A stretch of DNA of 64,000 nucleotides, from assembly GCA_051362555.1 (NCBI GenBank), contig CM120647.1, positions 15,228,651-15,292,650 of the forward strand. The letters are read 5' to 3'. Shown here in pieces: positions 1 through 64,000 of this stretch. Origin of the DNA: Lingula anatina. Lineage: Eukaryota > Animalia > Brachiopoda. Every line of letters starts with the position of its first letter. Position 1 is the first letter of the stretch. A program made the translations under genes and the position numbers. The notes beneath the pieces were generated by a model. The model worked only from the letters and a program-made list of their open reading frames with translations, was not told the origin of the DNA and made no database searches.

Positions 1-66
1 ACTTATTGCTCTTATTTCTTCCATTTCCAAATTTTTTAAATGAAGTCTCTTAGGCTGTGGTGACAT

Positions 67-3000
67 TTACTTGTTCTTTGGAGCAATGATACCCTCAAGT
101 TGTGTCTGAAATGCAAATATAAAGAAAATTATTTTTGCTGCAAATATTACATTTAATGACTTGAATACCCAAATAGATTATCACTAACAAAGTAACAATG
201 ATGGCTCACAATGCTAAGAAAAAACATATGGTTATGTGATATATAATATTGATTTTGACAGTGTAAAATATGACAACATCAAGTTCAGCGTCTAGTGTGT
301 GCGCTAAATGATACTGCCACCGATGCATTTTCACTTGTTAAATAACACTGTGTTAGGAGAGCCTTACAATTGTTACAGATGTACAAAATACTCTTCTGAA
401 GATTTCTTGACAACAAGTTGATTCAATAAATTCATTCAAAATTTATATCACTGGATCTGCATCAATAACTGTGTATTGTGGTAAATCCACGTGTTATCAG
501 CAAAAGCTTTCAATTTGTGAAAAAGAAGCAATGCTAGTGTTGTCGCAGTAAAAATTTCTGTACATCTCGTAAATTAATTTAAGGAAGAATAATTATCATA
601 ATATATCATAGATCTGCAGACTGTCTCTCTCTTACCTTGAGCTGCTGGTTCGTCCTCTTCAGGAACTGAATTTCTTCCGTGTGTTTCTTCTCCTCCACAG
701 CTCTCTGCTCAGCGGCTCTCTTCTCAATCTGCTCGCACTTTGCCTTCAGCTCGTTCACCTGACGCTCCAGGTCACGCTTGTCGTTTTCAAGCTCAGCAAT
801 CTGAAGTAACAGTGAAGATTATGAAAGAGCAAGCTCAGCTAACAAACATTAATTACTTACAATATATATGATATACTGATGTCAGAAAATTGTATATATA
901 TCTGGCCTTTTTTTAAGAGGTGAAAACAAAAGATTACTGATACATGCTATATGATAATTTTACTCGTTCCAGTTAACAATACGATGGAAGGTCAAATATA
1001 TTTCTATATATTGTATACATTTATACATTCATTTCTACATATTGTATACATTTCTGGATTTCTTAGCAATAAGTCCTAAAATTTAGTACTTGTGACTGTG
1101 ACAATACTATGGATTATTGATTTTAATTGAGTGCTTGTGAAATGAGGACATAGTCCATAGTATTGTCATAGTCAAAAGGACTAATCTGAGGACTCTGACC
1201 TTCTTATTTTGCAAGTACAGTACCTGATTGAAATCCAAAATGCAGACTTTATGAAAATGGGTTCAAGCTTGTAAAGAAGAGATATAAAACTCCAAGGCAT
1301 TGCAGTATACTTAAAGTTTTGTTTTCATGGGCTTCATGAAACTTACCTCAGACTGGTTTATGTGGGATACTGAACTCAAATTTAAAAGCATAATGGCGAT
1401 TCACATATAATTGCATATATAATTTTCTAATTTTTTTCTCATAACATACCTTCTTCTCCATGTCAGCCTTGCCCTGTTCTGCCTGCAGAGCTTTGCGCAT
1501 GCCAAATGCCACACTGCTCTCGTACAGAGTCTGGTAGGCTGCGATGGTCATGCGGATCTCGTCCCTGACACGGAGCAACAACAGCCCCCTCTCGGCACAG
1601 TTGATGGTAACTTGCCTGATCAGCTCATCTGAGGAGAACAAATACAAGGATATAAATATAACTGTCATTTCAGAGTCTGAGTGTACTTGACCGTGATAAA
1701 ACTTGTTTTGATGAGACAGGGTTTTACTGTCTTACCAACCAAGGCATCAACTGTAAATTGTAATTCAATTAAAATGTTTCCTTTTAAATTTATTATTTCT
1801 TAGACTTTGTTAGATAAAACACCTTTAATTTATAATGACCATACCACTAATTCTACTGTTCTCTTCAAAATGTATTAATTTCATAAACGTATGCCTGTGT
1901 TTATATTGTCATTTAAAGCATCATAATTTACCAAAAAATTTAAATCTTTACCAAAGCACTGTATGAAAAAAAACCCTCAATATTGTGGTATTGAATATAA
2001 TGCCAGTTTAACTTCCACCATTCATACATTTTAATTTAACTGAATATTATCAAAATCAATATTCATATCATCAGAATGCTCACCAAAGCACTGTGAATAG
2101 AGCTCTCTCCTGACAGGACATATTCCAGTCTCTCTGGCCTGTCTCTGCTGCAGCCTTCTGTCCAGTTCCTCCTGTAGGTTGACCACGTCCAGTCTGGTGG
2201 CCGGAGTGCTGGACACCTGCTGGACCCACAACTGACCATTCTCTGTCCACTCCCTGTGTGTGTATGAGACAAAAGGTCATTTAATATAAAGATGACCACT
2301 GTGGCACATCTATATTTCTGCATGTCTATTTTTGAATGTTTTAAGAATCAAATTGAATCTATACTTTTCAAAAATTATGGTATAAAAAAAAGAAAACCAA
2401 AGACAAATGTGGTGGGATATCTAGCCTCTTTTTTCTTTGAAATATTATAATGTCAAGGTGGAGTTAAACATTTTATTTTGTAAACACTGAACACAAAATT
2501 TTGTTAATTGTATGTAATTAAATCAATTAAACATTGCAGGCAATGCAATCAAGTTAGTTGTCACATTTGAATACTCTAGTTATCCATTCATTCATTTATT
2601 TGTTTATTTACTTATAATTTTTTTTAAATTGTGTGCTTAAAATAAAATTTTAAAACAAAATGTCCCTAGTCACCTTGGTGGAAGGATTGAGTTCAGGATC
2701 TCATCTGTCTGCTGTGCTGCTTTAGCATCAATGGGAGGCACAGCTCCTTTCTTCCCTCCTGGAGGTGAAGGCACTGGACCCTGGTCTGGGGGCTGTGGAG
2801 AACTGACCTTCAGTGCTCTTGCCTACAAAAAATATAAATATGAAAGAATACATATACTGTAAATATATACAAGTAAATATAAACTATACTGAAGAGGATA
2901 AAGAAGGGGACTGGGGCAAAACCACTTTGTAGTAGACTCAATAATGATCCTCTCACTTCCACCCGGGTCTCGAATATTATCCACTCAGCAGAGAAGTTGC

Positions 3001-3354
3001 AGGGAAAATTAGCAAGCGAAGGTATTCCACGCATGATCTATGATTTATTTTCAACAATATGAATATCCTGTTGCAAAACAGGCAATGATTCAAATTTACT
3101 GAGCAAATTATAAAATATAATCGAAAGAGGCGGAGAGGGGGAGTATCATCAGTCTGCAACGTATAAAGTGCTGCGAATAAAACGATGTCTTGCCTAAAAT
3201 TAAAATCTGGAATCTTGCTCGATCTAAAAATTACGACGCAGGGTCTTTGAAGAAAGTATAAAATGCATCTTACCCTTGGGGTTTTCTTGTCTGTATTCCT
3301 GCTTACTAAGACAGGGTTGTCGTATTTAACAAGAGAAGCATTTGGTGGAATCAT
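67..3354 (-). CDS. DNALI1: Axonemal dynein light intermediate chain 1 (p28), 6 coding exons, ~260 aa
   Basis: Exons 3274-3354, 2674-2822, 2084-2253, 1450-1628, 636-800 and 67-105 join in frame through GT-AG introns (783 nt): MIPPNASLVKYDNPVLVS...EILNSILPPREW...WVQQVSSTPATRLDVVNLQEELD...ARETGICPVRRELYSQCFDELIRQVTINCAERGLLLLRVRDEIRMT...QLEGIIAPKNK*, the p28/DNALI1 signature. Confidence 0.97.
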
Positions 3355-3503
3355 GATTGTTGAAAATTGCTTGAAATCTGACAAAATAAGCAAGATATTT
3401 TCCTTCCAGCACCAGGCTTCTTGTAACTATAGAAACATCTCATCTGCGCATGCGTAACCGGAAATCACGTTTTCTCACGCAATTTCTCACAAGAAAAGAC
3501 AAG
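3355..3503. promoter_or_regulatory. Bidirectional promoter shared by DNALI1 and EMC2
   Basis: Only 149 bp separate the divergent ATGs. The gap contains X-box-like GTAACTATAGAAAC (3423-3436), NRF1-like TGCGCATGCG (3445-3454) and ETS CCGGAA (3458-3463); YY1-like AAGATGGC overlaps the EMC2 ATG. Confidence 0.75.
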
Positions 3504-6500
3504 ATGGCTTATTTAATGTCTGTAGCCGGTGAGTATGTATATTTTATCGGATTAACAGTGAAAGCATGAAATGTGTGATGTTGTTTCCTCGAAATTTTCA
3601 CAGATGTGCGAAAGCTTCAGAAATAGTTGCCCAGATTGAATAGTTTGATACGCTATGAAATGTGCTACACTGTAAGAGCGTACGACGACAATCTGTTGAA
3701 AAAAAGAACGACGCTGTGAACAGTGTCAATAATGACTAGTCACCAATCTGTTGTGTGTTGTGTTGAAAATTCTCTTTAGAAGGCAATGTGTGGTTCAGGT
3801 GGTAATTTTCCTAACTTAAAAATGTGACTTGGCAGTCGTTGTTTAAAACTTTTTTAATGAAATTGACAGTGCTCACGTGTAGTCAACGTTTTTAGAATGC
3901 ATGGGCATGTAAAATATATTAATTTAGCATCACAATCATTTTTCAGAAGCAAAGGCATTCTTAAGAAAAGTCAGAGAGGACCAGATACGCTGCAGCAAAA
4001 AGATTGTGGACATATGGGAAGAGGTTCTTGTGAAAAACAGCTTCAGTTTGGGAGAGGAAGGTAATTTTTTCAGAAATAATTTAAACAGGCAATGATTGCT
4101 TTGTTTTAGTTGCCAACCACATAAACATGATGGTCCAATTTTAACACAGATATTTAAATAATGTTTCATCTGAAAGCTTGGGTAATACTACTGTACCCAT
4201 ATGCATTTTTATGAGTAAGTATTCAAACAAGAATAAAAACCTTATAGAGCTACCTTGACTTTTGTATAAATAAAAAGTGTCAGTTTTTAACATATTTTTT
4301 CAGCCCCATTATGTTCTGAGTATCAGAATTAAATCAGTTACTGTATATTGCAACAAAAATGTTACTGAAGCAGTGAGTCAAATTGTGTACAATTTCAGAG
4401 TTTATTGTAAAACTGTCAAACTATTTTGAAGCAAAATGTAAATGCTTTGTTCACTTTCTTGGTGGCACTACTAATCTCTGGCCATGAAAATAGTAAGACA
4501 TTGTCTTGTTCATGAAGGCTCAGAAGCCTGTAGAAATGTTTATACCTGAAGACTTAATTGTTCATTTTTTCTCTCTCTCCAGTGTGGCTAGTATATGAGC
4601 AGGTGTGCCTGGCTGCTTTGGATTGTGCGCAGCTGGATATTGCTGAGGTAATGTCCTAATATCATCTTTATTATTTGTGATGAGAGATGGCAGTGCTTTG
4701 TTATGATAAAGGTGCACAAATTAGAATCTCAAAACTGAAAATTTTCAAAGAAACATGAACTCATTGAAAATCTTGACCAAAATATTATGACCAAACTTAC
4801 TTCCAGTTGAACAATCATGTCACATCTTTCTCTCAAACAATTAAATTCATAGTTCCAAAAGTTTTTGGCATGGTACAAGGAATATTAAGCATATGCTATA
4901 TGAAAATAGAATTTTCCATTTTAGATTATTGACTGCCTTTCAGTAAACAAGCATGCAAATATAACGGTTCAGGTTTCTATCTGAATTCATGCTGTTTATA
5001 TTTTTTCTAAGGGAATAAGGGGATTGCAATTCTGTAACTTTAATTGTTTTTTACTCCAGGGATGCTATCAGGCATTAAAGGCACAGTTTCCAAATAGTTT
5101 GAGAGTGAGGAAGTTAGAAGGAATGATTTTAGAAGCAGAAGAAGAGTAAGTCACAATAACCGTGTGGGTATGATAACTTCAGCCGTCTTCTACTTATGAG
5201 TTTTCAGTCAAATGTCTGACAGCTATTTCATTGTTAAACACCCTTTTTGTGCAGTTTTCACCTTACCGGACACGGTGCATACTGCCAATGGCAAATTTGA
5301 CAGAAGTCACAGATCAGACATGAGCTTTTTCTGCGGAAAAGTGGAATTCAGCATTTTTTAATTCAATTCTGATGGTTCCTGAGATTTGTCAAGGTTAGGT
5401 GGGTTTTTGTCCCATGATAAATGTTGAGAGTTTGTTTGTTTTTTTTTTTTATTTGAAACCTAGGCTCATGTCTGACAGTTGTGCTTCAAAGCATCCTTTA
5501 TAGAACCTTGCTGGATAAGTGACAAAGTTAATAACCTTGGTCTACTGTATGTGATTGGTGCAATAAAGTATAATTACAGTAAATGCCCCTTAAGTTTATG
5601 ATTTTACATGCAGACAAGTTTAAAATGTTGTATAATGAAGCCAGACCTTGTCAACTGTGGGACTGAGTTTCTGATCACGGATAGATTTATTATGATATTA
5701 TTATATATAGATATTTATTATTATAGATTTGCAGATTTAGATTTATTATTTTTACTAATCTATCTTGATTTTAAATGTTTTTAGGTATGATAGAGCAATG
5801 GCAATATATGAAGACATTTTAGAAAAGGATGAAACAAATGCAGTAAGTGTATTTGAGAACATATCAAGCAGAGGTCCATTTCCTGGAAGTGTCTTATGCC
5901 AAAGATAATACAACACATCGTCCTTTTTACAGAAAAAAACTTAAAAGTCAGTTTTTGAGCTGAAATTTAAAATGGATGGATTCGGGTGCTGTAATGCAAA
6001 TTGAAAAAAAAAAAATTTTAAAGTAATGTTTATATTTTTATCTCATGACTGAAATTTCCTATATCATGTTTTATTTCACCAAATGTCATAGTTTAAACCC
6101 TCCTTCCTCTTTCAACCAAATTACAGAATAACAATCACAAGAAATAAAGCACATTTCCATCCTTATGCCCTATATTATCATATTATCCTTGTCTACTGTT
6201 TTACTCAACATTTTTTTCATTGTGTGAACCTCCTTAGCAAAACCTGGAGTCTGCAAGTGCTTGTGAAGTAACATTTTATTTGTTCTTATTTTGCCAGATT
6301 GCCACAAAGAGGATCATAGCAATACTAAAAGCACAGAACAAGATACAAGACGCAGTTGAAAAACTAAACAAATACCTAAAGGAGTGAGTACTATTATAGT
6401 ATAGGTACTGCGTTTTTCTAGATGTGTAAAACTGAACAAATACCTATTGAAAGGAGTGATTATAGTAACTTTGTCTCTCTGTATTCGTTGAGCAGGGATG

Positions 6501-7384
6501 AGATGTCTAAAAATATCATTGGTCCAGGCAGCCCTCTAGACCCCATGCCACATTTCTCAACTTTTCACTAAATGGCTGTGCAAAGACCAGTTTAATTTTT
6601 TTTTTTTTTTTTTTCGTTTTACATACTAACCCATATACAAAATATACAATGCCTACAAAAATATACAAAAGGAATTCTCAATTTCAGGCATAGTTTGGAC
6701 ACGGAGGCATGGCTGGAGCTGTGTGACATGTACCTCCACGAGCTGGACTACAACAAGGCAGCCTTCTGTATAGAAGAGTGCATCCTTAGCAACCCACACA
6801 ACCACTTGTATCATCAGAAACTGGGAGAGGTAAGGATATAGATTTATGATTTATAAAGTTTGATGATTTTAGGACCCCCCCTCCCCCCGTTTTCCCAGAC
6901 AATTATTATAATTCTGTGACTGTGCAGTTTTATTTATTTATTTTGCTAATTTGTTTAAATTAATTGTATTTATTTCAGATAAAATACAGTCAGTGTGAAT
7001 ACCAGGAAGCAAGAAGTTACTTTGCACATGCTGCCAAGCTCAACCCTAATAACATGAGGGCATTGTTTGGGCTACATCTAGTAAGTATATACAGATCACA
7101 TCTAGTGTGATAATATGATAATCAATCATGAAATAAATTCTATAAAAAAAGGTAAAAAAGGACATTTTCAATGTCATAGATTAATGTTTTAAATCTGTTC
7201 TAAACACAATCAACAAACACATTGCCATACAGTGGTTACACCTTTTGGAAATGTTGGGCTGTGTTCCACAAAGCTGTCAGGTTGGGCAACTATTGCCCTG
7301 ACTGCAAATTACTTTGTTAAGAGTGTAACATACAAAACCAGTCCAAAAGTGAACCTGGCTCAAAATTGCTATAATAATGTCATG

Positions 7385-7416
<32 letters not shown>

Positions 7417-8045
7417 TATTTATTTATTTTTTGTGTGTTAAATAATCCGTTTTCCAATAATTCAGTCAGCCACCAACTTAGTCAGCAGTCAAAAAGGCAC
7501 ACAGAAGACGGAGAACGCCAGACATGCGGCATGGGCGGCCAAACAAATAAAGGACAGGTACAAGGTATGTGTGAAGTGCAGAACCTTCATGGTCACTGGC
7601 CTCAGTTGAATTGAGATTGTACTACTAAATACATGCCAAATGGAAGGCTAAGGGATACTGGAGGAGGGGGTGTTTGAAGGCACTTAACAAAGCAGTTATA
7701 CTCTACTTTCACCTGTGTGTTTGTGGACAGATGGACTTTTTCATTATTAAATTTGAAGTCAGTTATTACATTCATCTGGTTGATATAATGTATTCTACTG
7801 TCATTGGGGGTTTTCACTTCCAAAGTTAACAAACTTTTCAATTTGAAATCCAAAAGAAGAATTTTTTGAAAGAGATTTTTCATTCCTGTCTTCATTCTCT
7901 GTCTGTGATGTAAAATTATATTTAAAAAAAATATACTCATGGATTTACTCATTTATTTCAGCAGACACAACTGGACAAGAATCGAAGTGGAGATGTAAAG
8001 ATTGTAGAAGATATGCTAGAGGCATTGAAAATGTCTTCATCATAA
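3504..8045 (+). CDS. EMC2: ER membrane protein complex subunit 2 (TPR protein TTC35), ~10 coding exons
   Basis: Exons at about 3504-3528, 3947-4061, 4583-4647, 5061-5145, 5785-5842, 6298-6383, 6687-6829, 6980-7080, 7466-7564 and 7962-8045. Peptides WLVYEQVCLAALD, QFPNSLRVRKLEGMILEA, DTEAWLELCDMYLHELDYNKAAFCIEECILSNPHNHLYHQ and NPNNMRALFGL are characteristic of EMC2. Confidence 0.93.
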
Positions 8046-8440
8046 ATCAGATACAGCTGGTGGGGAGTCCTGAACCATGAATCACTGAAAACTGGGACAG
8101 TAATTTCTGGAGTCAGTGAAAATATCCTCATTGTACACAGAGAAGGTCATTTCTGGAGTCATTGTCTGTCTTAACATGGAAAGTCATTGTTGGAGTCACT
8201 GCAAATGTCTCTCTTAACATGGACAGTCATTGTTGGAGTCACTGCAAATGTCTGTCTTAACATGGACAGTCATTGTTGGAGTCACTGAAAATTTCTTCAT
8301 ACACAGAGACAGTCATTTCTGGAGTAATGGAAAATATCCTCATCTTACACATGGACAGGCATTGTTGCAGGCATTGAATATGTCTCCATAATAAAACATA
8401 CAGAAAATCACTGAAAAGTGGAGTAACTGAAAATGCTTCC
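8000..8440 (+). repeat. Degenerate ~43-bp minisatellite spanning the EMC2 stop codon and 3' UTR
   Basis: CATGGACAGTCATTGTTGGAGTCACTGCAAATGTCT(G/C)TCTTAA repeats nearly perfectly at ~8176-8290, with diverged copies on both sides. Confidence 0.85.
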
Positions 8441-9545
8441 ATCTTCTTTGGGCTATAATTCTAGCTCTTTTTGTAAATCTGATCCTTGATGACATTTTGT
8501 TTATTAATTCAATACAAGCCAAAATAAAAAATGAAATAGTATAAAAAATAATCCTACTTTAAACCAGGTACAGCCATTTCAAGACTTGACATATATCTGC
8601 TCTGCCTTTGTCCAATATAAGGGTTCAAATCTAACGCAAATGCAGAACAAATTTTACTGAGTAAATGTTATCACACATCTTTGCTCTACACTCTACATTT
8701 TCAATTGAAAATGATAATAAAATGTTGTAAGATAACTACTAAATTCCAGTCTTACATGTATAGCAAGTGTTTATCGCTGAAAGTATTTTGGTCAAGGAAA
8801 TTTTCAATCAAACTGAATCTTTCTAAAAAAGAAATGAAAGAAAGTTTTGAGTATTAGATCAATGAGCTTCTCTTAACTTTAAAAGTTAACAGGCCACCTT
8901 CATTTGAACATCATCATTTGAACGTCAATCACATATATATAATCTGACATTAGTCTGTATCTGAGTGAGATTGGCAGCTTGCTTGTTGTTACACAAGAAT
9001 GACATCTAAACAAAGCGGCCAACAAATTGCTTTCCATTAGTAATAAGAAACTTACTAAGAAACTTGGGGTGGTTGGGGGGAGGGCAGGAAGTTAAGATGC
9101 ATCAACCCTTTTGCCAGAAAAAGGTCTTTTTCGTGTACATTTTGATCAAGATGTGCAAAGGTCCACATTCTCAGAAAAAATAGCCTTCATAACTCTCTCT
9201 GTAGTGTTTACATAAAAAAATTATTAAATACATAATCTTCATGATTCTGGAAGAGTGTGGAGGACTGCGAAGTAGGAAGTTCACATGTTCACTGACAGTG
9301 GCCTCGTTTAAAGTTTAGTGTCCTGATCTCTCTCCATTTTTTTTTTTTTTTTTTTTTTTGAGGGGGGGGGGGGAGCATAAACGCAACACCCAAATATCTG
9401 AATCATTCCAGGAATATTATTACTAAGAAAGTAATTTTTTAACTCCTAACATGCTTGGAAAAATAAATTATATATTTATATAAATACCCCCCTCCCAAAA
9501 CACATGCACGATAAGAACATTTGGTACAGCTTTTCTAGGAAGATG

Positions 9546-9569
9546 TGGGTGGCCCTGAAAAGGGCCTTT
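9546..9569 (-). terminator. Histone mRNA 3' stem-loop (SLBP site) followed by a purine-rich downstream element
   Basis: Minus strand reads AAA-GGCCCTTTTCAGGGCC-ACCCA, the canonical histone stem-loop, about 28 nt after the H1 stop, followed by CTAGAAAAGCTG (HDE-like). Confidence 0.95.
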
Positions 9570-9594
9570 GTTTGATGCGTCAGAAACATCGGGT

Positions 9595-10161
9595 TTACTT
9601 CTTGGCGGCCTTCTTAGGGGTCTTCTTTACTTTAGGCTTAGCTGCTTTCTTCGGGGTCTTCACTTTCTTGACGGTTTTGGGCTTGGCAGTCTTGGCGGCT
9701 TTCTTGGGGGATTTCGCTTTCTTGGGCTTAGCTGCCTTCTTTTCTCCTGCTGGTTTCTTTGCGGCCTTCTTTGGTGTCTTGACTTTCTTTACCTTCTTTG
9801 GCTTTTCCGCCTTGGGCTTTTTAACTGCCTTGGGTTTCTTCACCTTGGGGGCTGCTGGCTTCTTAGCTGCTGCGCCGAGTTTAAAAGAACCGGCTGCTCC
9901 CTTTCCCTTGGTCTGTAGAAGCTTACCATCAGTGACGGCGCTCTTCAGGTACTTCTTGATGAAGGGGGAGACTCTTACCATATCCACCTTGTAGTTACCG
10001 GCTATGTACTTCTTGATGGCTTGGAGAGAAGAGCCCCCACGTTCTTTCAGTGTACCTATGGCAGCGTTGACCATTTCGGCCACTGGCGGGTGGCTGGCTG
10101 GGGCCTTTGGCTTGGCTTTGGTAGCCTTCTTTGCAGGTGCTGATGCAGCGGCGTCGGCCAT
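9595..10161 (-). CDS. H1: Linker histone H1, intronless, 188 aa
   Basis: [12 protein letters not shown]...[30 protein letters not shown]...[15 protein letters not shown] globular domain plus a K/A/P-rich tail with TPKK/SPKK motifs. The real start is the second ATG of the track ORF (10161). Confidence 0.97.
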
Positions 10162-10242
10162 TCTATACTTGCAGGTGAAACGTCGATGACTATCTTCTGT
10201 TAACACTAAACGATTTGTATGATCCAAGGTTAAAAGGCACTT

Positions 10243-10346
10243 CTATTTAAAGCGTCCGCGCGGACCTCTTAGAACACACCACCCATATGCACAGGAAAAT
10301 TCAACATGGAGAACCGCTTTCACTTCATGTGTGTTAGTTTGTGTTC
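10243..10346 (-). promoter_or_regulatory. Histone H1 promoter elements
   Basis: Minus strand shows TTTAAATAG (TATA-like), GGTCCG (H4 site II-like) and AACACA-rich H1-box-like motifs in the expected order upstream of the ATG. Confidence 0.55.
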
Positions 10347-11871
10347 TTTGGATAAAAATTGCTTCAAATTCACTGTGTTATATGGTGAAGTGAATTATGA
10401 GAATTATTCTTAACATAACAAAGATTAATTTGACTACATTTTATAGAGTTTGAAGGCCACCTTCGTATTGAAAAGACAATGTTAATTTCTTAGTTGTGTT
10501 ATTTATTTCAAATATTTGCAGAACTAATGGTATAAAAAGCCCAATTACCAAAAATTATGTTAAAAACATTTATGAAGTCAAACCTTGATATCTTAAGATT
10601 CGTGCTAGACCATTTTTATGTGTTTATATGCACGGTTTCTAATTTTATTCGAATATTTACCAAGACCTAAGAAACACAACCTGATCCATACTATAATCGT
10701 GTTATCTAAATTATATATAGGAAATCTTTGGCTTCTCCCTCACTTTTTGAAAGAAAAACATATTAAACACTTGAAACACATCTCATAGAACCTTTTGCTT
10801 TATAGTAAAATGTCAAAATGAAGGATTTAGTCTCTTTAAAGTGTTTTTTAAAGGCGATACATACAGAAAGAACTTTCCGCCATGTTGGATAATTGAGAGT
10901 CGTGGGTGAAAATCGTTCGTATTTCGTTTGCAATTTTTGGACCAGCGATTTGCTTCTTTCATTGTAAATTTTACACACTGGGCTTCTTAAAACTCTATGT
11001 AAGTGTGCTGAGGTTATATTTTTTTCAAAGGTTCCGCTTTATTTCAACATTGCAAAGCGAAGCAATTCTCACTATCAAAGCCCCGACAGCTATACACAGT
11101 GCACTATATAGCCAGGTCCAGGTATGATATGGATCCTGTCTTCACCTCTGTGGGTTAGAAATATGCTCCCCAAAACGTGAATTTGATAAGGCAAAACTTT
11201 GAGTTTTCATTATAGTTTACTTAGGTCTTCTTTTGACCATTGTAAGTTACGAGAAGCCATATATATTCTGTATATAGGGGCCTACAGTACAGATCGATTA
11301 AAGACTCAAATTAAGCTGGGATGGTATAGGCTATATGAAATCTGCACAGTACATGCTGTAGCGCATGGGCTAGGCGTAGTAAGCGCCCACAGATCGACAT
11401 ATAAATCAAGTGTTACGTTTAGACACTTATTTAAACAATTTTATAGAAATTAAGGGTGTTAAAAATGAGGGGTGTAGCATTTGATCCAAACTTGCTTACA
11501 GCGTACGAGTATAGGTCTATTTGATATCTATAGGTTATACTTATCTGTGAAATGGCGTGTCTGTACATCCGAAAACCCGAAATTTTTAATTTTATTACTT
11601 TAATATTTATCTTTTGCAAAATAAAGCTTTACATATAAATTAATAAATTTTCTTACAGATTCTTAAATAACTGATTCTTTTAAAATGAAACGATGTCATA
11701 CTCCGACAATGATTAAGTATACAAAAAAAACGGGGTCAAAAATAAAATAAAATAAAAGAATTTAATTTAGAATATGAATATGAACGGAAAAAAGTATTTT
11801 TTTTTTTTCACAATATTGTTACGTTTTCAATGTTGATAATTAGTTGTCACTGCTGTTGTCGTGTAAAGTGT

Positions 11872-12039
11872 GCCGGCAGCTGATTTAAGATACATGAATA
11901 CGGGCAGTGTGTGCGTGTCCGTCTCTGGTAACGTGGACACAGAGCTGCCGTCGCTGTGCCGTCCTGGTCGGTGCACATGGCGCGGAATTTCTGCCTGTCG
12001 CGAGTTTTCATGAGTTCCTTCTGCTGCCGCCGCCAAAGT
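11872..12039. ncRNA. Candidate structured RNA or short transcription unit (unidentified)
   Basis: GC-rich island with nested complementary arms (CGGCAGC/GCTGCCG, CATGAA/TTCATG, GGCAG/CTGCC, GTGTCC/GGACAC, TGTGC/GCACA) next to a minus-strand TATAAATA and Inr. No family recognised. Confidence 0.35.
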
Positions 12040-12730
12040 GGTGAATTCCCTTCATCGAGTATATTTATAATTTATTCGGAGTTTGAGTAACCTCTGTGAT
12101 TAATTGAGTTGTAGTTGAGGTGGAACAGACTGAGTGTAGCCTATTTCCACTCTGTTTGCAGAGACAGATCTCAAATTGTACAGTGGGTCTTCCAAATAAA
12201 TAAATAAATAAATAAATAAACAGATTTACGTGTTATGTGATTTGTAATACTGGGGCAAAAAGTCGCATTAGTGGTGCCCAGCGAATAATTAAAAAATAAA
12301 ATTCTCTTCCAGAAGTTCAATAGAAAACCCGCCCAAAAGAACATTACACTTATGAACAGCGATGGGATAATAACTTCACAGTATACACTCCAAAAAAAAA
12401 GTTTTTTTTTTTTTTTTTTTTTTTTTTCTCCAGAAGGAACCCGGAAGAAGAAATGAAAGACCTGCCAGTGAGACAAACAAATTTTAATCCACATAAAATG
12501 TGCACATTTAAAAAGACACTAAAGGGAGTTCATGTAGGTCCCATTTTACGTCTCTATCCAGTATGCCATTTTTTTTAATTGATTTATTTATTAGTCTATA
12601 TTTTACATGCTAGTACTAGTGGACAACCACTCACTTGTGCTCGTACCCTACCTCTTGACTCAAGGAGGGGCTCGTTTTGGGCAACTCTTCTAGATTTGGA
12701 GATCGGTAACAAGCTTGAGAGGAAGCCGAA

Positions 12731-15700
12731 ATGGCAGGCAAAGAAATATGGTCAAAACTTCGCCAATTTGACGCCTACCCTAAAACTTTGGAAGATTTTC
12801 GAGTAAAAACTTTCACAGGAGCTACAGGTGAGTGGCCAATGGGGTTGTTGTTTTTATGATCGGCGAAGTAGAAAAAAGACATCACGAGTGTAACCTAGCG
12901 CGCATGCTGTCAGTTTTTCATTGGTCGAGTGTTGGCAACTATTTGAAATCCTATTGTTGCTCGATTATAAGATAATAATACAATAACAAGCGACAACAGT
13001 TCCCTTTATATTGACAAACTGTGCTAAGCATGGGAAGATCGACAGTTTTGCAGCAAAAACATGGCAGGAAAACGCATGGCAGTCTTTTTGCATTTGAGTT
13101 ATTTGCACAACTCAGCACAAGTAAAGACGTTTTGAGGAGTTTCGACTGTTAGGGGTGCTAACTAGTTAAGATGAAGGGCTTTAAGGGTAATGAAATAGAG
13201 TTTGTTTGAAATTAGCCACTGACGCCTATAATTGAGATTGACATGCTGATCACAGAATTTTGGAGAAATCCTTGAACTTTCCCATCCCCCTCCATGTCTT
13301 AATGACGTACACTGTACCAGTAGGGCCTAAGTTGTTATATAACCTGCAATTTGATAAATCCTTTATGTTTATATATGCATTTTTTCAATTTATTATTTTT
13401 AATTACAAGTGGTAATATAACCATGCATTGTCACCTTTGGGTCCAGTTAATCTCCATGTATTTAATGTTTTCTTATTTCTTATCAATTTTACAGTGACAG
13501 TTGTGAGTGGACTGCTGATGTTTATCCTGTTTGTCTCTGAACTGAGCTATTACCTGTCAACTGATGTCAATGCAGAGCTGTTTGTGGACACCTCTCGAGG
13601 GCAGAAACTGCGTATCAACGTAGATGTCACCTTTCCCAAACTTGCATGTGGATGTAGGTCACATTTTGTCTTCAACTGTTTTTTTTTCAAAAGGCATGCA
13701 TGAATACAGCCATACTTACATTAATACATACACACACACATGCACACATACACACATGCACAGATGCACATAAGCAGGTAAACACAGGCCAATTCATCAG
13801 GTATATCATAGTGGGGTGTCTCTTATTCATTTGAAAATTTATTTTGTTTTGACCATTAATGTTGAAATTCTGTTGATTTATTTACCTCTAAGAAAGATGA
13901 AAAATTGAAATAAGAAGAGAATCAGCATGTACAACATCATTATGTTCATCAAAGCATACTCAAATGAAATATTTTAAAAGAAGCAATAAATTGAAATATG
14001 CAAAATTACATCTTTAAAATTCATGTTTCAGTTGTGAGCATAGATGCAATGGATGTTTCTGGAGAGCAGCAAGTTGATATAGACCATAATATCTTTAAAA
14101 CTAGATTAGATGCCAATGGGAAGCCAGTATATGAACCAAAAAAGGAAAGTAAGTCAAATTGATAAAGATTATGGGACATTTTGCAGAGATAATGTCAACA
14201 TAATTATGTACAGACACAGATGTGGCATTTTTAAATCCTCTAGAATAAAAATGCTGGAGTGTATTTATACATGTTATTTATTTCTTATGCTGTTGATATG
14301 CAAAGAGACAAAAGTGAAATTAACTGAAAGCCTTCTATTTCAGAACTTGGAGACAGCTCACAACAAGTTATTGATGCAGTTAAGAAGCCATTAGATCCCA
14401 ATAGGTGTGAGAGTTGTTATGGAGCAGAAACACCTGATTTAAAGTAAGATATGGATGTCTCTTAAATGATTTCTTCATTACTGGTATCATTACTTCCCCT
14501 TTGCTGTTTAAGGCCCCACTGCATCGAGCAGAACTCTATTTCAGTCTTTTTAAAAATGAAAACAAAATAACTCCTTTTTTTGACCAAATAAGAGTCACAG
14601 GCTTAGCATTTTGCTACATTTTCTTGGTATATTTGAGTAAACCAAGGGTAAATTGAGTGCACTTAAGCACTTGTATTTACATTATTCTTTTCAAGTTTTG
14701 TAGTTAATTTACCACGGTGCATAAATAGGGGTGCTAGAGTATAATTTGTGAAGGTAAAGTTAGCTAATGGCATGTGAACATTTCAGATGCTGTAACACCT
14801 GTGAAGATGTGAGAGAGGCGTACAGGAAAAAAGGTTGGGCTTTCAATGATCCTGATGGTATAGACCAGTGCACACGAGAAGGCTGGTCTGACAAAATGAA
14901 GGCACAACAAAATGAAGGCTGTCGTATCCATGGTTACCTAGAGGTCAACAAGGTGGGGAGTTGTCTCTTAGTAGAGAAATTAATGATTTTTAATTGATTT
15001 TTAATAAAGAATTGAAAAGTTAATAATTGAACAATAAATTATGGGGGAGGAAACATGATATTGGTGGAAAAGTATTTGAGCTTTTTTAAACAAAATAAAA
15101 AGGTGAGACTGGACTATCTCTGAATAAAGAAAAAAATTGTGACAGGTAAAGATATCCTTGTGGTTTTATGTTTTTATGTATATAGCACATAGAGATTTAC
15201 TGTAGATAGCACTATTTTCATATGACTTATCCAACTGCATGTGGCTTTGGTTACATAGACTGAGGTATCAACTCTGTGTAATAGAATGATGCTACCTGTT
15301 GAGCTGGCACAGGTGTCTTAACCATAGCATATTAATGAGAATTATTTTGATTTCAGGTTGCTGGAAATTTCCACTTTGCACCAGGAAAAAGTTTTCAACA
15401 ACACCACGTTCACGGTGAGTACAGAACACAACCACAGTTTTGTCTTTGCTGGTAACCGGTATGAGTATTTTCTGCCTAAGTGCAAAATTTCATGATTTTT
15501 AATTAAGTTCTAAATATGACCACTGAACTATAGGTGTTGGTCCCACAATTAATAGTCAGAGGTAAAAAAAAAAATCTTGTCTGTTTTAAGAAATAAATAG
15601 CCACTCACTTTGGGCATTTCAGAAAATGGGTGGAAGATTGATCTTTTCAAAGACTGCTAAATTTTAAGCTAATCACTTTATATGGTAATAATGGTATACT

Positions 15701-18700
15701 TGTATTGTGGACAGAAAGGAATGTTCAGGTACTGACTGAGTGTTTTATATCACAACATCATAAGAAGACCTTGATATTGAAAATGTCTACCTGTATCACC
15801 CAAGATGACTGTATACTTTGCATAATATCAGCATTTACTTAAAAAAAAAAACATCATTTTCTATTTCAGTCCATGATTTACAAGCCTTTCCTGGACAAAA
15901 GGTAAATGTTAACCAAGCAAACATCCCTTCGTGTCTGACTCAAATTAAAGAGTTAAAGAATATAGTTAATGGGTATCATCTGAGGTAGCCTGTTGTCTCA
16001 TCACTGAGTGTATAATAAAATATTGTGTAAAGCCCTTCATTAGATGCTCATGGATTGTGTCTAAAGTAAGGAATTGTACTGAAGGAGCAGTACATGTCAG
16101 CTTTGTTTTTATCGTGAACACTACTGAAATTATATGTTGAAAACTACCAGTTTTATATTATCCAGCTTACCAAACACGTACATCCAGTATTTTTAAAGAT
16201 TTTATTTAAATAAAATAATAAATATTTCATATTTTTTTGTTTTCTTTCAGTTTAATCTGACTCATTATATAAAACACATCTCATTTGGTAAGGATTATCC
16301 TGGCATAGTAAACCCACTTGATGACACAGAGATTATAACTGAAGAATGTGAGTATTGTCCTACTTAAAAAGTACTTTCTTTTCAACTGGTGTGGCATGGC
16401 AGTAATTATCTAGATCTTATGTTATGGGGGTCTTGGTAATGAGCCAAAAATAAAATAATTTGCAACGTAACGTATTCACTTCATGATACCAGTGAAACTT
16501 ACCTATACAGGGTTAATGTGTAAATTAAGTATCTCATAATGCATTAGATTGTTAATAAAAACCAGTCAGTTGATTTTTTTTCCTCCGACAAATGTCAAGT
16601 ATGCCTTGGTAAAATGAAAAATTGGCAAAGTTTCATAGGCCTTCTAAGTAACCTGGTCATCTCAGTAAGTCCACATTCCTAGTTAAAGTCTGTTTATCCG
16701 TGATTATGATTTTAATAGGATTGGATGGAAGTTGTGTTCTGGGTCTTCCGGAAGGCATTCAGTATTTTTATAGTTTAACTTGACAGGCATCTACTTTTTT
16801 TCTGTGGGAAGGCAGTCAAAATTGGAGGATGAATCAACAAAGATAATATGGAGGACTGTCAAAATATATATCTGAATCTGCCCCCGTTTAAAAATTTTCA
16901 ACCAGAGTTTATTTTAGTCCAAGCATTTTCTGGTTCACTGGCTTTTTTTCTAAATAAATGGCAAGTGTCGAAAGACTTGGAATAACAACAACAACTATGA
17001 TTAGAAAATATTATTATAAACGCCATTTATTTCTCTGATTATTTTTTGCAGTGCATACAACTTGTCATGCACCATGCAAGAAAGTCTCCATCAACAAATC
17101 CTGTGCCGTTATTTATGCCTCATCTTGCCACAAGTGGGCTTCCACTTATTAAAGCATTTCTTCCACCCATTTCCGTAAGGGATAGTAAATTAAAATTTGG
17201 TCAAAACTTTCTTGACAAAAATTAAGTCTACTTTGATTCCAAGTAAAATCAGACACAGTCCAATGCAGTGAAATGATTTATGTCTTATAACAGAGAAAGG
17301 AATGACCATTGTTTCAGACCAATAATTACTCTATTTTAGTGCATTACTGCAAAATTATCCTGAATCGAAGTAGACAAAAATTGGTGTAAATGTTGAGGCC
17401 TAGTTTCAGTCTATAATTTATTTTGTGGAACTGGGCCCTGGAGTGCAGTCGGCCTTCTTTGTGACATTTAATCACTCCGCTATAATTCTCAACCTAATGT
17501 GAGTGAATCATCCATGTTTAAAACTACATGCATATAATAAACAGTTCTGTTAATTTTTTCCTTTTGAAATTTTAACACAACTGATACTGTCAATAAACTT
17601 CAGTAAACAATTCCACATTGAAAACCATGGTTACCATAACAATAAAAATAAGATCTGATTGAGTTTCCCTTGTTGAAAACTGCAGTAATAGATAAAGTGA
17701 ATCCTGGCAGTAAACTTGTAAAGTTAAGTGGAAAAACTGCTGAAACTGCTATCAATATTTTCTGTTCATTGAAGAAACTTGCCAGTCTTCAGACAACTAC
17801 CAGCAGAACCTTCGTAAATGCCAAAACTTCATAGTTTGTAGAAATATAAACTTTTTCTCTTATGTGGCCACTAGATGTCAGCAACGTATACCTGACGCCA
17901 CAGCCATAAATGTTCCAAAAGTGCCGCCGCCTTGTATCATTGTTTTTCCCAGCTCACTGAAAAATTCTCTCCCTCTCAATCCAATTCTGCAATGTGAATA
18001 AAAAACCAGATATATATTATATTTATAATCCATTGTTATATCTATAAACCAGAAGTACTTTTGCTGTGATTAGGGAAAGTGATATCAGGACTTTTTGCAA
18101 AACATCAAATCTAAGAGCAAAGATGGGTTGGGCAATGATTCTTGAATAAGAGTAAATTGTTTTAATTTCTCTCAAAGAAAGTTTGCTTACTAGTAAGTGC
18201 CAAAATCCCAGATAGGGCACCCTTAAGACACTGAACAATAAAACAAAACTTACCTAAATGCATTGAAACCTCCAAACAGTGCCCCGGAGGACATTCCAAC
18301 CAAGAAACCAATTCCAAATCCAAACTTGATCTTGTCCCAGCAACTGGGCTGTCCACCTCCTCTGTTGTAGCCACTAGGTACTGCAGGCATGGTGTTGGAT
18401 TTCTGTTAAAGCTAGGGAGATATAATGGGTTACAAGATGTACATGGTTAATATCCTAATATCGTGGGTTACAAGATATACATGGGTATAATACCATGGGT
18501 TACAAGATATACATGGGTATAAAAACATAATACCAGGTTACAAAATATACATGAGTGACTTTCTCCTTTCAAATGCATGCTTGACAAACTACTATGTGTA
18601 CAATTTGTCCTTACATAATTTAGTATTTTGTATAATTGTAATGTACAAATTATTAGGAACAGTGCATTATATTGGTCATGTACTTGAACTGACAACGCCG

Positions 18701-21206
18701 TACATTTTCTGCCTGTGTAATAACTGAGCTGCATTGCATGAGATTTTCGCTTGTATGACAGAAAACTGGCCATGACTCACTTCGCTATTACAATACAACA
18801 GCTTTTAGCTGAAAAGCCAAGGAATCCCGAACTTGTGTAACTTGAAGAGACAAGTACAAAGCAGAAGTTCCAAGTTTTATTATTGTCATATTGACAATAT
18901 ATCTGCAGTGGATACATTGCTAGCTGGTTGCTACAAGAATGCGACATGTTTTTTTCGTGACTTACTATACCACAAAACACCACGCACAACGTACATATAT
19001 TTTAGAAATTTACACTGAACACGCTGCAGCAAGAGAGCGAGACTTTACTTGAGAATCCAGACTAAGCGCAACAGCACCATATTAGTCAAATGAAGTGTAC
19101 CTGCACAGGTACAGTTTCATAGTTTCATCGTACCTAATGTGTTCTCTGTCCTTGATCTGCGTCCACGTATTGATATTGGTGATAACCTTTCTACACGTGA
19201 AAAGTTTCACCCTGAGCTTTCCACAAATACCCGGCATGCATTGCGGCTTCCGACTTCCCGTTCCGGCAAGAAGTTGTTAAACGTGTTGAACGTGTTGAAA
19301 TAATAATGCACGTTTTTAGGACATTTTCAGTAGGCGATTTAGCACTGCAAATATTCATGACTTACACCGGTAATTTAAGGGAACGAGAGGCGAGCTACTG
19401 AAGTATACTACCAAAAATTCCACTAGAGAAATACATATAAACGAATAAGTTTAAGTGAATATTATAATAAAGTGAATGCAATGAATGAACAAATTTTTTA
19501 AATATTTTTGCAAACCAACCCAAATATATGCAGATTCACCTACCTCTACTTCACCTTTTTTAGATTTAATTTATTCGTTCTTTATCTTCTCCTTCTTCTT
19601 CTTCATCTTCTTCTTCTTATTATTATTATTATTATTTTTATTATTATTATTATTTATTCATTGTATTTATTTTTCTGTGAGGAAGGGGGGGGGTTAAAAT
19701 GTGTATTTGGAAAACAAGAAAAAATTCACATTTCTGCAGTAAGTAATAATTATAAGAAAAGCCCAAGCCATAAATATGCAACAGAATGTATTATTGGTTT
19801 TTCTAATTTTGCATATTTCAGCCTCGGCTATGTTCCAGTATTTTGTGAAAATAGTTCCCACAACATATGTGAAGGTAGGGGGACAGGTAAGTTAATTCAA
19901 CCAGTTTTATTATTGCCTCAAGAAAACCTCAATGACCATGTGTAACAAATTTTATAACATCAGGCCCGTTTTATTTATTTATTTATTTATTTATTTTGTG
20001 TGTGTATATATGTAACCAACATACTAGTATACCATGCTCTCTCTCACATCATTCATTAGTCATATTCTACTGGTATGTTTAAAAAAATGATAATAAATTT
20101 CTGTGACCACAACTTCTTCTATTATATTAATAATCCATGTTTCAGGTCCTCACCACCAATCAGTACTCTGTGACCAAGCATTCCAATGTGTTATTAATTG
20201 ATAATCCATGTTTCAGGTCCTCACCACCAATCAGTACTCTGTGACCAAGCATTCCAAGACGATCAGTAAAGGTCTGGGGGAGACGGGATTACCAGGTGTC
20301 TTCTTCATGTATGAATTGTCACCCATGATGGTGAAATATACAGAAAAACAAAGGTATGATCGATAATTCTTTTACCAAAGAGACCTGTGTGTGTGTGTGT
20401 GTTGGGGAGTGGGGGGGGGGTCAAAGGCAGATGGAAAATTTACTTATCAAGGATTGGGAGGTGGGTCAAAAGAATGGCTCTTAGGGCTGGAAAAAGTCCA
20501 CTCTGAATCGGAATTTGATCTAAGTTCTTAATCATTTTTGAAGTTGGGTCAACTATGGTGATAAAAAGTGTTTACTATTTCAGAAAAAAAAAAACTTGTG
20601 AATAGTGATATTCATACCAATACTGTCGAATACATTTTGTGAGGGAGATGGAATGAGCCCTTGAGTGAAGTCAGCCAAGCATATTCTAGTGATAATCCTT
20701 CATTTTAAGCATTATGATTTACAAATAATTATGATTATAAGATAATTATGTGAGTTTTACACTAGCCAAGCGTATTCTAGTGATAATCCTTCATTTTATG
20801 CATTATGATTTACAAATAATTATGATTATAGGATAATTATGTAAGTTTTACACTTTTCAGATCTTTTATGCATTTTCTTACAAGTGTGTGCGCAATAATA
20901 GGGGGCATATTTACAGGTTTGTATTCGTTAATCTTTTCTGAGGTATCAATATTTAATGATAATATGCTCACAACTTTCAAAAAAAAATTACGAAGAATAA
21001 TTTTATGAAATTAGTTTTTAAAGAAGTCTTTTGAATTTTTGGGCATTACATTAAATTTGATAATTTTATGTAAAAAAAATCTACTATACATGTGAAGGGG
21101 ATTATTATTATTATTATTCCTTTCAGTTGCGGGACTTATAGACTCAATGATCTATCACTCTGCTAAAGCAATTCAACAGAAGATTGACTTGGGCAAAGCA
21201 TCATGA
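12731..21206 (+). CDS. ERGIC3: ER-Golgi intermediate compartment protein 3, ~12 coding exons
   Basis: Exons at about 12731-12827, 13495-13653, 14032-14148, 14344-14443, 14787-14952, 15357-15414, 15870-15901, 16251-16347, 19822-19887, 20217-20353, 20861-20916 and 21127-21206. Peptides [95 protein letters not shown] and KIDLGKAS*. Confidence 0.96.
17163..17438. mobile_element. Degenerate MITE-like inverted repeat
   Basis: GTCTACTTTGATTC (~17226) is the near-inverse of GAATCGAAGTAGAC (~17362), AATGCA/TGCATT also pair, and the termini CCCATTTCC / GGAACTGGG are near-complementary. Confidence 0.5.
17878..18390 (-). CDS. ROMO1: Reactive oxygen species modulator 1 (Mgr2 homologue), 81 aa, nested antisense in an ERGIC3 intron
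   Basis: Exons 18254-18390 and 17878-17986 join to give [81 protein letters not shown], matching the ROMO1 pattern (QPSC.D..K.GF...G.RGRE...[14 protein letters not shown]...GIRC). Donor GTAAGT, acceptor TTGCAG. Confidence 0.95.
18425..18555. repeat. Short tandem array in the ROMO1 5' intron
   Basis: About four copies of (A)TGGGTTACAAGAT(G/A)TACATGG with variable spacers. Confidence 0.8.
19247..19266 (-). promoter_or_regulatory. Probable ROMO1 promoter (clustered ETS/GABP-like sites)
   Basis: Minus strand CCGGAA-CGGGAAGT-CGGAAG in a CpG-richer patch upstream of ROMO1. A likely 5' UTR exon ends at the donor GTGAGT at 18780. Confidence 0.5.
20130..20257 (+). repeat. 71-bp-period duplication of an ERGIC3 splice acceptor and exon start
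   Basis: ATAATCCATGTTTCAG|GTCCTCACCACCAATCAGTACTCTGTGACCAAGCATTCCAA occurs at both 20130-20186 and 20201-20257. Confidence 0.95.
20673..20854 (+). repeat. 91-bp tandem duplication just upstream of an ERGIC3 acceptor
   Basis: AGCCAAGC(A/G)TATTCTAGTGATAATCC...TTTTACACT occurs twice with a few substitutions. Confidence 0.9.
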
Positions 21207-23204
21207 TATAATATCAAGATAGCACACTAGCACAAATCATATAAAATAATTTTGTTATAATTATGAATTCAAAAGAGAATATAGTGTATTGTCTACAAAG
21301 ATTTGGCCCTGTCTCTAAATCCACTTATGAATTTGGTGGCAAAATGAGCCCATGTAAAGTAGTTTGTTTGGATTGTTGCTCTTGTAGTTTACTTAGGAGA
21401 ATTCAGTAAAAATTTTTTCTGCAAAGCATTTAGAAATGAATCTTTAAGTTGTTTAATATCTACTATTTTGGAGTAATAATGGGGAAGTCCGAAAGTTATT
21501 CCACCTTCTTGTGCTTCATTAAATTTTAATTTTTTTTTTCTTTTCGTTCTTTGTATTTTTGTCTGTTAGATATAGTGTAGATTTACTATCATTATTATTA
21601 TTAGGTTATTAAGATCCCTTATTAGAATTCTATGAAGGGTGTTTGTAATACCAAAGTGTGTGCAGTTTTTCTTCCAACAGCTCACTTCCTATGAATTGAT
21701 TAGGCATTAGTAGGACAGCATGTTCCAGGAATTTTTTATTTGCCCTTGTTAAGTTTGCTTAGAGAAATGTGGGAAGCTTTGTCAGGTGCAATTTTTTAAA
21801 TCTTTGGTTTTTCTGCTGATAGCTTATGCAATGTATTATAATTGAGTTACAATTGAGCATATTTATGGTAAATCATTGTTATGTATGGCCAGAGTTTCAG
21901 AGAACACTTAAACTAGCCTCTCTACTATGACATATCTCTGTGATTGCCAAGATTGTGAGATGCATGTGTGTACAATAAAAGTGCAGAGTAGAGAGGTGAG
22001 TTTTCAGTGTCCTGAAAGTGGTGGTGCTGTCACAGTATTGATGATACTGTCACAGTATTGATGATACTATTTAAAAAGGGTGTATCAGTTTCTTCAGTTT
22101 TGCTTGACTTTGTAACTTGACATTTTGTTCTTGCAACTTTTTGTTTTTTGTTTATACACCTAGTGATATGGGTTTTGAATTAACTGAGTATTAAATGAGG
22201 TAATTAATTAAATGGGTAATTGTCAGGTCACAGTAATTAGTTGTAATTAAATAAAAATGAAGTATTTAGAAACTTGGAGAAAAAGGTTGATTATAAAGAA
22301 TTTATATTTTCATCAGTAAAGCTTTTATTTTTGATAACAGGGAGTTTGGTTTGAAATATTCCTTAAAATTCAATTGAAGTGATATTTTTTCTCAAATTCT
22401 CTTCTTAAATGAACTCCTGAATTGAAACTGCATTCAGTACTTTTATTTTGGTTATGAGTGGGAAGGTCATGCAGAGAACGAGCTCTTTCCCTATGTACCT
22501 CATATTTATAATACAACAATAAAAACATATTTTATTGATATTGTCTGTTTCTGTTTTGTGGATAAAAAACTGATGTAAAGAAGAGAAAAGTCTTCATGTC
22601 TGTTTCATTTTTTAATTTATTTTATTATATTATTATTATTATTTATTTATTTGTTTATTTTGAAAAACAATTATGGCAACTGGAAAGCGATTTTGATGCC
22701 CAAATGTTAGAAACTGTTTTGCGGAGGGAGGGACAGACGGCCAGTGTATCGGTAATCTAAACCATTAATAAGCCCTATCAATACGCAATAACACTATATG
22801 ATAAACTATTAATATGATGAAAAACCGGACTTTTGCCGGTTCGACTCGTCTGTGTACTGTTTAGTGGGTAAGTAAAAAAAGCAGGTGAGTAAATTTTTTA
22901 GTAAAAATACCTAATGAACAATTGAACTTTGAAACAAAACCTGGAAACTTGATACTAGACACTTTACTTCAGCGTCCCTGACCGGACGCACCTGCATTAC
23001 AAACTGCTCGTTTGCAACAAACCTGTATATAATGATACAAAATGTGTTGCGTCGATATCCGTGCAACTACAGCGATTTCTTTCTCTCTTAGTGGCAATTT
23101 AAGCACTTCTGTTCAATATTTGTCCCGCCTTTTTATCGTTATTTAAAACAATTTAAAAGTCACATATAGAAAGCACTCGTAACCTTTACTATGAACTTGT
23201 AGAC

Positions 23205-23242
<38 letters not shown>

Positions 23243-24352
23243 GAAATTGTTGTAAATGTAAAATGTGCCATATCAGTTTGTATCGTATACGTTCAACTAG
23301 GCTTAAGTAGGCTTACTTACTTTTTTAGATTAGTAATAAGACTCATTTTCAGTCTCACTTTTTTTTTTCTTTCTTTCCCCTGTCCTATTTAGGCCTACTA
23401 TTCATTATTATAATTTTTATATATAAATTCAAAAGTTATTTTCTTATGCGATATTATAAAACGTTTCTGTTTGTGACTGAAATCATGGCTCGCGATCGCG
23501 GCTACCAGCAATGATTGCAGGGATGGGCCGGGTCCGTTAGCTTCAAAGATCTAATTTACTCTCTTCGCCCTTCCACACCCAATATTTTACGGAAGATGAA
23601 AAAGCGCATTTTCTCGTAGGCCTTTTGAGTGAAGTTATGCTAGCACATAATTTTTTCAAGAACAAAATTATTTTAACAACCTTTGAAAAGTAGACCTACG
23701 TCGATCTATTATTAATAAAATAAATTATGCATTTGGGCTTCAAATGTAAATTAATGTAAAACTGATCTTTGGGCCTATAATGATTTGAATTTGATAAAAA
23801 GAGGGTGGGCTCTCAGTTATCGAAATCGCGGTCATAAATCGATTTTATTGCCAAGTAGCCCATATTTGAACAGTCGTAGGCCTTGGAACAGCGCCTGAAA
23901 TTACTGCAACTAGAGGAAAAAATGTTTACTTAGTTGCTTTGCATAAAAAATGAGATCATTTATGTATAAAACAATATATTTTGTTATGACAAATCGATAC
24001 GCCAAAACTTCATCACGAAGTGCGTTTGATACGTTTGATAGTGTAACTTTGTTGAGTTGTGTTTGGGTGATACGCATGCTGCAACTGCGGTAGTTGGGTT
24101 ATAAAAAGAGTGCAAGGAATTCCCTAGCTAGTAAGGAGAATTTGTTTTAAAGCTCAGTAATTCAAGTAAGTATTTTCTCAACACTGAGCATGTTTATAAG
24201 ATAAAATATGAAGACAATGCACAATGTAAGTATAAAGTTATGATTATGATATTTTAAATGCCTTTACACTATGTAATCAAAGAAAGTAAAAACAATAATT
24301 CCGACAAATAAAATTCTCCTAACCATCCCAAGTGCGTGAATGAACTGGCTAG

Positions 24353-24381
24353 TGACGTCATACTATAAATCTGCCATCTTG
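24353..24381 (+). promoter_or_regulatory. Probable PTP4A/PRL promoter: CRE, TATA and YY1 motifs
   Basis: Perfect TGACGTCA (24353-24360), TATAAA (24364-24369) and GCCATCTTG (24373-24381), followed by a strong donor G|GTAAGT at 24464/24465. Confidence 0.6.
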
Positions 24382-27300
24382 GCGTAGCTGAGGTCCCTCC
24401 CGAATATTTTTTGCGAGAAACTGGTTTCCTTTTCTAGTGGCGCTCAATGTGCGGAAATATTTTGGTAAGTGACTATCAATATTAATACAAAGCGTTCTAT
24501 TTTTATGTTTCCAGGCAAAATAGGCAACCTTTCATTCATGATAGTTGACGCGGTCATCCCGGTCATTTACCTTGTATGCGGTATGCAGCATGGGAATGAA
24601 AATTTTTATGACGGTATGAATGGTATAAATTTAGACGCTGAGAAGGCAGCACAGCTTGATGTGACTCCAGCCTCACTGCGATATTTTTGCTGACTTTAAA
24701 TTAAGTTTTTCATTGACACACAACGTATCAGTTAGTCCATCTGGTAGTGATTTCAGGTAAGTTAGCCGATGTTGAAATGTGACTGTGTGCACATTCTTGT
24801 GTTATTTGACACTTTGGCAATGTCATATATATGACAAGTGCATTTCAACAGTTCTGTCAATCTCATATTGTCAATACAGTGTAGTTTCGATAGGAGCTGA
24901 ATGCCACAGTTTTCTTACTAGTACGATATTTCTAAAATTTTGTGAATAATATTACTATATTTTGATGTTGTAACATTTTATATTATCATCTTTATTAATT
25001 TTTTATTTATTCAAACCATCTTTCTAAGTAATTTTTTCAATGACAGCACCCAGGAGATTAGGGTATATTATTTTTACTTGTTTCGTGTGACCTACCCACA
25101 ATGTTTTATTTTATTTATATATGTATATTTTTTTCAATAATTTCTGTTTCTTTGGTTTTCATCATAATCTGCTGCCTTTTTAGCGGTGTCAAATCATAAA
25201 TTTGACACTGTGATAAAAGGCAGCAAAAGCGATCACTTTCATTTTCATGTTGTAAAGTTAATATGTTTTCAGGCTATTTTAATGTGATCAAAGCCGCCAT
25301 ATTCCTGTGTTCGGCTACTTCTGTAGCATGGAAAGATAGGACAATGATTGGCATCATTTCCGATTCCTAGTTGGTCTGAAAGTAAATCAATAGAGCAGAT
25401 ATAGACAGGGCATAATAAATGATGATATTGCTCTAGAAATTGAAAGGTCAGACTACTTGATTAGGGCTGCTTTGTAAGCTGCTTGTGGTTGGAGAGCATG
25501 TCTGGTTGTCCTGTCCTTTTTATAATCATGTGACTGTCTGGCATTCTAGATTATCGTTAGGTAGACTTGGGTCCTTTTCTCAAGGAGCTGTAAAGCTTCC
25601 TGTAGTGCTCCAGATTAAGAAATTGACTGCTACTAGTGCCTAGTAGAACTTTACATGGCCTGGTTAATACATGGAAGAGTTGCCTCAATAGACCCTTGGC
25701 AAAAGACCCCCCCCCCCCCCCCCAAAAAAAAAAAAAAAAAAAGAAATCAATGAAAGACAATATTAACAAACAAATCAACTTTCTAAATTCTTCTTTAAAA
25801 GGCAGCCTAGTTGGTTAATTTTATTTGCAGACTTTGATTCTAAAGACACATTTTGCACTTGAGTCATTTTGTAATAAGAAAAATCCCCTGCTTGTATCTA
25901 AAGCTTGAAGTTAATCTGTCATTTTATCAATGAATATGAAAGGCCATTAGAGTGCCTTCAGCAGAATTGGCATCATTTCATTTTAAGGGATTGGGGGGGG
26001 GGGGTGGGTGAGAATCCCATCGTATAAATAGATGGTTTGACATCTTGATCAAAATTTTATTCTAGATATGTATCAGGTGTTATTGTTTGTACAATTTCGC
26101 TTAATTTCCTTTGTGTTGTGAAGTGACTGAACTGGACAAAAGCGGTTCAAACCAGAGACAACTGATTGAAAAACGGTGTTTATGTTATCTGGCGTTATTG
26201 TGTGAATGTCCTGAAATCTTTGGTTAAGCATAGTTAATGATTTACGTCAGTTATACTCTTGCTCATGACGTGATAGGGCATTCTCCCCGGGTTAAATAGG
26301 GTAACTCTAAGTGGTTTGCTTTTATGAACAAATGCTTTTTTATTAATGTGTTTTCTTGGAATAGTTTGATTTTAGTTTAAAGCTCTCTTCAGATATTGGA
26401 AAATGCCAATCATCAGCAGTATTCTGGGCAGTAAGGTTTTTTAAAATTGTTTTTCCTGGTATTCTGCTCTTTGTTTTTCAATATTGTGCTGAAAATTTAG
26501 AAAGTGATTTACTGAGGCTTCTTGGAAACAGCTTGATCTGCTTTGGACAGAAAATCATTCCTTATATTTGTGGAAAACAGACTGAGAAAGTGAAGTGTTG
26601 CATGAAGCCGACTTCTCAAGCTACATGTATAATCTGTGGTGTCCTTATTTTGAATCACAGTGATTAATAATTGGGTGATTGATTTTTTCATCTGTTTGCA
26701 AACTCGGTGAACTTGCTTCTTATCAACCAGTGGGCAGTCACAATTACGGTAATTATTTGAAATTTTCAAACACCCCACATTTTGTAATATTTTGCTTTTT
26801 TGAGATTTTCTCATTTTCGGACACATTAACTTTTTTGACAAATTAAGCACCCATCTTACATTCCTAAATATTCAAATTTAGATATATATTCAAGTTTTGT
26901 ATCAACAAAATATTTTAATTTGCTGAGTTATATTGTTCAAATTTTTCATGTAATTACAGGAGAGAATGGCTGGAGTGAAAGGAGAAATCAATTATGTTAT
27001 TTCTCTACCTACGGCTACCTATGCTAACTGGTGTACATGAAAACTATTTCTGTGGACTTTCCATCTTGTATTGATTTGTCGATATATATGAATATATATA
27101 GGTACTGGTATTGTTACTTTTTGATCAGATTGAAAAAGGCAGCACAAAATGAAGTTCGTCATTTGTGGTTTTGTTTCATTAACAAGTGTTGAACAGGTGG
27201 CACAGCTCCAAGAAAACTGCAGTGTTTCTGTGATTATACTCAAGTTACAGAATGTTTGGCAGTGCTTGTATTATAACAGCTAAAAATGTGTAGGAATTAT

Positions 27301-28468
27301 AACACCTCCCTATTTGTTAATAAGCTATTGTTTTCTCACAGACAAGTGATTTGGTCATATTAAAACCATTTACATTTACTATATAATATTATTTTGTGGA
27401 GTAGGCCCTGCTGTAAGATAGGCTGGATTCAAGTACACAGTTTTCAGTGTGCTAACTCATAAACTGTTGTCACAAGCACTGTATATGACCAGTGAATGAG
27501 ACGAGGTGATTTTTCATGTGACAAACACATGGTCAAATACTATGCGTCAGCTGAGTATGTGTCATTCATAAAAATAACCTTGAAATAGTCTCCCCCCCCC
27601 CCCTCCTTGACTCCTTATGTTACACCGAGGTTGTATTTTGATTTATGCTAGTTAATTTTGTTGTCACGAGGAATATTGTCCTTTTGAATTATAAAGTTGT
27701 TTGGGGGGAGTATTGAAGAGGAGAAATAACACATTTGTAAGAGTTGTTTTGTATCAAAGTAATAATGAAAAGGTATGGTCCACATGGGAGGTATAACCAA
27801 GGTATAAAAAAAAAGGAAAGAGTAATAGTACCAATGGTTTCACTAACCATAATTTGTCTTTAATACAAGCAGATCAAGTGAACGAAAGGCCGTCGGTTTA
27901 ATTGATTGTGTTTGGCTCCCTTGTCTACATTCACTTCACCGCCCAAGCATTGACCCCCGCGGGAGGTCACACCTTCAGAGGGAACCGGTGGCCCGCTTTG
28001 TAGCCCTTCTGTGTCAAGTAGAGGGGACTGCATTGTGTTTCCACCCGCTGTGGAATGTTGCCTATAGGTCGTGTACAGTGGTGGAATATTTGCTGAAGAA
28101 TGACCTGCCCCCAGTGGCCCTCGTTGTCCTGCTGTTTACACGTGGGTGGTGGTAGTTCTTGAAGACTGACATGAATTGTTAGCTTACTAGTCTATGGCAG
28201 CTCTCTGTCTGGACTGTAACTCTTTAAAGACGTCTACACATACTTAGTAGGCTATCCATTGATAAGAGATTGCTAAGATAGAGGACTAGTTTGCAAAGGG
28301 AATCGGCTGTTTGAGTACTAGTACTAGTAGGGGGCCAGACAGGGAGTGGATCAGGGTACAGGCACCGTCTGGTCCAGACTAAATAGGAAATGGAGTTCAC
28401 AGGAGGTAAGGAGTGCTGAAGTATTGATTAGGGATTTACTCCCTTCCTTTCCTCTCCTCCCTTCCATT

Positions 28469-28505
<37 letters not shown>

Positions 28506-29201
28506 GCACGGACGCACGCAAGGACACACTTATAAAACCACCCCGATCCTTACAGAACCCTACTAGTAGTTATGCCCTGCTTTTTTAGAGATGCTTATTT
28601 CCGACTTGGCTCTGTGAATCAGTATGAAGGAGTCTTCTAAAGGTATGTGAACACAGGGCCAAATTTGCATGCTGATAAGATTGTTTAAATTACTCCATTG
28701 GAATGTGTGTACTTAAAACTGGGGTACGGCAAGTTTTCCTGTCTGGACTTGTTACCTGCATTCAACAACAGTATCTCTATTGAAGCATTGACTATGTAAA
28801 GTTGAACACACACTGTTGGCCTCAAATGTCTGACTCTGCAGTGGAGTCATTATCATGTCTTTAGTTTGTGGTTAAACCCTGTATGTGGTTAAACCCTGTA
28901 TATACTTGGAAATTCACTTCTATTGTCTAGCTGATCGTCTTCAAATATTGATGACATATGCTTTTGTTTTTATCACACGATTTAACACAATTCGGTTTCT
29001 GAATACTTTGCCGTAGTGTGCATGAAATTAGGGAAGCTGGACACTGAGTCTGATTGGTTATTTGATCGATTGTCTTTTATGGCTTTGCAATAGTGGTTAA
29101 AGGTAAGTGTATTCTCTGCTAATTCACTGTATCAGGTATAGTCCTGCTGATGTAGTCTTACGCTTGTCAAGAGAACAAGATACAGAAGGGGTAAGGTGGA
29201 T

Positions 29202-29249
29202 TTTGATGTTTGTTTTATTCAGTTTTCCAAGGCCTCCGGCCCATAGTAC

Positions 29250-29294
<45 letters not shown>

Positions 29295-31671
29295 TTAATA
29301 AAATAGTATAGTATTAAGGATTGTTAATTTTGTCAGTGACTCAAAATTTCTTTTCTTAATAAAAAAGCATTATATATATAAGCAGCCAGATTTGCTATTA
29401 AATTTGTGTTTTTTGTAGCCATTAATCTTAAAAAACTTTCTTTAGTAGGGTTATTCACTGGCAGATATTTTCCTCTTAATTCTGTATATGCTACACATGT
29501 CATTAAAAAATGGTATTCGTCTTCTACATCATAAATATTATGTTTTTTACAGATTAAACAGAGTCTATTGCATCTTTCTATACCTCTCCATCTACCGCTC
29601 TCAATATGTAGTAGGTGATTTGCGCATCTGAATCTTGCTAATGAGTTTCTATGTTTTACATTTTTAACACTTAATAGGTAACACTCCAGTGTTAACGTGC
29701 TCTTAAATAATGAATAAGTATCCAGTTTGCTGCTCTTACATATGTCACTGTGCCATATTTGGCCAGCATTATCTACTAATCTTTCTCTGAAAACTTTAAG
29801 AAATAAAACAGAATTTCCCACACCCTGAGCCTCCCAGACATATCCAAAGCCATATCTATATAACAACATTTTAACATCTGTGGCCCAAGTGTGCCTTCCA
29901 CTTGAATCTAATTTAAATAGCATGTCATATACATGAGCAGAATAACGATCTTCATTCATATGTACAAGTTTTAACCAATATTTTATGCTATTTACCATAT
30001 AATTGGTATACAATGGATATCTTCCGCATTCGCCTAGTACAGCTTCCGTCACAGTATTTGAACTAACACCTAATAAATATCTACAAAATTTTGCTTGGAA
30101 GATTTCAATACTTTCTACTGGTTTATAACCCCATATCTCAGCACCATAGAAAAGAATGGGTGTTATCATTCTATCAAAGAGAAAGAAAGCTTCCTTAAAG
30201 GAAATACATGCTTGTTTTTTCAAATATAACTTAACAACAAATAATGCTTTATTGGCTTGATTGATTTGATGTTGGATAGTTTTACCCCAACCGAGGAAGG
30301 CACCAAAATATGTTCCTAAGTATTTGTATGCAGGTACTGCTTCTAAATTTTTGCCCTTGAAAAACCACCTTTCATTTTTCTTTATTTTACCACCTCTCCT
30401 AAATACTACTATTTTTGTCTTTTGGACATTTACTAGCATACCATACTGACTGCAATATTTTTCTAATTGATGAATTTGTTTCTGTAACCCCCCAACAGTG
30501 TCTGAGATGCAAACAATGTCATCAGCATAGAGCAAAGACATGAGATTTGGAAACACCTCATTTATGTAAATACCCTGACATCCAGCTTTGTTCAAACTAT
30601 GATAAAATTCATTTATGAATAATGTAAATAGAAAAGGACTTAGCATGCATCCTTGTCGAGTGCCCATGTTACATTTAAAATACTCAGTAAGACCTAAATT
30701 TGTTAGAACACATGATTGCAGTTGGGAATACATAGAGCGTAAAACTGTGACGACATGTCCATTTACACGATTTTTTGCAAGTACATACCATAATAATTTA
30801 TGTTGAACACTATCGAAAGCGGCTGAGAAATCTATAAAAATACAGTAGCATCTGCCTTTACTTCGACTTAAGTATTTTTGTACGCAACCCTGCAATGTAA
30901 AAATGTGATCGACAGTGGAGTAACCAATTTTATAGGCAGCCTGAGCTTCAATCAATGTATTATTTTCCACTGCCCAATTATTAAACCTGTTACTCAAAAT
31001 TTTCATGAATATTTTTCCCATGACATTCAAAAGGGCAATTCCTCTATAATTTGTTGCCACATTTACATTTCCTTTTTTGAGCAATGGGTACAGAATGGCA
31101 TTGCACCAGCTAGAGGGAAATTTTCCACTTGTTAATACAGTGTTATAAAGATTTAATAACAGTGGTGATAAATGGTTGAAGGCATATTTAAACATTTCAA
31201 TCACTAATCCATCTGGACCTGGAGATTTTCCATTTTTCATGGTGCGTACAACATTTGATAGTTCATCCATGGTGAATGGCTCATTTAGAGTATTGCAACT
31301 GTTTAAAGGCTGTATGTGCTCAAACCATTCACTATACTGTTCGATATATGTTATGAAGCTCTTTTCTGTGTCATTTACATTTTCATTTAATAACTTATAA
31401 AAATGATTTTGCCATGCTTGTGGGCTGATATTATTCTTTTTAATAGACTGAGCACTTTTCAGAGACTTTATATAATTCCACATTTCCTTTGTGGTTTTTA
31501 AAGCGTGCAATTTCTCGACTTCTTTTGCAGTGTAAGAATTTTTCTTGGTTTCACAGAGTGCCTTAAACTTACTCTTACATTCCTTATATTTTTTAAAATC
31601 ATTTTGATTATTTGACTTCCTGAAATCATTGAGACATTTGAATTTAAGTTGTTTTAATAGATCACATTCCT
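29202..31671 (-). mobile_element. 5'-truncated non-LTR retrotransposon (LINE; RTE-X-like, clade not certain)
   Basis: Intact RT ORF, a 3' UTR with a (TAA)n tract and AATAAA, and 14-bp flanking duplication GGGGTAAGGTGGAT (29188-29201) / GGGTTAAGGTGGAT (31672-31685). Confidence 0.92.
29333..31668 (-). CDS. LINE ORF2 fragment: reverse transcriptase plus C-terminal CCHC-like domain, no endonuclease
   Basis: Motifs KSPGPDG, NYRGIALL, FIDFSAAFDSV, GTRQGCMLSPFLF, LLYADD, YKYLG and RLCLIC..VEDEYHFLMTC. The frame stays open upstream of the track ORF (ECDLLKQLKFKC...) to the truncation point. Confidence 0.93.
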
Positions 31672-33325
31672 GGGTTAAGGTGGATATCAGTATCTGTTAA
31701 AAATATTAAATGATCTTAAATATTTGTAGTGAAAATCATGAAAACAAGTTCCATTTGGAAATGAACTTAAAAAGAAAAAAAAGGCTGATTACAATAGCTA
31801 GGTAATGTCCATTCTCCCACCTGAGTAATGGTTTATATATTTAAGTTTGATGTGCAAGCAAAAATGAAGGGGATAGAAATGCAGTCTTTTTTTTTTAATT
31901 AAAAAAAAATCTTAAGCATTGTGTTCCAGCAGTTTGCATATTTGGTATATGATAATTGAGAACTTGGGCTATTGATTATTAAGGTCAAAAGGTGACATTA
32001 ACACACTGACTTCAAGCCGTATGCTTGACCCAGCTACTGTTCATGAAATTCTGTCTGAGCTTTGAAGCTGAGTGGTGACCGGGAAGACAGGTTACCTGCA
32101 TGTCTGGGCTTGTTCTTCCCTACCTGCATGTTAATCACAGTATGACGGAACAGACAGTGCGTAAGATTGTGAGGTGCAGGTGTCGTAATCTTTAGTTGCT
32201 TTATCATATGATTTTTTTTAGGTGATTGTGATCTTTTGTCTGTCTCTTGTGTTTTTTTTTTCTTTATATCTGTAGCAAAACTTCTATAAGCTGTTAAAGC
32301 TGTGAGTCTAATCAGTGAAAAGTTGGGAGAAATAATTTTTTGGATTTTGCATTCATTTTCTGAAAGAGTGGTTTACTTCTAATTGTGTCTTCTGTCAAAT
32401 TTTGTCAGACGTACTTGATTTTTTTTTTTTTTTTTTTTTTTTTGCATTTGCATTTTGACCAGTGAAACTATTTGGGACACATTGGCACACATAGTCTGAA
32501 GATATTCAACATAAGGTCAGGTGTTGTCTAGACAAGCCATTGTACTGCAATTCATAGCAAGTAGAACTGAATAGCATAACCCAGTCTAGACTACTGGTAC
32601 ACGGCACTGGAGGTGCCTTCCTTGATCTGGAGGAGAAGGCATGTTGCTGTAACAATATAGTTCAATGTGATGTAGAGAAAAGGAATTGTGATAAGATTCC
32701 AGTCAACAAGGTTTACGAACACAGACCATCTTGGAACTCCTCTGTTGTTACTTTTGCACACAGTCCAAGAGAGTGTGGTCTTGGCACACCTTGGCCAGTG
32801 GCTCTGCACACAATGTCCAGTGAATAATAAGAAATATACATCAGATGAACTTTTTAATAAATGAGCTGTCACACTTGTCAGTCGCACCTTTGTTTTATGG
32901 ATGTGATTTGTGAGTTTCAAGGTTGATGAGCTGGTGCGTTTGGGTAAGAAAGAGAGAGGGAGATGAACATTTTTTTTTCTACATTTGTAAATGTGGGAGT
33001 CAGAGCACATTTTGGATCAGTTGATCTGGGGACTAACTAGCCTGGGGATCTAATAAAGTGCCACCCACTTTAAAGAGTGCCAAGTTTCCCCTGCTGGGAT
33101 GGCAGGCGTGGGAGGCAGAAATCCACTGTCAAGTCTGCACTGTATTTGATCCGCAGACTAGTTCCTCTGCAGATAAACTGGTTGTGAAAACAGATGTATT
33201 CCTCATGGTAAAGGTGTACTAGGTACCGTAGGATGTACATACAGGTTTGTTACTGATGTTTTCTTATTGATTGACAACAAAATAAGTCATCTTTACAGGG
33301 TTTTTGCGGTGGAGAGGGCATATGG

Positions 33326-33596
33326 TCAAGCCACTGCCCCAAATTACCAAACAATCCTTATCCCTAGCCTACTGATACCTTTATTTTCAAGAGAACAATC
33401 ACTTGAGTTATTTAAGGGGCAACTCCTGTATAAAGTATACTCATTTCTGACAGTAGCTAATCAAGCCACTGCCCCAAATTACCAAACAATCCTTATCCCT
33501 AGCCTACTGGTACCTTTATTTTCAAGAGAACAATCACTTGAGTTATTTAAGGGGCAACTCCTGTATAAAGTATACTCATTTCTGACAGTAGCTAAT
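33326..33596. repeat. 135-bp near-perfect tandem duplication
   Basis: TCAAGCCACTGCCCCAAATTACC...CTGACAGTAGCTAA occurs twice with one visible mismatch. Confidence 0.95.
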
Positions 33597-35589
33597 ATAT
33601 TTGTCTGGAGATAATATATTTAAATTTCTTGGACATTTTCCCTCTAGAATGTCAACAGCATTAGAAAAGGGAAATGAAGGGAGACTAAGTTACTTATTAC
33701 ATTTCAGAACTTGTGCTCCAGGAAAGGTGGCAAAAAACAAGCACTAGTAGATAATTCAAGATTGCATGTCAAGATTTTCCAAACGAAGCTACTAAAAGCC
33801 TAATCTGCTTGTCATAGTTGGCTAAACAAAAGTTTAGCAGTCAAAGCTTGAAGGACATTTTTCCGTATTTTAAAGAGGAGGCATGCCTGTGGACTGTTTT
33901 TCAGGCAAAATTTGACTAAAACAAAGCTGATTCATCATCAGATCATAAGATCACTTGTGGTAAAGTATGGTCTCTTTTGAAGACTTAATTATTGGTTGAC
34001 TAATACATTGTGTGAGACATAGTGGACTTGGCTAGTCAGTTTTCTGAGTTGCAGTGTGTTATGAAAGTGCCTGCTGTTGTTTTGATGGTTGTTGATAAGT
34101 AGATTATTGTGCGTGTGGGATGAATCTGTGGATTGAGGAGTAGAAAGCTACGAGAATCACATGCAGGTACGGCTTTCCTTTCGTGAAAATAACTTAATAT
34201 GTAAGTTGTTTACATTGAGTGTATTTTGATGTTTAATGCTATATTTATGTAATTTTCCCAGAAGTGTAATATTCTGTCTTGATGTTCTCTGGCCTTGAAG
34301 TTGTTGATGTGTTTGATGTTTTGAAGAAATTATGAATGATGGGTCAGTGGGACCCACAGTCATAAGCACACACGCAAGCACAACATCTTGTGCTTGAATG
34401 TTTATAGAAAAATATAGATTGAGGATGAAATTGATTAATTCTATCTTAGTAAAGTATCTGTTGTGGTACTGGGGTACTAAGAGAACCTATACTTTTGATA
34501 GCACATTTCTTTTGATATGATAAGCATTGTCTCGTGTTTTGGAAAAATTCTCAGAAAATTTCAGTCATAATTTCCTTCTTTTTTATTTATTTATTTTTTT
34601 TTTTCTTATTTTTTACAACTGGGGTATAACTTTAGATGACATAACATGTCTTTGTCCCCCACTCCTTTTGAAAACTTCAGTGACATCAGCTTTATCAGTG
34701 GACCACAAGGAAGTTGTCTTTTTTGAACAGCATTCAGTATCCTCAACATGGGCCATAGAAAATCCATAGGCAATTGCATTGTGGATTTTTATTGCATCAA
34801 TACACAAATTCCAGTATCGTTGACTAAGCTAGTTCTGATTCAGAACATTGTGTGAGTAAAAATGCCAGCACGAGGAAGTTTTTGATAATTGTATCTTTTC
34901 TATTTCATAGGTAGCAATTTGTTTTTTTTTTCTTTTTTGGTTAATTTTTGTCAGAGGTATGATAGATCTTTTCTTTTCACTTTAGAAGTAAATTGATCAG
35001 AATGCATTTTGAAAAAAACCCTGTCCCATTTAAAAAGAAATACTCCACAACATTCGTTGGCCAAGTACACATACAGGGTTCTCCCCAGGCCTTTATAGCG
35101 TATCGGCCCCGATACGCTATTTTTTTTGCCGATACGCTTCTTTTTTTGCCGATACGCTTCTTTGAACTCCGATACCCTTTAAGAGTGTGTGTGTGACCAA
35201 TGCCTTTAATGCCTTTATTCCTGACAGTCGCGACGTAAACCGTAAAATAAAAACGACTGTGTGCGTACTTGGATCTCTTGTGTGCGCGATAAGTTGTTTA
35301 TTTTTATTCTGCCTGGCGCAGTAATACAAGTATAACATCTTATGTTGAGGGCGCGGGACCTGCGTACTGACAAGTTTCGAATATCAACATCCGCTTATTA
35401 GTTTCGTCATCAATGTAATTCTGTGAGATTTGTTTGCTTTATCTATATTTTTGGAGAAATATAATAAATAGTCAATCCTTCATGTTATTTTGACTGAAGA
35501 ATAGTAGCAGTCGTGATCATTTATAAATAAATGTATCCATGCGGCAAGAGAAAATGTCAGAAAAGATGCAACGCTATTTAATACATTAG

Positions 35590-38255
35590 CGCCTGTCCGG
35601 GACAGGTAAAAATTCAGCTCGGACAGGTGAAGTTGCAGGGTTGGCTGTCCGACAGACAGGTCATGGTTTAAGAGAAATTTGGAGCAAAAATCTTTTAAAA
35701 AATCATTTTTAATGCATACTAACGTCTTTTTGTCTCCTCCTACACGGTACTGAAAAGAATGACCTACTTTTGGCACAAAACACGTGCAGTCACAAAACGA
35801 AGTCTTAGCAAACTTACCGCCAAGTTATGAAAGTGAACACCCTCCAGAACTTCATCAGACAAAATTTATTCACATAACAGGCTCACTACTGAATATTTAT
35901 TTGGTTAAAAATCTACGTGCTCTAGAGAGAAAGACCGTTACAGAAACAACACAAGTACTATGCTGATTACAAAGCCAGATTGAACTAGATGAACTGGCTA
36001 TATCTAGTTCGTTGTCCAGGCAACATACTGCCTGTCAATCAAATACGTTGTATGCTATCTACTCACTACAGAACGTGAAATCTTTGGGACTGAAGATCTT
36101 GTTGAAATATTGTTTATTTGCCAAAATATAACCTGAAATTTTGTATGATGTTTTCTTTAATGACTTTATCATCACCTATAGTATTTACAGTTAAAAATTT
36201 AGTGCTGGAATATGATAAATTAACATTGCTGTCATATACCAGTGTGGTATTGATGTAAGGAAGAAATTAGTAATAACAAATATGAGAATTTAAAAAAAAG
36301 GGGAACTTTTTTATACTGATTTTATTTAACTCATATATTTAAGAAAATCAAACACAAGATAACCCCTAAAAAGTTAAATCGTTAACATAAATATAAGTAA
36401 AGTATTATAAGATGAATATTCTTTAATTTTTCATTGAACCAGGGCTCGACATAAGTGCCTGTCCGCCTGTCCGGGACAGGTAAAAATTCAGTTCGGACAG
36501 GTGAAGTTGCAGGGTTGGCTGTCCGACGGACAGGTCATGTTTTATGAGAAATGTGGAGCAAAATTTAAAAAAATCATTTTTATTTGTTGCATACGAACGT
36601 CTTTTTGCCTCTTCTTAGACGGCATTGAAAAGTGTGACCTACTTTTGGCACAAAACACATGCAGTCGCAAAACGAAGTCTGAGCAAACTTACCGCCAAAT
36701 TATGAAAGTGAACACCCTCCAGAAGTTCATCAGACAAAATTTATTCACATATCAGGTTCACTACTGAACATTTATTTAGTTAAAAATCCTACGTGCTCTA
36801 GTAATAAAGACCCTTCCAAAAACAGAAACTTTACACAAGTACTGTGCTGCCTGGTTACAAAGCCAGATTGGACTGGATGAACTGGCTATATATAGTTCGT
36901 TGTCAAGGCAACATACTGCCTGTCAATCACATACGTATGCTATCTACTCACTATAGAAAGTGAAATCTTTGGGACTGAAGATCTTGTTGAAATGTTGTTT
37001 ATTTGCCAAGATATAACCAGAAATTTTGTTTGATGTTTTCTTTAAGGACTCTAGCATCACCTCTGTTATTTACAGCTTAAAATTTAGTGCTGGAATATGA
37101 TAAATTAACATTGCTCTCATATAACAGTGTGATATTAATGTAAGGAAGAAATTAGTAATAACAAATATGAGAATTTAAATAAAAAGAAGGGGAACTTTTT
37201 GATACTGATTTTATTTAATTCATATATTTTTACAAAATCAAACACGTGATAACCCCGTAAGAAGTTAAATTGTTAACATAAATATAAGTAAAGTATTATA
37301 AAATGAATATTCTTTAATTTTCATTGAACTTTATTCAAATATTTTAAATATTGAATATTTTAATAAAATTAATTTAACAGTACCCCCTCCCCACCCCACT
37401 TTTTTTTTTTTTTTTTTTTTTTTAGCTCTGGTTAAACTTTATGTGAATCTGTTATCAAATTGCAGACTTACAATTAGTAAACCCTGTACCCCAATTCCTA
37501 GGAGAAGCCCTGATTGGAACTAAATAAATATTAGACTTATATGCAAGTTTAAAATCTTCGGGAATTCACAAGTATGAAAAAACAACTTTTTATGTGAACA
37601 TAAGTTCACGTTAAGGTGCATTTTTGGGGCTCATATGATTGAATGTTTTGGTAATAAATACATTTAATGTATGACACATATTGATTGACAAAGTTCAAAG
37701 GTATGAATAGAAAAAAAAATTATTGGTTTTGTGGACAGGTTGGATTGAAAATCGGACAGGTCAAATTTATGAGCACCTGTCCTTCGGACAGGTGCTCATA
37801 AAAGTTAGTGTCTAGCCCTGTGAACTTTTGAATATTTTAATAAAATTAATCTAACAGTACCCACCTGCCACTCAGGGTATTTATATTTTGCTTTGGTTAA
37901 ACTTCATGTGAATTTGTTATCAAATTGCAGATTTACAATTAGCAGACCCTGTACCCAAAATCCTAGGAGAAGCCCTGATTGAAACTTTATAATGTTAAAT
38001 CAGACTTATATGCAAGATTAAATCTTCAGGAGTTTACAAGTATGAAAAAACAACTTTTTATCTGAAAATAAATCCACTTTAAGGTGCATTTTCCGGCTCA
38101 TTTAATTTAATGTCTTGGCAATAAATGCATTAAATGTATGACTACACATATTTATTTACAAAGTTCAATGGTATGAATAGAAAAAATATTAGTTTTGTTG
38201 GACAGGTTGGATTGAAATTCGGACAGGTACTCATAAAAGTTAGTGTCTAGCCCTG
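35590..38255. mobile_element. Middle element: family B copy with left end missing, interrupted by a second family B copy
   Basis: 35590-36439 plus 37821-38255 align along their length to 36440-37820 and end in the same TGTCTAGCCCTG terminus. Confidence 0.85.
36440..37820. mobile_element. Inner element: complete ~1.38-kb non-autonomous DNA transposon (family B), 5-bp TSD
   Basis: TIR CAGGGCTCGACA / TGTCTAGCCCTG, TSD TGAAC on both sides, multiple subterminal GGACAGG/CCTGTCC motifs, no transposase ORF. Confidence 0.92.
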
Positions 38256-41200
38256 ATTTTCCCGCAAAATTTGGTCCTGCAAGTGGGCTATGTCGTAACG
38301 ATTTAATGACAGCTTCAGATTGCATGAGATTGCACCCTTTTTGCATGAAATAATGAAAGTTTTTCCTCCGGAGGGCACATCCCTGGACTCCCCCCCCCCC
38401 TTTGTGCCTCGCTTCGCGAGCTTCGGTACTCTCGCATAAAAAAAAATAAGGGCTATTTTCAAATCCTGGGGAGAACCCTGACATACACTTTTTATCCCTT
38501 TGCTGACAGCCATGATGTCATGATGATGACCTTTGACCTGCATCATTTTATTGTTTGTTTATTCCTAGCACCAGTACTTCACTTTGTAGCCTTAACTGTA
38601 GCAGGCAGGTATGTGTGTGCATATATTCATAGTGGCAGTCATTGTTTTGTAGGGCATGGGGGTTTGGCCCTATACTCTCTCAAGGTTTTTGACAATCCTC
38701 ATCTGAACTGACTGTCTGGATAGCATGTATTACCTAGGGTTTTTGATACTGTCACTTGAGACTTCAAGGTGAGCAAAACGGGAGAGTCTGGTTTCTGCAT
38801 ATAAAGATGCCAATCATTTAAAAAAAATTCCTGTACTTACCAGGTCAAACAGTTTGCATAGTCAGATGTTGGGGGGGGTTAAATCTGTTTTATTTATTTA
38901 TTTACCAAAAGATATGTTCTTATTTTTTAACCAGAAAAGGATATTTTATTCATATTTTTTTCATTTTCTTTCATAATTTGGTGTGTTATATTTTCCTTTG
39001 ATATTGAGATCCTAGCACTGTGTGGCAAAGTGCCCAGAGGAAAACTGTCTTGGATTCCGTATTATGGGTATTTTTTTGCTTCCTGTACCTGTGCAGTGCT
39101 ATGAGGCGGCTGTCTATTCATAGAACCCCCCAGAAAACCTATCTTAATCTGACTGATACTCCCAGCTTTTGTTATTGTTGTTATTTGTGGCGTCACTGCT
39201 GTCAGTTAGCATATTTGTGGGCTGCGGAGGGGTTGGACACCGCATTTGTTTTGGATTCATTTCAACCAGGAAGAAACTTCAAAGAAAGGATGTAACTTGG
39301 AGATAGGTGAGTTATTGTTGAAAAAAATACGGGCGGGGTGGGGGGAGTAATGAGCCGAGTGAATTAGATACATGTAGGCTACACTTCAGAAGAAGATTGC
39401 AGCTAGTTTGAAAGTGAATATCAGTTAAAAGGAATTCCCAAGATTGGCTGTGGTGTCTTGGGGAGAAAGGTATGTTATTACTGAGAGAATATCAGCCAAA
39501 AGCTGGCGTACACATACTTAGGTAAGCCAGGATTTGAAGCTAACTTTATTGGGTCTGGTCTGGGCTGGAGAATGTTTTTGGTGGATTTGTCTGGAGCATA
39601 ATGTGTATAGTTTTGTCTGGGGAGTTGAGATGTTTGTTGTTGGAAGTGACAGCCTTGCTTTCGTAAGTGCATCATTTGCATGGCACCAGTGGACTCAGGA
39701 CAGAGCTGGAGAGGTGTGTTATTGGAGGGGAGGGGGGCACATGGACAAAATTATTTACTGAGTGAAATCAGAAATAGAAAAAGAGGAGTTTTACTGGGGG
39801 AGTATGGGGTATTCCAAAAGGGTGGAAAGGAGAGCATGTCACCCACTGTGTTCTTCCCCCTCTCTCTGGATACACCATTGTTCAGTCTATTCCACTTTGA
39901 TAACCATATTGGTTTACTTTGATTGTTTTTGGTTTGGAGTAAACTGCTGTGTATATGATGGCAAAGTGATATGGATAAGCGGGTTAAGTGAGGTATTGCG
40001 GTCTATATGAACTGATTTTCTGGATAAATGTTGCATAAGGCTTCAGCGTGCATTCTAGGAATCGTTATGTTACTGTGTTATGGTGAAGATTGCTTATTTC
40101 AAGTATGGAATTGACACAATAGCCGTGTATGACTTAACGAAAATAAGGATGATATAAGATGAATCTCGGAATCAATTTACACACTGCGTACTTGATAAGA
40201 GAAGATGGTTCCAGATTAATCTTTGTCTGACAAGGTCAAGACTGTTCATAATTAGAGACAAAAATATATATGTAAGTAATTTAGTTGTTGCAGCACGGCT
40301 CTTGTATGCTTTCACCATTAGTATTTGGGATAATTTAGAAGGTGAACTTGTTATATGTGAGGCAAAATAAGCTTCATTTTGGACATAACTGAGCTGCAGG
40401 TGGGGATTGCAATTAGGGCCTTTTTTTTTTCCTGTGAATATCACTAATTATTATCGTTATAGTATGTTCTTAGTACTGTACTTGACATTCATTATAGTTA
40501 TGTCAGATCAGCTCTTAACATGTTGCAACCGGTCGTGGCCTCACAGATGAAGGCTGGACTTTAATCTGATAATAGATAACATGTTCTTTTTTTTTTTTTT
40601 TTTTTCTCTGTTATGGGTGTTTAATGTCAATGCAGTATTGCTACAACTGAAAGTTGTTCATAAAATCATAAACATTATTGGGGGTACTCATGGTTTTACC
40701 CTTTTAATAGCTCTCTTTCCACAGGAAAAAAAGTACTTGATTTGAAGGGAGGAAAATAATACATTATCCTCACAGTAGCAAATGAGAGAACATGTTCAAA
40801 TACTCTCAACGGCTTAAATAATACGGCATGGCTGCCCTTTCGCTAGCAGGTAATGGATTAGGTGGTAATAAGAGAGAGTGCTTACTACATCCAACAGTTC
40901 AGGCCAGCATTTGGCATTTGAGGTAAGACCAGGGTTCACCTGGCCTGCCTTCTGCCTTACTATACCCGAAATCCTGCTGGGTGAGTATATATTGGTGGAA
41001 AAGGCTGTATGAGAGTGTTAACTGGAATGTGTATTCTCTCTCCATCTTAGGCTCAATAATATTTTTGATGCAAAAAAGAATTATGCACACACTCATGCAC
41101 ATTCACACACACACGTACATGCACGACACATGTAGGCACACACATTTGCACTCACACACACTCACTCACACACACACACACACACACACGAGTCACCTGA

Positions 41201-44200
41201 TTATCATCTTAATTGTCCTAATTAGAACCATGGCTTCGGAGCATGAGTGCTATTTACCTAAATACAGGTAATATGATTATGTGACTAAGGTAAGAAATAA
41301 ATTTGGTGTGCCAGATTGCCCCTGTGCATTGCACGGTGAGGTGGGAGTTAATTTTAGGGGCTCCAGATGCTTTCCATGACTGCACAGTTCTGGGGATACA
41401 GGTAGGCGATATTGTTGTTATTATTATAGACCTGACAGGTTGCTGTTAGCTGGTATGTATACTTGTATAGTTTGAAGGCTTAACAGTGTATAGCAGGCAC
41501 AGTAGGTATATGTACTTGCTAATTTATTTATTTATTTATTGTTCGAAATAGCTCAGTTATTCCAGACATCAGTTTATGTTAGCTGCTACTGAATTGGAAG
41601 ATAGGAGTCGTGGGCTGACCATGTCTGAATGCCTGTTTTTGTTTTTACATATATCTTAAGTAGTTGAAAAGAAACTGATAATCTCTATGGCATAAGGTGG
41701 GTTCTGCAAGAAATGCATTTTATGTGAAGAAAATCCGTAGAGTACTTATTAACCAAAAGACACAATTCATTGATTTTGATCTTTGTATAGCAGATATGTA
41801 TGTTTTGAAATGAGGAATGAACCCCGGACTGTGTTAATAGACATTAATGTAGGTAATACATAGCATACTAGTCTTGTAGATAACTATTTATTTCTTCGAG
41901 TTTCAGACCTGGTGCAGGCATTGGTGATTGTGATCCTCCAATTTACTCTGTTTTCAGTCCATTAGATGAGCTCAGTGTTGAACAGATGTTGATTTGTTGC
42001 CAAGGTATTGGCTGTCAATGTATGATGCTATGAATACTTTAAATCACTGCCTGGATGGTATACAGTAAAACATCTGCTTATATATGTATTGGACTTGCAA
42101 GTACAGACTAGCTGCAAAGTATGAAATCGTTTCAGGAAAGCAGAGAAGAAACTGTGGGCAAGGTTTTGGGCCAAGGATGAAGGAGGGATAAAAGCACCTC
42201 TCTCTCTTTGATGTATCTTCCTTATTTTTTTGTCAGTCATGGTGACTCCAATTGTCTCTTTGTGATGACATCTTCAGTGAAGTCTCACACTTAGATGTGT
42301 TATTCAGGTCCCTTAGAGGAAATGTCAGGTCAGGCTAGGGTCATGTCACTACCCTAATACACAGCTGATATGGCTTGAAGTCAAGACTTTGAAATAAGAC
42401 ATGAGACTAGATGGCAGCTAGTGTTGTCAGTGGGGGTGGTTACTATTTTTATGATATACCCTAGGTGACAAGTTCATGTAGACAGGGGTTTGCTTTTTTT
42501 TTTTTTTTTTTTTTTTTTTGGGGGGGGGGGGGGGGGGGTTAATTTGTAAATGTTCTTTTATGGCAAGTAAGTTCCATCTGTGCAAGTAGATTTGGGAGAG
42601 CACCTGCCCAGAGGAAATTTAGTAGTAAATGTTCTTTTCTGGCAAGTAAATTCCTTTTTGTGCAAAAGTAAATTTGGGAGAGAACTTGCACAAGGGACAA
42701 ATGTCCTCACAATCTTATTGTTAGCCCTTGGATAGGGTTATAAGCTGTGCTATAGCCATGATTTGAGCAGCAATTAGACCATCCTATGTACTAGTATGTG
42801 AATGTATTCAGTAGAGTTGCCTCTGGTGTCTGAGTAGTTCTTGGAAAAGTTGTTTTATTACAGGTTCCCTTGTTAAGTATCATGCTTTTGGCAGTGGCCC
42901 ATGCAAAAAGTGATGGTTATAAATGTATGTGAGAGTATGCTGTGGATATACCTGCCTTGCCAGGGAAGTAAGAAGTAAAGCTTAAAAAGGTATGTCTATT
43001 TGTCATTTACTGAGAGAAAAAATGGCTGCACCTATGAAGTAACTCATTTTTCACCAAATGGATGATGAATTGGCAAAAACTGTCAAATATTTCCTGTAGA
43101 AATGTCACTGATGCTGTCCGATGAGTATGTATTAAGCTTTTGCTCAAAATAGTATATGTTTCAGAGATAGCCCCCCCCCTTTCCCCAAGTGCTCTGTGGA
43201 ATCATATATGCTGTGAGCTTAGTTAGTTGTTTGTGTGTTCCTATGCTGCAATCTACAGCCGTCTAAGGTAATGCAAATACTGTTATCTTGCTTTTGCGGA
43301 AGTTATAGAAATGCACGCACTTCACCTTTCTGTCCTATCAGTAAGGTCAAAATGCATTTTTTTAATGAGTATAGTTGTTTTTACCATATGGTAGTCTGGT
43401 TCTTACCAGCTTGGTTTAGATGAGTGGTCTGAAATGCCCTTTTTGCATTGTATTTTATATGGGTTTTTACAACACTATGTCTGGGATCTTGATTTATATT
43501 TAGTCCTGCAACTCTTTTTTCACCCGATGACTAACATTAATGGCTTCGCTAGTGCTTTTGACTAATCACCTAAATGGTGACAACATTGATGTTGTAGTTT
43601 GTTCTTCTGTGCCAGTGGTATTTTGAATGGAGCATTGAGGTATAATTTTATATGGTGATCACATACGGTGATTGTATAATTATTTACAATTCATATTGTT
43701 CACAGTTTTGAGTAATAGCCATACTTTCCCTCAAAGAGTCTGTCTGGATAAATGATGGAAAGATGTTAATTTCCTGACATACATAAAATGAGTGCATTAG
43801 CTAATTGGATCTTTATATATCATTCCCATAGTAATCTGCCAAGGTATCCCTTATCACAGGTCCCTACATTAAGGAAATTGCACTGCTGTGGTGAGCAAGG
43901 GAAGTAATGGTGGGGTTTTGGATTATGGCTATTTCAGAGAACATCCCCAGTTTTAGAAGGTTATTAGTTTTAGGTTTATTGTTAAACAACGTAGAAGTAT
44001 TATTGTATGATGACTGCTTTGTTAAGCATCTGCTTTGTCATCAGATATCTCTGGTGCATATAAACTACAACAGTGTCATGATTTTTTGCCTGCTTAGTAC
44101 AAGTATAGATTAATGAATTGTCTAGTAAATCTTTGCCCTGTCTGCGTGGTTGTTTCATAGTCTCACCACACATCTGTGTGTCTGTCTAAGTACTGGTGTC

Positions 44201-44729
44201 TTGTCTGATGTGAATGGGGCAGGGTTAGTGAAGACGAGGAACATAACTAAGTGTCATAGGGCCAGCAATAACTCCTTTGTAGAAAAGGTAAAGGGCCATG
44301 CTGACTTGATATATGTTTTAATGCTTTCAGTCTTTGGGCTGTATCTGCTTTTGTGATACAGGTGTGTGAGCAGCTGAATGGAGTTACTACTTGCCAAGTT
44401 AAACATTGTAAGGTTAAGCATAATTAATGCTTAGAAAAATGGAGGTGGAAGACTTCAGATTTAACATGGAAATCTGGATAGTTGGGTGTTCTATTAAGTC
44501 ATTCTGGAATATGATCCTGGTTTAAGTGAAAAGAATCATATCAGTGACTGTCATATGCTGTTGGAGATGGGTGGGGTGTTGTTTCTATCATTGTATAAGA
44601 TTCCTTACAAGGGAGGGGTACATTTTTTCTATACAGAAAGTGCAGTCAAGCAGATAACTGCCCTTCTGCCCATGTTGGCTTGTATAGATGATGTGACGAT
44701 TTAGAATTTTGGAAATGTGTTGGATCTCG

Positions 44730-44862
44730 ATCTCTCTCTCTCTCTCTCTCTCTCCACCCATCTCTCTCACTCTTCTCTTTCTCTCTCTCTCTCTCTCCAC
44801 CCATCTCTCTCACTCTTCTCTTTCTCTCTCTCTCTCTCTCTCTCAACCCATCTCTCTCACTC

Positions 44863-44894
<32 letters not shown>

Positions 44895-44995
44895 ACACCC
44901 ATCTCTCTCGCTCTTCTCTCTCTTTCTCTCTCGCTCTCTCTCTCTCTCTCCATCCATCCTATCTCTCTTCACCCATCTCTCTCTTTCTCTCTCCT
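44730..44995. repeat. Compound (CT)n microsatellite with a higher-order ~43-bp unit
   Basis: (CT)n-CCACCCATCTCTCTCACTCTTCTCTTT units repeated about 5 times. Confidence 0.9.
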
Positions 44996-45472
44996 GTCAA
45001 ACACACACATGCACACAAATGCATGCATTTCAAATAATGTCAAACACCTGTTCTTATACAGGTGAATTGTATTACTGAAAACTGATTTCCTAGTTTTAAT
45101 GCCAGTCACTAGTTCCAAGTATAGCCATACGAAACCCTCATACTTCCCAAAAGGCAACAAGTGCAAATTTTCTTTGTCAGTTAATACTGGAAATACCACA
45201 TACAATTGTATTTATAATTTTGAACCCGTATAATTCTAGGTATTGTTCAAAAGCTTGTTTAATTTCCAATTATATAACAGCTGAGCTGAGCTGTCAGCTT
45301 TACTAGCTAGTACTAGTACGTAATTGGGTAAAATGTGCAGGAAATGTGCTTTGGACCGTCAGTATCTCCAAAGTTTTCCCCCTGTCTGGTTCATTATAAT
45401 ATAAACAGTTTTGGTGGAATTTGGTGAGTAGTCATCACATTTATTTACCTGGGTTTATTTTCATGATTTCAG

Positions 45473-45550
45473 TTCTTTGGAGAGTTTGGGCACACCTTTA
45501 TGGAGTTTGTCACCAACAGTGGAGAATACTGCCAGGCCCAACACAAGTAG
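45473..45550 (+). CDS. Conserved-peptide upstream ORF of PTP4A/PRL (C-terminal exon portion)
   Basis: After the acceptor TTTCAG the frame reads FFGEFGHTFMEFVTNSGEYCQAQHK* (internal ATG at 45500). This resembles the vertebrate PTP4A1 uORF peptide as I recall it (..QFCGVLGHTFMEFLKGSGDYCQAQH..). Confidence 0.8.
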   Translation, partial: FFGEFGHTFMEFVTNSGEYCQAQHK

Positions 45551-46349
45551 ACTAGCAACCAGGTCGATCTCCTTGGTAACCAGAAATATCTCCACGGTAA
45601 CCAGATAACTTTTGCTCATTCAATCAAGGACTTTGAAGACGAAGGAGAACAGGATATCTGAACACCACGCGTTTGCCCTACTCTGAAAGGAGAAGTGGAA
45701 ACACGCCTTTTTAAGTGTGCTCTGCCAAGTTACGAAAATTCTCGGCCCTCGCTGCTCACTGCTTGCTGGAGCATCCAGCCTTAGCTTCCATTCTCCCAAC
45801 GCGTGGGATTACGAATGGGGTAAAAGAGGCGGTCGACTACCCCCAGTGCAAGCTCCGGTGCCAGTGCTGCTGTCTTGTGGCGACCTCTACTGGTATATTT
45901 ACGGCGTAAGGTTTACGAGGGGAGACTATACAGCCTTGTCTAGGATTGGGTGAATGTTTTAAAGAAATTTTTTTGACGACGAAGAGATTTCTTCACGGCC
46001 TTAACAAGGATTGTCTTTGTGGTGTGCAGAAAGTGGATTTGTTTGCTGAAGGCACAAAAAATTACATTTTTGTTGCCTTTAATTGAAAAGAATTGTGCTC
46101 AGCACTTAATAACAAACTTCCTTGCCACACTGAGGACTGATTCTGTCTGTTGAGTGGGAAAAAATCGGATTATTACTGTTATTGATTCCAACAGGAACAA
46201 GAGGCTAACATACACTAACAGTTAACTTGTTGGAGCTGCGAGGCGAATCGACACTCTGACGTTGTATTATTCTATTTTTAATTTATTTTTAGCCAATTTG
46301 TATCATACACCTGTTCTATTTGTCTTTTTGTTTGTTTGTTCACCGCGTT

Positions 46350-47295
46350 ATGACAGCTAATATGAAGGCCCGCAAGCCAGCCCCTGCTGTTATTGAGTAC
46401 AAAAACATGAGGTTTCTGATCACAGACCGCCCCACGGATGTGACCATGGAAAAGTATATCGAGGTGGGTGTGACTGATGAATTGAATCTGGTTAGATTTG
46501 TTTTATATGGATGAGAAATTAATGATTTATTAATTAATTTAATTTTTTGCTCCAATTAGGTTATTTTTGTGTTCATATTTGATCTGTTCTTATATTCAAC
46601 GAGTCCTTGTTTAAGATGAAAGATTTTGTTGAATTGTTAGATTACTTATAGATTCATGTTTCCATATTAATGACTTAATCTGATAATATATTAATTTTTT
46701 TTTTTTTAATTCTTTTATTGTAAAATCCAAAGATTTTGATCACAAGAAATAAATACTATTACTCTGAACCATTATTCAATTTTAAGTTAGTAGTTTCTGA
46801 CCTGTGAAATTTTTTCCTTCCTCCAGGAATTGAAGAAACATAATGCCAAGGATGTGGTTCGTGTCTGTGAGCCCACATACAAGACGGAGCAACTGTCGGA
46901 GGAGGGAATTAGAGTATTGGTGAGGCTTTTCTGACTGCTTTGTGAGACTGACATTAATTTTTTCCTTCTTTTCCTTGGCAGAAATCTCTGCTTTTGAAAA
47001 TGATACCCATTTACTAACGCCAAGAAAGATAGTCATGTAAAGTATGTCAGTTTGTTAGGTAATTGGACAGATCAGAAATGGGCTATCTTTAAATCAAATA
47101 CAATTTGGTTGGTAATATTTCCTTGCTCCTCTTCCAGGACTGGGCGTTTGATGACGGCAATCCCCCGCCACCCGAGGTGATGAATGACTGGTTCAACTTA
47201 CTGAAGACCCGCTTTAAGGAGGACCCCGACTCGTGTGTGGCCGTGCACTGTGTGGCTGGACTGGGGAGGTGAGATAACCTGGGCGCTCGCTCTTG

Positions 47296-47354
<59 letters not shown>

Positions 47355-47497
47355 GCAAGCTCTTACTCAACGTTCACAAAGCATTCATTTATTCTAACAC
47401 ATACCCACAGATAAACATACAAAAACTTCTCTCTCACTCTGGTACATTATCTCTTTCACATATACACATGCTCACTCACTCTCTCTCTCGTTATCTT

Positions 47498-47529
<32 letters not shown>

Positions 47530-47641
47530 GCACAAACATGCGAGCTCTTACCTCTATGTTCACAATGTGTTCACACACATACCCTCAGACAAACATAAGC
47601 TCTCTCTCACTGGCATATTATCTCTAGGTGCACATGCTCAA

Positions 47642-47703
<62 letters not shown>

Positions 47704-48311
47704 CTAGGTGTTTGACAGCACTTGATGAAGACTTGTTTCTCCTTTCAGAGCCCCTGTCCTGGTAGCACTAGCACTGATAGAACTGGGGATGAAGTATGAA
47801 GATGCTGTGGAGCTCATAAGACAGTAAGTTGCTTCTCAAGTCATAATAATAATATGATAATAATAATAATAATTTAATAGTAACAGTGATAATAATAGTC
47901 ACAAAAATGTTAATAATAATAATAATGTTTTTAAAGATAAAGACTTACCTTAAGTAAAACTTATTGCCAGTATGGACCTCTGAAAGGTTGATGCTTCCTT
48001 TAATTGTTTTATATGCTTAGTTGGCAGAGTTCTGATTGTTGCAGCCTATTTCATTTTGAAACTAGGTCCTTGGAGAGAAGTTTAAGAGTGAAAGGGAGTG
48101 CCACAGTACTGGAAGTCAGTTCAGGTTCCATTATATTTATTTATTAATCAGGCAATAAAAAAAAAATAGATAAAAGGAAACTGATTTTCACTTTTTCAGA
48201 AAACGCCGAGGTGCCATCAACACCAAACAGTTGGCCTTTCTGGAGAAGTACCGCCCCAAATCACGCCTGAAGAATCGTTCAAATGGACACAAGGCCTGCA
48301 GAATCATGTGA
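46350..48311 (+). CDS. PTP4A: Protein tyrosine phosphatase type IVA (PRL), 5 coding exons
   Basis: Exons 46350-46463, 46827-46919, 47138-47268, 47749-47823 and 48200-48311. Motifs [25 protein letters not shown], the active site [17 protein letters not shown] and C-terminal CAAX box CRIM*. Confidence 0.97.
47290..47702. repeat. (CT)n(CA)n microsatellite-rich duplicated intronic block
   Basis: Three (CT)n/(CA)n tracts separated by two similar spacers (GTTCACAA..CACATACCC.CAGA.AAACATA..CTCTCTCACT.GG..CATTATCTCT). Confidence 0.8.
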
Positions 48312-49959
48312 CTCCATCTCAGTAGTGAGGTCCTATGGAACTGATACATGACCATCCTTGTGAAAGAAACCAAATATATATATAAATATAGATATATACA
48401 AACTACTAAATATGGTGCAGAGACTTTGTATTACATACCACTAGCAACTCGATCCCAAGGAGAGTTTTATACATTGTCCTTCCTTGGGGTCTTGTCATTT
48501 TATATTTAAGAAGAAAAAGAAAAAACAGCATTTGAAAAAAAAAACATTTTTCTAAAAAAAAAAAGTATTTTTGAAAACACCAGATGCTCTCAAAAGTCAG
48601 TGCTTTTGAGTTTAAATTTTCAGCCCATTGTTGAAAAAATGCAAAATTAGTTAGATACAGAAGTAAAACTCTAGGTGTTGAAATAGGTGTTTCTGTTCAA
48701 TAGCACACCTGGAACTAAGTGGACTTTGGTTGCTAACAGCCTATTTGCTTTGTTACAGAAATTACGAGTGGTTAATAAGGCTGACACATAATGCAAGGCA
48801 TTTTTTCATCGGTTCTTTGACACGGTTCAGGTGTTCTTTCTTTTTCATCTGTTCCGTTATAAGAGGCCATTTGCCATTGGCTGTTTCACCAAATGCTACT
48901 TAGTTCTGAACCAATAGCAGTAGTCGACTCTTTGAATATTAAGTGGTAAGGTTTCTTGTGTCCTTCTGAATCTATGATATACATATTGTGAGTAATGTCA
49001 CATAGCAGTATGGCTCTCTGTTAACATACTTAAATATCACTTTGGTAACAGTTTGGGGTTTATTTATTTGTTTAGGTCTTTTCACATTGAGTGTTGTGTC
49101 TTAGCAATACAACTGTGCTGGTTTTGAGAGACGGACAACTTTCAAGCCTGGCTGCTGCATACGTGACAGAGTAACTAAGATGGAGGACTTTCAATTGAAT
49201 AACTTAAGTTAACTAAACAACCGGAAACAACCATCTGGGAAAGTTGTGAAAGGGATTGAAGTCTCTTTTAACAAAATGGCATGGTAACACTTTTCCAAAC
49301 TTTGGGATGCAGCTTTATCTGTCTGAAGTATAACCCTCAGTGTGAAAAGGCCTCAATCATATGACCACTCCTCATTTTCTGTGTTTTGCTAGAATTAAAT
49401 CAGGGTGGGGCATTTTTAAGGGGGTTTAGGGAGGGGGGGGGGGGCTGAAGGCTTGCCGTTATCCATGGTTTGATGTATAAATGTATAATCTCATTTTGTT
49501 CACGTGTCATAATATGGAATGTTGGGAAGTATGTTGTAAGTATTAAGTTGTCTCTCTATAGTATGCACATTGATTTAAATGAGGAAGATACCTCCCAATG
49601 CCTCAGTATATATAAATATATGAACATATAATGCCCTAGGCTCCTATTCCTGATCTAAGTTTTTTTTTTTTTTAAAGGATCGTGTTGAATTTCCCCCAAC
49701 TGAATGTTATGTTCTACACATTTTTGAATGATGTTTTTTGTTCTTGGAGAAGTTTGGCTCGCGTTTGTTTTTATTTCATTAAATGATTATTGTTCGTTTT
49801 CTTATTACTTTTTGGGGTCACTTGGACCTCAGGTTGAGTATTTTTGTGGCTCTATGCAGTTTGGTAAGCCAAGGGGTCAGCACAGTAGAACAGAGGTAGT
49901 GGTTGGGTGATTTTTAGTTGAAAACCACAGCTTTGCCCTGTGTTCTCTATAGAATATAT

Positions 49960-50400
49960 TAGTACCTTGCTACAACGTGACACTCATCAGGTACTTCGTA
50001 CTGATGCTAATTGGTGCAACAAAGGCGTGCTTAGATTTTGATGAATCGGATTTTAAAAGTTGATATATATGAAGATCTCGTTGTATAAACTAGGAACCCC
50101 TTTTCAAAAGTCGGTCAATACTTGGAGACCTAGTTACTCTTCCATATGGGTAGACTTCTAACGCTGTCAGTGCAAGAGTCCGCTGACAACTATTTGAAAC
50201 TGGTGATGTAGGTCAGGGAACATTTCCAGAGCACAATTTAAGCACACCCGAGTCTCACCAAACGCAATGACGCTCATAAATGCCCGCATTTTATATTATA
50301 GTATTGGAGCCAATTGCTTCTTGAGGTTAATAATGAAAATAAAACTTATTTCAATTTATTTGTTTTAGTTTTCTTTGGGTTGTATTTTTGTGTTTCTTTT
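49960..50400 (+). repeat. Distal PTP4A 3' UTR segment with AATAAA (50338-50343); copy 1 of a diverged direct repeat
   Basis: Shares colinear blocks with 60370-60790, e.g. CATTTCCAGAGCACA(A/G)TTTAAGCACACCCGAGTCTCA. AATAAA is followed by a GT/T-rich tract. Confidence 0.75.
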
Positions 50401-51342
50401 GTCTTTTTTACCCGAAAATTGTGATAAAATATTTGGGGGGGGGGGGGGGGGGGGGGGGCGGTGGTAAGTGTTGTTGACCAGAGAGGTTAGTCTCCAGTAG
50501 CTCGGGGTATAATGCTCTATGTTCAGTTTCATTGAATCTTGTTGAGGACAATTTTCTGTAATATGTAGGGTGTTTTAATTTTCTCATTTCCCCGCCCTAC
50601 TACCCTAGGTTCTAGATTCCGGTATTGCCAGCTCGATCTTGATTTCATATATAACCCATATCGCAATACCTAGTGAAAGTGTCTCCATGGTATGTTAAAT
50701 ATTAAACAAACTAACTTTCACGTTGCTCTGACACTCAGGGTACGCCCTACTTAAATCGGTGTAAAACAGCACTAGTACTGCAGAGCCTCGAGAGAAAGCT
50801 TTAGCGTACGAAGAGAGAGTAGAGGAGAACCAGTATATGTGCTGGTGTTTTTTTCTTGTAATGCTTTTTTTCTGAGGGGTTGTGCTGTCACCTATCCCTC
50901 TGTGTCCTTTTGGACTGCCATTTATTTAAAAATGTAATGTAAATGTTTTTTATCCAAAATTTAAAAAGAGCAGTAATAAGAGATATAAAGCGTGCCATGT
51001 TCGAAACACATCAAACTGAATTCGTTCGTCAAAACATACAAAAATAAATTCATAAATGAAAATAGAAGTTATTAAAGAAAAGAAATCTCAAAAATAGAGG
51101 CCACATCTCCTGAGAGAAAATTATCGACCAAAAGATGGCGTTACACATTACATTTACTTGAAGCGTTGACCTAGCTCTTACAAACAAGCTCACTGTTAGG
51201 GGTGACTGTTAGCTTATCAGATATTGCACTCCAGGGTAGGGCCGCTAGATGTGAGTAAAGTCACCGGCCGGATTAACAACAGCAGTAGAAGCAATAGATA
51301 TAAAGAAGGATCAACAGTAGAGGTTACAATAGTATCCCGAGA

Positions 51343-52548
51343 ATGCATTCACACTGGAGAGACTGTCAGGTAAATTCATCCTAAGTGTCGTCGTCATTAT
51401 CATCGCGTGTCAAGCTGTCTGGGATAGATTATCATGTCTAGTCACTTTCTATCCTTAGTACATCTCGGAAGATTTGTGGGTCTTTCATTTCAAGCGCCCT
51501 TAACACAGCGACCTGTACAGTCTTCTGTACCGCCACAGTTTTAGAAATTGACCTCCAACAGCCTGGTTATTGCGTAGGAGAGCCACCTAGTTTTGGGCCG
51601 CCGTCAATAATAAGTTGCTTGTTTACACAGACCGTCGTGAAGTGTCCTCTGAGTATCAGATTTGACAACCGAGTGTGCATTTTTACAACCGAGTGTGCAT
51701 TTTCTAATTTGTTAAAGCATAGATTACCCAACGCATTGGCGCTATGTTTTGTTAATCTTCATATTGGCGTTATGTAATCGACAGTCAGGAATGATTATAT
51801 AAAGAGCGGGATTTAAGTGTACCGCAGAGTAACTGACATGTTCTCATAAACTACGATGCTTAAACTAGAGGCATGTGATGTAAACAAGGAGAAGGTCGCC
51901 GTAGATTGAATGAGGGAGAAAGAAAAATGGAGAGAAGGCGGCGCGGGAACCAATGGAAAGTAGTTAATAAAGAGTACAAAAGACCATTAAGGTCTTGCGG
52001 TTTCTGTCTTGCGTAACAGCCAAAGAAAAAGTCAATACCCGTCATATTGACACGTTTTCATATTTATTCCCACGCAATATTACATGACTTCCCCCTGCTT
52101 GCCTGCCCTCCCCCCCCCCCCCCCCCCCCAGCTTGCAGCCTAAGGCCCTTCACTGACTACGATTATTCAGATAACTAATGAAAAGAGTGCACACTTTCAC
52201 GTGTCATTTACGTACTGTGACACGTGCCGCGTAAGTGATTGATTTTTTTCTAAAGCAAATGACGAAATTTAAGAAAGCATTTAAGCACAGATAAGTTTAG
52301 TGGGTACGTAGTTGGTGTGGTTGGACTTGAAATGACTTTCTACCTGTTTAGCCTGTTTTACAGAGTACTAAAGAGATATATCTATATTATTACATATATA
52401 TATATAAATGTATATACTAAAAAATACTAACTTTATGTTCGTCATTGTTCTAAAACGCTGAATAAGTTATGATTTAAATACAGAAGATTCCTTCTGTATT
52501 TAAATGAAAATGAAAGAAATGTATTTGTTTCCATCTAAACAAGATAGA

Positions 52549-52595
<47 letters not shown>

Positions 52596-55500
52596 ATGTA
52601 GATTTGTTAATTGGATGGTTGGTTAATTGACGACTGCTTTAATTAATTGATTAATTAGTACAGTTCTTGTTCATGTGGCTAGGCGTGGAGACGGGAAGGA
52701 CTGCCTCTTTCTACCACCAGCAACGACGCCTGCAAGATGTACGACGCTGTCCTCACACAGGTACCGTATAACTAGGTCTTAAGCACTTTTTTAAATATAG
52801 ATAGAAGCCTAAGGACTATATATAATGCGGTTCACTAAGAAAATAAGAAAAAAATAAATGTTAGAAAAGTAAGAAAAAAATCGCAAATGTCAGGGAAAAT
52901 ACTGCTGTAAATGACCGGATTTTCACAAACCTGTTCCCATTTCCAGTATGTCGGTTGGTATGAAGACCCCTCCGTTGGTGGCATTCAGAAAGCAATAGAG
53001 AACATGGCAACAGCAGACCCTAATTTCGGTAAGTGTCCACTTAGCCACTCTTTACTTAAAAATAGATAAATTAATAAAAATTAGGATGTCTGAAAATAAA
53101 TTAATAAACATGAAAACAGGACAGCTGTCTACCAAACTCTTTTGACTTTAAGAACAGGAAAAGGGGTATATAGATAGTAATTATTCAACGGTTTTGGACA
53201 CCGTATACCTTGGTGGTGAAAGGAAAAAAATTTTAATTACCATTACTTTGAAATATAACTCTTGCATGCATTGTATGCTTTCACATTTCCTGCTATTCCA
53301 GTTATGGCACACGTGATGGCTAATGGGCTGACTCTGTTAGCCGGAAATAAGTCGATAGCACATGACCCGGTGATGCAGGCCGCCGTGGCCAAGATGGCGC
53401 AATTGGCGGCAAAGAATAACATTACGGATCGAGAGCGGAACCACGTGTCTGCCGTAAAACTATGGGCAGAGGGGTAAAGTCTGTTATGTCTTGTAGACAC
53501 TAGCGATATGGGATGGGGGGATGCAGGGGCATTTATGCAGAACAAAGAAAGGCAAGAAAAAAATTTGGGCTAGGACAATTTTATTGTAATATATAGGAAA
53601 CAGGGATAAAATATTGCCTGGTTTTGTCTTATCTTTTTGTTATGGGAGGGGGGGGGGGGGAGGGAGGCGTTCGTTGAAAGCGGGAAGAAGGAATATGTGG
53701 GGCATATGTTAGCACCCCCTCCCCTAGACAGACCATTATACGAACATACTATCAGGTGAAAGTATTTCCTCTTCTTCTTATTATTATTATTGTTATAAAT
53801 GTACTTACTGTTGCTTTCTTCGACCAAACTTGCAGATAAATCATACATACAGATAAACAATATAGTCATTGTACAATGACACTGACAGACATTAGTCCCA
53901 AAACCTAATGCCAAATAAATATCCATTACATCCGAATTACCAATTGTACAGAATTAAAATTTGGTGACTTTGCTTGTATTATTGCATCAGAATTGACAGT
54001 AGCTTATTTTGTGCATTATTATTTTCTGTTTATTGTCTGCACAGTTGACTGCTTTGCTGCCTTTGTTTATTTTTTGTACTCGTTGCATCTCGAAACATTT
54101 GAAATGAATCAAGTGTTTGAAAAAAAGCTTCCTTAAGTAATGTTTATTCACCCTGAGGTTCAGCGAAAATTTGAAACAAATCTCTACGCTGTAGCATACC
54201 TTTGCCATTTCAAGTTGAGTTGTGTTTCAAGTTATCTCTGAAGCTCGGGTTGTGTGTGTTGGATTTAGCCTTAAACTTGTCTCCTTCGATTAAAACCAAT
54301 ACTCTGACATATATTTTCATACTTTTGAATAAGTAGACTGAAAAATAAAACAAGATTGTTTTTCTCGAATTTTCTTTGCATGTGGTAGGACCCAACGTTA
54401 TAAACCTCTTGCTGTACGTTGTAATTCTAATATGGCTCCAGACATTCCTTAACATATCAACCAGCATTAGTCTGGGCTGACAAAGGTATCACCCAGTGGG
54501 TACTAAAAAAAGAAACAATAGCACCAAAGTCTACCCGTTTCTTTACGTTAGACGTAATATCACGTGTTTTCTTCTCAGGTTTCCTCGCACCGCACCTGTG
54601 TTCAAGGTGTAATACTTCGTATTTTCAATGGAAATACTGCTAATAGTCTTCAATCAAATATTATCCAGTTTCGCCTGCCTTGTTCAAGTCCGTTTGGTAG
54701 TGCCTGTCAGCTGGCCATGCTGGTCAAAGTTTGGTATTTTCATATACTGTTTACAATGGTTAGAATTTTTTTAACTCGCACATCAAATTGGGTTACGTAC
54801 ACTCAGATGTGTTTTTGGAGTGAATTATTTTTGTTGTGTTATTTCGTGTAATATCACTACTGTGTAATATGAGTACTGCTTTTGAGGTTATGCACTTTGC
54901 CTACTAATCGCAGTTACTACCGGGGTACCTTGAATATTCTACAGCTGCGCACACGTCCAAAAAAGAAGTCAGTTGCTTGTAGTCCCTGCTTGTTTTACTT
55001 TGAATTTAAACTTGGAGCTGGAGTCACAAAAGAACTACAAAAGTAAACCTTAAACTGGTCTTAAACTTTAAGACCAGTACTTCAGGCAAGATAAATTCGA
55101 AGAATTACTCTTTAATTAAACAGGCATTGTCCTAGTCTGGTCGGAGGTACGCCAATGACTTTCTTATTGTAAAAAAAAAGTTGCAACATTTCATGCCTTT
55201 GGAGCGCTGCTGATCTATCTTGGGTCAAAGCAGTCTAAATACACTGTATATATTTAAGACCAGTCTAGAATTGTATTTTTAAAAGACAAGCTTTTGGGCA
55301 AAAATATTTTTAAGACGAAATACTAAATACGTAGTCCTGTTTGAGTACCACTTAGGCGGTAACACATGTTGTTTAGATCAGCCAAAAAACGTCACGGAAG
55401 TATTGCTCCAATAACCTCAATCCGCTTATGTTCCTTTTATAGACCTCAACTAGGTAATTGCTCGCTTGCAACTGTGAACTTCTCTGACCTTGACCCAATT

Positions 55501-58500
55501 AAAGATTTTTTAAATGTTTTGTTTGTAAAGGGACACTCCGGGAGCGTGTAAGATTTGGGAAGACATCCTGTTGGATCATCCGACCGATTTACTGGCCCTG
55601 AAAATGGCCGCTGACACCTACTTTTTTAATGGAATGAAACCGGAAATGAGAGACAGCGTAAGCCGCGTGCTGCCGTCTTGGAAACCTTCCATACCACTCT
55701 ATGGGTAGCGTGCGCAATTAGCTGTTTTTTATTTGTTATATCATATATGTTGTTAATAAATTATTTTTTCTGATGAGCACCTGCTGAACGAGAAAATTTT
55801 CTTAATTACGATAATTAAAATTATTACCGTTTATTCACAATAAGAAGTCTGTTGTATAGTTTTTTTGTGCTTCGTGGAAGGACTCATTATATGTAGGTGG
55901 TTCACAAAATATGCAGTTCATTAAATTTGAACATGTTTCTACATTCAATGATTGACTTCATAAATACATTGTCAACTGAATTTTGTAGATATTTGACAGG
56001 TATGCATGCTTTTACGTTGGAAGAAACGTATTTATACGACGAGGCCGTGAAGACGGCTAACAAGGTAAATATGTGTATTTATATAATATAATATAATGTG
56101 GCTGAAAAGGGATAAACACTGTTAAGAAATCTGTTACAAAGTTGAATGGAAGAAGGTTGTTTTCAAGTTGTGGATATTCTTCAAATCCAAAGGTATTCGC
56201 TGGGATAATGCTATATAAAAAAGGTTCAGCAATTACTCTTCGACTTAATAAGCTTGATGTTGATACATGTACATGTATAATATGTGAAATCTGTTCTTTA
56301 CTTCATTTTATGTAATACATTATGATACGGTCGCTTTGCGGCCTTTGGGGTTCTTGTCTTCGTGGGTTTTTATGAAAGACACGTCGTTTACATTTATATT
56401 GAATTTATTTACAATTTTCTGTAAAGCAGTTGATCAAAAGGAAAGATGCCACTAATAAAGTCATGTCGGTAATGTAGGCTATATACAATAAGCAGTCTTA
56501 TTTGAAGGCATGGGATTCTAATAGCCATAAAAATACGTCATATAAATAATACAAATAGTAGTATTTGCTTGAGAAAGGGGTCATTAATTCAGCACATGCA
56601 GAATTCACGTTTGTCTAAAGAAAAACAATTAATGAAAATATTATCTTTCTTTCAGGCCTTGAACATCAATCCAAAAGACGGCTTTGCAACTCACGCGATA
56701 TCTCACGTGTACGAGATGAGAGGGGAGCACAACAAGGGCATCGATCTCATGTCTTCTAATGAACGCGACTGGATGGTGAGTTTATCTCATTTCTAGAAAT
56801 GCGCAGGAATGATGACTGAACCAAAGCTAGATATCATTTAAGTTATGTTTTGTTGACATTGACTATGTGATTTTTGACGTAGGCCTACAGCTGTATGCTT
56901 AAGCACCGAGTAAAAGTTAGTTTAAAGGGTGGTCTCTGATATCGGACATTGATTACATTTTAATTAGTAAAATGAGTAATAAGATATACGAATCCTTCAA
57001 CTTTTACCCTTTTTTAAATAATTTGAAAATTATTTAAAATTAAAAATATAGCGCCATTTATATGTAAAAATCAGACAGAACATTGCATTTAAAAGAACTG
57101 ATCAAGGTCTGAATAGACCTAATTTTTGAGGCTTGTTGTTAAGACATTCCTTCAATTTTTAATTACTTTTGTGGAACTTAATCTTTATATCTAAATGTCA
57201 GACTTGCAGAGCGATAGCTGGTCACTGCTACTGGCATTGGGCTGTGTACCACGTAGAAAAGGTATGATGTGCATTATATCTATGTATTTTACGTTTGCTA
57301 TTTGAAACTGGATCCAAGCTTCGTTACTTACCAAAACATTAGGCATTGGAAGAAAAAAAGCCAGAATATTTGTTTTATCCAAGTTTTACAATTCGCTGGC
57401 GGATACATTATTATATTATATTATATTATATTATATTATATTATATTATATTATATTATATTATTTACGTTCCAATTGAAAATTACTGCATGTGAAACAA
57501 ACATGCTTTTATTCCACCATTTGGCTTTCACCTTGAACGGTTTATGGTTATATAAGCCACACAAAACGGGTTAAAAACACTATACTGTTTGTAGATTATT
57601 GTAACAAAATGAATAAATAAATAGTTAAAGCAAACAATCAAAACGGAAGCAGATTTTTACAATCTTAAGGCCCTATCCTACCAAAGTGACTGCCGATCCA
57701 GTTTATTTCTTTCAGAGATGTAGGGCTCCGTGTCCACACTCATCAAAATGGCATAATTTCTCACGTTTTTATTGTAATTATTAAGTTTTACACAAGTTTT
57801 AGTATTACAAATCGGTTTTTAAGATCTGTGTAAACTGTGATGTATATCTTTGTTCATTGTTGTTACCTCTGTTCAGCTGGTATGCCAGATGATATTTTGG
57901 GATGAAAAATGTCTGTTTCATAAATGTAGGATGGTTTTAAATATAACATCAAATATATTTCTTTCAAAACAAGGGTGAATACGAGAAAGCTCTCGACATA
58001 TTTGACGCCGAGCTGGGAAAGCGTTGCAATGATGGCAACATGTTGGATCTTACCGATGCCTGCTCTATGCTGTACAGACTAGAGATGGAAGGTGTGTGAA
58101 AAAATAAATAATATTGAAATGGATTAACAATAAATAAATTAATAAACAGGGAAACACATAGGAAAAAGTATGAATTTATTTCTTTATGTAAAGAAAATCC
58201 CAAATATGTACCTTTGTAAGAATTGGCCTTCTCTTCCTCTCAGTCCACCGGACCTCTAGATGTTAAAAATACAAAATGCAAATAACCTGTTTGCATGTAT
58301 TGCAAGCATCGTCCAGTTGTCCGCCAAGCATTATCTTAGGCTTCGTTCACATGGAAAGTCTATTTTCTAAAGCGCGAGCCAGTTACTATAAGTTACTATA
58401 AGTAACTGGCTCTCGCTGCCAGTAATTACGCCGCGGGATATTCAGGGCACAGACCGTGATCATAAGATACCGCGAATAGAAAATAGATTTTTAGAAAAGC

Positions 58501-60039
58501 TTAACCTGTGTCGTTACTGATGCATTTGTTTTTGTCTAAAATTAGGAGTAAATGTTGGAGAAAGATGGAACGAGATTCTTGAGACGTGTCAGAGTCACGT
58601 GGGTGATCACGTGCAGTGCTTCACTGACGCCCACATTCTCATGGCGCTTCTTGGGGCTAAGGAGAAAGAAATAGCAAAACAAATGATGGATTCGATAAAG
58701 TCATTTGCAGTGTAAGTTTTGCTTGTTTTCCATCTTTTCAACCCCCGTTTTTATTTCCAGTAAGCACACAGGTCTATAAAAATTATCATTTTGTCCTCCT
58801 CTGTAAGAAAACGAAGTTTTTCTATTTAACACAAAGGATAGTCATCAAAACTTCAGTTACTAACACTAAAATGCTTTTTGTTTTGAAACAGTAAATTACT
58901 AATTTTAATCCTTGTTATTTTAATACACATTTTGTTTTGATACAGTAAATTCTTGATTTTAATCCTTGTTATTAAAAAATCCATTTAAAAGAGAATCACG
59001 TTATTTTATTGCCAGCGGTGGTTCAGTTTTGAAAGATTTGTATATTCTAGTAAGGGGCGTGGCCACAACCATGAGGTTGCAGCGGAAGTTGGCGTGCCTC
59101 TTTGTGAAGCCTTCGAAGCATACGATAATGGTGACTTTGGTAAAGCAGTTGACTTGCTGTATCCTATTCGTTATAAAGTCATAAAAATAGGCGGAAGTCA
59201 CGCACAGGTGATTGAGAAGATTCTTGAGTTAAACTTAATTTTGTTAATATTTGATATTATTTGTTTGGTCACGTTTAGAAAAAATAAATACAAAAAGTAA
59301 AGATGATAATGAAATAGTTCTGTTTTTGTTTCTGTCGAGTTTAATGACGCCGATTAGGACATTTCCGTTGATGTCATTAGGCAGACTAATTTGTCGTTTT
59401 ATGAAATTATTTTGGCGAATGCATAAAGTGAAATCATTCTCCTAGTATTTTGCTGTAATAAATTTCATTTTATGTCCATGTAGAGAGATGTCTTCAACCT
59501 GTTTCTCATCCAAGCCGCGCTGAAATCACAGGAGAAAAAACACCACAAGATAGCAAGGTAACAGTAAAACAGTAGGATCTTAGTGCATGTAGCCTTCATG
59601 CAAAATTATACATGTCCATAGTGAAGAAAATGTCCATTTATTATATAAAAATACTAATTAAAAATTTATTTGAAAAAAAAAAAAAAAAACGCTTACGAAA
59701 TCGAGACCAGTTAAGCCCACCAAGTCCACGGTATTTTACTCAGTACCTCAGAATCTCGCCACCTACATTTAATGTTTATTTTTCAAGTGAGAAAGCATAC
59801 GTCATTACCACAGGTGTTGAAATCAATAAAAGCTGCTCTGAAGTCCAGGTCAACTTATGCAATATTTTTTATATATTTGCAAGATATAAGTAAGCTTCAT
59901 CGAAATATTATCAGACGCTCGTGTTGATGGAGGTATGTTAATTTCCAGGATTTTATTGAATGAAAGGAAGGCACTGAAGGAGAACTCGCCCATGACTGAC
60001 CGACTGATCCAGAAAGCACTGGCACTGCATGCTGATTGA
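51343..60039 (+). CDS. TTC38: Tetratricopeptide repeat protein 38, ~13 coding exons
   Basis: Exons at about 51343-51369, 52683-52760, 52947-53028, 53302-53473, 55531-55704, 55990-56063, 56656-56775, 57202-57261, 57974-58091, 58546-58711, 59051-59207, 59483-59557 and 59949-60039. Peptides [74 protein letters not shown] and ERKALKENSPMTDRL. Confidence 0.94.
52472..52505. repeat. Perfect 15-bp-stem hairpin in TTC38 intron 1
   Basis: ATTTAAATACAGAAG-ATTC-CTTCTGTATTTAAAT. Confidence 0.85.
58338..58495. mobile_element. Small palindromic MITE-like remnant
   Basis: TCTATTTTCTA / TAGAAAATAGA inverted arms enclosing the palindrome GAGCCAGTTAC..GTAACTGGCTC. Confidence 0.45.
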
Positions 60040-60369
60040 AGACAGCAATTTTGGGGAAATAAAAATCAAAATAAAGGATCGTGTTTGATACGAAAAGGTA
60101 TAACATGGCTATAATGTAGCATAAAATATGATTTATGTATATCTGAATGAATGATTAATTTAGTTTTTTAAATAAATTACATATTCATAATTGACTTACT
60201 GGTACCGATAATAATATAGAACAAATTCAACTTTAGTCGTGGGGACGCTTTTTCTGTTAATATAACGATGCAGTGTGTTATAGACATAAATTTAAAGCGT
60301 GTTATATAATTTGTATGATACAGAGATGATTCATTGCTCGGTGTTGTCTCCCTTCGCTCACTGTCTGAT

Positions 60370-60790
60370 AGTCCTTGCGACAACTTTGAGGCCTTTAGAT
60401 GCTGAAGCTAATTAAAGGCGTCCTTTTAAGCCTAAAAGTTAAGTTTTGGAGATCACATCGCATAAATCTGAGGGGAACACGTTCAAAAGTAAGTCGCTAC
60501 TTGGGTACAGGTCCTTTTACTATAAGCAGAGAATAAAGCTGTCTGTATAATAGCCCTCTGTGATGACGACCTGAGACAAGCAATGCATACGAGAAAGCAT
60601 TTCCAGAGCACAGTTTAAGCACACCCGAGTCTCATCCAAGGCAATGGCGATCATGGACTCCCTTTTTTTTATATATATATATATATATTGGTAGTGTTGG
60701 AACCAATTAATTGTTTATTAATAATAATAATAATAATAACAAACTTTTCTCAAATTTTCTTGTTATCGTTTTCCTTATGTAGTCTTTATC
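60370..60790 (+). repeat. Copy 2 of the diverged direct repeat, downstream of TTC38
   Basis: Colinear similarity to 49960-50400: CCTTGC.ACAAC, CTGA.GCTAATT, AAAGGCGT, TTCAAAAGT, TACTTGG and CATTTCCAGAGCACA.TTTAAGCACACCCGAGTCTCA. Confidence 0.75.
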
Positions 60791-61934
60791 GTTTCTCGAT
60801 GCGCGTTGCCATAGTTAAATTATGACAAAGTGCTCACCTCGAGGTTTTATCGAGGCCTACAGTACACACCTGTTTTCCATCACAGAGTTTTGGAGATTAT
60901 TTGAAATAACAGATTGGAGCGTCATGATGTACATCTATACCATACAGCAATATATGACGTGAACTGTGTAATCTTTTCAACGTATAAACTGGGTTCATTT
61001 GTTAATAGGAACAGGAAATAACACGCTATTTAAGATTACATGTCCGTCTTTTGACCAGTGCTGGCAAGCGACTAAACGACCGAAGATGACAAAATATAGT
61101 CAGGCGATATTGGTTTATTAGTTTGCGTACGTTACTATTCTGTTCGTTTACAGTATTTTTCAGTTACACTATGCTTAGACAATATGTAAAGGCTATTAGG
61201 CTTATATGCCCCCCCCCCCTTCCCCATAGTTACTAGCACAATGTTTAAGTCAGTTAAGAGGGCGTGTTAACTCTACAGTCCAACGGATTGTTTTAGATTT
61301 TCTCCTCCTTCCACGAGTGTGTATAAGGTCACCATTTCACTGGCGTGTTTGCTGAAACGCGTGTACTGGCCTTGTTTTCACAGAAACCAACCATACCGAC
61401 TTGGGCCTTGCATATTATTTCATGAGCCAGCCTGTGTCGCTCTTTTCATCTGGGGAAGATGCTTCACTACACTCGTGTCTTTGAGGGAAGGGCTACAGCA
61501 CACGACAGGGAATGTGCTGAACAAAATGTGTATAAAACTATGTTTAGATTAATTGAACAGGATACCTCCTTTCGCTGCGTAAGTTAGTCTTAGACGTGCT
61601 GTGGGGAACTCACGAAACACTTATAACTTTTGACGGAGGAGTTATAGAGAACACACGTAAGATATATGACTGTTGGACGAATGCGTCCTTCTCTTATCCA
61701 GTGAGGTACATATCGTGTACTCCCTTGTCTTGTCTAACATGAAATGGCACTGAAGCACTGTCTTTATTACGCCATGGTTCTGTTCTTGATGCTAGGGATT
61801 CAGTCCAGGTGTCTTGGCAAAGTGTAGAAAAATACTGTGGTATCCATCCAGCAACTGCCAAACAGCCAACAACGCTCCATATGTATTTCATAAAATTCCT
61901 TCGCACTGGTGGAAATGAGTCTCTCCCCCCCCCC

Positions 61935-61965
<31 letters not shown>

Positions 61966-62095
61966 CCAACACACACACAATCTTCTCATTGAAAATTATC
62001 ACTGGGGCTATTATTAAAACACTCACTTATATGTTTGTTTTTACAATTAAAGCACATTAATAATATAGTCTTAATCAAATTAAAGACGTGTAATT

Positions 62096-63892
62096 CTAAT
62101 CCCAGCAATTTTCCTCATCACTGCCGTCTCCACAGTCGTCGTTCTTGTCGCACTGATAGATAGGATAAATGCAGCGACCGTTTGTGCATTTGACGTTGGG
62201 CTGAGGGCATGGACAGTTCTTCTCGTCGCTCCCGTCTCCACAATCGTCCTGCATGTCGCACACCCACTGGGGAAATATGCAAATCCCAGTGGGGCACTGG
62301 TGGGTCTTGTTCTCGGAGACGCATTGGCAGTTTCCGGTGTCGTCTGCTTCGTCACTTCCGTCCCCACAGTCGTCGTAACCATCGCATTTGAATGCGACCA
62401 TGATGCATTTGCCGTTTGCGCACTCGAATTGCTTGTCCCCACACGGAGACGGGCAATCTAGTTCGTCGCTGCCGTCAAAGCAGTCCTTCGTGCGACTGCG
62501 ATCGCAAGCCAAAATCGCATGGATGCACTGCCCGTTTGCGCACTTGAATTGCCGTTCGGGGTCACAGTCAGAGAACGTACAGTTATCTTCGTCCCCGCCG
62601 TCTGCGCAATCGAGAGAGTAATCGCACACGAAATCTTTCGGAATGCACTCAGCGTTTGAGCATTCGAAGCCCAGGCTACCGCAGCGGTTTGGACAGTCTT
62701 TTTCGTCACTTCTGTCGGGGCAGTCGTTGACAAAGTCGCACCTCACTGACTCTGGCACGCAGCCTCCCTGGGCACAGGTGAACTCCGTGTCGTTACAAGG
62801 CCTGTAGGTGCAATTTGTTTCGTCGTACCTGTCACCACAGTCGTCATAATGGTCGCAGACAAGAGCGACAGGAATGCATCTACCATTTAGACACCGAAAT
62901 TCGAAACTTTGGCATGGCGGCATGCAGCCTGTTTCGTCACTTCCGTCTCCGCAGTGATCTATGTCGTCACACACCAGTGACGCTTGGATACATCGTTTGT
63001 TAGCACACTCATACTGGTCGCCAGTACAAGGGCATTCCATTTCGTCCTTTCTGTCTTCACAATCGTATCGCCCGTTGCAACGCCAAGAGAGCGGAATCAA
63101 GGCGCCATTTCCACATTGGAAGGTGGTGCCCTCTATCGACTTGATCTGATCGCATTCGATTTTTGAGCAATTGCCGTTGGCCAGAGAAGGTCCTTGTAAA
63201 GCGAATTCGGTTAAGCGGCTCCATTCGCAATCAGAACCACCTGCAATGAAATAATTGACCGGAGTGAAATGCATGTATATGAAATAGGGAGAACTTGATA
63301 ACACGAGAATAAACATTTGTTACGAAAAATATAAAAAGACGTTTTGATCTAATTTCCCATTATTTTATTATTTTTTGACTTTGAGCTCGAAACAGCAGTT
63401 ACGTTAACTTGCCACCAACCATCACACTTGAATACCGTTAACATCCAGCGTTGACGAGGTCTCTCCTTATTAAAGTTTTACCTACATGTAAAACGCACCC
63501 TTTCATTCATTGTTTCAGATTACTGGCTGTAAATTTTCTGTAAGTAACATACGCTTTTCGAAACCCTGCCTTTCATAGCACTTTCACATGAATCTCCTTA
63601 AATGAACCAGACACGACATTGTAAAAAAAAAAAAAAAATTCAACTTTTTTCAACATCGTCGTTTTGCTGGTTAACAAAGTTCAGATTCTCCAATTGTCTA
63701 TCATATAGACTGAGCAAAGGTATAAACGCCCCGTGTGAATAATACCTAACATTTGCACGGGCCGTTTATATTTTTATCTCAGTGTACGCAATGTACTGGA
63801 CCAACCTGCAGACGGATCCACCAGGCCATTGCAAATGGCTTCAGGGTCCACATTCATACAAGTCAGCTCCTTGTAACACACGGATGTCACAT
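62096..63892 (-). CDS. LDL-receptor class A repeat protein, 3' part (gene starts beyond the window)
   Basis: Phase-1 exon 63806-63892 ([29 protein letters not shown]) splices to a large exon from 63240 that encodes nine LDLa modules (F.C.NG.CI....CD...DC.DGSDE..C) and ends ENCWD*. Confidence 0.85.
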
Positions 63893-64000
63893 CTGGAAAG
63901 GAAACGTGGTCACATTTCGGTGCGGTTGATGGAGAACCCAAAATGAACTAGTCTGACAATGGTAGATGTTGTCAGACGTGGGTTATTATATTAGAATATC

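Follow-up and report, generated by a model that had tools for sequence, protein, structure and literature searches.

Peptide, position and gene together show, at the level of sequence comparison, that an upstream open reading frame (uORF) in the 5' leader of the PRL/PTP4A gene of Lingula anatina is the brachiopod orthologue of the conserved-peptide uORF of vertebrate PTP4A1. The known regulatory uORF thereby gains a real, well-supported member from a further phylum, with sequencing reads for its spliced start and for alternative first exons. To our knowledge, peptide uORFs conserved in sequence from spiralians to mammals are rare. Throughout the text, the window is the whole stretch of 64,000 nucleotides that was analysed, and positions are counted from its first letter.

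The PRL gene and its spliced leader

The following features were placed in the window (evidence in brackets):

46350..48311, + strand: PRL/PTP4A coding region (spliced reads, translation, protein matches)
45473..46463, + strand: exon 2, holding the remaining 5' leader and PRL codons 1-38 (read coverage, splicing, translation)
45473..45550, + strand: body of the uORF, 25 codons and a stop (P0001), with an internal Met at 45500 (translation, alignments)
24364..24464, + strand: main first exon A, with a single AUG (loose read ends from both sides)
24447..24464, + strand: start of the uORF, AUG and five codons up to a phase-0 donor (junction reads, frame check)
34161..34166, + strand: end of first exon B, where a separate in-frame AUG plus one codon make a uORF of 27 codons (8 reads in run X4, 31 in X5)
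38725..38768, + strand: end of first exon C, with an out-of-frame AUG and a 59-codon overlapping frame (5 reads in X4, 15 in X5)
39290..39469, + strand: 3' portion of first exon D/E, with two donors, 39306 (D) and 39469 (E) (junction reads)
45815..45823, + strand: mini-uORF AUG-Gly-stop, with a pyrimidine at -3 (cross-locus comparison)
45954..45962, + strand: second two-codon uORF, AUG-Phe-stop (leader reading-frame listing)

The PRL coding region consists of five exons (46350-46463, 46827-46919, 47138-47268, 47749-47824 and 48201-48311) and its product has 174 amino acids. This product is 100% identical over 174 residues to the protein P0031, whose source name is Lingula anatina, and is matched by human PRL-2 chains (E 1e-71). 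The CVAGLGR loop of its DUSP-type domain and the CaaX box at its C-terminus are as expected of a member of the PRL/PTP4A family, and the alignment shows that the catalytic loop and the Arg-rich stretch are both retained.

RNA runs were chosen by their species label, and the data reported here come from five of nine runs (X1, X4, X5, X7 and X8), with 6-26% of the reads sampled. Read depth starts in the bin containing 45473, spans 45473-46463 and splices onto the PRL coding exons; upstream of 45473 there is a polypyrimidine tract followed by a CAG acceptor. The earlier note on this DNA had placed the exon in the PRL mRNA from the letters alone, and this is confirmed by the junction reads and by their orientation, since the leader reads map to the + strand in both stranded runs (X1 and X4). 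Over 45050-47270 the reads of X7 and X8 are mostly 95-99% like the window; their leader sequence shows many fixed differences, and the exon A junction is the same. We read their source as a distinct population, or perhaps a cryptic species, carrying the same label.

Translation of 45473-45550 gives the 25 residues and stop that had been proposed for these 78 nt. The stop codon (45548-45550) lies 799 nt upstream of the PRL AUG at 46350, in agreement with the earlier estimate of about 800, and the two frames differ. The uORF had been described as the first 78 nt of the pre-ATG exon: it does open exon 2, but the segment is only its 3' portion, and the start codon is found on another exon about 21 kb upstream. 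No in-frame AUG occurs in the intron right before the acceptor at 45473, where a stop stands two codons upstream. Loose read ends preceding 45473 match an exon ending at 24464 (82, 66, 36 and 20 reads in X1, X4, X7 and X8) and, reciprocally, loose ends beyond the donor at 24464 run into 45473 (75, 48, 50 and 29 reads in X1, X4, X5 and X7). The junction from exon A to 45473 is in frame, so that the spliced uORF has 31 codons, with its AUG six codons before the junction, and its frame begins at the first AUG of the PRL mRNA. The context of this AUG (24447) is weak, with U at -3 and at +4 and UCA preceding it. In the spliced mRNA the uORF thus has an in-frame AUG, at 24447 in exon A or at 34161 in exon B, sits in the 5' leader and terminates ahead of the main AUG. 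No Pfam family was found for P0001.

The 5' end of exon A was set at 24364 by a pile of read ends (7 molecules in X1). A perfect palindrome just before this mapped end and a motif just after it (24353-24384) are presumably of the CRE and YY1 type, respectively. Other 5' exon candidates picked by eye, at 24516-24756 and one ending at about 24166, were rejected, as they show no link to 45473 among the joints listed for four runs.

Four minor first exons, with donors at 34166, 38768, 39306 and 39469, all use the acceptor at 45473, and since no joints connect them among the joints listed, exons B to E act as alternative first exons. Donor D is supported by 14 reads in X5 and 5 in X7, donor E by 35 reads in X5. 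Exon D/E has no in-frame AUG crossing the junction to 45473, and for exons C, D and E the sole in-frame start is the internal Met at 45500. These three supply 64 of the 145 listed junction reads in X5, while exon A is alone among the junctions listed for X1. The D/E exon also carries a start-stop (AUG then UAA) at 39290-39295.

Intron 1 of PRL contains, on the - strand at 29336-31696, an open frame of 787 codons that by eye looks like a LINE-type reverse transcriptase and, around 35570-38260, direct repeats several hundred bases long that have diverged from one another and are matched by reads from either strand; they probably belong to a family of transposons. The neighbouring genes (600-21200 and 52700-63300), judged by eye on six-frame translations, we take to be those for an axonemal dynein light intermediate chain, EMC2, ERGIC3, an intronless histone H1 (9598-10242, - strand), a TTC38-like protein and a protein with LDL-receptor repeats.

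Orthology with the vertebrate PTP4A1 uORF

The supplement of Crowe 2006 (PMC1402274) gives a PTP4A1 uORF of 44 codons for human (NM_003463_1) and mouse (NM_011200_2). The exon-2 peptide is identical by eye to the human row at 17 of 25 residues, and a scripted comparison with a vertebrate-type locus (L013), whose peptide by eye corresponds to the last part of the human row, found 17 of 24 residues and 56 of 72 nucleotides identical. When the 31-residue L013 peptide was compared with the window in six frames, the uORF scored 104 and the next best place 36, against a mean of 38 and a maximum of 49 for 100 shuffles of the same peptide. The residues that the earlier note had given for human PTP4A1 agree with the NM_003463 row, and the homology that it had proposed on their basis holds.

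Besides the shared residues, the window uORF and those of human and mouse PTP4A1 belong to the same gene, occupy the same place in the leader and are interrupted by an intron at nearly the same position. The UCA-AUG start of the window lies at a position matching Met8 of the human uORF, and a mini-uORF follows the uORF in the vertebrate-type loci L001, L004 and L013 as well. The window uORF differs in that it has 31 codons against 44 in human (37 counted from Met8), continues for a single residue beyond the His where the human one continues for six, and lacks the Gln that precedes the first Phe in vertebrate PTP4A1. Unlike PTP4A1, the window PRL gene, known here from sequence and RNA reads, has five 5' exon ends, three of them without an in-frame AUG.

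Distribution, anatomy and selection across animals

An exact motif scan of metagenome contigs, in which 8 residues were fixed, found 20 loci; such a scan misses diverged copies and has no denominator. All 20 carry flanking residues outside those required by the motif, and in 15 of 20 PRL coding sequence lies downstream on the same strand. Among the remaining loci, the contigs of L003, L007, L014 and L018 hold just 365-1264 nt downstream, and L004, without a PRL match in 875 nt, shares only 318 nt with L001. The PRL of L005 is 98.8% identical to that of the annelid Dimorphilus and that of L011 97.8% identical to that of the hemichordate Glandiceps; L016 clusters with land gastropods, the closest matches of L017 are bivalve ones (84%), and the N-terminus typical of vertebrate PRL-1 is seen in L001 and L013. 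L006, L009, L010 and L019, whose best named matches are nemertean, annelid and mollusc (70-78%), were left unplaced since the tree forks are unsupported, and the exon-only PRL pieces of L002, L008, L012, L015 and L020 are too short for a firm placement.

As members occur in both Spiralia and Deuterostomia, the element can be dated to their common ancestor, and an origin before the protostome-deuterostome split, as the earlier note had suggested, is supported by loci of brachiopod, annelid, mollusc, hemichordate and vertebrate type. The same note had called the regulatory loop pan-bilaterian, which is more than the data support: arthropods, nematodes, echinoderms, cnidarians and sponges are not represented among the placed loci of the 20 from the motif scan, and no ecdysozoan or non-bilaterian member was identified. 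Absence of an exact motif from these groups is not evidence of loss, but pan-bilaterian occurrence is unproven.

The position of the intron is shared as well. A pyrimidine-rich tract and an AG stand directly before the first Phe in 13 of the 20 loci, as in the window. In the vertebrate-type loci L001, L004 and L013 the first Phe is preceded by CAG-CAG, the second triplet of which is CAA in the human row, implying that the vertebrate acceptor is the upstream CAG, 3 nt further upstream; we infer that the extra vertebrate Gln is an exonised acceptor triplet. The UCA-AUG start lies six codons before Phe in the window and in L009, L010 and L011, five codons in L019 and, in the human and mouse rows of PMC1402274, seven codons (Met8), the step from six to seven being accounted for by the extra Gln. 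The start differs in four of eight spliced-type loci: it is elsewhere in L006 and L016 (in a strong context in L006), and no in-frame AUG precedes the conserved part within the contigs of L005 and L017. The annelid L005 has a spliced PRL coding region and, before the peptide, intron-like sequence without an in-frame AUG; a retained intron and an intronic start, leaving only the internal Met, are candidate readings.

Behind the uORF, within 400 nt, AUG-Gly-stop occurs in 15 of 21 sequences and is absent from 6, against 0.18 expected from dinucleotide-type shuffles, and its -3 base is a pyrimidine in all 14 distinct cases. Two mollusc-like loci, L008 and L017, share a 9-codon uORF about 50 nt before the mini-uORF, possibly a third conserved uORF limited to one lineage.

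To evaluate selection we used the 19 distinct segments of 72 nt among the 21, keeping the 16 codons outside the search motif as a held-out set; the loci were picked by motif and are related, so the counts are not independent tests, and pN/pS is uncorrected, with pS near saturation. At the held-out codons the differences are 0.19, 0.18 and 0.52 at first, second and third positions. Uncorrected pN/pS is 0.23 when these codons are read in frame, against 1.83 and 1.59 for the two shifted frames, which shows selection on the amino acids; over all 24 codons of the 19 sequences it is 0.18, again uncorrected. Both values lie below the Ka/Ks of 0.5 that the ESUCA rule takes as its limit. Stop codons occur in 0, 6 and 10 of the 19 sequences in the three frames, the uORF frame being first. 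Invariant positions number 15 of 24, 8 of them forced by the motif and 7 not; the latter, invariant in 19 of 19 among the held-out residues, are Phe1, Gly3, Gly6, Thr8, Ser16, Gln23 and His24. Nucleotide likeness between the window leader and the other loci is limited to the uORF codons. Of the variants listed from the reads (40 of 69), a single, synonymous one (45529) lies within the 78 nt and 31 lie in the following 799 nt, which supports such selection weakly.

A full-text literature search, whose coverage excluded the ESUCA range table and the Hardy 2019 alignments, found no paper reporting a PRL uORF in an invertebrate. The statement of the earlier note that the peptide is described only in vertebrates fits the literature found, and holds within that coverage. 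uPEPperoni (PMC3914846) traced the PTP4A1 uORF from human to fish; no invertebrate copy is mentioned in the accessible parts of PMC10083557, PMC8728433, PMC11347596, PMC13275300, PMC8435553, PMC13670568 and PMC2276209, and the motif is absent from the supplement files searched for PMC4568590 and PMC10083557. ESUCA (PMC7530721) searched all animal transcripts with a loose threshold and names PTP4A1 first in a list that ends with the narrowest case, and its bioRxiv main text gives no further taxonomic range for this uORF; whether ESUCA may already show an invertebrate range is close to a toss-up.

A proposed brake on PRL translation and its known counterparts

In human cells reporter output goes up when the PTP4A1 uORF is frameshifted, indicating sequence-dependent repression (Takahashi 2020, PMC7530721), and according to a review (PMC11855589) scrambling the peptide abolishes the Mg2+ response, with stalling likely. 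The Mg2+-responsive uORF of Hardy 2019 is equated here with the PTP4A1 peptide uORF because PMC7530721 cites it so. From these mammalian findings and the constraint on its residues, the brachiopod uORF probably stalls ribosomes and holds down PRL translation in cis. Scanning ribosomes would initiate only partly at the weak AUG at 24447, and those that do would make the peptide and, with it in the exit tunnel, pause close to the invariant Gln-His. The tail beyond the His varies from 1 to 14 residues and is never 0, which sets it apart from uORFs that stall at termination. Because every one of the 19 distinct sequences has one or more sense codons behind the His, elongation would be the probable stage of the pause. 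The paused ribosome would block scanning, and queued subunits might raise initiation at the weak AUG, by analogy with AZIN1. Ribosomes getting past would meet the AUG-Gly-stop mini-uORF, which is so short that re-initiation could take place at PRL, 526 nt downstream, and would supply a second regulatory input. First exons C to E, being without an in-frame AUG for the full-length form, would let promoter choice weaken or bypass the brake.

If the brachiopod behaves as mammals do, a shortage of Mg2+ or of energy would ease the brake, PRL would rise and Mg2+ would be restored through CNNM. For an Mg2+ input to the brachiopod brake we consider the chances evenly balanced. The earlier note had spoken of a Mg2+-sensing peptide: the mammalian Mg2+ response does depend on the peptide, but the wording is too strong, as the response also depends on AMPK/mTORC2 (PMC11855589). 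We suggest, tentatively and with the balance somewhat against it, that the protostome-deuterostome ancestor already ran the complete two-uORF cassette of PRL with Mg2+/energy feedback on CNNM, and that the brachiopod tunes it by promoter choice. If so, the cassette would consist of a weak-start stalling peptide and the AUG-Gly-stop mini-uORF, with first exons giving the full peptide, a shorter start or none, and the mini-uORF and the conserved weak start would be working parts that go unmentioned in the mammalian papers compared.

For the question of how the PRL uORF couples translation to Mg2+, the invertebrate set offers a natural mutagenesis panel: tail and N-terminus are free to vary and none of the sequences stops directly after its last His, which points to an elongation pause near Gln-His. 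In the human leader it highlights the weak second AUG and the two-codon mini-uORF, and the constrained residues are relevant to human PRL-1 and PRL-2, which are oncogenic phosphatases.

The alternative that survives best overlaps with this explanation except for the input. The brachiopod brake might respond to eIF2 phosphorylation, to the energy state or to start-codon stringency, the Mg2+ link being a vertebrate or an indirect one; we regard this as unlikely, though well short of negligible. A marine animal in Mg2+-rich seawater may face other constraints, and two uORFs of weak context are conserved. The human PTP4A1 leader makes translation resistant to eIF2 phosphorylation (PMC4383229), and the AMPK/mTORC2 requirement of the mammalian Mg2+ effect (PMC11855589) could be read in the same way; the PRL-CNNM interaction, however, is conserved across homologues according to the same review, and the window PRL keeps the catalytic loop and the Arg-rich stretch.

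The strong amino-acid constraint and the variable tail length could also be explained if the uORF were kept mainly for a free microprotein acting in trans from a bicistronic mRNA, as with MIEF1 and SLC35A4, repression of PRL being a side effect. A PTP4A2 uORF is annotated by GENCODE as coding for protein, a decision based on its evolution and accompanied by HLA-I peptide evidence (PMC13275300). A weak start retained from brachiopod to human is nonetheless poor for high protein output, the N-terminal part is swapped between first exons, and cis repression in human cells is sequence-dependent (PMC7530721), so that we give this explanation a small chance.

Conservation of the 78 nt as an RNA element (a structure, a splicing enhancer or a protein-binding site), with an incidental open frame, is very improbable: the segment does open an exon, a place where sequence may be constrained by splicing signals, and is identical to L013 at 56 of 72 nt, but the differences concentrate at third codon positions and no folding signal was detected with mononucleotide shuffles (window z +0.9; mean 0.08 over the 20 loci). 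It can be practically dismissed that the 78 nt are a coding exon of some longer form of PRL, resemble the vertebrate peptide by chance or come from contaminating vertebrate DNA. Nothing was found in favour of these readings; the frame ends 799 nt ahead of the PRL AUG, out of frame with it and within one exon covered without a joint, the score of 104 compares with at most 49 for shuffles, and the PRL is identical to the Lingula protein, with RNA under the same species label splicing through the stretch.

The brake proposed here, in which the peptide would stall ribosomes in cis, has functional parallels in other leaders. The uCC of AZIN1 and the MAGDIS peptide of AMD1 are conserved, polyamine-responsive nascent peptides that pause ribosomes in response to a cation, and in AZIN1 a weak start is used more often by queued ribosomes. 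Ligand and genes are different from those of PRL, no sequence relation is claimed, and queuing in PRL would be an extension from that case. Leaders of the ATF4 type also have two uORFs, in the reverse order: in PRL the long uORF stands ahead of the very short one, and the comparison is one of function. In leaders of the ATF4 type, as in that of TRPM7, whose uORFs are Mg2+-sensitive (PMC11855589), leaky scanning and re-initiation at two uORFs determine how much of the main frame is translated, as would be the case for PRL. The closest counterpart by gene is the leader of the paralogous PTP4A2 (PRL-2), compared by description only, which carries a conserved Mg2+-responsive uORF and is the basis of the Mg2+ reporter of PMC10083557.
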